A stretch of 63,112 bases of DNA, filler included, from Reclinomonas americana ATCC 50394 (taxonomy: Eukaryota), in NCBI GenBank assembly GCA_048213135.1. It is 3 parts of 2 records of this genome, joined end to end, with 100 filler letters (N's around TTAATTAATTAA, not from the genome) between each part and the next. Parts side by side here need not be neighbours in the genome. Positions count along the whole stretch, not along the records: positions 1 to 26,972 come from PS015049.1; 2 more parts are not named here. The stretch is one strand, 5' to 3'. Made by a program: the position numbers and the translations under genes. Below are positions 1-63,112 of the stretch, piece by piece; the first letter of the stretch is position 1, and each line of letters starts with the position of its first letter. The notes below the pieces were generated by a model. That model did not search any database. It was not told where the DNA came from and saw only the letters and a list, made by a program, of their open reading frames with translations.

Positions 1-3000
1 CGACGACGAAGACAACGACGACGATGACGGTGACGATGGCGATAGTGGAGCGTGGGGTGGAGTTGCGAAGGCGAAGAAAATGGACGTGGATCTGCCTGTG
101 CTCGACGAGAGCGCGGTTCCCGATGTGGTACGTGCCAGTCGCTGATGTGCACATGAACCGACGCTCACATTCCCGTCCAGAGCTTTCGAGGACCGTCGGC
201 CAAGGCTGAGTTGAACGAGTATTGCCAGACACATCGACTCTCCGTCCCGCCAGCTTATCTCGACTCCCAGTGGGGGCCGTCGCACGCACCGGAGTTTGAA
301 GCCTCCGTCAGCATTCGCCACGCGGCAGCTCCCGGTGGAGGTTCTTCCTTCCTGCCGCATATGTTCGTGCCAGTTTCTCTTTCGTGTCTCACGCTGCGAC
401 ATGCGGTGTCCATCTAGCGTTTGTTGGGCGCGGTTGGGGTCGATCGAAAAAGGATGCCCAGGGTCGAGCCGCCATTCAGGTTCTCAGTCTCATCAGGGGA
501 GCTGACTGTGGTGCCAGTGGCAGCGGTTACACCTCAGCTGTGGCGGCAACTGCGCCCAGAAAGAAGAGATACTCGCGCGAGGTATCGCAGCCTGTGGCTG
601 TCTCCCACTTTCCGTTGCTAAGCTGCTTGTTGTCAGGATCCTGCGGGCGAGCTCGTTCTCAGCGATTACGTCAGTGAGGCGCTCGGGAGGGCGCTTGCGC
701 AGGTGGACATGGTGCGTTCATCCCCCTGTATGATGTGTTGCACTCAGTCGCTTGCACTCATCGTGCGTCCGGCAGCGGAGCCTGGAGTTGCCGGTTGCTG
801 CTGCGGTGAGTCGCACGTGCCCTTCTTCTTTTGTGTGTGTTATCAATCTGCTGATCAGTGCGCGCAGAACTCCGGTGCAAATGCTTTTGTGGCCTCCGGA
901 GGCAATCGCACGGGGCCTGAGCGTGCGGCTGTGAGTCGTCGGCTTCTTGAGGCTCACGTGTCACGCATGTCATCGACAGAGCCCGCCTTTCTTCACCTCC
1001 AGGTTCTGTGAGAGTTCCTGCTTGATGCGTCCCGAGTCGATCCTCACCGTGTGGCGGGATGTGCAGGCGCAGCGGCAGTCGCTCCCTGTGTGGGCGAACC
1101 GGGAACAACTGCTTCACGCGATGACCAGTGAGGACTTTTACGTGTGCGTAGTGACCGGCGAGACGGGCAGTGGTAAGACGACGCAAGTGCCGCAGTTTGC
1201 GCTCGACGACGCGTTGCGGAGAGAGGTATGTGGCCTGCCAGTGTACTCCTCTGTGTATTGATGCTGATCTGTAGTGCACATAACACGATGCTCAGCGCGG
1301 TGCCGACACGCGAATTATTGTGTGCGAACCTCGTCGGCTCGCCGCAATCACTATCGCAGCGCGTGTGGCTGCCGAGCGCGGTGAGCCTCTGGGTCAGTCG
1401 GTCGGCTACTCGGTGCGCTTCGACTCGGTTCCACCCCGCGCAGAGGGTGGAACTATCGAGTTTGTCACCACCGGCACCCTTCTCCGTCGTCTTCAAGACA
1501 CGAAACAGCTAGATGGTGAGCATTCCGTGCCGACTCTGCCGCTCGGCGATCACCGCTAAACTGCAGTTTGACACGCGCAGGCATCTCGCATGTGTTTTTG
1601 GATGAGGCTCACGAGCGAACTATTGACGGCGACATGCTGCTCTACTTGCTGCGAGGTTTGACTCGCCGGAGTGGATCCCAATTGCGCGTTGTTGTCATGT
1701 CGGCCACCATCGACACATCGCTCTTCACCGACTACTTTGATGGCTGCCCGGAGATTGAAATCTTTGTCGACATGCACGAAGTGCAAGGTGAAGTGTCGCT
1801 GCTGTTGTCGACAACACGTGACTCTGTTTTGCTTCTCACGGCATGTGACAGACTTTTTCTTGGAGGACTGGTGAACTCTCGCGCGCTAACACACACGCAC
1901 ACACACTCAGCAGCGATCAGTCGACTGACTCTGTCGTTGTACTGTGCAGTGTGCGGCTGACAAACTTTAGAGGCGGTGAGCGTCCACGATCACAGTCACG
2001 AGTCTATTCGGACGACGACGTGAGTGTTCCTGCTGCCTTGCTTTCGTTCATCAGCAAGCTCATCTTGGCTGGACTTGTGCACAGCATGCGACAGAGAACC
2101 TCAACGTGCTATCGCGTGATGCGTATCCCGAGCCCATTTGTCGCGCCGTCGGGAGCATGGAGGAAGGCAACATACCGCCTGAGCTGGTCGCGGAGCTGAT
2201 CCTGTACGCTGCCTCGCGTCGGATCCCGCAGGCAGCCGTACTTGTCTTCTTGCCCGGCTGGTCCCACATTGACAGCCTCTATCATCATCTCTCGTCGCAC
2301 GTGACCATCGGTGAGTCTCGTGAGTCCGGTGACAAGCTGACCTGCGCTGCAACTGACCGATGTCTCTCACAACAAAGGCGATCGGGCGCGCTTCCTCCTC
2401 CTGCCTCTGCACTCGCAACTGACCCGCGACGACCAAAATGCCGTGTTCATGCCTGCGCCGCCAGGCGTGACCAAGGTACGCCACGCCATGTTCTCCTTGT
2501 AGCTACCATGCGCACATCTCTCACGACGGGTGTGACGCAGATTGTGCTGGCGACCAACATTGCCGAAACATCCTTGACGTTGCGTTCTCGCAGTCATCGC
2601 AACCTGACGCGTGCGCGGGAGCACTCATCCTTTTTGTTCCCACAGCATCGACGACGTTGTTTTTGTTATCGACACCGGGCTCGTGCGGGAAAAGGTGCAT
2701 CACGCACATCGAGCGCTGTCGTCGCTCGACGTCATGTGGATCAGCAAGGCCAGTGCGCAGCAGCGGCGCGGACGAGCGGGTCGTGTGCGCGACGGTTTTT
2801 GCTTCCGACTGTACACGCAAGCACGATACGAACGGTGCGCTGAGTCCTTTTGTTGTCGTGTTGCACGGCGGGTTGCTCACAAAGCCTCGCTACGCAGTTT
2901 CACCGAATACTCGACCCCCGAGATGCGCCGCATGGCACTCGACGAATTGTGCCTGAGCGTGCAGGCTCTTGGCCTCGGCGAAGCGCAACGCATTCTCTCG

Positions 3001-4400
3001 CAGACGATCGAGCCTCCGGATGCTGTGCAGGTCGAGAGCTCGGTGCGCAGACTGCAAGGTTGGTCGGCGGAGCGTGTGCGCGTGAGGCACGGTGGTCGTG
3101 GTGACTTGCACGAGCTCAGTCACTCCTCTTGGCAGGTTTGGGCGCCCTCAACGCCGCCGGAGAAATCACATCCCTCGGACGCCTCATGTCCAAGCTGCCG
3201 GTGGACGTGCGCCTCTCGCGAATGCTCATCACCGCCATGGTTCTTGGCTGCCGTGAAGAGGCGTTCCAGCTGGCGGCCATGCTGAGGTTTGTGTACATAT
3301 TCATTCATTTTGCGATTTCGGCACCTGTCTCTCATCCAACGCGCGAGCGCGCAGTTGTCGCGATCCATGGATTGCCACGCTCGACGAAGAGCAGCGAGAG
3401 CGCACTCGCAAATCGCGAGCGTATTTTGCGCGTGGACGCATGAGTGACCACCTGGCTCTCGTGCACGTACTGCAAGAGTGGATGGCGACAAGTCCTGCAG
3501 GTTCGTGGCGGCCATTCTCTGCTGGTTCTCCTGCTCGTACCCACTCGCAGTGATGATGCAGATCGGCGTGCGTTCTGTCGGCAACATGCAATGTCGCCGC
3601 ACGTGATGGAGACGGCGGAGAAGACGCTGCGACAACTGCACACAACAGTGGACGAGGAGCGTGCGCTGCGTGATCTGGGCGCCCCAATTGCAGAAGGCCA
3701 AATGCCGGCAGAGGTGATGCATACCACGAAAGGAGTTTCCGTTATTCCTATATCGCTGCGTGTTGTCGACTCTGATGCTCGCCTCCTCCTGTCTCCCAGG
3801 TGCCGTACGGGCTCCTGTGTGCGATTGCCTACACGGGCTTGCACCCGAATGTGGCAATTCACAATGACAAGAAGAAGTTCATGACGCGCGACAATCCGAA
3901 CACCATGCTGCACCCGTCGAGTGCCAACTTCCGCACGCACCACCACTACCCGCAGCGCACCTTCTTCTTTGATGAGATGACGCGGTCGTCGCAGGCATGT
4001 GTTGTCTGGCGGGGAGAGGGGGGGGGGGTTCGATAGTCTGCTCACTGTTGCTGGTGTGGCGCAGCAGCAAATCTTTTTGCGCAACTCGACCGTGGCCAGC
4101 CCGCTGCTGCTGGTTCTGTTTGGGTCGTTTGAGATTCGGTACCAGCAAGACAACCGCTACGACGAGCTCGACACCTTGCTGGAGCTCGACGGCTGGCTCC
4201 GCTTCCGCACGCGTCGCCGTGACATTGAGCTGGTGATCGGCCTGAAGCGTATACTCGACAGCGTGTTCGAGCGGCGAGTGAGCAGCGGCACCCGTGCACT
4301 GACGCAGGCTGACGAGCAGACTCAGAGGATCCTCCACGAGTTGCTGCCGGAGATCATGTTTGCCGACGAGTGGAGCTACACCAAGGAGCGTCCGTTGTAG
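1..4400 (+). CDS. DEAH/RHA-family RNA helicase with N-terminal dsRBD (DHX9/DHX30/DHX36-like), multi-exon, 5' end outside window
   Basis: Spliced exons give a dsRBD (LNEYCQ...GPSHAPEFEASV...GRGWGRSKKDAQGRAA), motif I GETGSGKTTQVPQF, motif Ia CEPRRLAA, DEAHER, MSATID, VFLPGW, LATNIAETSLT/IDDVVFVIDTG, SKASAQQRRGRAGRV and HA2/OB-type segments. Stop TAG at 4398-4400. Confidence 0.93.
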
Positions 4401-4602
4401 TACTCGAGAGAAAAGATGGAACCCTTCCATGTACCTCTCACTCGAAACAAGGGAAACACACAGTGAGTTGCATGAATGTGATCGAGCTCGACGTCGATGT
4501 ATGAGTTGTCCTCGTCCAGCTGCAACAACCTCACTCCTCAATCGAGCAATCACGAGGCAGCGTGCGTGAGGAATCTCGTTTGCAACTAGAGAAGAGGGAA
4601 CC

Positions 4603-7600
4603 ATGGGTGGTGGCACTCCCTCCAAGCTCCTGCGCGTGATACACTGCGACGATACCGTAACTGACCTCTCGTGGTGTCCCGATCCTGTGGCCGCCACTGG
4701 CGACCTGACGCCTTTCGCCTTGCACAACTCCGCCTCCACTCCACAGCTTTCCTCTGTGGGCGCCGCCACGTCATCGTCCAGCTCACGCCGTTTACCAACG
4801 CGCTCCACATCAACCACCATGTCATCGACGGGAACTGCTGCAGCAAATGGAGGCCACACCAAGACCAATGCTGTTCTTGCATCAGCGTGGTGGGATGGTG
4901 CGTTTCTCTCCCACTCTGCGTGAGAGAGAGAGAGTGTGTGTGCGCGCGCACAACAGTGACTGAGTGTGCGCGTGCGTGTGTGTTCACAGGAACGATTCAC
5001 ATGAATGAGCCGTTCACGGGTGTCAAGTTGATGAAGACGCTTCGTGCGGGCGGTAAAACCGGTCATGCGGCGCCGGTCACTGCAGTCACGTGGACGCGCG
5101 ATGGCAAGTTTCTGATCACAGGCTCCAAGGTGAGCTGTTTTTTATTGCACCGTCCTTGTATGGTGTGTACATTTGGCGCCAACAAGCTGGTGGGCCATGG
5201 TGATGCTAGGATCACGTGGTTCGGATATTCGATCCTCGCAAGGCGACGTGCCTGTGGAGCTTTGAGGGTCACGAGCGCACGGTGCGCAGCGTGTCGGCGT
5301 CGGCGCGCGACGATCACATTCTGGCGTCGTGTTCGGGCGACAACTCGGTGCGCGTGTGGTCGCTGAGCAGTGGGCGCTGCTTGGCCACGATTTGGAGCTC
5401 GGGTGGTGAGACGCACGATGTGGAGATTGCGCCGTCAGGTGCGGTGCTGGCCTACGGCTCGTACGACGGCACTGCGACAGTGTGGTCGATCGATTCGCAG
5501 CAGACGGTCATTACGCTGCATGGTCATGAGGGCCCGGTGCTGGCGCTCTCGTGGGGTCCGCAGTCGCACCGCCTGGTGACAGCATCGGCTGACAAGACGC
5601 TGCGCTTGTGGAAGGTCGGTGATTTCTGCTTGCATCCATCTCTCTCATACAGGAGGATATACGGGCACATCTTTTATTATATTCTTGTTGTGTCGTTCGG
5701 CAGGTGGCCACTGGCAAGTGCTTGTTCCACTTGAAGGGTCACACACAGGCTGTGCGCGCTGTGGCCTACAGCCCTAACGGCACGCACATTCTCTCTGGTG
5801 CCATGGACGATTCGGTGCGCATCTGGAGCACCTCCAATGGCACATGCTTGCAGCGCCTTACCGACCATGTGCGTCGTGTGTGCGCATGTGCGCGTGTCCA
5901 ATTGCTTGCTCATTTCGTGGTGCGCCACAACAGGGCGACTGGATTCACTCAGTGTGCTTTAGCGCCGACGGTGCATTCTTTGCCACGGGCTCTCGCGATC
6001 TCACCGTGTGCGTGTACAAGCTCAAGCGCAAGCATCTCAACAAGTGTCGTTGCGCCATTGTTCAGCGCTCTCCGCCTTGCCATTGCGTTTCATACCGACA
6101 AAACCTTGTCTCTCTTTGCGAGCAGGGCCACCGACACCGCCGGGCGACGAAGACGCGACTCTTGTCGGTCCAGCAAGCAACTCACCCGACGACACCTCGG
6201 GTACGGGCTCCCACCCGTTGTCTCTCGCATCCTTCGCAGTCGCAGCTGACTCGCTCTCGTTGCACAGCCGCCCTCAACGTGGACAGTGGAGATGCCGACG
6301 GCGTTGACACGCTGCAGTCGATCACGCCGGCGGGACCACGTGGTTTGGCCGCCTCGACGCCGGTACTTGGCGTGCCGTCGCTATCACTATCCGCCAATCC
6401 AGTCGGCAAGGCGACTGCGAAACGAAGTGCGTACGTGCATTAATTAGCATGTTCTTGGCCAGCACTCCACACTCATGCGCAACATATTGCTTGCAGCTGC
6501 GGGAAACGATGGCGCTCTGCCAGACGCCGGCGGACTGTACGCTGGCGGTGTCAGCGGTGCCAGTTTGGATCAGCTGGCGGGTCTGGCGGGACCATCACGC
6601 GGGTCTGTGCCGCCGTCTCCCGAGCCTTCACCCCTCCGTTCACCGTCCAAGGCACCCATGTCACCACTCGCCAATTTGTCGGCCGACGGTGTGTCAAGTC
6701 TTGGATCGGCACTAACTACAGAGCTGGCCAGTCTAACGACGCGATATATTGCAGACCGCCGGAATCTGACCGACCTGGCAGCCCTGCTGGAGGGCGAGGC
6801 CTCCTCCGGAAGCACGACAACACTGATCCCCGAGAGTGAGAGAGAGTCATTGTTGCGCATCGTCCAGTTGGCTCGTTGCTTGCTGCTGGTGGATCGAGCC
6901 GATGTTTCGTGTCCATTTTTGCCGCCTCGTGTTGTTACAGTGTTCGCGTATGAGCGCTTACACATGCACTGGTGCAATGCAGGCCATGGGAGTGGATGTG
7001 CTGACGCTGGAGAAAAAATTCTTGCAGAGTTCGCGCCGAGTGTTTGGTGCCGAACAGGCGTTAGCTGTGTTGCTCGGCTCGCCTAGTGCGTTGTCGCGCT
7101 TGTCGTAGTTGAGGTGCTGCACGTTACTAACGATGAGCACTTGTGACAGCTGGTGAGAAGAAACGCATGCCACAATTGATCAAGAAGCGCGATAGATATC
7201 GACAAGACCATTGCGCGCTGCTGGGTCTGATCCGCGCCAACCTTGCCGATCGCCTGTCGCTGGTGCGCTCGATCGACACGCTTGGCAGTGTGCTGAATTC
7301 GCCACCGCCGTCCGCTCTCGACTCTGTGGCCGATGGTGACCTGGCTCCACCGTTCAGCGGTGCCGAATGGATCCGACAGTACGCACAGCCTATTGTGAGG
7401 GCACTCAAGGCGGCGTCAGTGTCGGTCGACGATGCCGAGTATCGGGCACTTGATGAGTCGCTGATATCGCAGGTTGGTGTTCCTCACAAAGGTTCGTCGT
7501 CTGCTTTTCTTGGTCGGAAGACCTGACTCCTTGTGTGTGTGACGCAGGCCATTCATCGTTCCACCTCGTGGTCGTCAACGGCATACGAGCGATGTCTTTC

Positions 7601-10600
7601 GTTCCTGCCGGCGCTGCTGCGCACCGAGATGCCACTGACACACATGCTGCATCGCATGGCGGATGCGCACGAGGTGTTCACGCAGCTGACGACGACAGTG
7701 CACGAAGGCGCTGGTGAGGCTCTCGGTCGTCTGAATGAGGCACTGAAGACGTTTGTCCGCATGCTGGAGTTGTTGCGTACGGAGCGCGACGAAGACGATG
7801 AGGCGCAACCGGATCACGCCAAGCGGCAGCAAAGAGTTGCGTAGAGAGGTCGCGAGAGGAGAATGGCGTGTGGCGTGCGACTCACCGTTGTTACAGATTA
7901 TGCAAATGGAAGCGCGCATCTGTGTGCACGAGGATGAGCTGCTCGAGATGCGTGCGAAGGTAGCTCACTTGGCGAAGCGTGGCTTCCCCGAATACGTGTT
8001 CCAGTTGCAGCAGTCGCTGATCGACAAGGTTTCGTGGTGGCATGTACTGTTGCTTTGGCTCAGTTGCTGTCGCTCACCCACAGATGCTGCAGGTACCATT
8101 TGGCCTGCACCTGGTCGACGATGTAGAATTTGGTGCGTTGTTGCTCTTCTTCGTGTATGTTTGTACGTTTGTTCACTGACGATGGGCTGGATGAATGTGC
8201 ATGCAGTAATGGACACGGAACCCGGCGACTACACCATTGTGAATCAGATCATGAGTCGGCATCCGGTCGCCGTCATTCGGTGCGTGTGTGTGTGTTTCCG
8301 TTTGTTTGTCTCTGCGATATGCTTAAGCAGCAGCGTTGCCACGCACAGTATGGCCAACAAGTACTACTTTGCCAAAGAGTACAACATTCGGTCTGCTGAT
8401 CAGTGTCTGTGGCTGAGCAACGAGGTCAACACGCTGGCTCAGCTGCGCCATCCAAATATCGTGCGACTGAAGGGTTTCATGTCGGATCACACGTCCAAGT
8501 TTCGCATGCACTCCCCTTCGTGCATTTTTCGCGACGCAAACTCTCACGAAGCGGGGCGTCTGCAGGTCGCACTACGTCACTGTGATGGAGGACGTTGGCT
8601 CAGTCAATCTCCTGCGCGCACTGCCGACCATGGAGCTTCCGCAGATTCGCCGGGCCTTTGCTCAGCTCCTGCACGTGAGTCGTTCTGCGCTGCTGTGCAA
8701 CCTAGCTGCTCGCATGCTGCTGATCAAGAGTCTTGTGTACACAGGCCGTCGCGTACATGCACGATCAGGGCGTGGTGCATGCCAATTTGCACCCGGGCAA
8801 TGTTATTTACTCGTCCGACCGCGGCGTCATTGTCATTTCGTTTACATCCGCCCAGTTCCGCGAGCCTTTTAATGTTGATACGGGTCAGTCGGTGGCTTCC
8901 TCTTTCGTGTCTGCCTATCCCTTTGCGATGCTCACTTTGCGCTTGCAGCTGTCTCACCGCGAGCGCGGTACGGTGCCCCCGAAGTCCTTCTGCGACGGTC
9001 GGCACCGGAGCCGCCGTGCGACGTTTTCGCCGTTGGCATCATGCTGTTTGACGCCTTCACATCGACCTCGTACTCACTGGATATCGACCCGGCCGCCGGT
9101 GTTGTCATGCCGCGCATCAACGAGGCTCGTGCCGAACTGGGTCTGGAGCCGCTGGAGCAAACGCTGGCCGACGAACTTGACGCTGCGATTGCTCTGATGG
9201 TGCACATTCACTTGCGCTGTTGTCGTTGCTGCGCATTTTGCTGATTCGATCTTGCCACCACAGACGCACATCTCGCCCGGCAAGAGACCCACAGGGTGGG
9301 AGTTGCTGGCCATGCCAGTGTTCCGCGCTGTGCATCGTGGCGACGACGGCAAGGATGATGTTGCGTGCAAGCAGCAGCAGCAGCAGAGGATAAAGTTGAC
9401 ACGTGTTCTTGTCGCTGATGATTGCGTTCCGTGATCCCAACAGCCCATGGTGCGCTTCTGGACTGCGCTCTCTCGTGCGCGGCGCGATGCACCGTCACTC
9501 CTGCAGGCGCTGGCGATCGACGAGGTGGAGCTGAGCACGTCGCCGTTGCAGAAGCTGCGATTCGACAGCCGAACCATCTTTAATCACCTGGTGATTGAAC
9601 ACACGAGACGCGCCACCGACGCGGGTCATCCCGACCAGCGCCTGTTTGGACACGCGCATCACGCGCTCGTCAGTGTTGCGTGGCACGACTCGCTGCTGAT
9701 ATTGTTTGTGTGGCTGCTGACTTGCTGCTGCACAGTTCCTCCGGCGAGTGGTCGAACAGTCGCCGGCCATTGAGTTCCTCGGTTCGGGATCGTACGTCGG
9801 GTCTGGGCAGACGGCGTTCCCGGCGCCGTCGAGACGCGCGGGCAACCCGGTGTTGGCCAGCTCCATTTTTACTCTGTTTGGGCGTGTGCTGGCCAAGATG
9901 CTGGTGCTCGGCTGCAAGGTCCCCCGCAAGGTGAGAATGGCGATCTCTCCTCGTCGCCAACGATGATGGCACTCACGTTGTCTTGCTTGTGTTGCAGTTG
10001 CTGCCTCGGTTCCTGTTCAAGGTGCTGGCCACAACAAAGGCAGTGGAGGCGCCGGTGCTGGCCGACTTGCTGCCCGACCTGCCGGCCATTGCGCGGCACT
10101 TGAGATTGCTGCGATGTACGGTGGTCGACTGTTTGCACTTGTCGTTCACCGAGGGCATCGACGAGATGGGCCACTTTAGCGAAATCGACCCCGAGTTTGT
10201 GCCCTCGCACGCGTCGGACGGTGAGTCTTTTTGTGTGCTGTGTATAGGGCGACATGTACATATCCCGTGTTGCACAGAGGTAACGGAGGAGAATAAGGAA
10301 GAGTACATTCGTGCCGTTGTCGCTTCACAGTTGATTGGTTTCGGTCGGCGGGAGGTGAGGTCATGCTTGTCGCTTCTCTCACCTTTTGTGTGTCACTGAG
10401 TGTGCGTACATGCAACGACAGGCGTACTTGCGCATTCGAGCGGCCATGATGGAGGCTCTGGCGGTCAACGGGCGAGAGGAAGGGTGCGTGCTGCTGTCGA
10501 CGTTTATCTTGTTCATTCCCTGTGTTAGCTAATGCGTTTCTCTCGCAGATCGCTGTGGTGGGCCGCAGAGATCATGGAGGCCGACGACCTTCGTGGTCTG

Positions 10601-10972
10601 CTGGAGCACGCCGAGCAGGTGTCAGCGGAGGAACTGATTCACCACATTCGCTTCCATCCCGAGTTCGCCGCCAAGCGCAGCCCGGTGCCTGAGCAACTGT
10701 CGGAGACGCTAAGGGCGTGGGAACGCGAAAGCCGCCAGCATCGCTTGATCGACTTTGTCGAGTTTGTGGCCTCGCAGACACGCTTGCCGGTGCGCGACGC
10801 CTTTGCCGAGCGCGTGTCCGTCTCGGTAGTTCCACTGGCTGCGCCGGCGCACTTGCCGGAGAGCCGACCAGTGCACGCCGAGCTGTTCCTGCCAGTGGCC
10901 GGCTACGGATCGACTGCGGCACTTCGCGAGCGACTCGAGCGGGCCATGGATGGCATTTTAGAAGACGAGTGA
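4603..10972 (+). CDS. Multidomain protein: WD40 repeats + low-complexity/helical linker + kinase-like domain + C-terminal HECT-like domain, both apparently catalytically inactive
   Basis: WD40 repeats (GHERTVRSVS...SCSGDNSVRVW, GHEGPVLALSW...ASADKTLRLW, GHTQAVRAVAYSP). Kinase fold at about 8200-9330 (FAKE, NEV..LAQLRHPNIVRL, HANLHPGN, YGAPE, DVFAVG). HECT fold at about 9440-10972 (LFGRVLAKML, VTEENKEEYI, FVEFVASQTRLP, LPESRPVHAELFLP..YGSTAALRERLERAM). The junctions I checked can be joined in frame by GT-AG introns. Confidence 0.8.
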
Positions 10973-11044
10973 GAGACTACAGTTCATGCTGTAGATGGAG
11001 TAAACTTGCGGTCGACGGATCATTAATTGCTCAGTGGTTCAACA

Positions 11045-14000
11045 ATGTCGAGCGTGGGCGACGACAGCGTGTTGTCGACGCTGCGCAGCGTAAGCGAGTC
11101 GTTCTTTGTGCAACATGCATCGCTGGCCGCCACTGTGCACGCGTTGCCTTCATTCGATGCATGTCGCACTCTGGTCGGCACTCTCGTCGAGCATCATCTG
11201 AGCGGCGTTGCGTGCATTCTCTTTGGCGCCAGTAATGCATGTGACTGTGTGTAGGTGATAGGGAAGCCTCACCGCACCGCTTCACTCCACAGTTGCGCGT
11301 GTCGCGAGCGTGGGCGAGTGCGCTGCGTGTGGAGCACTTGTCGGAGTGGATGCATGCACAGCGGTGGTCGCACAGCGACGCCAGTGCATTCCTTTGTCTC
11401 TCGTTGCTGGCTGGCCTCGCGTCGCGCTGTGGAGAAGAGGCGGAGGGAGAGCAGAGAGGAATGGTGGCAAAGGAGGAGATCACGTGGACAGTCGTGTGCA
11501 TTCCGAGCTTTGCCGCGTACCGTTTGGCCCTGGGCGGCGAGTTCTTCCGCACGAGAGAGCTGGGTTCGTTCGCCTTTCCCACCAAGTGTATTGTGATGAT
11601 GGTTGAGTTGCGAGTGCTGATGGATGCACAGCCGCACGGCTCTTGCTGGAGAGTGCATTGCGATCGTCTGCGTTGCTGGATCGAATCGTTGCCGAGTGCA
11701 GTGCAGCGCTGCTGACCACCGACGAACAGGCGGTCTCACTGATCGGCTACAGTGTCGATGCCACTGCCGTGATCCACGGCGTCGGCAGCGGGGACAAGAC
11801 GCCGTACGTGACGGGTTGTGCATCGGTGGTGCGATCGATGGCCGACGCTCTGCTCGCCGGCACGCTCTCGGTACGCTGTTTCTCTTCTCCTCCGAGCGCC
11901 CTTGTTGACTGTTGATCTCATCATACCTTGCGTGCCAGTGTTCACCATCGATCGCCGCACTGCTGGAGGAGCAACTTGACAGCTTGGCACACGGCAGTGG
12001 ATCCGGTGCGGTGCGAGAGGCACGACGGTGGTACTTGTGCCCGTTGGTGTCGGCCGTGCTGGCGCACACTCCCGACTTTGTGCAACGGAACCAACTGGCG
12101 CAGGCATGTTGTGACACCGTGCTTGAGGTGTCAAGTGGCTGCTCACTGACATGTCGTGTCGCAGGTGGTTTTCCGCTCGCTGCTGTCGAGCCACTCATTC
12201 GGACCGTGGCACCGTGCAGCATTCTTCTCCTGCGTATTGCAGCTGTCGACTGAGCTCGCAGACGGATTGGGCACGCGCACTGGTTCGCGTCGCATTCTTA
12301 ATCGAAAAGTCTTGTTCGGTTCAGCAGCTCATTTGCTGCGTGGCAGGTGTGGATGTGCGCTTGGACGCCAGCTTCTGGAAGATGCTGCAGACCGGCATGT
12401 GCACCACCGAGTACGGTGAGCACATGGCGGCCGCTGCCGTCCTGCGTCGCATCATTCGTCTGTCGAGTGAGGCGGCGGCGGCAGAGGACGGTCGAGTCGC
12501 ATGGATACCGTTGCGTTGTCGGCGATGACAGAATATGCGCATTCTGCTCTGACTTGTGTGCTTTTCTCTCTCTCGCCAGAGAGTTCTCGTGGAGTCTGGC
12601 CGCCTGTGCACGACTGGAAGAGATGTGGGCACGCTACTTTCTGGTGTACACTACCGTTTCGGAGAACAGTCCGCACTTGTTGAAGGTGCGATGAGAGCAA
12701 GCGCTGAATTGCAGGCAGCCACTTGCTCATTGCCACAGTAACAGGCCATGTTTCGCTCCATTGATTCGCTATTGCCGACGGCGGAGGGCCGTAGTGTCGA
12801 CGGTTTGTGCTGATCGCGGTTCCTCTCATCGGTGTATGACAGACTGACAGACTGGCTCACGCAGCGAGTGTGGCGCCGCTGCACTTCTCCTGGATCGGAG
12901 TGCTATACATGCGCGGCTTTGCGCATGTCAACATGGCGGTCGTTCGACAGGTGACGAACCACGCACTGGCGTTCGCCTTTGATGCTCACCCACCGGGTTA
13001 CATGCCGGCTCATTTCGTGCACGGTGAGAAGTCCTTACCCAAATGGCGGAGGAGGGGAGTGTGCCGCTAAAGGTGGCTCTGCGCAGAGGTCATGTTACCG
13101 CACTTGGACATGAGTCGCTCCCTGCAATATTCGGCCGACATTCCTGCGGTGACCACGCACTTTCTGGCGCGATACATCGACAACGCAGTCGACCAGGTGC
13201 GTTATCGATGTGGTGCTGCATTCTCAAGTTAGGGGTTGTTTACTTACTGTGCACTACAGGTGGCCACGGCTTGCGGGCTCGTGGAGGCTGTGCGATCATT
13301 TGACAAACCCGAGCTGTGGACCACCATGTCCATTGTGACAGCGATTCGTCAGGCGGCCGGCACGGCTGCCAAGCGACACGTAGCTCTCGTAAACACTGAA
13401 CTGTTGCAGAGCATCACGATGCTCATGGATCTGCGTGATCGCGGCTGGTGAGTTGTCGCCGTGTGTGTGACCTGTGATTTGGCCCACAATAACACGAACT
13501 AGGACCATTGCGCTGGAGGCGAGACTCGATGTTATTCTCATGGATATTGTCTCGATTGGTCGCACGCCGACATTCGATGACACCCTGGCACTCGTGGACC
13601 TGGTGCGTTTTGTCGCACGCTTGAACCCGCGCGTCGTGGCGGCTCGCGAGGTGCCCGGAGTCGCTCGTTTCTGCGAGTGGGTGACCTCGGTCTGTGGTAT
13701 TCTTCGTTCTCATGGCATCCGCAATCATCTGTCTCACTTTGCGGCGCAGGCGCTGTCGTCTGTGTCGGAAACGATTGTCGATGAAGCCTTGCACGAGCTA
13801 TTTGCCAACAACGGTGAGCATTGACACGTGCTGCGTGTCAACACGCATCCTCCTCACTCATTGGTTGGTCGCCCTGCTTTTGCAGTACCGTCGTCGGCCG
13901 TGAGTCGTGGCTTGATGATGCTGATCTACTTTGTGGAGCCTCTGCAGACGCGTCTGACACGACTCGTTTGCGAGAAGACCGCCGAGTTGTACAGGTAGAG

Positions 14001-17000
14001 ATCAGTTGATGTCTGTGCGCACCCTGCTGTTGCACGGATGTCTCACTCGCTGCCAGTCACCCGTACGTTGCGGCAGACCGCGTCCAGCGCACTGTGCAGG
14101 CCTTTGTGGATCTGTGCGACATTGCGGCCGCTGTTGGACCTGATGGTGCGCATCCCTCGCCCCTTCTCTCCTCACAGATCTCTCATTCCTCCATACAGCC
14201 CAGTGCGCACCTGCGTGGGGAGTCGTGGGACAAGAGAGTGGCAGGGTAGCGCGGGAGATTGCCTCCTTTGTGCAATCACAGAGCGACGCACCAGATAGTG
14301 GTGCGTGTGGACGTGAGAAGTATCTTGCTCATCACCGGTTGACTTTTGCCTATATGTGTCGCGCAGATCTGTTTTCTGCGTGCGTTCGTGCGCTGGCACA
14401 CTTGCACCGTCGTCACGCCAATCTGCCGTTTGTAAGCGATGCCGTGGAGAGCGTGTGCGGCATGGGCGCGCAACTATTGCGGAATTCATCCTCTGGTGAC
14501 GTTGTTGTTGCGAGGTCTTGCGTGTGGAAAATGTGGCTGACCGCATAGCATTGCTGTCGGTGGTGCAGTGGAGCAAGCCATGACCGGCATGTCAGTTGTT
14601 GGCAGGCTGTTTGCATCGCAGGCTCAATTCGACGAACGCACACCTGTTGCGTAGCCGCGTTGGTTGGTGTGCGCAACACTCCGTCTATGTGATTGACACA
14701 TGGTGACCAGGGGCGAGTGGACATGTGGCAGCAGCGATTGCTCGAGCTCATCAACTTTTCTCTCGCAAAAGCTCGCGGTGCCGATGCACAACAGCAGCAA
14801 AGGTGTGGTGTGATTTCCTGCATCGGCAATGTCTCAATACCTAACTGAGTCGTCGGATGTGTGTGCGCAACGCAGTACCCCGGTCCGCCAGTTTCACTTT
14901 TACCAGTACAATGCCGCGCATTTGGTGTGCGCTGCTCTGGTGGAGACGGTGTGTGTGTGTGTGTGCTTCTCGTCGCATTGTCGCCGGTCCAGCTGTCGCC
15001 GACAGTGCACAATCACAGACGGCCAGAGGAAATGTCGACTTTTGGAGGAGTGTCGCCTCGCGATTGTGCGACATGCTGGACTGTGCGGAACGCGGCCTGG
15101 TGGTCGCTCTCGGCGATGCAGCACTGTGTGCAGCCGATGCGCTGCTCGATTCGGATCCAGATGAGGTGTGATTTCGGTGGCGATTCGTTGATTTTCTAGT
15201 TCTGATCCACTGACTCTGCTTGCACGCCAGGCAATTACAACCATTCGTGCCGTGTGGCATAGCTTCTTCTCGGAGCGCGTGCTCGACGCCTGTCATGTAG
15301 CAGCTCTGTCGCGAATGTTTGGCGAGCGCTTCCTTGCGCACCCGTCACTGTCTGCATTCATGAAGGAGGTAACTTCTGTGCCAGCTTACCGGCGAGGTGA
15401 CTGTGAGCGTCGTTACACACTCATTTTCGTGCTGTGCAGTTGCTGAGCTCGGCGTTGGACGCGTTCAGCAGCAACTATCGCATCATGTATCCGATTGCCG
15501 CGGTGGTGTGCCGAACGTGCGCGCGTCTGCCACGCCTCCTGCTGCGCTATGTGGAGGTCAGTGACCATCACTTCCGTTGCAGTTGGCGGTGTCAGCTCAT
15601 CACTTTTGCGCAACAGGAAATCTACCGCATGTGCATGTACATGACGGATTCGACGACGGACAATGAGGCGGAGCTCAGCCGTGCTGTGCTGACTGTTGTA
15701 CGCGTCAGTGGCGATGATACGTGGTTCGCCACTGTCCCCTTTTTTCCGTGGGTTCTTCCGCACGATTGTGCTCACGAGTTGCGGCATGCAGGTTGAACGC
15801 CGTGTTCCCGAGTTACACCATGCTGCTGGAGAAAGTCCGAGCCGTGGCGCTGTCGGCGTTGCACGCTGTGGCCATTCTGCCATCAGCGAATGCGGCCATG
15901 CAGCGGTCCATTCTCGAGCGTGTGCTGGAGCTCGTCGGGGAATGCATGGCTCTCAACAGACGGCACAATGAGGAGAATCTCTTCCTGCACAGTCCAGTGG
16001 AAGGAGTTATGTCGCCTCTCGGAAACACGGTTGCTGCTCGCACTCACGGTGCCTTACCTTCCTCCAGGTGATGGTAGCGCAAGTGCTGAGCGTGCTCACA
16101 CCGTGTACGACGCTGGAGACGGCGGCCATGCTGCTCGAGCCGATTGGCAAGGCTCTGGGATTCGGGTTGCATCCGTCGGTGCGCGAGTTGTTTGAGAACT
16201 TTATCTGCCGCTTGGTCCTCCGTTTCCCGACGCTGCTGCGCGACTCGCTGTGCAAGTAAGTCGGGAGGTCTTGTCGCCCGTTCTCTCAGCTTTGTGGTGG
16301 CTGACAGGCTCGCGCGCGTCTCATGTGCAGGGAGTTGACCAACTTTGAACTGAAACCGATTCGTGCCGCCAGTCTGGTGGCCATCACCTGCATGTATCTG
16401 CTCGCAGTGGAACGTGCAGAGTTCCTGGATGTGTTGAAAAAGGTTGCAACGTGCCGCTGGGTGGCACGAAGAGGTGAAGCGCGATCTCACGCATGCATTC
16501 ACAGGAGTTTTGGACGGTATCGGCCTGGATCGCCACGCATTACCACTTGACGTGCAACTTGGTGCAGTACACGTGGGTCAAGGTTCACGAGCGACTGCAG
16601 AGCGAAGGGTTGCGTGCGCTCCTCCGTTCGCTTCGTGCGTATTTTTTCTCGTGCTCACCACGCTTCCTTCGGCAGTGGATCCCCCTTCACGCCCGAAATG
16701 AGTGCGTTCCTGGAGAGCGTGGTAACATATGTGCGCACCAATCGAATTGCCCAAAAGAGCTTCCGTAAGGTGCGGGTTGAGTGGTATTGCTCTCCCCCCC
16801 TGTAATGCACAGCCCCTCAACACTAGTCGTTGTTGCAGAACATTCAATATGTGGCGCGCAATCAACAACGCGTCTTCCACCTCCCTGCTGTGCTGGCGGT
16901 GGAGACGTTGACGGACCCGGAGCTCATCCGCGCCTCTCTGAGTCGGGTACGATGTGCCGTCACTGTCTCTCTTCTATTCACAACAGACAGTCGATTCTCA

Positions 17001-18088
17001 TCTTATCGACGTGCAGAACCTGATGCTCAGTGTGCGACTGGCGGGCTCCGAGTTCGCCAATCTGTTGGTGCACGACGAGCTGCTGCCCGGGTACCGTGAG
17101 CGCACGCTGCGCGATCTGGTCTGCGAGCTGCCGGCCGTTGTTCTGGACGACGACAGTCGAGAAAGCCAGCCGCTGTCGCCACCGGCGGATGAGATGGAGT
17201 GGACACAAGGTGCGTAATGGTGCTGCTAGTGATCGAGGAGTTGTCCTTGTGGCAGTTGCTCACCTCCAGTGTAATGCGCCACAGCGTCGCAACTGGTGGA
17301 GGCCAACTGGACGAGTCCCGAAGTCGAAAACTTTCAGCGCAAGGCTCGGACTGTCACAGACGAGACGCGTGAGTTCATTCTGGATCCAACGCGTGTGCGC
17401 AGTCACGGGTATGCTGAACCAACAAAGTGCTCGCTGTCCTCCAAATATCTATTCTGACACTGCGTTCACCAGACATCGGCACGAACTGATTCTGGTGGCC
17501 TCGCTCATTGACAAGGCCCCGAACCTCGGCGGCCTGTCGCGCACCTGCGAAATTTTCAATGTCGGCAAGCTGGTGGTCGCCGACAAGACTGTCATGCAGG
17601 TGCGCGCGCCTCACCGACACCACCGCACAGCGCTCCCTTGCGACTCACCGCGACACAGGATACCATGTTTGTGCAACTGGCCATGACAGCCGAGCAGTGG
17701 CTGCCCATCGAAGAGGTACCAGTGGCCGACCTACCGGCCTACTTGCACCGCATGCAACACGACTGCGGCTACACACTGCTCGGCCTGGAACAAACGTCGC
17801 AGAGCGTCAGTCTCGAGCACTTTGAGTTCCCCGCGCGCTCGCTACTGCTCCTCGGCAGCGAGGGCGAGGGCATCCCACCAGAACTCCTCTCGCTGCTCGA
17901 GCGCACCATTGAGATCCCGCAATTGGGCGTCGTGCGCTCCCTCAACGTCGTTGCGTACACAGCTGCGGAAATGTGTTTTTGAAGTGGCGCTAACTAATCA
18001 TCCGCAGCACGTCAGCGGTGCCGTGGCCATGTGGGAATACACCAAACAGCGAGCTTTCGGCGGGCATGCAGTTCCTCTTCCGCAATGA
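11045..18088 (+). CDS. TARBP1: tRNA (guanosine-2'-O)-methyltransferase, TARBP1/Trm3 family (long helical N-terminus + C-terminal SpoU domain)
   Basis: C-terminal SPOUT motifs LILVASLIDKAPNLGGLSRTCEIF, LLGLEQT, LLLGSEGEGIP, IEIPQLGVVRSLNV|HVSGAVAMWEYTKQ. Long multi-exon N-terminal region. Stop TGA 18086-18088. Internal exon boundaries are approximate. Confidence 0.88.
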
Positions 18089-18143
18089 ATTCCAACTGTG
18101 TCCTCGCAGCGTCCTCTGTTAGTGCATTGTTCGTTCTCATATC

Positions 18144-19772
18144 ATGGGCGACAGTGACTACGCTGCATGGCCGACCTCGCCCAGCGCGGCTGCGCGTGTG
18201 GGCATCAACTCACTGGCGGCCTCCTTCACCGCCGACTCTCCTCGCCACGCCCCTCAACGCAGTCTCCCTGCGCAGTCGACTCCGCTCTACACCTCCAGTC
18301 GCTCACACTCTGCGGCCTCCTCCACGGGCTCCTCGCCTGCGCATCGTCCACAGTCGCACTCGGCACTGATGGTCTCCGGAGATCGCTTCATGTTGGACGA
18401 GGAGGAGGAGGAGGGAGATGAGGTCATGTTCCGCAGTGCAAAGGCCTATGACTCGTATGGTGAGAGAGATAGAGAGAGAGAAGAGTGTGTGCATGTGTGC
18501 GTGTGATGATTGTGATTGATGCATTGCATGACTGACTGATGCCTTTGTTTGATTTCAGCTGCTTCCATGTCGCCTAGTGGGCGGTTGCGCTTGCTGCCCT
18601 CGACTATCTTTGCTGGTTTGTGTGTGTGTGTCGATGTGTGTGTCTGCGTGGATTCTGTTTCTGACTGTTGCACAGGCGAGGAGCAAGAGTTCGGAGGATT
18701 GGCTGTTGCGTTTTCTGCTGTCTGCGAGCTTGTGTTTCCTTCCTCACTGTGTGCGTGCAGAGACATGCGGAGGTGACGATGAGGCAACGGTGGCTTGGTG
18801 AGTGCGGATGTGATTGTCGTGACGAGCATCCTTTCGCTGACTGCTTTGTTCTCGTGCAGGAATGTGCTCATGTGGACGGCGCAGCTACGATGTGGTGGGC
18901 GTGGACAAGGCCATTCTGTTCCGGTTGCGCAACAAGAGCAACTGTTGTTGCAACCATGTGCGTCGTGTTGTTCTGTGATGAGCGACCTCCGAGCATTCAT
19001 TCTCATCCTTTCATCTGCAGTGCGTGACTTTTTGTTCCGAGACCGAGTTTGTGGCGCGGACGAGGGCTGTCGGTGGCACGCCGCACAGCGAGGACGCGGA
19101 TGACTCGGATGATGAGAGTGCAGGCGGGCGACGCACTCCGCGAACCGGCGACGGAGTGGTGTTCTCCATTGTGCAGCAGGCGTCGTGTTTGTCGCGGAGC
19201 ATGTATGTTGCGTACTCGTGCTGCAGTGGCGTGACAGGGAAGGAAGGTTGCAGTTGGTGATCGCGTTTCCGCCACACACAGGTGTACGACAACGAGGACA
19301 CGCCAATAGGGCGCACGTACCGGCCGATCTTTTGCTGTACGCAGCGAATCGATGTGTTTATGCGGACACCGCTGGAGGGCGAACGGAAAGTGTTTGAGGT
19401 CGAGTCCATCCGCGCGTGCGTCGGCTGCAATGACGTTGCGTGGACCTGCCGTACGCGTCCGTCCTTTTTGTTGTCGCCCGACCCACCTCCCCTCGCGCGC
19501 AGTATTCATTCATCATCCGCTCTGCGGAGTCTGGCGAGGAGTTGGCCGTCATCACACGACGCTGGCAAGGTCTCTGCAAGGCCGCGATGAATCTAGAAGG
19601 TGCGTTCTGCTCGTTATTGTTGTGCGGTTGAACAGGGGAGGGCCTGACTGTGTCTGCAGACTGGAGCATCTCGTTTCCGCAGCATGCTGGGGCCATTGAG
19701 CGCGCCTTGTTGGTCGCCGCCGTCGTGCACCTGGATGTTGTCTTGGGTCAGCAGAAGAGTGGGTCGTCGTAG
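18144..19772 (+). CDS. Phospholipid scramblase / tubby-C-like domain protein
   Basis: Spliced C-terminus VYDNEDTPIGRTYRPIFCCTQRIDV...YSFIIRS...ELAVITRRWQGL...WSISFPQHAGAIERALLVAAVVHLD matches the scramblase pattern (I.K.W.G...F.I.FP......KALLL.A...ID). Stop TAG 19770-19772. Confidence 0.72.
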
Positions 19773-19834
19773 AGCATAAAAGTAATGACGGCGTGAAATG
19801 GTGAAACGTAAACAATCCTGGCAAATATTTTCAT

Positions 19835-21569
19835 TCATTCATCATTCATTATACGTGTGGAGTCTGGTGGTCGCAGCAGTCGAGCGGTGAGCGGATTTGG
19901 CGTATCGTACGCCCCCGACTTGCTCAGCAGCACCACCGAATCGTGGTGTGTCGCTGTGGTATCCTGCAGCTCTGTTGAAGCAGCAAAGGATGTTGTGGAG
20001 GCGCGCCGCTTGTCCCACAACCACTGGCCGACCCACACGCAAACACGGAACAGGAAGCCGCAACCACCAGCAATGCTGATGAGCGAGGCAATGTATGCGG
20101 TGGGCGATATGGCAACCTGGGCGACAATGAGCGAACGGGCGACGAGGACACAAGAAGCTTCATCCTCCTCCGCCGCACCTCGCGGTACGTGAGAGCACCG
20201 GCTCCGTCGAGAACAAACGCAATGATCGACACGTACATGTCGTCGGGGTTCAGCGCTCCACCAGTGGCCGCCATGCTGTACCGGGTGTAGTTCTCACTCG
20301 AGTTGAGGAACCTGGGTGGGGGGACACAGATGAGGTCGCCGACGGAGGGAGAAACAAAGAGATTGACGCACTCGTATGTGACCGGGGCCATCACGATTTC
20401 GTTGTTACTAGTCTGTGGTCAGGCACGTCAGCACGTCGGCAAATCATCATGCCAGCAGGGACCAGCATACCGTGTTGACAATTACGCCTGTCACCGTGTC
20501 CATGGAAGTGGTGACTGCGCGAAGCGAGTGAGAGGGAGGGAGAGATAGCAGAATGCGAGGATGAAGAAGGAAGGAGCAGTGAGTGAAGGAAAACAGAGAG
20601 GGACTGAGCGAGGTTTGTTGGCGACGCAACGTTGGCCAAACATGAGTTTCACCGACGAGGCGACCGTCGACTGCACAAAACACCGTAGGTTACAATCCAC
20701 GACGAAAGATCCCAGAAGAGGGTCATCGAAGAGCGCACCGTGGTGTCGGGAGTAAAGACGACCTTGGAGATGTCGAGTCCCGGCTTCGGCGTCATCGTGT
20801 ACACCATGAGCTGTGTGCTCCCCGGCGGCGCCGGCTTCTCCAGCATGAAGATCAGCGGATTACCTATGAGCACCGAACCCGGCAGCGTCTGCAGCGATCC
20901 GAGATTGCAGTCACAGTGGAGACAAGCTGCGAAGACGGATGAAAAGTCGAACCTGCGCGACATTGACCATCCAGCAGTACGCTCCTTTCTGTTGATAGAT
21001 GGACAGCAGTGGCGGCACGTTACCAGCAGAAGGCCATCTGTGTGTGCATCAGCGGAGGAATGGTGTCCACTGAGAGAGAGAGACTAGTCAAGAAAAAAAA
21101 AAACGCAACACTGCCTCATCGCAGGGCGTGAGGGTGGCCGCCGAGGTGTCCAGGAAGCAGCGGAACACGGGAACGTACTGTGGCACATCGGCACGGTCCA
21201 TAACAAGACACACAGAGAACATGGGAAGCTGACCAGTCACGCGCGAGGCTGTCACAGACAGGTCGGGATTCTGCGCGTGCATGTGATGAGATCAATCATC
21301 CTCCCTAGTCAGTCACTCACGCGCTCACTTGCTCACCTGGTGTGACTGCACAAGGTGCACCGTCTGCAGCACGCGCAGGCATGTGAGGCGCGCAGTGTGT
21401 GAGTGTGAGCAGGAGGGAGGGGGCAGAGAGAGAGACGCACATAGTACACAAAGAAGGCGATCCACACGAGTGCGGCCAGCAGCAGTGGCCAGCGAAGAGT
21501 CAGCCACTGTTGTGAGCGGTACCATGGAGTGGAGACTGGTGGTGAGGAGGGAGTGGAGGTGCCCCACAT
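19835..21569 (-). CDS. Hypothetical two-transmembrane protein with a large loop (ENaC/PAC-like topology)
   Basis: ATG 21569. TM1 RWPLLLAALVWIAFFVYY|TVHLVQSHQ|NPDLSVTASR. TM2 ALTYRE|VAISPTAYIASLISIAGGCGFLFRVCVWVGQWLW followed by DKRR. Clean GT-AG junctions at both ends; middle exons not fully resolved. Confidence 0.6.
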
Positions 21570-21765
21570 CCCTCCTGTCACTGTTGACTGCGTGGCCTGC
21601 TGACTGTCCAACACTCTGCCCTCTGACGGACTTCGCGTGCTTTTGTTGTTGTTGTTGTTGTTTTACTATTGACCAAGTGAGGATATGCAACGTTGTGGTG
21701 TGCAGTACACCGGTACAGGTACGAGAAAACAGAAAGACGAAACAGAGAGAAGGAAGGAGGTTGCG

Positions 21766-23780
21766 TCAGCGCGTGACGTCGAGCAGCACGGCGGCGGCAG
21801 CGTGCGCGCCCGATGTCTCCTCCTGCTGCATGCGTTGTGCGGCCCGCTGTGCGTTTTCGCGATACCTCGACTGGTCCATAGCCTCGCCGAGCACCTGTGT
21901 CAGCTTCTTGCTGGTGACGTCGGTCCACTTGAGTGGTTTCGGACCAAAGCCCTGCTCCTGCACGCGCTCCGCCCAAAAGTGTTGTGATCCACCGTGCCAC
22001 AGGACCACCGTTGGGAGGCCACAGATGAGACCAGCGTGCACTGTGGTCGGTCCACCGTGGTTGATGGCTAGCCGCGAACGAGCGTACAGCCAGCGATGTG
22101 GTACAGGATCCGCAATCAGCAGCATGTGTTCTACGCAGGCAGGAAAGCATGATGAGTAAGAGAGTCCACCATTTCCTCTGTTCACGTGTGTTGCTGCTGC
22201 TACTCACCAGACTCGGGCGCCTCGTAACCACCGGTCAGGCACACGCCGCGCAATCTTAGCTTTTGCAGGGCCTCGATCATGGCCCGCAGCAACTTGTCCG
22301 CGCTGCCAGGATCAGCGTACGACAGAATCGCCTCCAACACCACGGCCACCATGGGCACTCGTTCCCGTTCCGCACGATCGAGGTACGCGACAAGCTCCGC
22401 TGATGGTGTGTACGATTCGTAGTCCTCCAGCAGCGCTCCAATCACGTGATCCTCACCAAACCTACGGCGAACGAAGATGAGGAGGGGAGTGCCGACGGCC
22501 ACTGCGAACTCTCCATCATATGCACGCACCAATCGTCGGGTTTCGGCAGCAACTCGCTCGAGTAAAAGTACAGTCGCGGCACCGAGTATTCAAACACGAG
22601 ATCTTCGGGACCACCATCCTCCTCAATCGGCAGCAGACCGTACTCGGCGCGCTTCGCATTCACCGCCTCCTTGTACACCGACTTCCATATCAGTTTGCGG
22701 CCGTAGGTCCACTTGATCTTGCTGACGAATTTGAACAGGCTCTTGCCGTCGCCAATCTGCACTCCGATCGTTGGTGAGACAAAAAGAAGAAACAAATGTG
22801 CCGAAGAAAGAAACGCAACTGGCGGTGCAAAGTCCTTGGTCGGTGTACTTGGATTGGCGTGCATGACTGCGCGGGGGAGAGTGGCGCATGAGGACCACAC
22901 AAACGTGAGGAGGGATGGAGGGATTTTCTTGACTGACCAACATAAGGTGTCTGCTGCGGGTATTCGGCCACCGACGACGCTCCCAGGGCCGAGAAGCTCG
23001 ACAGCCCAATGACATCAAAGGGTCCACGCTCGCGGATAATGTGCACCAAGTCATCGTTCCACGCGGCAATCAGCGGCTCAAGGAACGACCGCAGCACCTT
23101 GGCCGCAGTGAATCTGGTGTTTTCACCTCGTCGTCAACGCGACAATGGACACACGGCAGCACAACAGGCAGCAGTGGAGAAAGTTACGCACATGCTGAAA
23201 TCCGACTGCGACACGCGCCGCCCCAGCTCCGTGGTCCGCATGCCCTCCTCAAAACTGAGTCACGCTCCTCACTTGAGCGCATTCCACAATGGACGACGAA
23301 CGATGACGACACACACCTGCCACCGACCACAGCCGCCTCCACGCCACTCGCCTCCAACTGGTGCACGTAACCAGCATGCGTGGCCACACACACTGAGTGG
23401 CCCATCGACATGAGCAGACGACTCAGCACCAAGAACGGCTCCACATCGTAGCGACTGCCCACAATGGCCTACGAAGACACACAAGAGAGTGAGAGAGAGG
23501 CACAGGAGGAGGAGAAGAACGTCCAGCGCGCACAGACCGCGAGGAGAATGCGTCGTGCACCGCTTGCCTCGAGACCGCCCTGAGAGGAGGGAAATTGTTC
23601 GTCAGCCAAAAGGAGAAATGCGTGAGTGAAGAGTGAGTGTGTGACAGTGAGAGAGTGGCACGTGTGTGAGTACACAATGGAAAAGGAAGAAACACACTTG
23701 ACACAGTGCGCGGAATGAGCGACTGTGACACATGTGATTGACCGAGACTCGTGGACACAATCTGTGTGTGCAAGTGTGTG

Positions 23781-23847
<67 letters not shown>

Positions 23848-24274
23848 AAGTGTGTGTGTATGTGTGTGTGTGTGTGCGTGAGTGAGTGCGGTGTGAGTGT
23901 ATGTGTGTGTCAGTGTGTTACGTGTGCTAACTCTCACTCTCACACTGTGCGCGCAAGACACACACACAGAGAGAGTTGCACACTCAAGACACTGTTGCAC
24001 ACTCACTCAAGACACTCTCACTGAAAAGGCAAAACGCAACTGCTTCTCCAGTCGTCTCATGATGATGATGATGAGCAGGAGGAGGAGGATGAGCATGCAC
24101 GCGATGTGGTGCAGAGCTGCTTCCTCCCGCTGCCTCCGCCTCTTCCTCTTCCCGCGCAGCTTGCTCCAACAACTCCGCGTCCACAACCTCTTCTTCTTCT
24201 TGTTCCTCGAGCTTCTCCTCGTCTTCTTCCTCCTCGCAAGAGGCAAAGCCGTCGTCGTCGTCTGCTGAGCTCAT
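21766..24274 (-). CDS. GT1 / GT-B glycosyltransferase, sterol 3-beta-glucosyltransferase-like
   Basis: RRILLA|AIVGSRYDVEPF...GHSVCVATH, LYFYSSELLPKPDDW, VPHRWLY...INHGGPTTVHAGLICGLPTVV...QHFWAERV. The acidic first exon (ATG 24274, across a (CA)n intron) is tentative. Confidence 0.8.
23763..23880. repeat. (GT)n/(CA)n microsatellite, probably intronic
   Basis: Long near-perfect GT dinucleotide run with GCAA interruptions. Confidence 0.95.
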
Positions 24275-24519
24275 TCTCTCTCGCAAGCACGCGCACACTG
24301 TCGCGCTCTCTGATGAAGTCCGTCTGTGTCAAGTCCGGATCTGCTGCGAAGGCGTCAAATTTACGTGAATTCGAATTAATTTCCCTCACAGTACCTTGTC
24401 CATCCTCTCCCAACTGCAACACGGTTGATGGGCGTGCCCGATTCTCCGCTCGTATCTGCGAGGCATGTCACGCTCGCCACATCGTGGATACATGTACATT
24501 CGAGGAGCGATCGTGACTG

Positions 24520-25835
24520 CATCGACTGGCTGTGCGTGAGCTCTCGTTCTACCAGCGCGACGAGAGTGTGCGCAAGGACATGCAGATGTATGTGCCCCTG
24601 CTGTGTTCCCGTGAGCGTGACGTCTCCTCGAGTAAGAAGATGACTGATCTGTTGACTGAGGTGGATGCCTTCCTCGCTGCGCCGACACCAACACCACGCA
24701 GCGTGTGCTGGTGCTGTTTGGTAACAGTGCCAGTGGCACGACAATCACGATGTCGGTGTTGGCCGAGCAAGCTTGGCGACAGTGGCAGGAGGCAGGAGAG
24801 AGTCGACTGCGACGAGTGCCTGTGCGTGTGCCTCTTGGTGCTCTGCGCAATGCCGATGAGCGATTGTTGGAGGAGGCATTGGAGCGGCTGTCACCCGAGT
24901 TGGGATTCAGCGAGTCGGATGTGCGACGGTTGAAGAGGAACCACTGCTGTTGTTGCTTGACGGGAACGACGAGTTGTATCGCGGTGTGAATCTGTTTGTC
25001 AAGAACCAGCTGGATGTGTTTGCGCCGTTCAACAAGGAGCAGATTGAGGAGTGCTTTGAGCGGCGTGCTAGTGGGTGATGATGCATATGACGATGATGTG
25101 CGCTTGTCGACTGCCCAGGAGTACCTTCGTACACTGGAGAATGTGCATGGACTCCTGGTGTCGAATCCGTTCCTGCTGGCAGTGGTGGCTCGTGTGTTGC
25201 CGCAGTTGGTGGCGAGCGGAGTGCAGCGACCGACTCGGCGCGATGTGTTTGACCGATTCATTCGACAATGGATTGCGAGGGAGCAGGAGAGACAGACGCG
25301 TCTCGGCGCAGAGCGTGTGCCGAGTGAGGAGTCGTGTCTCTCGTTCTGTGAGGGACTGGCACGGTTGATGCACGAGAGGAATGTGGTTCGTGTGTCCGTG
25401 TCGGAGAGTCGGTCAGGTGACGACGGGGAGGAGGAGGATCACTTTGGTGGTGCGCCTTCCGCCTTGCGTCGAGTGGAAGAGGGACCGTTTTACAAGCTCC
25501 TTTGTCACAAGAACCAGCATGTACGAGTGTGCTGTCCGATTGTACGACGGTATGGGACGGATCAGTGGGGACTTGTGCATCTGTCGTTGCTGGAGCACTG
25601 TGTGGCACGGCATGTGTTTGCGTGGGAGACGTGGGATGAGGAGAGGAGATTGACTGCGCAAGATGTGCAGCAGCATGTGTTAGCCGTGCGTCTGTTGAAT
25701 GATCGACCATCGTTGGTGGAGCAGATGGCTGAGGTGGTGTGACGGTCTTGTCGATTGCAGGCAAGACTGTGGGAGGTGATTGAGTTGTCACGAGAGGTGG
25801 ATGAGGAGCGAGTGGTGATGTTAGTCGCCAGAAGT
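24520..25835 (+). pseudogene. Degenerate intronless NACHT/STAND NTPase gene
   Basis: Across frames: YVPL, LVLFGNSASGTT (Walker A-like, Lys missing), LLLLLDGNDE (Walker B-like), APFNKEQI, LVSNPFLLAVVARVLP, RRDVFDRFIRQW..RE..R, FCEGLARLM, HLSLLEH. Frameshifts at about 24704, 24943 and 25070; in-frame TGA at 25740-25742. Confidence 0.75.
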
Positions 25836-26972
25836 ACTAACGTCCGACTGTGCATCTCTCGCCTTTGCACGACAAGCTTATGTACCAGTTACTCGATGTT
25901 TGTCCAACGTTGCAAGAGAGTGGGTGGTGCACAGGTTCAGGCCGGAGTGCAAGCTGTTCACGGTGGTGTGGTGTGAGAGAAGTAACAGTTTCCCAATGCG
26001 TGCCACACTGTTCTTCTTGATATGATCACTGCGCTCAACAAGGCCTTGAGTCTTCACTGTGCGGCAAAGAAGAAGGCTGATGCAACTCGCGCTGCCCTCA
26101 ACTCCAGCCGCCTGCAGCACCTTTAGCGTGTCAATGCCAACAAGGCTTTCCAGCGTGTCAACAACGAGTTCGAGGCCGAGCGTGGCAAGTGCGCCAACAT
26201 CCGCTACTCTGGCTCGGTCGACGACACTGTGTCTTTCTACCAGCAACTTACGGCCGCCGTCGACAACCCACCGACTGACTGGCCCGACCTTCAAGATCTC
26301 GGCATCAACAGCGAGGCCGACTTCCGCATGGCCGACGTTCAACACACCTTGGCCGCCCAAGAGTCTCCACTCTGCAACACCCCAATGGTCACTGTGTCGA
26401 ATGTTCAGAAACTGCGCATGCTGAAGTCGCTCCACAAGGCGGTGGCGACTGGCTTGGATGGCGTGCCGTACGAGGTCTTCCAGTACTTTGCCGACCGCAA
26501 GGGCGACACTGAGGTAATGGGCTGGGTTGACATGGTGGCTGACATCATCCAGATTGCTCTGTGGTCCTGCCGTTCGCCGCACTCGATCCGCATGCGCCGC
26601 ATCATTCACATCTGGAAGGGCATGGGCGACATCGTCAACGACACCGACAAGCTCGACCAGTTCCGCCCCATCTCGCTGCAAGTGGCACTGTACGAGATCA
26701 TCAACCTCTACTTCCTCCGCAACGTCCTCCAGCCGATCGCGCACATGGTCGACCTATTCTGCGATGAGCAGCAAGGCTTCCGCTTCGGCTCCGACGGCTG
26801 CCTGCAACACCACTTTGTCGGTCAGAGTGTGGTCGACGATTTCTGCAACAACATCAACCATTACGGTTCCCTCAGCCCTGTTCCAACTCCCAACCCAGCT
26901 GACCAAGACAACTGCCTGGTGGTCCTCAAGCATGACAGCAAGCGCGCTTACGACAGTGTTCCCCCGGGCCCT
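25836..26972 (+). mobile_element. Non-LTR retrotransposon reverse transcriptase fragment (R2/R4/NeSL-like), cut by the scaffold end
   Basis: Intronless frame with ATGLDGVPYE, IWKG...DQFRPISLQ..LYEI, EQQGF...GCLQH and HDSKRAYDSVP (RT domains 0-3). In-frame TAG at 26124-26126 upstream. Left boundary approximate. Confidence 0.85.
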
Positions 26973-27072
26973 NNNNNNNNNNNNNNNNNNNNNNNNNNNN
27001 NNNNNNNNNNNNNNNNTTAATTAATTAANNNNNNNNNNNNNNNNNNNNNNNNNNNNNNNNNNNNNNNNNNNN
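26973..27072. other. Artificial scaffold-joining spacer
   Basis: 44 N + TTAATTAATTAA (stops in all six frames) + 44 N = 100 nt. Identical structure at 58900-58999. Confidence 0.97.
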
Positions 27073-27630
27073 GAGGGGGGCGATAAGACAACTCCGCGCA
27101 GTTTCTCCGATTCCCTGACTCGTGACAGCGTAGGCACTGAAAGCTCCGGATTGCGACGAACTCCTGTTGCACGAGGCGGCGACGGGAGCGATTCTCGAGG
27201 GCTCGCAGACCAACTTTTATGCGCTGTACGATCACGACTCGGTGTTGCGGACGGCCGGCGAGGGCATCCTGGAGGGCACCGTGCGACGTGTGGTGCTGGA
27301 GGTGTGCGAACGCGAGGGCATTCCAGTCGATCTCTCACCACCGCTGTTGAGCGAGATGGACCGGGTTCGTGCGTTCTTTGGGGAGCGCATGGCTGCTCTT
27401 CTGTTGTTGCTGATCTGCGTGGTGTACTGCAGTGGTCCGGTGCGCTGATCAGTTCCACCTCGCGTCTGGCGCTGCCGATCGATGAAATCGCCGTGCCGCA
27501 GGAGGGACAGCGAGTGACGGCCGACGACCCGCGTTGGCATTCGCCTGTGTCGTCACTGGCGCAGCGCATCTCGCAGTGGGTGGCCGAGGAGGTCGACGCG
27601 CACAGCGAGTTGTTACCGCCGTCATCGTAA
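27073..27630 (+). CDS. PLP-dependent aminotransferase class IV (fold type IV), 3' part
   Basis: ILEGSQTNFY, GILEGTVRRVVLEVC, |WSGALISSTSRLALPI. Stop TAA 27628-27630. N-terminus lost at the scaffold start. Confidence 0.85.
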   Translation, partial: EGGDKTTPRSFSDSLTRDSVGTESSGLRRTPVARGGDGSDSRGLADQLLCAVRSRLGVADGRRGHPGGHRATCGAGGVRTRGHSSRSLTTAVERDGPGSCVLWGAHGCSSVVADLRGVLQWSGALISSTSRLALPIDEIAVPQEGQRVTADDPRWHSPVSSLAQRISQWVAEEVDAHSELLPPSS

Positions 27631-27654
27631 ACAAACAGGATGGTGATTCACTTA

Positions 27655-30600
27655 TTACTTGATTCCACCTCCGTTTGGGTGATGTCGCAGTCGCTGCGAG
27701 ATGGCCTCGCACCAGTCGGCGCAGCTTGCGGCGTCCTCGGCTGTGAACAGGAATACGCGACCGGGTGTCACCAGCTGTGATGATCCAGATGAGAAAGGAT
27801 GTAATAGAAACAAGAGCCACAAGCCACCGACCTGCAGTGTGTTTGCGGCAGCACCAACGCGATCCGGAAACGCCAGCACGGTGCAGTCGCCGGCCTCTTG
27901 CAGTGAGATGGTGCGCAGCGGCTTGACCGCCCGCTCCGTTTTGAAATACGAGAGCGAGAATCTGTGCAGCACAAACCAGCGCCGCTTCCAGTTCTTCACA
28001 AAGCCACCGCGCTTGCTCAGCCACCCTCTGCTCTCATTCTCCATCAGCACTCAATCCCCTGCAATTCACATCCGAAAAAAGTGAGACGCAACTGCTTGTC
28101 AAACATGAGCGCCGTCGACCCGTGTCGTAATGGCTCGTCATCCACATCAGCTGCCGCCGCCGCTGCTGCCGAAGATGTCGTCGTCGCAGCAGACCCCCTG
28201 TAACTCTGTGCGCTGCTGCCGACCAAAGCCACCTAAGTGTGCGCAAGGTAAGTGCCAACATGTGCTTGTGGACGGATAGACAAAGACAAACGTGCCTCGG
28301 CCAGCGACACCTCGCGTCCATGTTTCCTGAAATACCGCGCGAGCTCAGCCGGCTGAAACAGCACGAGAGAGACGGGTGCTGGCGGAAGCAACTACAGTTG
28401 AATTGCACACGCGCAGTGAGGCAGTGTGAGCAGACGACTCACTGCATCGCGGCGCCTCACCGATCTTCTCAACAGCGGCAGCGACAAACCGAGTCGCCAC
28501 GAGCTGAGATCCTCATCGTGCATCTGTTGCGCCAGAGCGACGGCTCGCTCACGATGCCTCTCGCGCTCATCCGCCTCCTCGACCACGGTCGATACCAGCG
28601 TGTGCGACAAGACTGTGTGATTGATGAGCATCACATCGATTTTTTCACGCACCCACCTTGGTCACTCACCTAGCCACTGATCGACGGCCATCGGTACCGG
28701 CGACTCCACCAACTCACGCCGACGTGACAGCGTGTCCACTGCATGCAGCAGTGCGTCCTCCTTTTCGTATCTTCCGCGACCTCGTGATGGTCGTGCCAAA
28801 GCGCAAAAAATGCACGACACTGCCACCAGCACGTCGCCAGTTACCGAATCCACCGACGGATTGCGCGACACCAGTGCTGCTTGCCTGCATCCAGACAATT
28901 GTTTGTCACTGGAAGGACGGGAGGTGCAGAAGCCCAAAGAACGTCACGCAACGTGCGGAAGCCCTCGGTCGCGTTCGAAAACTCGGCGCCAGCAAGAGCA
29001 TCCACCGGGTTTCCCATGACATCCACCAGCCGCGCTGTAGTCGCATGCGACAGGGTGAGGAAGCTGACGAGCGGAAGAGGAAGCTGCAGCAGCACCCATT
29101 CGCAACTTATTCTCTCCAAACCGTCGCCGAGAACACTCATCAGCAACCGCGACGTCACAGCTGCATACATCATCATCGTCAGTATCGAGACGAAATAACC
29201 GGAGCACTGCTAATCGTACAAACCAAAGTAGAACATACATCGCAGCCAGGCGGCATCGTCTGTTCGACTCAATGTAGTGGCGTGCTATGCGGAGGGAGGT
29301 GGGAGGTGAGCCGAAGCACAATGACAACATTTCGCGTCGGGCTGCGCACCTCGTCAAGCCGAGCCGATTGTTCCAGGAAAAACTGTGCATCACCAGCGCG
29401 TCAGCAAACAATGGCATGTCCTTCCCACATTCTCCAACAAAAGGACGCACTCTTTCCAACGCGCCGGCGACCGCCGCGTTGGCATCCGGCGCCAGCAGCA
29501 ACCACATGACCAGTCGATCGAGAAACTCGAACAGGACCTTGCCGTGTGCCATGCGCGCCATTTGCGATCCGTCCAACATCACATCCCACGGCGATCGAGT
29601 CGGCGACCCCACCAGGCGCTGCCGAATCGACGATATGGTTGTCGGTGTGGATACCATGGACGCATCGTCGTCATCATCCGCGTCCGCAACGCGCCGACTT
29701 CCACTCTCACGATAGCCCCAAAACGTACACGTCTCCACCGGCACGTGCAGACCCATGGTGGCCGTCTCCACCTCCTTGCTTTGCAGACCTTGCAGGTCGT
29801 GGAACAGGGCCCCACAGTCGCGCACGAATTTGGCCAGCATCAGGAGACCAGCCTGACGGGCGACAAGAGTGTGAGCGGCACACGCAACACAGAGAGCAAA
29901 AATGCTGAAGAATACCTCGGGAAGTGCGCGCATCACAGCACCACTGCCGCCGCCGCCGCTGTTGCTCGACAGTTGCTGCACGATGGAGAGCGACGAGGCG
30001 GAGACCAGCGCCAGTGCATCGTCATCAGACGCGGTATGCACCGTCAAACCCAGTCGTTCCAGCGCGCTGTGCAGCATCCAAGCACACAGCCGCTCGAACC
30101 GTGCACGCACAAGCGCTCTCCGCGCACTCACAAGCTCCCACATTTGCTCCAGTGTAGAGTGCTGTTACAATGGGGTGAGGGGGGTTGCACAACACAACGT
30201 GGCGGCGATCGACAGCGCGCCGCAACTTCCATGGACGCGCCACCGGCGGTCGCCGATCGGCCGAAATGCTCCATCTCATTCATGAGGAGCACGAGGATGT
30301 CGGTGGAAGGGCGCGACGAGATGGCAAGACCGCGTGGCGACCCGGTGGGCGACGCCAACTCATCGCTCTCCATCGACATGCTGTCGAGTTCCATCTGCTG
30401 CGACAACTCCGGCATCACCAGCGTGTCACTCACCGTGCCGCCACCATCGCCACTCTCGGCAATCGCCTTCGTGGCCGTCAGCACATGCAGCACGCCACGT
30501 TCACCGCGCTGTGCGGCCTCCCGCAACATTGGCGACACGCCCGCCACGTACTCCACCAGTGTCAGCGATCCAGGAGCCGGCGTGCCATCGACAGCACCCG

Positions 30601-31230
30601 TGGCCATCACCAGTACATCAGTGGCCAGCAGCAGGCGACGATAGGTGAGTGAGATGTGCGGTGCAGAGCGCCACGACGCTCCTGCTGCCGCTGCTGCTCG
30701 TGACAATAGACGATCACTAACGAGAGATTTCACGCGAACGATTTCAACAACAATGACTGACTGACCAGTCGAGGCTCTGGGCGTTGCTGCACCGGCCGAC
30801 GATGACGACAGCAGCAGCTCGTTGACCATGACCGCGTCTTGTTCGAGGAGGCACAAGCACCACAGTGAGTGTGGTCGCCCAGCGTTCTTGGCCAGACTGA
30901 GCGGAGAATGATGAAATGTGGATTGATGGATGATCAACATCAAAGCAGAGGACGCACCCAATGGCGGCCTTACATGCCTCCACTGCTCTCAGCAGTGCCT
31001 CCGCGTACGCCGCAAAGCTCGCATGTGTGCCAGTCAGCGTCTGCACAGCAACTGCGGACATTCATTCTCCGAGTGAGCAAAAGGAAGAGAGAGAGAGAGA
31101 GAGGCAAGGCGACCAACGGAACTCTGACAAAAGTCTTGCCAGGTGTACATTGCCTCTCTAGCACAAGCCGCGACGATCCAAAACACGTCCTGCGCAGCGA
31201 AGCGAAGTTGCACACATTGATTACCATCGC
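27655..31230 (-). CDS. Large multi-exon protein with a C-terminal PH domain; start uncertain
   Basis: PH domain RGWLSKRGGFVKNWKRRWFVL...LSYFK...|LVTPGRVFLFTAEDAASCADWCEAI is clear (27655-28050). Upstream long minus-strand exons (for example 29350-30143 and 30230-30640) are assumed to be the same gene. Confidence 0.6.
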
Positions 31231-31371
31231 CTTTGTGTCGCAGAGTACTGCCCACGGAACAGAGGAAAAACAAGCACGTCGCAGTACGTGCCACACAGTG
31301 CAACGACAAAAACCACGCGCTGTCCTGTGCACAACACGACGTCGATCGCGTGATTGATTGCAGACGACGGA

Positions 31372-34300
31372 ATGTCAACGCGGCAAGCGCGGCTGGAACG
31401 CCGACAGGTGTGCACGAATCCGAGTCATGCACTCATGCACTCTATCTCTCACACACGCACGCGCGCTCTCTCATCAGCTGGCACAGAATCGGAGGAAACA
31501 GCGACCGCCCGCGACCAACAAAGGGCCACCCATTGTGCACACAGTGGAAGATGACGACGACGATGACGATGTGCAAGCAGCAGAGGTCACTGTGGTGCCC
31601 GCGAAGAGAACCGCAGCAGCCGCAGCAACAGCAACAACAACAGCAGCAGAGAAACGTGAGTTGCACAGAGAGAGAGGGTTTGCCTTGCTTGACTGATGAT
31701 GATGTGATGATTCCGCAGCTGCGCTTCCACCGGTGGGAGCTGGGGAGATGAGGGTGTTCAACCGCACGGCGAATCGAGCGCGATACGAGGCTCGTCGGCG
31801 ATGGTACGCGCATGTGCCTTTCCCTTCCTGGTTCGTTCAATGTGTGATCGTTTTTTTTGTGCAGGGAGCTGGACGTGCTGCTGCCGTCGTTTTATCACCG
31901 TCTGCAGCAGCGCTACGGGGAAGTGATGAATCTGGGGGCGGCGTTTGTGTCGCGGCTGTGTCGCGATCTGCGACCCGATGAGCTGCAGCCGACCGTGTCG
32001 ATTCGTGCGTTGCTGGACCTCGATCATGTGGTGGACTTGGAGGAGGAGGAGGAGGTGCGGAGGGCGATCCAATGTCTCTCCTTTGTTGTCACGTGCACTC
32101 ACTGGGCGTTGTTGACGATGCTGGTGCAGAGGCAAATCGTCAATGCCGTCGCCTTGTTGAAAGACATTGGGTTTGCCGTGATCACTCGCCAGGGTACGCA
32201 TCTTTCGCCAGTGTCGTTGGCGTCGCCGGTGACTTGCTCCTCACCACCACGCCGTGCAACACAGGTGACCAGGAACATGTGCGCTGGCATCAGTACAACA
32301 TTATTCCAGAGGCTCGCTCACTGCTGCTGGCCATTGTGCGCTGCATGTGCATGCCCGACGGTGAGGCACTCGACTCGGAACGCATGCAGCTGGTTAGCGA
32401 AGGGCTGAGCGTCGGAGGTACGCCGGCGACAGTCGAGTTGCTCACCGAGGTCAGTCAGTGCCTGGAGAAGGGATGACTGTGAGTGCGGAGATTCATTTGT
32501 CGCTGGTGGTGGTGGCTGCACAGACACTGCACGAGTGGTTCGACAATCTGAAAAGCAACTGGCCGGCACCATCCGAATCCGACGAGCCCGTTCTACCCGT
32601 GTTGCAATGCTCCACGAATGGCGCGAGTCGGCTGTACACGCACTCGGTTTATGTGGGAACCAGTCGGCGGCACGAGATGGTGGCCGTCGGCATTGGGTTT
32701 GTCTCGCTGATCCACTGATTGTGTGCATGTGTGTCGCACACACTGATGTGTTCCACAGCAAGAGTGAGGTCTCTGGTCACGTCCTCATGCAGGACTGGTA
32801 CAAGGAGCCCGCAGAACCGAGACGAAGTGGTGAGTCCGTCAAATATACGAGGTGGAAAAACCTCAACAACGGGATCTCACTGATTCGCTTCCAGCCCTTC
32901 TTCGGTTGTTTTCCGTCATCAATCAGCGCTTCCTTGCGCACGAGGTGACGGCTGTCTACGGCTCCTCGCTGTCGCCGTGGCGGGTGGTCGTCTACGCCTC
33001 AGGTCACCGAGAAATCACCAATGGTGGCACGGCGTTGAGGGTGGATTTCGAGTCTGCGCAAGTTACCGCGTATTGCAAGCACACTCCTGGGGTTTTCCCT
33101 CCTCCTTGCGTCTCACCGTGCCGCTCTTGTGCCAGTTGCCGCTCGTGTCCTTCTTCCAGCCAGAAATGCGAAGTCTCTTTGAGAGATTACTGCGTCATCC
33201 GTACTGGGTGCGACATAGGTGTGTCGTGCGATTGCAATCACATTCTCGCGTGCTTGGTCTCACGCAGACGGGATTGTGTGCAGATTTGTGCGAGGCAAGC
33301 CACCTCACCTCTCCACCCTGGAGCGGCTGCTGGCGTCCATGTTCCTGCAGGAGTGGGGCTGCACGGTGCTGGTGCTGGCAGCTCTCAGTGTCTTGTTTGG
33401 TCGGCCCTTCTGGGAGGTGTACCATGTTTTCCATCAGGAAATACCAGTGCGTGGGGGGATGCCATGTGTTGTCGTACTCGTGCCTTCTTTTTCATTCTGC
33501 TCATGCAGGGGTTTGGACGGCTCATGGAGGAGACCGACATGCGCTTGCATGGCATACGGCATGTCAAGGAGGAGTTACGATAGATGCCTCACTCTCTCCC
33601 TCCCTTTGCCCGCGCTCACTGATCTTGAGCGCGCGCACACACACAGGGTGCTCTTGTGGACGTCGGATGCGTGGCTCGATGACAAGTGGGGATTGCGGAG
33701 AGAGGTTGTGGAGTGGGACGCCATGTGTCAGCTCGATCGCATGATCCGCACGCTGGCGGCGCGCGAGTGCGAGGTTGGAGTTGGCCTTGAGCCGACATTG
33801 GCGACGCGACAAGGTGAGAGTTTTTTCGGGGGGAGGCTCTTTCGTCCGTCCTCCGTCCAATCCAGTGCGTGCACGCTCACATTCGTACACGCTGCTGCTC
33901 CAGCGAGCGTGCTCACGCTGAGTGTGCTCGAAATCGTCGGTGTGCGCGTGTGTGGCACCAAGTTGAGCGATCTGGAGCTCGTGCTGGCTGTTCCACTGTA
34001 CGTGCTGGCTTCCTGCACGGTGCGTACATATGCGTGTCGCGAGCAAAGTGCATGAGCCAATTGACCCAATCGTGTTGCTGCAGAAGGACTCTTCGTTCTC
34101 CTTGCGTGTCCATGTTGGCAATCGATTCGCCGGCACCGCACCGCTCCTCGAAGTGAAGTACGAATCGTCGATGGCCGTACTGAGTCGCACTGTGCCTCGT
34201 CCGGGCGCCTCGCAACTGCTCCTCTCTGTGTTGGTGCCGATTCCGAACGCCCTGCGTGGGCCAAAAGTACGTTGCATTATTTTGCAGACTGCGACTCCTT

Positions 34301-36353
34301 GGTGCTGACACGCTGCTGGCAGATGGCACACGGTGGCTACTATATCAGTGCATCGCTCGAGGTGCAACACCCGGATGAGACGAGTCGCCTGGAGACGTCG
34401 CCAATCATCTGGTGGTGGAGTTGCGTTGTGCTATTTCCGTGGCCGCGTGACACTGTTGAGTGCGCTTCTCATATGAGGCATTGCGTCGCAGAGTCTCCGC
34501 TCGGCCTGTGTCGCAGTCGTGCCGACTCGGTGATTCTGTGCAAGCCGATTGAATTTCGCGACAAGTGCCTGTACTTTGCGCAGATGGTGTTTGAGGATGT
34601 GCCGTGGTGTCTTCGCGGTGCGTTCGGTGCTTGCTTGCTTTTTGGTTGTGGCACGTCTCATGGTGTCGCCGGCAGTGGGTGACTTTGTATATATTCGTCG
34701 TCATGCACGGCTGACGATCTGTCGAATTCTCGCGCTGTGGGAGACGCGAGATGGCGAAGACGAGGGCGAGCAATTCATGCGAGTTCGAGTGGTACGTACA
34801 CTGCGTCGTCGCCCATCATGATCGCGCCATGGTCTCAATCCTCTGCACAGTTCATCCGACCCAACGAAGACCCATGGGTCCCGGCTGGCGAGCTGCCAAA
34901 GGATCTGCACGAGCGCGAGGTTTAGTTTTCCTTGCCTTACCCCCTCCCCCTCGCTCTCGCCGATGTCTCACTTGCACCTTTGTGCGGCAGGTACTCATCA
35001 CCAACAACGTGGTCGAAGTCGAAATCACTTCTGCAGAAATGATTGTCGGTCGCTGCTTGGTGATTCCGCTCGACGCCGATGTGGTCGATGCGTCGGCCAG
35101 TGTCGAAACGGTGCTCACGGATGTGGGAGTACGTCTCAGCGATTTGAGTCATGTGTTCTTCTGCCGGCACATGTTTGGTGTGGAGGAGTCGCACATGATG
35201 GAGCAGGCGAGGGCGGAGGATATCTTGCCCGCCATCGAGTTGCAGCCGTCGTTGTCGTGCCACTGCACTCGTGTGTCGCAGGTGAGAGAGTTGTTGGAGA
35301 GAGTTGGAGAGAGAGAGCATGGATGTGGTGTGGCGCTAACCTCGTGTCGGTGCAACCAGCTGGCTGAGGACAGCAATCAAGGATGGGTGTTTGATGTGGC
35401 GCCCGGCGTGCCACTGGTGCTGCGCCTGGCCGAGCAGTACGGCATTGGTACGTCGGCGTGCAACGAGTGCATGTACGTCAATGTTCTCCTCATGTCTCTC
35501 GACAGAATGGCGATCGGAGAATGAGATTACCGCGGTGCCGGAGGAGCTGCGTTTGCTGGAGGCAGCGTGCGACGCGGTGATCCGCTGGCCGCTCTGCGAC
35601 TGCGCGCATGTCGCACATCCTGCCCTGTCCGCCTGCCTTCCCTCGCAACGGAGCTGGCACTCGTATTTGTGCGGCGACATGCAGTTGGCGCGCCACATGA
35701 AGTGCAGCCTGGCGACGGAGTTGATGGGCGGTGCTCAGAGCGAGCCTGCGGACCCGGCCAAGGCATCCAATCGGCTGCGCATCGAAGCCCTCAGCGCTGT
35801 GTCGCCGTCCTCGGTGGCCAGCGGCAGCGGCAGCGGCAGTCAGCAACAACAACAACAACAACGCGAAAAGCAGGCGCAGCAGCAGCAGCAGCAGCCACGA
35901 AAACGGCCGAAGCGGAGTCTGACGGCCATGTTGCTGGCCACCGGCGGTCACAACACTCGAATCCTCGTACCGGAGGGCGATTCGTCGAATGGCCGTGTAT
36001 CTCGATCGGGAACGCGTAGCACCGGCAACGAAGCGCGCGGCGACGAGTCGGACATGGACGAGTCGATGCCGAGCAGTCAGCAGGACTGGTTCCGCAAGTC
36101 CTCCGAGGCACTGTTGACGTGCATGCTCCAGCAGCGCGACTATGTGGAGATGTTTGTCGGGGCGCTGTGCCATCCGGCCACTGCGGACACCACAGCGGTC
36201 GTTGCCGAGAGCCAAGTCGTGGAGAGTGGTGGCGGAAGCAGCGTCAGCGGCGCAGGCAATGCCGGCGTCGCTGGCGACGGCGATTCACTCGTGCTGGACA
36301 TGAGCGAGGACGAGGAGGAGGATGAGGACGACGATGATGAATATGTGAATTAA
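31372..36353 (+). CDS. Large BAH-domain (chromatin-associated) protein with acidic and Gln-rich termini
   Basis: MSTRQARLERRQ|NRRK start. BAH at about 34540-35180: VGDFVYI...ICRILALWE...FMRVR.FIRPNE...LHERE|VLITN...IVGRCLV...VFFCRH. Acidic tail ends TAA 36351-36353. Single-gene continuity not fully checked. Confidence 0.7.
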
Positions 36354-36909
36354 ATCCACAGAGCAAGAGGGACGTGTCTGGCGACCAAAGTCGGCGAGAA
36401 GCACGAGCTCGAGCCTCGAGTACAATTCAGTTAATTGAGTTGGTGCCGATAGTGTAGATCGACACAAGTAGTTGAGATGCAAATGCCTGACAATCACACA
36501 ATAGTAAGATTTGCCTGCTTCACGGATCCGGACCCAGCTTTGCTTTGTTTGCCTGGCTTGTGGCCTTTTCCCGAATTCAATGTGTCGTGTACGGTCGCAG
36601 AAAACGCTATGCGTCTATGCAAGTGCGTCAAATCCACTGGTCATCCACACTTTACGCGTAAAAGATCGCAGTTAACGTTCTCGACTTGTTCGGAGCTCCG
36701 ATCGAGAGCGAACACACACACACAAGAAACCTGCTGCTGCCTCAAGATTGGTGTCTGTGTTGATGTTTTGGATACGGTTGAACTTGGTCATGAAGACAGC
36801 TGTTGCTTGTTTGTCGGTGAATGAATTGTTGTTGACAAAACGCAGAAACGGTCAACTACAAGGCGATCGATCATCGATCGACGGATCTCACTCCCGTGTC
36901 GTTTTTCCG

Positions 36910-39900
36910 ATGAGCGGCAGTGAGTCGTCGACGCTGCTCTCACCGACAGCGATCGGCGGCGTGCACAGCACTCCCGAAACGCTGTCGCCTTCGCGGCGAT
37001 CGACTCGCCGATTGGTGGACTGTTTGCGCGATGAGCGCTCACGGGCTCTCGGCTCGCTGCTCGCCTGCGCACTCTGCGACGGCGATCTCGCCAAGTATCG
37101 TTGCGCGCTCTCGCTCTCCCCCTTGCATTCACTCTCCCTCTCCTCACGCCTCACCGATGATCTCACGGGGTGCCTTGGCGTGTGTGTATGTGTGTGTGCG
37201 TACATGAATCTGCAAATCGGCGTCGATATCTCGCAGCGTTTGTGCTGTGTCCGCGACGAGGTTTGCGTGTGTGCTCTTCTCTGGTCCACTCTCTTGCTCT
37301 CCGCTCATCGCCTGTTGACTCGCAGAGCATGCCGTATGTCGCGGTGCGCACAATGCCCAGATTCATCATTTTTCCTCACGCACGCACTCACACATGCACT
37401 CACAGTGCATCTGTCGACGGACGATCCTGTGCAAGGTTGTCTGTGTGCGGGCGAGTTTCGACTGAGCAGTGCGGTTGAACCGGATCCTGCTGTTGCGTTG
37501 TTGTGTGGTGGGCGCCATTTCTCCGATCACTGTGTGACCGATTGGTTTGCTGTGGCGCAGCTTGTGCAAGAGTATTACGATCTGGAGGTGCGCTTTCATC
37601 TTCGTTAGAGCCATGGGGAGCAGACAAGTGGCGACTCACTTTTGTGTGTCGCGCAGGCGATGTGCCCGGACTGCGGCAAGACCATGTCACTGTTTGCGTT
37701 GACGTCGCTGCATGGACAGGAGTGCTCGAGAGCGACCGCGTGCAGTCGATGCGGCGAGCGTGTGATGCAAGAGAATGCGCGCTACCATAACCGTTGCGCC
37801 GTGTGTGAACGTGAACGTCTGCTGCGCGCTCGCGACTCACGTGCGACGCAGAGTATGAGTGCATCGAGCGCCAAGTGAGCTGCCCGATGCACCGCGTAGG
37901 TTGTCCGTGGCTCGGACGCGACAAGGAGCTCGGCGTACATCTCCAGCAGTGCCTTTTTGTCGTCTTGCGCCCGGTGAGTCGCACGACAGCATGCTCTCTC
38001 CCTCTCCCCAAACACTGATATGTGAGCGCCCGCAGATGGTGCAGCACTTTGAGAGCCGCATGCTGCAGGTATTGTGGAACACCATCGTCCTCTTCCAACA
38101 GAAATCGTGTCACACTCACGGCCGTTGTAGGTGGAAGACATCAGCCGCGTGACGGAGAGCAGCCGTGAGGAGCAAATGGCGGATTTCGATCGTCGTCTGC
38201 GCGAGTTGGAGGCGCTGTTCCTGTTTGAGAAGCGATCGCGCACCGAACTGCAAGGTGCGCTCGAGGCATCGCAGCAGGAGAATGCGGAGTTGGTGAGTTG
38301 CTATACACACTCTCGCACCGACCGTGCTGCCGCGGGCTCACGCACCACCTTTTCCCCCCGCACCAGAAACACTCGCTGCGGCAGTTGCAGGAAACAGTGC
38401 TGCTGGAGGCACGCGAGCGAGACGTGTTGGAGAAGATGATTGCACGCGAGACGCAGCAGCGGATACTTCTGGAGGAGTCGCTGCATGTGCACAACTCGTC
38501 GTTTGTGTCCATCGATTCCAATCACAGCAGCAGGTGCGTGCATGTCGTCTCTGTTATCATGAGCAGTCGCGATTGACGCTGTCCCTCTCTCTCTTTCGCT
38601 CCTGTGCGCTAGTTTTGTGTTCCACGGAGGCAACTCAGGCAGTAACGGCAGCGCACGCCACGTTGGTGGATCGGCGTCCAAACGCAGCCCGAATGGTCGC
38701 TCGCCGCGCGAGCTGGTGGCGGCTTTGGTGGGCGAGGCACCGCGGCCGCCGACGCCACCTACGCAGCAACAGCAGCAGCAGCAACAGCCTTCAATGGGAG
38801 TTGAAGATGCGCGATCACCGGCACGGGCGACTGTCGCACTCATGTCGCCGGCGGCTGAGGATGTGCATTTGGCGCACCTGTACGCTCTGCGAGACGCCGC
38901 CGCACGCAAGGCTCGCGAGGCGGAGGATCGTGCTGTGGTGATGGCCACTGCCGACAGGCGAAGCAACGACACCGCCGTCGTCAGTAGACACGAGTTCGAC
39001 GATGACACCTTTGCTCTCGAGTCGGAAGCGTGGGCGGCACTGGAGGCTGATCGTGCGCAGCAAATTGCGCTACTCGAACGCGCCACCCGACCGCTGTCGC
39101 CGCCTTCGCCAGACCACTGTGCGTTTACGTGCCTGTGTGATGCTTCTTTCACTCCTCGTGAGTTGCTCAACTTTTCACAGTCGCGGTGGCGGACCCTGAA
39201 CCGACGACGCTTCCAGCAGCCGCCACAGCTACAACTGACTTGCGCAGTGGACGGCCAGCGACGGACACTGTAGTTCCAGTGGCGCCAAGTTGCGCCTTGC
39301 AGAGAACGATCTGCTGAGCGTCATCATGTCACTCAACTATTCCGTACTCGTGTGCAGCTGTCACGGTGCAACCCAGTTCGCAACAGCAAGAGCCGGTGAT
39401 TGAACCGCCTCCTGTCTCACTGCCGTCGCCCAAGCGCACGGGGAACGCCTCTGTGCAACCAGTGCACCACGAAATGTCGGCAAACGGCAACGCTGCGGCG
39501 GGGACTGGTGCACTGTCGGCGTTTTCACAAGTGTCTTCGTCGAGCTTCGGCACAGGTGTCAGTGCCTCGCTGGACATACCAGAGTTGATGATGAATGCGA
39601 GGACGCCGGATTCTGGTTTGTCACCAGGCGAGCGATCGCCGCCGCGACAAACACCGCAGGGTTCTGGACGTGCCTCCAGTCACTCACCGGCGCGTCGCGG
39701 TGGTGAGTCGCACGGATCGATTTCTTCGTTGTGTCATTCCCGTGATGTGCTGACGCGAGAGACCGTCGCTGGTGCCCGGACAGTGTCTCCGGACGCCCTC
39801 TCGGGTTCACAAACGCAGGCTCGCGAACCAACCGAGGGCACTGGTGAGTGTGAATGGCAACCGAGGACGCAGTAACGATGAGAGTCTGACTCCGCGAGCA

Positions 39901-41170
39901 CACAGCTCTCGTGGACCACATCCTCGGCGACCATCATTGCCTGCAGTTGGACTCGCGAACCAAGACGCTCTTGTTCGACTGGCAGTGGGGCTGGAACAAT
40001 GATGTTGTGTGCCATCATTCCCTGTGAACTCCTTGTTGCCTTGCTGCTCACTACAACGTCGATAGTCTGCGCCCGCACCGACGCTGCTGCAAGTGACCAA
40101 TGCCGTCACGCAGTGCCCCTCTTTTATCGCCTGCTCGCAGTGCGCATTCCGCTTGCAACCCAGACGCATCGAGGGTGCTGGCCCCGGTCCGCAGTCGGCT
40201 GTTGCAGTTGGACGACCGGGTCCCATTGACATCGATGTTGTTGACGTGGAACTGGAACGGGGACGTAGTCGCTTCGGTTTGTACTGTATGTGTGTGTGCA
40301 TATCTCTCTCTCTCTACACGCGTGCACACTCACCCTCCACGCTGTTGTTGTGTGCACAGCCACCGAGCACGCACAGGCGGTGAGTGCAAGCAACACACGC
40401 CTGAAACAACGACTGGAGGATCTGCGACAGAGTGCCTCGAATAGTGCGTTGACGTCCTCGTTTGTGACGACAATCTCACAACTGACTCTGTAGTTGATGC
40501 AGCACGCTGGTATGGGACCTCTACACGAGCGCGCGAAACAGGCGGTACGTGCACAGGGAAAGACATGCACTTGTCGTGTGGATGTATTATCTGACTGCTT
40601 GTACACAGCACAAACCGATTACAGGTCGCCCAGTTCCGGTGCGTCCGTCACAATCAATAATGGCAGTGCCATGCAGCTGCCGACTCACATTCTCGTCGCA
40701 GGGTCCCAGAGTGCGCTCCCCACAGCCGGCCCCCGTCACGACGACATTGACGAAGAGGATCTTGAGGACTACATGGCCGAGCACGACGAAGGTTTTCTCT
40801 CTCTGCTGACGCATTTGCGTACTCACATCACGCCACCTCATTCATGTGTGTGCCAAGCAGCCCCGCCAGCCGTGGCGCAGCCTGGAGGGTCACGGACGTC
40901 GCCATTTGGCCGCGTAGTTGTGCGTGTGCAGGAGCCGGTATCAGTGCGTCCACACGGACGGAGCTCCAGTGCAGATCTCTCGTCAGGTACTGTACCGTTG
41001 AACGCGCTCGATGTGCGTCGCGCCTGCACTCATGTTCTCCACCGCTGCAACACACAGCTGCCGCCGACAGCTCACCGACCGCCGACGAACGACTGCGACG
41101 CTCGATGAGTGCTTCGGTCAACGACGCCTTCCTCGGTATCCTTGGTGAAAGCACCGAGAACGACGAGTGA
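36910..41170 (+). CDS. Cys-rich TRAF/SIAH-type zinc-finger protein with coiled coil and long Ser/Pro-rich tail
   Basis: LACALCDG, CPDCGK...HGQEC...CSRCGE...HNRC, VSCPMHRVGCPWLG...LGVHLQQC, then a heptad-rich exon at 38131-38293. 3' end (TGA 41168-41170) tentative. Confidence 0.6.
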
Positions 41171-41213
41171 CAAACAAAACGTGTATGCCTAATAATGCCG
41201 TTCTTATGGTCTT

Positions 41214-44200
41214 TTACTCATCCTTTGCCGTACCATTGATTTGCCAGCGAGTGTTCGTATTCGAGAGCTACAATAAGGAGAACAGGACTACTCAGTGCCC
41301 AGCCTTCGCAAAATGGTGCCAGCACGCACACGCACTCCCAACGCAACATTGGCGCACGATTCCATAGTCGACGATGAACAGTCGTTCGCGGTGGCTTTCG
41401 ATTTCTCTGAAAAACATGCCAATATCAAAGTGCTCACGGTCGATGCGATACACGCGGTGGCCGCTGACGGCCGACACTTGACGCACGCCCGGCACAAGGC
41501 CCGCCATGAATCTGCATCACACCAGCCATCAGTCGTGACACTCAAGCGTGGAAACCATGAGCGGTGCACACGGACCGATGCACTTCGGCGTCCGAGAACG
41601 GATCCGCGTGAATGTGAATGTAGTAAATCTCCGCAATGCGTTCCTTGAGCTGTGTGCGTGTGTGTGAGAGAGAGAGAGAGAGAGCACACACAAATCTTCT
41701 AGAAGGTGAAGATGGCGGCGAGACCTGAGAAGCTGGTGCAATGGCCACGATTCGACCGCGGACGAATCGTGCAATCCGATCGCCCAACAGCAGCGCCTCG
41801 TCCACATCGTGAGTGGCGCTGTGACGATCGCAGTCCGTCAGAAGAGATGCAGACAGGTATTGACCAGCGCAGCAACGCAACAGAAGGACGGCAGCACCGC
41901 CATTCTTGGCCTGCGCAATGGCGCGCCACACAGACGTCTTGGATTTGACAGTCATATTACTGCGAACGAAATTCAGTGAGGGCATGTCACGACAGCGAAC
42001 CGCATCCACCAGAGAGAGACTCAACAATGTGGGCGAGTCGAGGACCAATATCTGTGCGTGCAGAGCCGCATGAGAGAGCAGCACACAGCGAGACACACTC
42101 ACACGAAAAACACGCAACTCTTGGACTGCCGATCAGCGCCATGGCGACGGCCAGTCGACGCCTGGTGTCCGGAGTGCAGGCACTGACACGCAGATTGGCA
42201 CTCTTGCGGAGGAACAGCACGCGGGTCATGGCAAATGTGGCGTTCACCAAGGCGACGCCTGCAAGCGAGTTTCAGAGAGGGAGGCAAGGATAACGGTGTG
42301 TCAGCTACAAACCCTCAAGACCGCGCAATCGGCCCATGAACTGCAGGTGCTCTCGCACAGTAAGCTCCTCCCACATGATGTTGTGCTGTGCCAGAAAGCC
42401 TGCATGCACATGTCCCGCAGAAAGTCAACAAAGAAAGTGCAACCAAAGGCATCATTGCAGGAGAGACGCACCGAGTTCCTGCACGGCCATGTGATGCTGA
42501 ATCATGACGTCGAAGCCACTGATGAGGGCACGGCCCGCAAAGGCGTTGCTGAGACCGACAAGCACTCGCAAGCTGTGTCACACGATTAGGAACATCGGTG
42601 GCGGAAGAAAGATCAGAGACGATGGACACACACGCAAACGCAACAACAGTGACACGCCGGCACCACGATGTGCCAAGAGAGCCGTGCATTCGCCGGGACC
42701 CACGCCCAACGAAAGACCGGCCCACGCCTCGCCAGTAAGCTTGTGCCAATCTTCGGCCGCTGTGTCAAAGTCTTTGGTGGTCTGTGAAACGCACGACCGC
42801 CAAAGTGAGTGCTCTCAGTCCGTGCGCAAAATGCGGGAGGAAAACGTACTCGTATGCCAACAGCCAGCAGACTGGCTTCCTCGGCCTCGCGGACCAGCGT
42901 TCGCATGTGCTCCTTCTCGGCCTCCTCATCGTCGCGCAACTGCAGAAGCAAGTACAGCTCAGAATGTTGATCAAAACACAAAAGTCCCCCGCCAACAATG
43001 GCGACCGACCTGCTGAATGTCGGCGTCCAGCTGCTCCTCGATGCGCACAGCAATGTCGGCGACTGCAGAGGGTACGCGCTCGCTGGAGCTTGTGTCGTTC
43101 CGATCGCGCAGTGACGCCGACTGGTTGTTGGCAGAGGCTGCCGCATTGCCGACGTTGCCACTCTGCCGCATGCTCGACTGCGCAACGCTGCCGCTGGCCC
43201 TGTGTGTGTGCAAATCAGGAAAGATTCAACATCAGGCGATGCTGCTGCTAACAACGTGAACGCAACTCGTGAGGCCCCCTTCTCGGAAGCTGACTGCGGC
43301 TTCCCAACGATGCCGGCGGTGGCACAAGGAGCGCACTGCGATTGAAATCCGAGGCAACGGATTCGGTGGCCGGCGATGCCGCCGCGTCTACACACAGAGG
43401 GAGGTGAGGTGCATGTGGAGGTGTAGTTTGCGTCAACAAGCGGGTCAGCTCTCCCGCACCATGGACAGCTGCGTGGTCGGCCTCGTCCAACATGCCTGCT
43501 TCGTCGTGCAGCCGTCGTACGCGATCCATTGGTGAGGAGGGCAATCGCATTGAGCCTGCGCGCATGAGACCGGGCTCGGGGAACTCCACCGCCTCTGTAT
43601 CAAGAAGAATAAGAAGGAGGCACTGCCATGAGAGATGACAGGGGTCGATCAAACCTCGCGCGGGAGATGGGAGCGTGCGTGCAAACAGCGGCGCTGATTC
43701 GTCGGCAATCGACGCCGGCGAGTGAGCAGCAAGTGGTGACGACATGGCGTCGGGAGACAAGGCGAGACGATGTCGGCTACCGACGGCGGCGGCGGCAGCG
43801 AGAGCATCGGGTGACAGGTCATGTACCACACTGTCGGAGTCGTCGACCAGATGTCGCTGAAAGCGATCCATGGCCACACGCTGCTCATGGTCGTGGTCGG
43901 CGCCATTCTCGCCCCCCACCGGAGTCGTTGGCGACGCGGCAACCGCGTGCAGTGCCGCCGGAGGTGGCGTGTTCCCGGACGAGTGTATTGACTCGGAGCG
44001 CTCACTCACCAGGTCACCGAAATCCTGCATCTCCAAACCAGCTGCACACACACGCACGCGGTCAGTCGAATGCACTCTGTCCACGGACAGACAAGCGACA
44101 GGCAGCAAGTGACGCACTGAGAGCCTCCGCCCTCTTAATGTCCTCGGGAAGCCACTGTTCCACGGGTGCGTCGAGCATCTCCTCCGGATCACTGTACAAG

Positions 44201-46193
44201 TAGTGGGAGCGCTTCCACCGATCCGGGCAGCACCACGAGCCCCAGAACTCGCGAGTGAAGATGAACCACACACTGCGCCGCCGTCCAAACTTGCCAGGTC
44301 GCACCAGTTGCAGATACCTTTGGGGGAGAGGAACACGAGGGAATGAGAACGGGGAGGGAAAAAAGGAGGCGTGGCGCGTCGGAGGCACACGTACCAACTG
44401 AGAATAAAATACAGCACCGCCAGGCCTAGCATGCCGGCGAGTGACAACAAGATGTTGGGTTCTGTGATGCTCGTGCTGGCCGCACCGTTTCGGTGAATGT
44501 GTTGCAGGAATCTGCGAGAACGGAGCGTCAGGTTGTTTGGCAAGAGAACAAGGCAGCGACAGAATGCGAGAAGCGAGCGGACCTGTCGAGCAGCAGCGAT
44601 GGATACAAACAGGAGACAATGACATGCGGGATGGGCACGGTCTCGCCAAAGTTGATAATGTAGCGATTGAGGAAGTGCGAGATCACCGCCGACGGCACAA
44701 GCAACAGGGCCGTTACCACTGCGATCGGAGTTACAATGAGCCCACAGCACACAAAAACAACAACAGCAACAGCAACTACCGACCGAGAGCGGTGCGGTGA
44801 CGACTGAAGAGCACGCCGAGAAAGTCGGCAAACAGGGAAATCACGGCACTCCAAACGGTGAGAACCACCGCAATAATGTACAAGGAGGCCGTGTTCCACG
44901 GTCGCAGTTGCACTGCGTAGCCCAGCAAGGCTACCATACCGCACAGGGCTTCCATTCGCACGAATCGCAACAGCCACTGCGACACACGATAGTGCCAGCC
45001 ACGCAGACCGGCCTGTTCACGAAAGCACGGGAGGGTGAGGTGTGTGCGCGTGTGGGTGAGTCGAGTGAACAGGTTGGCACACCAGCTCAAGGTACTGGCG
45101 CCGCATGGTCTCATTGTCGATGGTGTACTCCATGACAAATGCCGGCAGCCACAAATGCAAAAGGATGAGATACACAATCGCTACGGGGAAGCGCGCAGTG
45201 AGAATCACAGCGATAAGCACACAGGGCGCCGGCGGTCACGCAACGTCCATACGACGCCGAGAAGAGCTTGGTCTGCGCCTGCAGCGTGTCAAACACTTGC
45301 ACGCGCGTCTCCAGCGAGGCCTCGGTGAGATTCGACTGCTCCGGATGCTTGTTCACCAGCGCCCACCGATACGCAGCATTGTCGATGAGCGCACGCGCAG
45401 CCACCAGCGACTCGCCATACTGCTCAATGCTGCGATTGTACATGGCCGAGTAGGCCACCGCATCCAGCGTCACCGTGTCAAACACGTAGCCGGCGTGATA
45501 CGAGGCACGAGCAAAGCGCGTCTGCTCAAACAGCGTCGAGTCGAGCAAGCTCTCGCTCGGAAAGCGCAGTGTGGACAGGTCGACGCCACCGTACTAGAGA
45601 CACACACTGAGCTCCCTCTTGGCTGCTCGATGGCGACGCACACAGACAGACACACACTGACCTCCACGACGCTTATTTCCAAGTACTCTAACAAGCCCGC
45701 ACCGTCCAGTGTCGTGTTGGCACTATCCCAGATGTGCTTCCCGGCGGCGCCACCGGCACGAGCATCGCTAAAGGGCAACTGATGAGTGATGCGATCAATG
45801 CCCGCAATGCGCAGGGCGGGCAGGCGCGGTTTCGTGGGCAAATCTGACACAAAGTTGGTGTTGCCGATCTTGCTCGCCACCAACAGGTCGCCGAGCACGA
45901 GCAACATGAGCTGAGTCAGAAGAGGGAGAGAGAGTCATCATCAAATCATGTTCGATATCGTGTGTGATGGTCTTCGTGGAGTACCATCAGTGTGGGCGAG
46001 AGGAACACCAGGTAGTTGAGAGTGGTGTTGCGTTTCTGCGCAGTGGCGGGCAGGCAGAGAGAGAGAGAGAGAGAGAGAGGCGGGAAGAGTGTGTCAGCGA
46101 TTTTGATGTGTGTCAATGTGTGTGTGCACGGACTCTCTGTCTCTCAACTCTCTCATGATAGGTCATGATGAGCGCGCCCGTGAGCTTGCCCAT
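41214..46193 (-). CDS. ABCA-family half-type transporter (one TMD region + one NBD) with degenerate ATPase motifs
   Basis: TM segments at 44270-45230 (LYFILSWY, RRSVWFIF...FW). NBD: GLSLGVGPGECTALLAHRGAGVS, FLAQHNIMWEELTVREHLQFMGRLRGL, CTPDTRRRLAVAMALIGSPR|ILVLDSPT, THDVDEALLLGDRI, IVDYGI. Start (46193) and last exon (TAA at 41214-41216) are manual estimates. Confidence 0.82.
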
Positions 46194-46777
46194 GGTGGAC
46201 GGAGGGCAGCGCGGGCACTCCCGCAGGCAACAAACAACAACAAGGGAAATCCACCATTTCATGCAACAAACTGACTGACAGTGTTGTGACTAGATTAGAT
46301 GTCCAAGGGGAGCTCGAGTGGCGAGGCGCTGGCGTTTGCGCAAAAGTACACTGCAGGTGTGTGTCTCTGTGTGTATGTGCTGCTGTGAAAAGAAGACGAG
46401 TTGAGCGCGAAAAGATCTATGAAATGCATCACAGATGAGATGAAGTGAGCGTGAGAGTGAGTGAGTGTGTGAGGTGTGAGTGTGTGTGTATGTGAAAGAG
46501 AGAGACGCCCTCATGCACAGAAGTGCAAGATTGTTGTGTTCTGTTTCATTTGGCATTCAATTCTTGCCTGTATGAATGTATGTGTTGTTGTTTCGGACCG
46601 ATTGTGGTGTTGGGTGGCGACGAGAGAGCATTGCGCAGGTGTCTGTCTGCGTGTGAGTGTGCGAGCGAGAAGTCTCACTGGCGAGAGACCAATCTGAGAG
46701 AAACGAGAGTCTTGCTTGTGCCTGTGATGCGTGTGGTGATGGTGGAGAGCACTTGGTGTCACTCGTGTTGACTGCAG

Positions 46778-48170
46778 GCCGGGTGTCGGAGTGAGCTTTT
46801 TTTGACCTCGGGTTTTGTTTTGATTTTTTGACTGCAGTCGGACATGCAAAGCTGGTGCATGCCAACCCGCTCTCCAACGGGTTCGTCGTTTTCGCTGCTG
46901 TCTCTCGGTGTGCGTGTGTCGACCGACACTCACTCTCCGTGGATGGTGCGTCGTGCAGCAAGATCAACGACGTGATCGATCTGATTGACCTCGATCGACC
47001 AGGAGTGCGTCAGGGCTCCTCTTCTCTCCGTCTTTCTCTTCCTTTCATTCTCGATGTGTCGCTCTCCGTTTCTCCCCCACCCTGCTCCCTCCTTTGCCCC
47101 TCACCAACGTGCATGCAGGGCTACTCGCCACACCCAGTGATCCTTGATGTCGGCTGCGGCAAGGCCTCGATTCTCATTCGAGTTGCGCGGGGAGTGCGGT
47201 GGCAACACTAGAGCTGCTGACTCACGCGCGATCCTCACCAGCTCGGTCAGCGGTTTCCGCACGTACGCATGATCGGCGTCGACAACAGTCCGTTCATGAT
47301 GCGCGAGGCTCGAGACTTGGTGACGGCGACCGCCGACTCGATTGTCAGGTCGGTGGCAACCTGTCTTAGATGGTTCTCCACGCACGCGTTGAGCTCACTC
47401 CACGCGCAGTGAGAAGCTGGCACTCCGAGAGTCGTCGTTTGAGGACTTTTTCGCCGAGGTATGCCTTTCCCTTTCTCTTTACGTGCACAGTACACTCACC
47501 TTGTCGGCGCACGCACACAGTATCGCGCACAGCTGGCCTCCAAGGGCGCCACGTCGGTGGACGAGGTGACCGAGACCGATCGATTCGACATGCTTGTGTG
47601 TCTGGTGTGTGCGCGCCTCGCCCCTCGCCCCCCTTCAGCATTCCCTTCTTCTTGACGATCTGGTCCAGGGTTCCACGCATGCCTTTGCGCCAACATTCCC
47701 CCTGGCCATTCGCATGATGCGCGACCTGGTCAAGGAGGGCGGGCTCATCTGGTGTGCACACACGTTCTGGCGCCGCACCCCACCTGCTGAGTTCCTCGAG
47801 GCTCTCGGCGTGGACGCCTCGTGGAACACAACGCACGCCGGCAACATTGAGGCCGGACAGGATGTGGGCCTCACGCTGCTGTACGCCAACGCTGCCTCGA
47901 AAGACGACTGGGATCGCTACGAAGGCAACCACATGTGGAACTGCGAGCAGTACTGCTTGCAGAATCCGCGCGACCCCGACTGCCCGCGCATTCTGAAGAG
48001 AGCACGCTGGTACGCCAAATCACCCTCTCTCTCTCTCTCTTTTCTCTCGCAGCTATACTCATGAGTCGGGGGGGTGGGTCAGGTGGCACAAGTTGCGGTT
48101 TGCATACGGCCGTGACACACTCGGCTTTGGATCGTACCTGTTTCGCGTAGAGGGTGCACAGCCCAAGTAA
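46778..48170 (+). CDS. Class I SAM-dependent methyltransferase of bacterial type, intron-containing; 5' end uncertain
   Basis: VGHAKLVHANPLS, ILDVGCGKAS, IGVDNSP, FDMLVCL|GSTHAF, VKEGG, FWRRTPPAEFLEALG, SKDDWDRYE, GRDTLGFGSYLFR. Stop TAA 48168-48170. Confidence 0.8.
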
Positions 48171-48417
48171 AAAAAAAATGGTTTGCATGCACACCATTCT
48201 CTCTCTGCTCTTTCTTTTGCTTTCTTGCGTTTGTTTGGGTAATGTCCCTCAACTCATTGAGACCAACCGTACGGAAATGCTAGCGGAAGGCCTCACCCGA
48301 GCGAGGATAATGTTCATCTGCCGTTCGACCACCACATAACCACCCGGGAAAATCAGAGGTAACCCGGGCTAAACCCTTGCGAGTTTTACAGCAGTGGCAC
48401 TGCGGGGATTATTGCGT

Positions 48418-48428
48418 CTATATAAAAG
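48418..48428 (+). promoter_or_regulatory. Candidate TATA box
   Basis: CTATATAAAAG in otherwise GC-rich intergenic DNA, about 250 nt upstream of the kinase ATG. Confidence 0.4.
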
Positions 48429-48674
48429 AAAGAACTGCGTTGGCAAGCGGCGTCGAGCCTTGCCACTCGCGTCGCGAGGGCGTCCATTGTGGGTGCCCCT
48501 CGAATTTTGGGTGGTGACGGGGGCCAAGTCAAGTGAGCCGTGGCGGAGGACATTGGGACCACGCTCATCATGTCTCTACACAACAGCCCCTCCTGGCAGC
48601 CGGGAATGCAGGCCACATAACGCACCCCGCTGTTCCAGAATCCGATAAGAAACAACTGAGTAACGCGCCACACA

Positions 48675-50183
48675 ATGCGACCACGTCGAAAGCGAAGGAT
48701 CGATGACTTGGATGAGTGCAGTGCCGTCGCCAAGGCACACGCACCGCGACGGTCCTCACGCAAGCCCTCACGTCCGTCTGTTGCTGAGGGTCGTCGCACT
48801 CCTGTCGCAAATGCGATTGTTGAGACCGGATCGCCTGAACGCAAGCGACGCCGGCTTGGTGGCAAGCCAATGGCGGCTGCGGAAGCCGAGCGAGTTGATC
48901 CTACCACTGTCCGGGAGTGGTGTGACCCCACTGGTGTCACCTACACAGTTGACGCTGCTCTGGGCAGCAGTGCAAGCATGGCTGTTGTGCAGGGTGTGTG
49001 TGTGTGTGTGCTGGTTGCGACCACCCTGTGTGCCTCTACAGTACACGCTGATACAAGACCCTCTCGCCCAGCTCACGTCGAAGATGTGATTGATGATGGT
49101 CCATCAAAATGTGTCGCGCTGAAGGTCAACACGCTGGCGGCGACGAGGCCGATGTACGCATTGCATGCCGAGTTCAAGATGTACGAACGGGCCACTGCGG
49201 CAGGGTTTGGTTTGTCGGCAGTGCGTGGATTCTCGTGGCCTGTCCCTGACTCTGTGTGATGCATGCGCCAACCAGAGCATCTGCCGACCATCTTTGGATA
49301 CTTTGTGTGCCGAGATCCCGCTGCCGAAGTTCTCGTCATGGAGCCATACGACTCGTCGCTGTGGCAACTGTTTCAGCAGCCGTCGACGCGCTGGACCTCC
49401 CGCACCTTCTGTCAGCTTGCGCTTGCGCTGTGCACGGTGCTTGACCAGTTCCACTCCACTGGCATGGTGCACTTTGACATCAAGCCTGACAACATCCTGC
49501 TGCGGTACAACGATGCCGAGCATGAGATCCGCAAAGTGGTACTCTGCGACCTCTTCACGGCACGGCCAATCGTGCCGTTGAAGTGGCACTTTGATTGCGG
49601 CACTCCTCCGTACCGCAGCATTCGGACCATGCTGAAGAAGCGTGAGTTCTTTCGCCTCTGACATCCGCGTCTTGTCGTGATGGTGTCTCACTGATCCACA
49701 ACTCCAGCTCAATCACGCTTTGACGACTTCGAGAGTCTTCTCTACACACTCCTTTGTGTGATGACGTGCCGACCACTTCCGTGGCTGTATGCCAACGACA
49801 GTGATATTCTGGAACGAAAGCTCTCTTTCCGCCAGGCGGTGCTTTCGGGCTGTGATGTTGTTTCGGCCCTGGTCTCTTCCAGCGAGAACACCGGTGCGTG
49901 GATGTGGTTCGTGACTGGTGGTGCTTGTTGGTGTTGTCATTCATTGTGCAACACAGCACCTATGGAGGGGGACCGGAGCGCCGTGCTTGCCACCGGGATT
50001 GGTGCCCTTTCCGAGTTCGCGCGTGTCGTGTTCAAGCACTCAAGTAGCCGTGACGCACTCGTCGCGGCAGCTGGCGAGGCTGCTAGCAGAGAACTGCTGG
50101 AGCCCTTCTGCAATGCTCTGGCTGTGTCCGTTGGCCATCATCTGCTCCTCCCTATTTGTTCAACCACCAGTGAGACTCAGTGA
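48675..50183 (+). CDS. Divergent casein-kinase-1-group Ser/Thr protein kinase
   Basis: VALKV, LVMEPY..SL, VHFDIKPDNIL, LCDLF, GTPPYRSI and QSRFDDFESLLY...LPW (compare CK1 QSRRDDLESLGY...LPW). Basic N-terminal extension. Confidence 0.8.
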
Positions 50184-51312
50184 CTGCACTGCGTGAGTCG
50201 AGTAAAATCGATCCGTAAACTAGTGAAGCATGGTCAGAATCGGCCAGATCACTGCACACCCGCATCAGCCAGAGGCAGCTGGATAGGTGGCATCCAATTG
50301 CTGAATCATTGTCTAGCATCGAATGCCCGAGTTCATCCTTTAATCGCAGTCGCACTCAGTCGGACCATCGACTTGTCTTCCACACTGCTGTTAGCAACGA
50401 GGGTGTTATCTTGTTTGGTTGNNNNNNNNNNNNNNNNNNNNNNNNNNNNNNNNNNNNNNNNNNNNNNNNNNNNNNNNNNNNNNNNNNNNNNNNNNNNNNN
50501 NNNNNNNNNNNNNNNNNNNNNNNNNNNNNNNNNNNNNNNNNNNNNNNNNNNNNNNNNNNNNNNNNNNNNNNNNNNNNNNNNNNNNNNNNNNNNNNNNNNN
50601 NNNNNNNNNNNNNNNNNNNNNNNNNNNNNNNNNNNNNNNNNNNNNNNNNNNNNNNNNNNNNNNNNNNNNNNNNNNNNNNNNNNNNNNNNNNNNNNNNNNN
50701 NNNNNNNNNNNNNNNNNNNNNNNNNNNNNNNNNNNNNNNNNNNNNNNNNNNNNNNNNNNNNNNNNNNNNNNNNNNNNNNNNNNNNNNNNNNNNNNNNNNN
50801 NNNNNNNNNNNNNNNNNNNNNNNNNNNNNNNNNNNNNNNNNNNNNNNNNNNNNNNNNNNNNNNNNNNNNNNNNNNNNNNNNNNNNNNNNNNNNNNNNNNN
50901 NNNNNNNNNNNNNNNNNNNNNNNNNNNNNNNNNNNNNNNNNNNNNNNNNNNNNNNNNNNNNNNNNNNNNNNNNNNNNNNNNNNNNNNNNNNNNNNNNNNN
51001 NNNNNNNNNNNNNNNNNNNNNNNNNNNNNNNNNNNNNNNNNNNNNNNNNNNNNNNNNNNNNNNNNNNNNNNNNNNNNNNNNNNNNNNNNNNNNNNNNNNN
51101 NNNNNNNNNNNNNNNNNNNNNNNNNNNNNNNNNNNNNNNNNNNNNNNNNNNNNNNNNNNNNNNNNNNNNNNNNNNNNNNNNNNNNNNNNNNNNNNNNNNN
51201 NNNNNNNNNNNNNNNNNNNNNNNNNNNNNNNNNNNNNNNNNNNNNNNNNNNNNNNNNNNNNNNNNNNNNNNNNNNNNNNNNNNNNNNNNNNNNNNNNNNN
51301 NNNNNNNNNNNN

Positions 51313-51790
51313 GTCCTCCTCCTCCTCCTCGTCCTCCTCGTCGAGCAAGACGCAGACGACCAAGTCGGGCTCGTCGACCACCACCACCACCACGACGACG
51401 ACCGAGTCCGTGTCCACTCGTGCCACGTACTCGTCTTCCTCGTCGGGCTCGTCCTCGCGTGCTGCGGGAGCCGGTGGACCGCCGCAGGGCATGCCAAGTT
51501 GCGGCGACGGCGGTGGGCGTGTGTATGTGTGTGTGTGTCACTCATCCTCTGTTGCGCAGGTTGGGTGACACCCGACATTTTCCAGCGCATGATGGGCGAC
51601 CCGGAACTCATCAAGATCCTCACCAACGAAAAGGTCCGCCAGTCTTCGCCGACCATCTCCATCTACGCTTCTCCCTCACCCTATTTATTTTTTGCGCCAC
51701 AGATTGCACGCGCAATTGCCGAGATCTCTGCCGACGGCAGCGCGTTTGCGAAATACCGAAACGATCCAGAGGTCACGGTGCCTTTACGAA
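51313..51790 (+). CDS. ST13: Hsc70-interacting protein (Hip) C-terminal STI1/DP domain fragment, opposite in orientation to the rest of the gene
   Basis: GPPQGMP...MMGDPELIKILTNEK|IARAIAEISADGSAFAKYRNDPE. Small contig between N gaps. Confidence 0.7.
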
Positions 51791-52156
51791 ATTCTCCCAG
51801 TTGGTCGGGCAGGCCATTGATCCTCAATGAGCGCCGACATTATCACTCGACACTNNNNNNNNNNNNNNNNNNNNNNNNNNNNNNNNNNNNNNNNNNNNNN
51901 NNNNNNNNNNNNNNNNNNNNNNNNNNNNNNNNNNNNNNNNNNNNNNNNNNNNNNNNNNNNNNNNNNNNNNNNNNNNNNNNNNNNNNNNNNNNNNNNNNNN
52001 NNNNNNNNNNNNNNNNNNNNNNNNNNNNNNNNNNNNNNNNNNNNNNNNNNNNNNNNNNNNNNNNNNNNNNNNNNNNNNNNNNNNNNNNNNNNNNNNNNNN
52101 NNNNNNNNNNNNNNNNNNNNNNNNNNNNNNNNNNNNNNNNNNNNNNNNNNNNNNNN

Positions 52157-53080
52157 GCCGACGAGTTGGGGGCGCCGCCGCCCGTGATGCGCCGCAGCAA
52201 CTCGGTGGAGGCCGCGTCAGGCTCATACCGCAGCGCCGTCTGCAGATCCTCCTTGGCCTTGGCCTCCTCGTGCAGCGCATAGTGGCACGCTCCACGCACA
52301 TGATAGGCCAGCGGGAAGTCCGGATTCAACTGCAACGCCATGTCACAGTCGCGCACCGCATGCCGAAAGTGCCCGAGCTCCCGCAGACACACGGCGCGCT
52401 TGCCGTACAACACCGCCGAGCGCGGCTGCAACAGAATGGCATTGGTGAAGTGCCGCACCGCGCCCAGCAGATCGCCCTGCTGCTTGGCTTCGCCACCAAG
52501 CAGCTTCTCCTCCTGACTGCGCTGCTTCATCTCGGACGTGCACTCCAGATTCGGGTCACCCATGAGCGGCGCATCGCCGGTTTCCTCAGCTGGAGGCGAT
52601 GGTGGTGGCGAGGGGGGAGAAGCAGCAGCAGCCGCAGCAGCGGGAGGAGGCGGAGGAGACGCAGAGGAAGCAGCAGGTCGCGGACGCGGTGGTGGTGGTG
52701 CAGACGACTCGGCGTCACTGCGCGCGACTTTTTCTCTGCGACATCATCATCATCAACACCAAATGTAAACGCGCGCGCGCACACTACACAGACACACGCT
52801 CACTCCTTGCCTCTCTCTCTCTCTCACACACATATCTCTCTCTGTTGTCTCTGTGCTCACATTTTGTACTCGGCTGGGATGGTGGCACCCCATTCCAGCA
52901 GAAAGTCCTTGAAGAACGACAGCTGTGGCGAGTGCACCATCTGTGGGTGCTTGCGGATGACCTGAACAAGAGGAAGAAAAGGGGGAGTTTATGAGGAAAA
53001 AGACAAGTAAGTCGCACAAGAAAAGACACGCGCGACGAAACATTCAACAGTGTCTTGAGTTGCGCAAAGTCTTGACTCAT
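52157..53080 (-). CDS. ST13: Hsc70-interacting protein (Hip): N-terminal dimerisation region and TPR domain
   Basis: MSQDFAQLKTLLN|VIRKHPQMVHSPQLSFFKDFLLE; MGDPNLE; TPRs FTNAILLQPRSAVLYGKRA...AVRDCDMALQLNPD...AYHVRG. Confidence 0.85.
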
Positions 53081-53421
53081 GAGAGAGCGAGAGAGAGAGA
53101 GAGAGGCCAGTGAGGACGTTGACGCGCGCGCAAAAAGCACCTATGCGGACAGTCTTGCTCGCCGCGGAGAAACTGTCCATTCACATCATCGCGTGCATCA
53201 CTTGCGGGTGCGTTGCTCCCTCTCTGCCTCCTCTCTCTCTGTGTGTGTGTCGAACGTACTCTCCTGCGTGCACCTCTCCCTGTGCACGCACGCACGCTGA
53301 ACGATCTGTTGTTCTGTGAGAGGAGATTGACGGAGATAGAGAGAGTGCATCTTTTGTGCGACTCTCTCTCACACGCGCGTGTGTGTGTGTGTGTGTACGT
53401 GTGCAGATCGTTGCTGTTGTT

Positions 53422-54260
53422 ATGATTGAGCAGGCACTGCGAAGGTGCGTCTGCGCTTGTGTGTGTGTGTGTGTGTGGATTCTTGTCTCCGGAATTGACG
53501 CGATGATGTGTATGTGCACGCAGGCTGACGGTGGGTGCGATTGCACTGGGCGCGCTGGGCTCGCTGGCGCAGTCGTCGCTCTACACAGGTGCGCGNNNNN
53601 NNNNNNNNNNNNNNNNNNNNNNNNNNNNNNNNNNNNNNNNNNNNNNNNNNNNNNNNNNNNNNNNNNNNNNNNNNNNNNNNNNNNNNNNNNNNNNNNNNNN
53701 NNNNNNNNNNNNNNNNNNNNNNNNNNNNNNNNNNNNNNNNNNNNNNNNNNNNNNNNNNNNNNNNNNNNNNNNNNNNNNNNNNNNNNNNNNNNNNNNNNNN
53801 NNNNNNNNNNNNNNNNNNNNNNNNNNNNNNNNNNNNNNNNNNNNNNNNNNNNNNNNNNNNNNNNNNNNNNNNNNNNNNNNNNNNNNNNNNNNNNNNNNNN
53901 NNNNNNNNNNNNNNNNNNNNNNNNNNNNNNNNNNNNNNNNNNNNNNNNNNNNNNNNNNNNNNNNNNNNNNNNNNNNNNNNNNNNNNNNNNNTGTGTGTGT
54001 CATCACCGAGTGCGCGCATGTGCAGACATCACTCACTCACGCACTTCCTCGCGACACACACAGTGGAGCCTGGTCACCGTGCGGTCATCTTCGATCGGTT
54101 CCAGGGAGTCAAGGATGTGGTCATTGGTGTGTGTATGAGAGAGAAGAGAGTGTGTGTGTGACGACATGTTGACTCACGTGTCAAACAGGCGAGGGCATGC
54201 ACTTCCGCATCCCGTGGGTGCAGCGGCCGATTCCGTTTGATGTGCGCACTCGTCCACGGT
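53422..54260 (+). CDS. PHB1: Prohibitin, 5' exons (spanning an N gap)
   Basis: [17 protein letters not shown]...[23 protein letters not shown]..|[23 protein letters not shown]. Confidence 0.9.
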
Positions 54261-54517
54261 GCGTGCATGCATGAGTGTCTGCTTTTCACTGTTCAATTGC
54301 ACACTNNNNNNNNNNNNNNNNNNNNNNNNNNNNNNNNNNNNNNNNNNNNNNNNNNNNNNNNNNNNNNNNNNNNNNNNNNNNNNNNNNNNNNNNNNNNNNN
54401 NNNNNNNNNNNNNNNNNNNNNNNNNNNNNNNNNNNNNNNNNNNNNNNNNNNNNNNNNNNNNNNNNNNNNNNNNNNNNNNNNNNNNNNNNNNNNNNNNNNN
54501 TGTCAGCTCAAAAGACG

Positions 54518-54850
54518 CACCACCACAGCCTTCATGACTTCGTTGCCAATGGACGGCAGCACACGTTCGTCGTAATCCAGACCCAAGTTCTGCGCACACA
54601 TGCTCCGTCACAACCTGCGCTTCGCCGAGAGAAGAACCACCTGAAGCAACAGACCTGGAAAATGGCCGGCAGACGCTCGACTTCCGGGCGGTGCAGCACA
54701 CGCAGCGTGATCGAGATGTTCTGCAGATCTGCACCAAACACACACACACACACACACACAATGAGCTCTCTCTCTCTCACTCCACACTCTCGCACAGTCT
54801 CTCTCTCTCTCGTGCACACCCTTTGTTCCGGTGGTCGTGTTGATCGGTCT
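54518..54850 (-). CDS. PHB1: Prohibitin, middle exons, on an inverted contig
   Basis: TTTGTK|DLQNISITLRVLHRP...LPAIFQ|NLGLDYDERVLPSIGNEVMKAVV on the minus strand; supplies the segment missing between the flanking plus-strand parts. Confidence 0.9.
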
Positions 54851-55651
54851 GCACAAGAATGTGNNNNNNNNNNNNNNNNNNNNNNNNNNNNNNNNNNNNN
54901 NNNNNNNNNNNNNNNNNNNNNNNNNNNNNNNNNNNNNNNNNNNNNNNNNNNNNNNNNNNNNNNNNNNNNNNNNNNNNNNNNNNNNNNNNNNNNNNNNNNN
55001 NNNNNNNNNNNNNNNNNNNNNNNNNNNNNNNNNNNNNNNNNNNNNNNNNNNNNNNNNNNNNNNNNNNNNNNNNNNNNNNNNNNNNNNNNNNNNNNNNNNN
55101 NNNNNNNNNNNNNNNNNNNNNNNNNNNNNNNNNNNNNNNNNNNNNNNNNNNNNNNNNNNNNNNNNNNNNNNNNNNNNNNNNNNNNNNNNNNNNNNNNNNN
55201 NNNNNNNNNNNNNNNNNNNNNNNNNNNNNNNNNNNNNNNNNNNNNNNNNNNNNNNNNNNNNNNNNNNNNNNNNNNNNNNNNNNNNNNNNNNNNNNNNNNN
55301 NNNNNNNNNNNNNNNNNNNNNNNNNNNNNNNNNNNNNNNNNNNNNNNNNNNNNNNNNNNNNNNNNNNNNNNNNNNNNNNNNNNNNNNNNNNNNNNNNNNN
55401 NNNNNNNNNNNNNNNNNNNNNNNNNNNNNNNNNNNNNNNNNNNNNNNNNNNNNNNNNNNNNNNNNNNNNNNNNNNNNNNNNNNNNNNNNNNNNNNNNNNN
55501 NNNNNNNNNNNNNNNNNNNNNNNNNNNNNNNNNNNNNNNNNNNNNNNNNNNNNNNNNNNNNNNNNNNNNNNNNNNNNNNNNNNNNNNNNNNNNNNNNNNT
55601 CTCGTTCTTCTCGTTCCTTTCTCCTTTTGCTCACCTTCTCCCTGCTCCACA

Positions 55652-56158
55652 GGCTCAATACAACGCCGAAGAGCTGATCACCCGCCGTGAGCAAGTGTCG
55701 CGCCAGATTCGCAGCGGTCTGGAGCAGCGTGCACGCGAGTTCCACTTGATTCTCGACGACATTTCCATCACACATCTGGCATTCGGCAAGGAGTTCACCG
55801 ATGCCGTCGAGCGCAAGCAAGTCGGTGAGTGGGGTGAAGAAGCAGCTTTCACCCGTGGCTGCTGCTGACCCATGCTTGTGTGTGTGTGTGTCGCTGCGCA
55901 GCCGAGCAGGAGGCCGAGCGCTCCAAGTTTGTGGTGCTGCGCACCGAGCAGGAGAAGCTGGCATCGATTATCCGCGCCGAGGGTGACGCACAGGCTGCGC
56001 GTTTGATCTCCGAAGCCATGAAGGCTGGTCCGGGTCTGGTGGAGGTGCGCCGCATTGAGGCCGCTCGTGAGATTGCTGCCACGCTGGCCAAGTCGCGTAA
56101 TGTGGCATACCTGCCGTCTGGTGGCAACGTGCTCTTCAGCATGGGTGCAGCGGCGTAA
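55652..56158 (+). CDS. PHB1: Prohibitin, 3' exons
   Basis: [16 protein letters not shown]...[36 protein letters not shown]...IIRAEGD...[22 protein letters not shown]. Stop TAA 56156-56158. Confidence 0.95.
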
Positions 56159-56757
56159 GCAGGCGTGGGGAATTGGCTGTCTGGCGACGCTTCCGACCTT
56201 GTCGCGTGTGATCTTTTGTGACGCGACGAGAGCATGATGTTTCGGGAGTGGTTGTCGACGGCGTGTGCAGGTGGTGGTGGTGGTGGTGGTGGTTGGTGAC
56301 CTTGCTTCATTGGTCGCCGCAATAGTTTGCAATGGGGGTGGTGGGGCGTAGTTTGTGTTGTAAGCAAAAAGAGAATAGAACAAGAAATGTGTGGGACTCT
56401 TTCTTGTGTGTTTGTTTGTTGCACTCCTTAAGGATTTCATTTGTGAAGAACGCGAGATATAATAAGCGTTGAAATTCAACGCTTCTGCTCACACAGGATG
56501 ATTTACTCCTCATCTCCCTCCTGACACAGAACCACCTGATAGCCTAGGACATAAGCTACAGAATGCACCCACGCACGCCAGAAGCACAAGAAATAACAGA
56601 GAAACGAGCCTCACAAGATGACCAGGTGGAAGCCTTCCCCGACCTCGCCCCGCCGAAACCAGCTCCAAACACACGCGCGCAGCAAGCACACATGGGATAC
56701 GATTCTCCTGGCAACTCTTGACAAAACAGTGTGTGAACTAGTGGGCCAAAGAGGAGT

Positions 56758-58119
56758 TTACTTCATGGACTGAGTTTGCCGCTCCGCTTGAATTGCCTTC
56801 GTCAACTCGCCAGGGCGTAGAGGAGCAGAAAGCTTGTAGCCGTAAGCATCTGAGGCAGTTCCGCGCACGCCGCTTCTGGCAGATGTGTTGGAGGTTCCAG
56901 TGAGCGACAAATCGCTTGAGGCTTCCATGTATGTGACAGGGGTTGCCGTCGAGACAGTAGGCGCGGCACTCGGCAGCTTGGGTTGCTTTGCATGGAGTGC
57001 TTCCGAGACAGCGAGATACATGGTGGCGAATGAGGGGCTTGCCATTGCGTTTGAGTATTGTTGATGAATGCAAATACAATTGCGACGTCGCCTTTCTTGC
57101 CCCGCGACGGGGAAGTACAACAACAATAGTAGGGGCGTGTGTGAGTGTGTAGGAAAAAGAGAGAGAGAGATTTCATCATCACTGAGCGGGAGGTGGGTGA
57201 GCAACAACTAAGAGCCAACTAGGTGAGAGAGAAGTGTCTGATTGCGTGCGCACAGGGTGCCTACTGCCAGCCCGTCTTCAGGCTGTCCTCACGGCTGTCC
57301 ACATGACGACGTCCCTTGCCAGCAGCCGCCTGCACAATCCATGAGCACACAACTCACCAACACCCCTTGTCCACGAGACGAGAGCGCAAAATACCTCCTC
57401 GCGCTCCCACGGGGCACCAGCAATCGGCTGCGGTCCACCGCGCACCACTCGATCAGGCCTCGCAGCCGCCTACGTACGTGTAGTCAGCATCGCACACTCA
57501 CTCACTCGACAACTGCTCGAGCAAGGTGGGCCAGGTTCACCTGAGCAGCCGCGCGGCTGGTGGACTCGGGTGTCTCCAGTGACCCATCGACGGCCCACGG
57601 TGCGGCCGACTTGTGGGCCGGCGTGTGTGACGAGCGGCCAACACGACTATGCACCATCACCAATCAATCACCCGGCGACAGCAATATCACACACAGTGTG
57701 TGCGCCACTCAACAGTGGCTCTGGCTCCTCAGGCTCATAGCGTGATCGCTGCTGTTGCTGGTACTGCGGCTGCTGCGGTGGCTTGTTGGTGGGTGACTGA
57801 TGTGCGGCGTGCGACGACGAGGCAAAGTGCACCGGCGCAGTGCCGTCCGTGGCAAACGGCGCATCCGTCGAGTGCTTGTTCAAGCTGTGCAGAGGTCGCG
57901 GCGGCTTGCTGTCATACGTCTCCCGCTCGTCGTCCAACCAAGGCGCCGCTTGTGCTGCTGCGCGTGTGTGCGAGCGAGCGTGTGTGTGAGAGATCACTGA
58001 ATCTGTGTGCGCGCGCGAAACTTGTCTCGAATTGTGCCTTCTCACACGCGCGTGTGTGTGTCTGTGTGCTGTCTGTGTGTGTGGCACTCACCGCCTCCAC
58101 GATTGCGAGTGCCGGCCAT
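56758..58119 (-). CDS. Hypothetical low-complexity multi-exon protein
   Basis: ATG 58119 (MAGTRNRGG|GTGAGT donor), exon APWLDDERETY...APFATD, Gln/Pro-rich exon, and a last open frame ending 56758. No family recognised. Confidence 0.35.
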
Positions 58120-58366
58120 GATTCGATGCGCGTGAGTGTGTGTAAAAAAAAAGAGCGACGGAGCCAAACGGCACCGAGAATATTCATGCTCTCCCGCGCA
58201 TTGCACGCATCTGTCCCGTTTGCATTTCGCATGAGCACTCGCCGACTTCGCTCAGCGTTGCGTCTTCCACTCTCTCCTCCCATGCGCGCACCGTTCTCAT
58301 CTCTCTCTCATCTACAGCGATTCGGTGGTCAGCTCGTCTGTGTCACCACCGGCACTCGTCGACACA

Positions 58367-58780
58367 ATGACTGTTACACACACGACGACCGCCAAGACGC
58401 GCACGTTCAGTGGGCGACGCAGGAAACGATCACACGAGGAGGCTGCTGTCAACCATGGGAGTGGTGGTGGTGATGATGATGATGATGATAACGACGATGA
58501 CGATGTTGATGCAATTGCGCCTCGACGACATGCCGGTGCGCTGTCGTTCTTTCCGCTGACGGCTGCGGTGAGCAAGGCAGCGAGGAGGGAGTCGTCGTCG
58601 GCATCGCCACCACGGAAACGGGCTGCGCGTCGTGCTGGTGGAATGGGCAGTGTGCTTCATGCGGCTGGTGATGCTGTGCTGGTGGAGCATCAGCACTTGG
58701 ATGTGGGCCAGAAGCGGTTCGGGGTGATTACGTGCTCCGTGTGTGGCATGGTGTTCACGGCCGGTCATCCGAGTGATGAG
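58367..58780 (+). CDS. Cohesin acetyltransferase Eco1/ESCO family, 5' exon (zinc-finger region), truncated by the scaffold end
   Basis: HQHLDVGQKRFGVITCSVCGMVFTAGHPSDE matches the Eco1/ESCO Q..LD.GQK.FG...C..CGM.Y....P.DE motif. Followed by a GT donor. Confidence 0.85.
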
Positions 58781-58786
58781 GTGGGT

Positions 58787-58846
58787 TGAGGGGGAGAGGG
58801 GAGAGGGAGAGGGAGATTGAGAGGGAGATTGAGAGGGAGAGAGAGA

Positions 58847-58895
<49 letters not shown>
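58787..58895. repeat. (GA)n purine-rich simple repeat
   Basis: GGGGAGA/GAGA tandem run up to the scaffold end. Confidence 0.92.
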
Positions 58896-58897
<2 letters not shown>

Positions 58898-58899
58898 CG

Positions 58900-58999
58900 N
58901 NNNNNNNNNNNNNNNNNNNNNNNNNNNNNNNNNNNNNNNNNNNTTAATTAATTAANNNNNNNNNNNNNNNNNNNNNNNNNNNNNNNNNNNNNNNNNNNN
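58900..58999. other. Artificial scaffold-joining spacer
   Basis: 44 N + TTAATTAATTAA + 44 N. Confidence 0.97.
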
Positions 59000-59039
59000 A
59001 GAGAGAGAGAGAGAGACTAGACTCGCAAATCATCGGATC

Positions 59040-62921
<3,882 letters not shown>

Positions 62922-63001
62922 CCTAACAGAGAGAAGAGTGAGAAGAGAGAGAGAAAGAGAGAGAGAAAAAGGCAGAAAGGAGAATAACGAATGTGACTGC
63001 A

Positions 63002-63112
<111 letters not shown>

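Follow-up and report, generated by a model that had tools for sequence, protein, structure and literature searches.

Proteins that join a protein kinase domain to a HECT domain have been described in protists. LmjF35.4000 of Leishmania major is reported to carry three TPR motifs together with a HECT domain and an ePK domain described as 'unique' (Parsons et al. 2005, PMC1266030). The 'GL-Bikonta' HECTs of Naegleria gruberi and Ectocarpus siliculosus are characterized, in the account given of them, as highly divergent HECT domains paired with an unusual protein-kinase domain whose function is unknown (Grau-Bove et al. 2013, PMC3673628). Two other arrangements appear in the same survey. G2E3 keeps a HECT domain reported to be non-functional within an otherwise functional protein, and the animal-specific HERC1 is a very large protein that has both WD40 repeats and a HECT domain (PMC3673628).

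The locus considered here comes from Reclinomonas americana ATCC 50394 (assembly GCA_048213135.1) and carries WD40, kinase-like and HECT-like domains in succession on one strand. It lies in a window of 63,112 nucleotides, filler included, made of three joined parts of two records, of which positions 1 to 26,972 come from PS015049.1. Like the GL-Bikonta proteins, it combines a divergent HECT with an unusual kinase in a non-opisthokont eukaryote, a likeness drawn from descriptions only; it differs in that the passage of the survey that treats those proteins mentions no WD40 domain, no loss of the catalytic Cys and no loss of kinase motifs (PMC3673628). With LmjF35.4000 it would share the presence of both an ePK and a HECT domain in a single protein, preceded by an N-terminal interaction module of the repeat type, but that module is TPR in the published description and WD40 here (PMC1266030). 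No TPR family reaches E<=0.1 in the 17 open reading frame (ORF) pieces compared here with Pfam. The organism that carries LmjF35.4000 also lacks cis-spliced coding genes, whereas the gene described here is intron-rich. In G2E3, PHD/RING-like fingers supply the ligase activity and there is no kinase or WD40 domain, and HERC1 has RLD and SPRY domains plus an active HECT; RLD, SPRY and PHD/RING-like fingers are all absent from the Pfam matches to the same 17 pieces.

The first-pass annotation did not recognize this architecture as a described one. That impression does not hold for its kinase-HECT portion, since such proteins are already published (PMC1266030, PMC3673628). It may hold for the full combination: a full-text literature search found no paper on a WD40 domain with a dead kinase and a Cys-less HECT. 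The arrangement is plausible; a kinase joined to a HECT is already known, and WD40 together with two dead domains would be the new part.

Pseudokinases are well-studied regulators. VPS15 is built from a kinase-like domain, helical repeats and WD40, and in the Tribbles-COP1 system a pseudokinase docks on a WD40 E3. Both resemble the protein considered here in using a kinase fold for docking that works with a WD40 propeller, and Tribbles also acts with the ubiquitin system. The domain order of VPS15 is reversed relative to the protein here, and the components of Tribbles-COP1 are distinct proteins with an active E3. Cys-less HECT domains, to our knowledge, are barely described, and we know of no non-catalytic roles established for them.

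Gene model and domain order

The gene model occupies 4603..10972 on the + strand, from ATG 4603..4605 to TGA 10970-10972, exactly as first annotated. The proposed start codon lies in the context ACCATGG and is the first ATG past an in-frame TGA at 4567-4569. The upstream neighbour is a helicase gene whose TAG stop is at 4398-4400, and the next gene downstream starts at ATG 11045, leaving 202 nt and 72 nt, respectively, between neighbouring coding regions. An AATAAA-type signal is not found in 4301-11400. The model has 26 exons and 25 GT-AG introns of 51-92 nt (n = 25), with correct phases, and encodes 1551 aa. An in-frame spliced ORF from the WD40 domain through to the HECT, as claimed from the sequence, can be drawn. 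The accompanying claim that the junctions examined are free of stops is not confirmed at one place, where an in-frame TGA (9432-9434) lies between the kinase tail and the start of the HECT.

Pfam was run on 17 stop-to-stop ORF pieces of the + strand, and all three families named in the first-pass annotation are matched. WD40 is found in four pieces (77.9 and 46.7 bits in two, weaker in two more; cut-off 27), Pkinase in three and HECT in two, while seven of the 17 have no Pfam match and none of the 21 ORFs on the opposite strand has one. These domain matches are far beyond chance, and they follow the order WD40, linker, Pkinase and HECT that had been stated. Their strength is uneven: WD40 and the HECT C-lobe exceed the cut-off, whereas the Pkinase pieces and the HECT N-lobe fall below it. 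At gathering scores, Rfam matches nothing in the window. All 22 tblastn pieces fall inside the gene itself, which excludes a paralogue in the rest of the window, and the apparent low-GC island at 50-56 kb results only from N runs.

Exons were chained with a dynamic-programming (DP) script that uses PWM splice scores, which is a crude model. Accepted introns have leave-one-out scores of 5.3 to 18.3. As a control, the script also bridged the true stop at 10970 into the next gene via a false intron with a score of 6-6.8. An open in-frame path by itself therefore proves little, and the one drawn here is not more than expected by chance; the weak introns at domain boundaries score comparably to the false one. 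Candidate introns scoring at least 15 number 33 on the + strand versus only 2 on the gene's whole opposite strand. Linker, kinase and HECT exons kept outside training have codon scores of +0.3 to +0.8 in frame and negative scores off-frame.

WD40 propeller and linker

Five exons (4603-4897, 4990-5129, 5210-5614, 5704-5868 and 5934-6045) and the four introns between them (4898-4989, 5130-5209, 5615-5703 and 5869-5933) make up the WD40 region at 4603..6045 (+), which encodes residues 1 to about 373. Many other beta-propeller families match it as well. Seven blades can be counted by eye on the model, and by the same count the propeller is complete by about 6030. Judged by its repeat-profile matches, the domain is predicted to be a closed WD40 beta-propeller. 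Some 60 aa of exon 1 form a Ser/Thr-rich insert that scores low for coding potential, and the codon score of 5210-5614 is +0.55 per codon in frame. The long 'introns' proposed in the first exon-chaining pass skipped real WD40 blades and were discarded.

The join between the propeller and the linker (6046..6496, +) depends on weak donors. Its two small exons, 6126-6200 and 6268-6426, are preceded by the weak candidate introns 6046-6125 (splice score 7.1) and 6201-6267 (10.1). They are followed by a good intron, 6427-6496, which scores 15.3 though it was left out of splice-model training, and which has a GTGCGT donor, a CTCAT branch-like site and the acceptor TTGCTTGCAG. Frame 0 stays free of stops between 5778 and 6440. 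ATG is absent from all frames between 5887 and 6291, and reading back in frame from the exon that precedes intron 6427-6496, no ATG is met as far as the WD40 exons. The GC content of 6126-6426 is 0.65, whereas the intergenic stretches on either side of the gene have 0.50 and 0.45. The doubtful segments of the locus have 0.65-0.69, which resembles exons (0.61) and is in keeping with coding sequence; introns have 0.44-0.63, and no 150-nt window between 5750 and 8026 has a GC content <0.52. Splicing from a donor at 6008 or 6044 to the acceptor at 6125 was rejected: the product is a tail rich in Arg that does not look like coding sequence and meets a stop at 6246.

The linker (6497..8132, +; residues about 451-872) has no recognised domain and is rich in Leu, Ala and Ser. 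No Pfam family matches it at E<=0.1 except a weak Adaptin_N (E 0.098). Its exons are 6497-6688, 6755-6888, 6941-7085, 7150-7472, 7548-7835, 7897-8028 and 8084-8132, and segments outside training have in-frame codon scores of +0.27 to +0.78. Branch sites resembling CTAAC/TACTAAC are present in introns 6689-6754 and 7086-7149.

A kinase-like domain with missing catalytic residues

The kinase-like domain (8207..9359, +; residues about 872-1150) is divided among six exons (8207-8279, 8331-8498, 8566-8674, 8745-8883, 8949-9199 and 9264-9359). Three collinear pieces match positions 18-72, 108-146 and 162-196 of the Pfam Pkinase profile with E values of 0.0019, 0.00085 and 0.00087 (18.1, 19.2 and 19.2 bits); each is under the 31.7-bit cut-off when scored, as here, as a separate exon. 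Compared with the PDB, exon 8745-8882 matches 336 distinct sequences at E<=1 (best 5.2e-4) and exon 8332-8496 matches 106, and in each case kinases account for 60 of 60 among the matches listed. Exon 8949-9197 gives no match in a single-sequence phmmer search of the PDB, and nothing is gained by extending the PDB query to the Gly-loop region.

The catalytic loop reads HANLHPGN (8778..8801, +; residues 1000-1007), which HMMER aligns to HGDLKPSN of 9gmp_A and HRDLHPGN of 3uib_A. Asn thus replaces the catalytic Asp of the HRD or HGD motif in solved kinases. Similarly, SFT (8838..8846, +; residues 1020-1022) aligns to their DFG or DFN, and the metal-binding Asp is lost. By manual alignment the region of the Gly-rich loop (GxGxxG) reads MSRHPV and has no Gly. 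A candidate for the beta3 (VAIK-type) lysine is Lys 911 in FAKEY (8374..8376, +), which lies outside the HMMER alignments and is assigned by spacing only; it stands 16 residues before the Glu of NEV in alphaC. Along with this probable beta3 Lys, the domain retains the APE motif, the Asn of the catalytic loop and the alphaC Glu.

An in-frame stop between kinase and HECT

The TGA at 9432-9434 is in frame 0 and is followed, 12 nt on and in the identical frame, by ATG 9447. The best candidate for an intron that removes the stop is 9360..9443 (+), of 84 nt. Its donor, GTTGCGTG, agrees at 7 of 8 bases with GTTGCGTA, the donor of intron 7836-7896. It has CTGAT 25 nt ahead of its AG and a CAG repeat inside, a GC content of 0.52 versus 0.64 and 0.68 in its flanks, stop codons in every frame and a codon score close to 0. 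The PWM splice model rates it poorly, and it is absent among candidates scoring at least 9. Introns that remove the TGA all score <=8.5, compared with 14.3-24.9 for the introns used in training. Immediately after ATG 9447 is GTGCGC, a strong donor-like site, with candidate introns 9450-9506 (14.8) and 9450-9551 (16.5). Decoding of TGA 9432 as a residue or as Sec is unsupported: the gene's terminal stop is itself a TGA, at the end of the HECT profile, and the Rfam search is null.

A HECT fold without a catalytic cysteine

The HECT-like N-lobe (9444..10548, +) has five exons (9444-9668, 9736-9930, 9998-10220, 10278-10354 and 10422-10483) and introns 9669-9735, 9931-9997, 10221-10277, 10355-10421 and 10484-10548, with scores of 14-23. 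A candidate intron at 9708-9759 (score 3.3) was replaced by 9669-9735 (15.1). The N-lobe ORF 9935-10399 matches positions 61-151 of the Pfam HECT profile (E 0.0044, 17.1 bits), below the cut-off, and exons 9444-9668 and 9736-9930 have no Pfam match. In-frame codon scores of the HECT exons are +0.43 to +0.63 per codon.

The C-lobe is encoded by the last exon (10549..10972, +), which ends at the terminal TGA. It scores 27.5 bits against Pfam HECT (PF00632; cut-off 23.9) over profile positions 176-297 of 306, and position 297 is reached 7 residues before the stop, placing the domain at the extreme C-terminus, the usual location in HECT ligases. A profile of the C-lobe and its relative P0002 (see below) matches only HECT ligases in the PDB (20 of 20), and all 30 language-model look-alikes of the C-lobe (Atlas) are HECT clusters. 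VIA-align comparison of the AF2 model (pLDDT 69.8, pTM 0.68) gives HECTs in all of the best 18 rows (Z 5.2-6.9, with 75-91 residues superposed at an rmsd of 2.5-3.5 A); Z drops to 3.5 in the row after these. Foldseek returns no HECT match for this model, and none of any kind at E<=0.001. A single-sequence phmmer search of the PDB with the C-lobe likewise yields no HECT, but three non-HECT matches at E 0.7-0.94. Taken on its profile match and predicted fold, the C-lobe is assigned to the HECT fold.

The codon GTG at 10871..10873 (+) specifies Val 1519, within the motif LPESRPVHAELFLP, where a HECT ligase has its catalytic Cys. The Val is opposite the Cys when this motif is aligned to LPSAHTCFNQLDLP of HUWE1, LPRAHTCFNRLDLP of NEDD4 or LPVAHACACALRLP of P0002. 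The C-lobe exon encodes no Cys at all, and the catalytic Cys of an LPxAHTC-type motif is therefore missing; the only Cys residues of the HECT part, at 1285, 1330 and 1335, are all in the N-lobe. Without a Cys in the C-lobe, a HECT thioester is impossible there. The two enzyme folds proposed are supported by the matches described above, and the loss of their catalytic residues by HAN and SFT in the kinase and by Val for the HECT Cys.

Relatives

P0002, from a 1992-nt contig of a Logan assembly, is a relative with 34% identity that carries LPVAHAC and matches Pfam HECT at 2.4e-12 (47.6 bits). Since P0002 keeps the Cys, the Val would be derived, the Cys having been lost within a family some of whose members are potentially active. 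When 1.84 billion representatives were scanned in full by HMMER with the C-lobe as query, only two matches appeared, P0001 and P0002, and P0001 was rejected as a spurious repeat match. Comparison of the C-lobe exon with longer proteins yields 1937 candidates, none at E<=0.001; a search with profile A1 yields 8000, none at E<=1; and a homologue search with the kinase exon yields one, which does not pass. In metagenome scans, none of 496 pattern matches to A1 and none of 220 to the WD40 exon are confirmed. A full-length relative of the WD40-kinase-HECT protein was not found in these protein and metagenome searches.

One gene or several

The region 4603-10972 is probably one gene, from which a single mRNA spanning WD40, kinase and HECT would be made. 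The weakest junctions of this model are the two domain boundaries, and that is where an arrangement of two or three tightly packed separate genes would divide it. The WD40 protein would then end near 6246 or 6441 and the linker and pseudokinase start at ATG 6475 or 6658. Independently, the latter could end at TGA 9432 and a stand-alone Cys-less HECT start at ATG 9447. The very compact genome is in keeping with such a split, in that a stop-to-ATG spacing as short as 72 nt (10972 to 11045), with 202 nt on the other side, makes tightly packed genes possible. The propeller is already complete by blade count before the first weak join, the DP script is able to bridge a true gene end, and the TGA, the nearby ATG and the strong donor-like site that follows would fit a HECT gene of its own. 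However, the spacers needed, 12 nt or 31 nt, are much shorter than either distance observed, and the would-be intergenic sequence is as GC-rich as 0.64-0.69 when the two real intergenic stretches are at 0.45-0.50. The stretch 5887-6291 offers no ATG in any frame, and the well-supported intron 6427-6496 connects two open frames. The internal starts at 6475, 6658 and 9447 have C at -3, whereas 4603 and 11045 have A (n = 2 only). For the kinase and HECT, the gap of only 12 nt and the intron-like composition of 9360-9443 point to a single gene, and there is precedent for both domains in one protein. Division into separate genes is on balance doubtful, if a real possibility.

A gene on its way out is an improbable reading. 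In that case the catalytic losses and TGA 9432 would mark the early pseudogenisation of a former kinase-HECT ligase that no longer yields a functional full-length protein. It would account for the loss of both catalytic centres, for an in-frame stop that has no convincing intron around it and for the Cys kept by the sole relative found, P0002. Apart from that stop, though, 1551 codons in 26 exons are open with correct intron phases, codon usage resembles that of coding sequence in all the domains, the HECT exons that follow the TGA included, and non-catalytic fold motifs are retained (APE, HxN...N, LP...LP..GY). Coding-like codon usage and open frames argue against plain decay. Continued enzymatic activity of one or both domains by a non-standard mechanism, such as that of an atypical kinase whose catalytic residues have moved, is very improbable. 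Activity was later found in some proteins initially classed as pseudokinases, and the probable beta3 Lys, alphaC Glu, catalytic-loop Asn and APE are kept here, but the catalytic-base Asp, the DFG Asp and the three loop glycines (the last by manual alignment) are missing together, and the Cys-less C-lobe could not carry the thioester.

Proposed role and implications

We give roughly even chances to the reading in which a compact genome encodes here one intron-rich gene for a non-catalytic WD40-pseudokinase-pseudoHECT protein. From N- to C-terminus, that protein would begin with a WD40 propeller of seven blades, continue through some 500 aa of linker in which no domain is recognised and then through a kinase fold, and end in a bilobed HECT fold. 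With no HRD Asp or DFG Asp and, by the manual alignment, no Gly-rich loop, the kinase fold would be incapable of phosphorylation by the standard mechanism, and with a Cys-less C-lobe no HECT~ubiquitin thioester should form. Its ancestry may lie among the kinase-HECT ligases known in other protists, and it may now serve as a scaffold or regulator without catalysing any reaction. Docking surfaces could be provided by the WD40 propeller and the dead kinase, and the surface of the dead HECT could still be able to bind E2, ubiquitin or an active HECT paralogue; a scaffold or decoy function is what these features suggest. More tentatively, this could be a fully non-catalytic single-chain protein of the protist kinase-HECT lineage that lost both sites together while keeping the folds, and that serves as an allosteric partner of, or decoy for, a Cys-bearing paralogue or E2~ubiquitin.

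If the locus is instead a set of separate genes or is decaying, the finding shrinks to three ordinary divergent domains. If the single non-catalytic protein is real, it would be a double pseudoenzyme linking phospho-signalling and the ubiquitin machinery. A dead-HECT protein beside a Cys-bearing relative would make a tractable pair, one that would address the role of the HECT fold without a thioester, whether in binding E2 or ubiquitin or in oligomerisation with active ligases. It could also address why protists have repeatedly fused kinase and HECT domains.

Domains and active sites

The first-pass annotation proposed that the gene at 4603-10972 (+) encodes a WD40 propeller, a pseudokinase and a pseudo-HECT in one protein. 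Pfam matches and alignments confirm the domains and the dead sites, while their union in one gene is plausible but unproven. Seventeen stop-to-stop ORF pieces from the + strand were scanned, and profiles of all three domains find matches. WD40 is found in four pieces (best 77.9 bits) and HECT in two (profile 61-151 at E 0.0044, and profile 176-297 at 27.5 bits, exceeding the cut-off of 23.9). Pkinase is found in three, all below the cut-off (E about 1e-3 each) and collinear (profile 18-72, 108-146 and 162-196). One piece has a weak Adaptin_N match, and seven, including all large linker pieces, match no Pfam family. None of the 21 ORFs on the opposite strand has a match.

The 46-aa exon at 8745-8882 retrieves 336 distinct sequences from the PDB at E<=1, and 60 of 60 among the matches listed are kinases. 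Its HANLHPGN aligns with HGDLKPSN and HRDLHPGN, and its SFT with DFG/DFN. In the exon at 8332-8496, NEV...LRHPNIVRLKGF aligns with RAD53, NEK2 and Aurora kinases over their alphaC-beta4 region. By manual alignment only, the Gly-rich loop appears to be absent and Lys 911 would be the beta3 lysine. A second protein-kinase exon (49260-49658, +; Pkinase 6.1e-10, profile 65-165) has no similarity to this kinase at tblastn E<=1e-3.

The C-lobe of the HECT domain is encoded by the last exon (10549-10972). A single-sequence phmmer search of the PDB with this C-lobe does not find HECT, which marks the domain as very divergent. When 1.84 billion representatives were scanned in full by HMMER with the last exon as query, two proteins only were returned, one of them through a spurious match to repeats. 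The second protein, P0002 (235 aa, from a 1992-nt contig), shares 34% identity with the exon and is itself a clear HECT (2.4e-12). A profile of both sequences matches 20 distinct sequences among solved structures, every one a HECT ligase (best E 3.3e-4); HUWE1, NEDD4, SMURF2, Ufd4, WWP2, UBE3A and NEDD4L are matched. HECT is also found in 30 of 30 clusters in an Atlas feature search with the C-lobe. The AF2 model of the lobe (pLDDT 69.8) has no match in Foldseek; in an exhaustive VIA-align comparison the best 18 rows are all HECT ligases (Z 5.2-6.9), and the next row has Z 3.5.

Aligned across the catalytic-Cys region, the window has LPESRPVHAELFLP, HUWE1 LPSAHTCFNQLDLP and P0002 LPVAHACACALRLP. 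Val 1519 (GTG 10871-10873) occupies the position of the catalytic Cys in this alignment. The whole last exon is devoid of Cys, and the Cys residues of the HECT part are confined to the N-lobe. P0002 shows that Cys-bearing relatives exist.

Genomic setting and gene model

The window is eukaryotic sequence of about 58% GC with numerous short introns. A low-GC island at 50-56 kb is false and caused by runs of N; larger runs at 50422-55599 and 61767-62052 produce a false low-GC signal. Positions 26973-27072 and 58900-58999 share an identical pattern of two 44-base N runs with 12 bases between them.

Upstream lies a multi-exon helicase gene (157-4400, +) with Pfam matches to dsRBD (157-414, +), HA2 (3105-3440, +) and OB_NTP_bind (3776-4033, +). 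It ends at TAG 4398-4400, 202 nt before ATG 4603 of the studied gene, which has the context ACCATGG and is preceded by an in-frame TGA at 4567. The studied gene stops at TGA 10970-10972. A coding-like ORF (ATG 11045, region 10973-11254, +; +0.29 per codon in frame, GC 0.58) follows after only 72 nt of GC 0.45, so the genome is very compact, and its gene spacing is extremely tight. Pfam also identifies exons for a SpoU methylase (17512-17979, +), a glycosyltransferase (EryCIII-like_C/UDPGT and Glyco_transf_28; 21769-23468, -), a class IV aminotransferase (27134-27445, +), a PH domain (27658-28050, -) and an ESCO-type zinc finger (58235-58786, +).

Exons were chained with our own dynamic-programming script, which weighs codon log-odds together with scores for donor, acceptor and branch sites. 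Adjusting its output by eye led to a final model of 26 exons and 25 GT-AG introns, 51-92 nt in length (median 67), that encodes 1551 aa; the donor GTGCGT is used seven times. Those linker, kinase and HECT exons that were kept out of the codon-table training have in-frame scores of +0.27 to +0.78 per codon, and negative scores off-frame. Uncertain exon ends include 8498 versus 8519, 7472 versus a micro-exon alternative, and the exon 1 insert. When unconstrained, the script joined the next gene across the true stop at 10970 via a false intron scoring 6-6.8, so finding an open path counts for little as evidence of one gene. Leave-one-out scores of accepted introns range from 5.3 to 18.3, and splice scores thus discriminate poorly.

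One gene or several

The alternative that the domains belong to tightly packed separate genes is rather unlikely and turns on two junctions. The WD40 propeller ends near 6030. Introns 6046-6125 (score 7.1) and 6201-6267 (10.1) combine good acceptors with weak donors; intron 6427-6496, outside the training set, scores 15.3. Intron candidates scoring >=15 over the gene number 33 on the + strand versus 2 on the opposite strand. Frame 0 of the exon before intron 6427-6496 stays open as far back as 5778 and lacks an in-frame ATG, and no ATG occurs in any frame between 5887 and 6291. The doubtful segments have an exon-like GC of 0.65-0.69, and the two flanking intergenic stretches 0.50 and 0.45. A separate gene downstream of WD40 would have to begin at ATG 6658 behind a long, GC-rich, intron-containing 5' UTR, or else follow a 31-nt spacer. 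Linkage of WD40 to the downstream part in one gene is quite probable.

Between the kinase tail and the HECT start, frame 0 is continuous except for TGA 9432-9434, and every intron able to remove this stop scores <=8.5. The stretch at 9360-9443 (84 nt) is intron-like in composition, with GC 0.52 versus 0.64 and 0.68 in its flanks. Stop codons occur in every frame of this stretch, and the donor, GTTGCGTG, is similar to the one used by intron 7836-7896. A CAG repeat at 9369-9386, within this putative intron, would give poly-Gln if translated. Rfam matched no RNA family in the whole 63 kb at gathering scores, and thus no SECIS element. ATG 9447 comes 12 nt after the TGA and is immediately followed by a strong donor-like GTGCGC (candidate introns 9450-9506, score 14.8, and 9450-9551, score 16.5), an arrangement that would fit HECT being a gene of its own. 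The site may open the first intron of such a gene, serve in alternative splicing, or be a decoy. Kinase and HECT are joined in one gene with similarly good probability, and all three domains share one ORF with a likelihood somewhat above even.

Comparable known proteins and possible function

The combination of kinase and HECT is already catalogued. In the part of Parsons et al. 2005 that concerns it, LmjF35.4000 is described as TPR plus a unique ePK plus HECT (PMC1266030). Sections of Grau-Bove et al. 2013 describe 'GL-Bikonta', a family of highly divergent HECTs, some of which, in Naegleria and Ectocarpus, carry kinase domains of an unusual type (PMC3673628). The modelled protein would share the pairing of a kinase fold with HECT. 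According to the same sections, G2E3 has a non-functional HECT, comparable to the Cys-less C-lobe here, and HERC1 combines WD40 with HECT. Full-text literature searches yielded no paper on a protein with WD40, dead kinase and Cys-less HECT. The architecture is plausible as a novel combination of these known parts.

Judging from its aligned sites, the protein is incapable of standard phosphorylation and of carrying ubiquitin on a HECT Cys, and residual atypical activity is very improbable. Early decay of the locus is also improbable; 1551 codons are open and coding-like despite the dead sites. Most economically, the protein would be read as a scaffold or regulator whose ancestor was an active kinase-HECT ligase. 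Docking may be the role of the WD40 and dead-kinase modules, and the dead HECT is predicted to provide a surface for an E2, ubiquitin or an active HECT partner.

Follow-up and report, generated by a model that had tools for sequence, protein, structure and literature searches.

A HECT C-lobe with valine in the catalytic cysteine column, probably part of a non-catalytic pseudokinase scaffold in Reclinomonas americana

The last exon of a multi-exon gene in Reclinomonas americana ATCC 50394 encodes the C-lobe of a HECT domain with valine in the column of the catalytic cysteine, the one residue on which HECT ligases, by definition, carry their covalent ubiquitin intermediate. HMM, profile-to-PDB and fold evidence agree on this assignment, which we regard as supported. 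Exons upstream encode a kinase-like domain in which catalytic residues are missing too, and a Cys-less HECT domain beside such a domain makes the protein probably a non-enzymatic scaffold. The reading of the sequence that we favour, with a probability of about 0.7, is a HECT-like module, itself non-catalytic, within a pseudokinase scaffold, a divergent HECT fold ending an intact multi-exon gene. We infer that the gene is expressed, that its product lacks both ligase and kinase activity, and that it has binding partners. Positions are those of the window, the whole stretch of 63,112 nucleotides that was analysed (three parts of two records of GCA_048213135.1, joined with filler), and the features are collected in Table 1.

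Searched on its own against Pfam, the last exon matched the HECT family (PF00632) with an E-value of 2.6e-6 and 27.7 bits, its residues 7–133 covering profile positions 176–297 of 306; in this HMM check, which had been proposed alongside the original prediction, the score lies above the curated cut-off of 23.9. When PDB was searched with a profile made from two sequences, the last exon and its relative P0002 (described below), HECT E3s made up 26 of the 29 sequences found at E<=10, the C-lobe of HUWE1 (3.3e-4) and NEDD4 (1.8e-3) matching best. The block aligned without gaps, and the valine column fell on the Cys of LPSAHTCFNQLDLP in HUWE1 and on that of the NEDD4 motif, in agreement with the gapless alignment to the HECT consensus that had first suggested a valine at this site. 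Canonical HECT E3s (HUWE1, NEDD4, E6AP and UBE3C) have the same C-lobe fold and order of secondary structure as the last exon, the LP..L.LP strand, an equivalent of the ‘FvTG..rvP’ helix and the C-terminal helix are common to both, and in both the domain forms the C-terminal end of a large protein. They are, however, too divergent from the exon for phmmer to reach any PDB HECT from the single sequence, a search that returned only chance rows at E 0.7–0.9. Language-model look-alikes of the last exon were HECT clusters in 30 of 30 cases (top score 0.97), a result that we count as weak support because the recognition value, 2115, falls below the 2300 mark.

An AF2 model of the C-lobe reached only moderate confidence, with a mean pLDDT of 69.8 (42–51 for the other four models) and the catalytic loop at about 51, and the last exon has the alpha/beta fold of a HECT C-lobe. 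The structure searches on which the HECT claim had been staked were divided: a full VIA-align scan of the model against PDB gave HECT C-lobes at all of ranks 1–18, whereas Foldseek against PDB gave 37 rows at E<=10 with no HECT among them and none at E<=0.001.

The exon begins in phase 2, after an intron that ends in CAG at 10546–10548, with a Gly codon split across the junction (‘gg’ at 10482–10483 and ‘a’ at 10549), and its stop codon is 10970–10972. On re-reading the sequence, the exon boundaries, the residues and the position of the GTG codon were as originally described. Within the 140-aa translation, LPESRPVHAELFLP occupies residues 102–115. Where canonical HECT E3s have the catalytic Cys with a His two residues upstream, this lobe has Val108 and Arg106, and it contains no Cys at all, as had been claimed (0 in 140 residues). 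Structural motifs are retained (LP..L.LP, GY and RERLE.A) and the catalytic columns altered: besides the valine, four more columns of the catalytic loop are changed, with Pro where Thr is expected. In HECT domains a Phe some four residues before the C-terminus has a functional role; the last exon ends in ..GILEDE, with Leu at −4, and has Phe only at residues 35, 39, 69, 72, 85 and 113, so that the tail past the last helix of the C-lobe, 5 residues long, is Phe-less and the reported loss of the near-terminal Phe holds. We considered and rejected a frameshift that would place a Cys near 10871; the +1 frame encodes a Cys-rich peptide lacking any HECT motif.

Relatives of the last exon are scarce. 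A phmmer search of 1.84 billion representatives produced two matches, of which P0002 is the sole true relative; the other, P0001, was discarded as a spurious match to a 21-copy repeat protein. P0002 is 33–34% identical to the last exon and shares its fold-defining motifs, but has LPVAHACACALRLP at the motif position, with the catalytic Cys present, and a C-terminal tail that reads ..AFLW. Because P0002 has both the Cys and this tail, the Cys loss in the last exon is derived; as to whether homologues keep the Cys, a check suggested at the outset, the only relative found does. Word-indexed searches yielded 0 of 1937 candidates for the last exon at ‘longer’ lengths and, for the alignment of last exon and P0002 (A1), P0002 only among 7194 candidates at ‘near’ lengths and 0 of 8000 scored at ‘longer’ lengths. 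In metagenome contig scans, none of 496 (A1) and 277 (P0002) pattern matches was confirmed. A tblastn search for a paralogue within the window, with the last exon and P0002 as queries, found the exon itself and one row at E 0.06.

Table 1. Features of the WD40, kinase-like and HECT-like exons, in positions of the window.
Feature	Position	Strand	Evidence
Seven-blade WD40 propeller; exons 4603–4897, 4990–5129, 5210–5614, 5704–5868, 5934–6045	4603–6045	+	PF00400
Low-complexity linker and helical region; exons 6126–6200 (uncertain), 6268–6426, 6497–6903, 6983–7085, 7150–7472, 7548–7835, 7897–8028	6126–8028	+	Coding score; open frame
Kinase-like (predicted pseudokinase) domain; seven exons 8084–8132, 8207–8279, 8349–8519, 8566–8674, 8745–8883, 8949–9199, 9264–9359	8084–9359	+	Pkinase matches; PDB matches
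HAN for kinase HRD (catalytic Asp to Asn)	8778–8786	+	‘vvhanlhpgnv’ aligned to ‘vvhrdlhpgni’ of a MAP kinase
SFT for kinase DFG (metal-binding Asp to Ser)	8838–8846	+	‘visfts’ aligned to ‘isdfgi’
HECT-like N-lobe; five exons 9444–9668, 9736–9930, 9998–10220, 10278–10354, 10422–10483	9444–10483	+	HECT profile match; hand-read splice junctions
Last exon (140 aa; stop included): N-lobe end, hinge and complete C-lobe of the HECT domain	10549–10972	+	Pfam HECT; AF2 model versus PDB
Val108 of last exon (GTG), catalytic Cys column	10871–10873	+	P0002 alignment; HUWE1/NEDD4 profile alignment; codon read

Upstream of the last exon, the open reading frame 9998–10354, which consists of two exons and a 57-nt in-frame intron, matched positions 61–149 of the HECT profile with an E-value of 0.003, alone below the cut-off and collinear with the last exon; we take this region of the profile to be the E2-binding part of the N-lobe. 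The remaining N-lobe exons had no Pfam match, and positions 1 to about 60 of the HECT profile were matched by no exon. A single-sequence AF2 model of 9998–10354 had a pLDDT of 40.3 and was unusable; with this and the unmatched start of the profile, the N-lobe is only putatively complete.

Preceding the N-lobe exons, three collinear matches to the Pkinase profile (PF00069; 18–72, 108–146 and 162–196), each at an E-value of about 1e-3, scored 18.1, 19.2 and 19.2 bits, all below the 31.7-bit cut-off. At E<=10 the 46-aa exon at 8745–8882 had 366 matches in PDB, and among the matches listed 60 of 60 were kinases; a neighbouring exon matched 134 PDB sequences. The alphaC Glu is aligned in the PDB match, and both the catalytic and the metal-binding motifs are dead (Table 1). 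The beta3 Lys (VAIK) may have been retained, as part of an FAK motif, or may have been lost, with VAVIR in its place, the alignments stopping short of it, and the glycine-rich loop motif is missing as the modelled translation reads. Neither the predicted pseudokinase nor the WD40 propeller that may belong to the same gene figured in the original prediction, and with them the likeliest nature of the protein changes.

The propeller rests on PF00400 matches with E-values of 4.5e-22 (ORF 5210–5734) and 3.6e-12 (ORF 5623–6249), with a third WD40-matching ORF between 5210 and 6443 at 6.8e-6; its blades were counted by eye from the modelled translation. Between propeller and kinase-like domain, the linker exons score as coding in their modelled frames and form a chain with no internal stop, and Pfam searches of ORFs 6448–7086, 7137–7526 and 7527–7844 gave no match. 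Altogether the model has 25 exons and 1565 aa, with neither internal stop nor frameshift. Its 24 introns are canonical GT..AG, 46–92 nt long (median 67), with CAG acceptors in 23 of 24, and 22 of the 24 cannot be read through; 18 frame-compatible GT..CAG introns join the last exon to the N-lobe and kinase-like exons. GC is 0.53 in introns versus 0.61 in exons, and exon GC3 is 0.71. Splice junctions were placed by hand. A crude dynamic-programming gene finder, which always links all exons into one gene and put several homology-supported introns in the wrong place, served as a cross-check only and repeated 10 of the hand-read introns. Scans of the window for tRNA and Rfam families found none.

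The WD40 propeller may be the N-terminal part of the gene that contains the pseudokinase and HECT-like exons, a link that depends only on the frame-compatible introns 6046–6125, 6201–6267 and 6427–6496. The foremost competing model, which we consider credible though somewhat doubtful, has two genes: one for a WD40 protein, ending at 6249 or 6443, the other a pseudokinase–HECT-like gene that starts at ATG 6475. Inside the putative intron 6427–6496 there are indeed a frame-0 stop (6441–6443) and, at 6475, an ATG in the downstream frame, and 6126–6200 has a positive coding score in no frame. The resulting gap from stop to ATG would be only 31 nt; short spacers do occur in the window, with about 200 nt from a helicase stop (4398–4400) to ATG 4603 and 72 nt between the stop at 10972 and the next ATG at 11045. 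Against two genes, GTGCGT, the donor used most often in this gene (7 of 24), opens the putative intron in the correct phase, its acceptor is CAG, its length of 70 nt is typical, and 6268–6426 scores as coding in frame 0 as far as that donor. Dividing the model in two leaves the reading of the HECT-like exon unchanged.

If the module is non-catalytic, as we favour, formation of the ubiquitin thioester would have been lost with Val for Cys, Arg for His, a Cys-free lobe and a short, Phe-less tail. Partner binding would fall to the WD40 and pseudokinase parts, and the HECT-like part may keep binding only, holding E2, E2~Ub or ubiquitin non-covalently; alternatively it might bind an active, P0002-like HECT paralogue. 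A bolder form of this proposal, which we put forward tentatively and judge rather unlikely in full, is an expressed, full-length HECT pseudoenzyme fused in cis to the pseudokinase and WD40 propeller and regulating ubiquitin transfer without a thioester. It might, for instance, hold E2~Ub or ubiquitin, or control an active P0002-type paralogue with which it pairs.

The valine could be functionally meaningless if a duplicated kinase–HECT gene had lost both catalytic centres and were unexpressed or decaying towards a pseudogene. Both enzymatic domains are degenerate, and divergence is so high that 1.84 billion representatives yield one relative; these points speak for decay. Yet the 1565-aa frame has stayed intact over 25 exons and 24 canonical introns with no stop or frameshift, the GC3 and the positive coding scores are in keeping with a coding sequence that has been maintained, and the fold-defining motifs are still shared with P0002 at the identity given above, all of which makes decay improbable. 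Absence of the canonical Cys alone is no proof that every activity is gone, and the protein might still be an enzyme with a relocated or non-Cys nucleophile (Ser105, three residues before the valine, or one of the three Cys in the modelled N-lobe), or act by direct, RING-like transfer from E2 to substrate. Catalytic residues can migrate, according to a review of pseudoenzymes (PMC10211241). The C-lobe, however, is the thioester site of every characterised HECT (PMC3673628) and here has no Cys, the His that Arg replaces is conserved and has a described role (PMC11354881), the tail is shortened and lacks Phe, and nothing in the present evidence positively supports catalysis, so that we think an active enzyme very improbable. 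An artefact of assembly, sequencing or a mis-called frame is the least probable explanation of all: the 10 runs of N in the window mark a draft scaffold, but the gene contains no N, one frame carries the HECT match on both sides of the valine, the other four loop columns differ too, and GTG differs from TGT and TGC at all three positions, which rules out a single-base error.

Among known systems, G2E3 keeps its Cys and, unlike the present gene, has PHD/RING-like fingers and no kinase or WD40 domain. Its HECT domain is reported to be non-functional (Brooks 2008, as cited in PMC3673628), and G2E3 and the ‘GL-Bikonta’ G2E3-like HECTs (Grau-Bove 2013, PMC3673628) are highly divergent, as is the domain described here, the likeness being one of architecture only. 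Fusions of divergent HECTs with ‘unusual’ kinase domains were noted in Naegleria and Ectocarpus in 2013 (PMC3673628), and the pseudokinase fusion, which would be a second dead enzyme in the chain, echoes these unstudied proteins; on GL-Bikonta, PMC3673628 is silent about Cys loss or dead kinase motifs, both of which mark the present protein. Leishmania mexicana HECT13 and HECT14, called ‘possible pseudo-HECTs’ (PMC7647121), likewise have no catalytic Cys that was found, but are partial HECTs, whereas here there are a whole C-lobe and collinear N-lobe exons.

The statement that inactive HECTs are seldom described agrees with a 2023 review which, citing Murphy 2017, presents the HECT family as apparently without pseudoenzymes (PMC10211241); G2E3 and the two partial Leishmania HECTs were the only precedents found, and a literature search tying HECT to pseudokinase, pseudoenzyme and catalytic cysteine together found none. 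A complete HECT fold with no C-lobe Cys, in an intact gene of 19 to 25 exons, would if true be a natural counter-example, and a means of studying what the HECT fold does apart from catalysis, for example in E2 binding, ubiquitin exosites and oligomerisation. Its weight is limited, as divergent, lineage-specific domains in which catalytic residues are gone are no rarity among protists' genomes.

Tribbles-type pseudokinases, in which a kinase fold without the DFG Asp serves as a scaffold joining substrates to ubiquitin ligation (PMC10211241), offer what we propose as a functional analogy. In Tribbles a short motif recruits an active RING E3, COP1, which is a separate protein, whereas here the E3-like module lies in cis and is predicted to be dead. 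HERC1, with HECT, RLD, SPRY and WD40 domains (PMC3673628), combines WD40 and a C-terminal HECT in one polypeptide, as the one-gene model does, but differs in being animal-specific, in having RCC1-like and SPRY domains and no kinase domain, and in its reported ubiquitination of the tumour suppressor TSC2 (PMC3673628).

The domain encoded by the last exon of the gene is a homologue of HECT domains. The exon follows an intron that closes with CAG (10546-10548), and its 140-residue translation alone matched the Pfam HECT profile (PF00632) with an E-value of 2.6e-6 and 27.7 bits against a curated cut-off of 23.9, over profile positions 176-297 of 306, which comprise the hinge and the whole C-lobe. 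The single exon sequence was too divergent for phmmer to find a HECT chain in the PDB. Searching 1.84 billion cluster representatives with the exon returned two proteins only. One, P0002, is a 235-aa ORF on a 1992-nt Logan contig, 33% identical to the exon, previously annotated with PF00632 and the only member of its cluster. The other, P0001 (1425 aa, with about 21 identical 67-residue repeats), was rejected as spurious: its E-value of 4.5e-9 against exon residues 85-108 was a repeat-summed chance match, and multi-stretch matches in such representative searches need inspection.

A profile built from the pairwise alignment of the exon with P0002 matched 29 PDB sequences at E ≤ 10, 26 of them HECT ligases, headed by the HUWE1 C-lobe (3.3e-4) and NEDD4 (1.8e-3) and followed by SMURF2, Ufd4, WWP2, E6AP and HECTD3. 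Structural comparison bore out the expected fold in part. AlphaFold2 on the same alignment gave a moderate model (mean pLDDT 69.8, pTM 0.68; the other four models 42-51; the loop around Val108 about 51) with a helix and strand order that we take to be that of a HECT C-lobe, but none of the 37 rows returned by Foldseek for the exon model against the PDB (E ≤ 10) was a HECT. An ESM Atlas feature search weakly favoured HECT identity, with HECT clusters in 30 of 30 places (top 0.97, 211/256 features) at a query recognition value of 2115, under the 2300 mark.

The original prediction had placed a valine at the catalytic cysteine of this lobe, and this observation was confirmed. Residues 102-115 of the exon translation read LPESRPVHAELFLP, with GTG (10871-10873) encoding Val108; the P0002 block LPVAHACACALRLP lies opposite without gaps, and the Val/Cys column falls on the cysteine of HUWE1 LPSAHTCFNQLDLP and the corresponding cysteine of NEDD4. 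These alignments indicate that the nucleophile is kept in the only relative and is valine in the window protein. Also as predicted, the exon holds no cysteine at all and lacks the near-terminal Phe: its final Phe is residue 113 and its C-terminus is ..GILEDE, a shorter tail than that of P0002, which ends ..AFLW. A Phe close to position -4 is important for the ubiquitination of substrates. Two residues upstream of the cysteine column the exon has Arg in place of a His that is conserved in HECTs (PMC11354881).

Judged from these alignments, the protein has the features expected of a pseudoenzyme: fold motifs are shared with a relative at 33–34% identity, the residues in the catalytic columns have changed, and the reading frame is unbroken. 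The earlier interpretation is supported. A ubiquitin thioester on the cysteine is established as defining HECT catalysis (PMC3673628), and a domain with no C-lobe cysteine could not carry one, so we read the protein as a putative scaffold. Partners would be bound by its WD40 and pseudokinase modules, and the HECT-like part may bind E2, E2~Ub, ubiquitin or an active paralogue. As the defining catalytic features failed, we file the domain as HECT-like, not as a HECT ligase. That the gene is instead drifting and unexpressed seems unlikely; its reading frame is unbroken from 6268 to 10972 when frame-compatible GT..CAG introns are traced backwards. Catalysis by a non-canonical route is less probable again. 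Least probable is an artefact: a sequencing slip does not credibly explain the valine, since GTG matches neither Cys codon at any position and flanking catalytic-loop columns are changed too.

The HECT-like region probably extends upstream as a bilobed domain, as judged from profile matches. Four introns were read by hand within the gene (9931-9997, 10221-10277, 10355-10421 and 10484-10548). The ORF at 9998-10354 matched HECT profile positions 61-149 in collinear order with the last exon, at an E-value of 0.003; taken alone, this match is below the cut-off. Exons 9444-9668 and 9736-9930 had no Pfam match, and AlphaFold2 gave no usable model of the N-lobe piece (pLDDT 40.3). Two introns on the + strand, 10221-10277 (57 nt, in the HECT N-lobe region) and 8280-8348 (69 nt, in the kinase N-lobe), have lengths divisible by three and lack in-frame stops; retained, they would add 19 and 23 residues with the frame intact.

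Directly before this region, seven exons encode a kinase-like domain. Three ORF pieces matched the Pkinase profile collinearly (positions 18-72, 108-146 and 162-196), each at E of about 1e-3 and below the 31.7-bit cut-off. With the 46-aa exon 8745-8882 as query, 366 PDB sequences matched (E ≤ 10); the 60 matches listed were all kinases, and the alignments set HAN opposite HRD and SFT opposite DFG. The alphaC Glu aligns, the beta3 Lys may be retained in an FAK motif, and the modelled N-terminal strand region shows no GxGxxG. We predict a pseudokinase, which together with the possible WD40 propeller gives context to the HECT-like exon.

Joining all parts gave a 1565-aa model in 25 exons, uninterrupted by stops. 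The 24 modelled introns span 46-92 nt (median 67), with CAG acceptors in 23 and TAG in one, GTGCGT donors in seven, and 22 that cannot be read through; GC is 0.53 in introns and 0.61 in exons (GC3 0.71). Low-complexity and helical exons between 6126 and 8028 had no family match. We moderately favour the WD40 part and the rest being one gene: putative intron 6427-6496 starts with the donor used most often in this gene, in the correct phase, and the preceding exon scores as coding up to it. Against this, a stop in frame 0 (6441-6443) and an ATG in frame (6475) both fall within that intron, and spacers between genes in the window can be short. Intron 7086-7149 (+) carries TACTAAC, the yeast-type branch-point consensus, about 30 nt before its acceptor, and 9 of the 24 introns have CTRAY-like motifs 8-50 nt ahead of theirs.

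Features of the window discussed in the text
Feature	Coordinates	Strand	Details
DEAH/RHA-type helicase gene, multi-exon (upstream neighbour)	900-4400	+	stop 4398-4400
WD40 propeller (possibly of the same gene)	4603-6045		PF00400, E down to 4.5e-22; seven blades by eye
Kinase-like domain	8084-9359	+	predicted pseudokinase
Last exon, HECT-like C-lobe	10549-10972	+	stop 10970-10972
ORF with ATG at 11045	11045-11254	+	clearly positive coding score; 72 nt past the stop of the HECT-like gene
N runs	26973-27072; five within 50422-55599; 58900-58999; 61767-62052

The protein is a candidate natural HECT pseudoenzyme with partial precedent. The closest precedent for its architecture, compared by description only, is the extremely divergent HECT class of Grau-Bove et al. 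2013 (G2E3, GL-Metazoa and GL-Bikonta; PMC3673628), some fused to ‘unusual’ kinase domains; the G2E3 HECT is called non-functional there, citing Brooks 2008, and the paper does not state whether these proteins lack the cysteine. Two partial Cys-less Leishmania HECT fragments were termed ‘possible pseudo-HECTs’ (Burge et al. 2020, PMC7647121), and a 2023 review, after Murphy et al., describes the HECT family as apparently without pseudoenzymes (PMC10211241). Within a literature search whose scope excluded most subscription journals, neither a full-length Cys-less HECT nor a pseudokinase/pseudo-HECT fusion was described. Partial precedent, and the absence of orthologues from the sequences searched, limit the value of the finding. 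We draw a functional analogy, not a claim of relatedness, with the Tribbles pseudokinases, which deliver substrates to the ligase COP1 (PMC10211241).

The upstream helicase gene has HA2_N (E 4.5e-8) and HA2_C (E 4.3e-5) matches in ORF 3105-3443, with GETGSGKT and DEAHER motifs visible in its ORF translations. The ORF downstream of the HECT-like gene had no Pfam match; it probably opens the next gene as its first exon, and its proximity suggests very short intergenic spacers. Genes in the window are split by many short GT..AG introns, and we therefore regard it as draft eukaryotic scaffold. Its GC is about 58%, and the apparent dips to 0.28-0.43 at 50-56 kb are due to N runs (10 in the window, 2982 bases in total). 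In two places a pair of 44-base N runs is separated by 12 bases, an arrangement that resembles masked or templated gaps.
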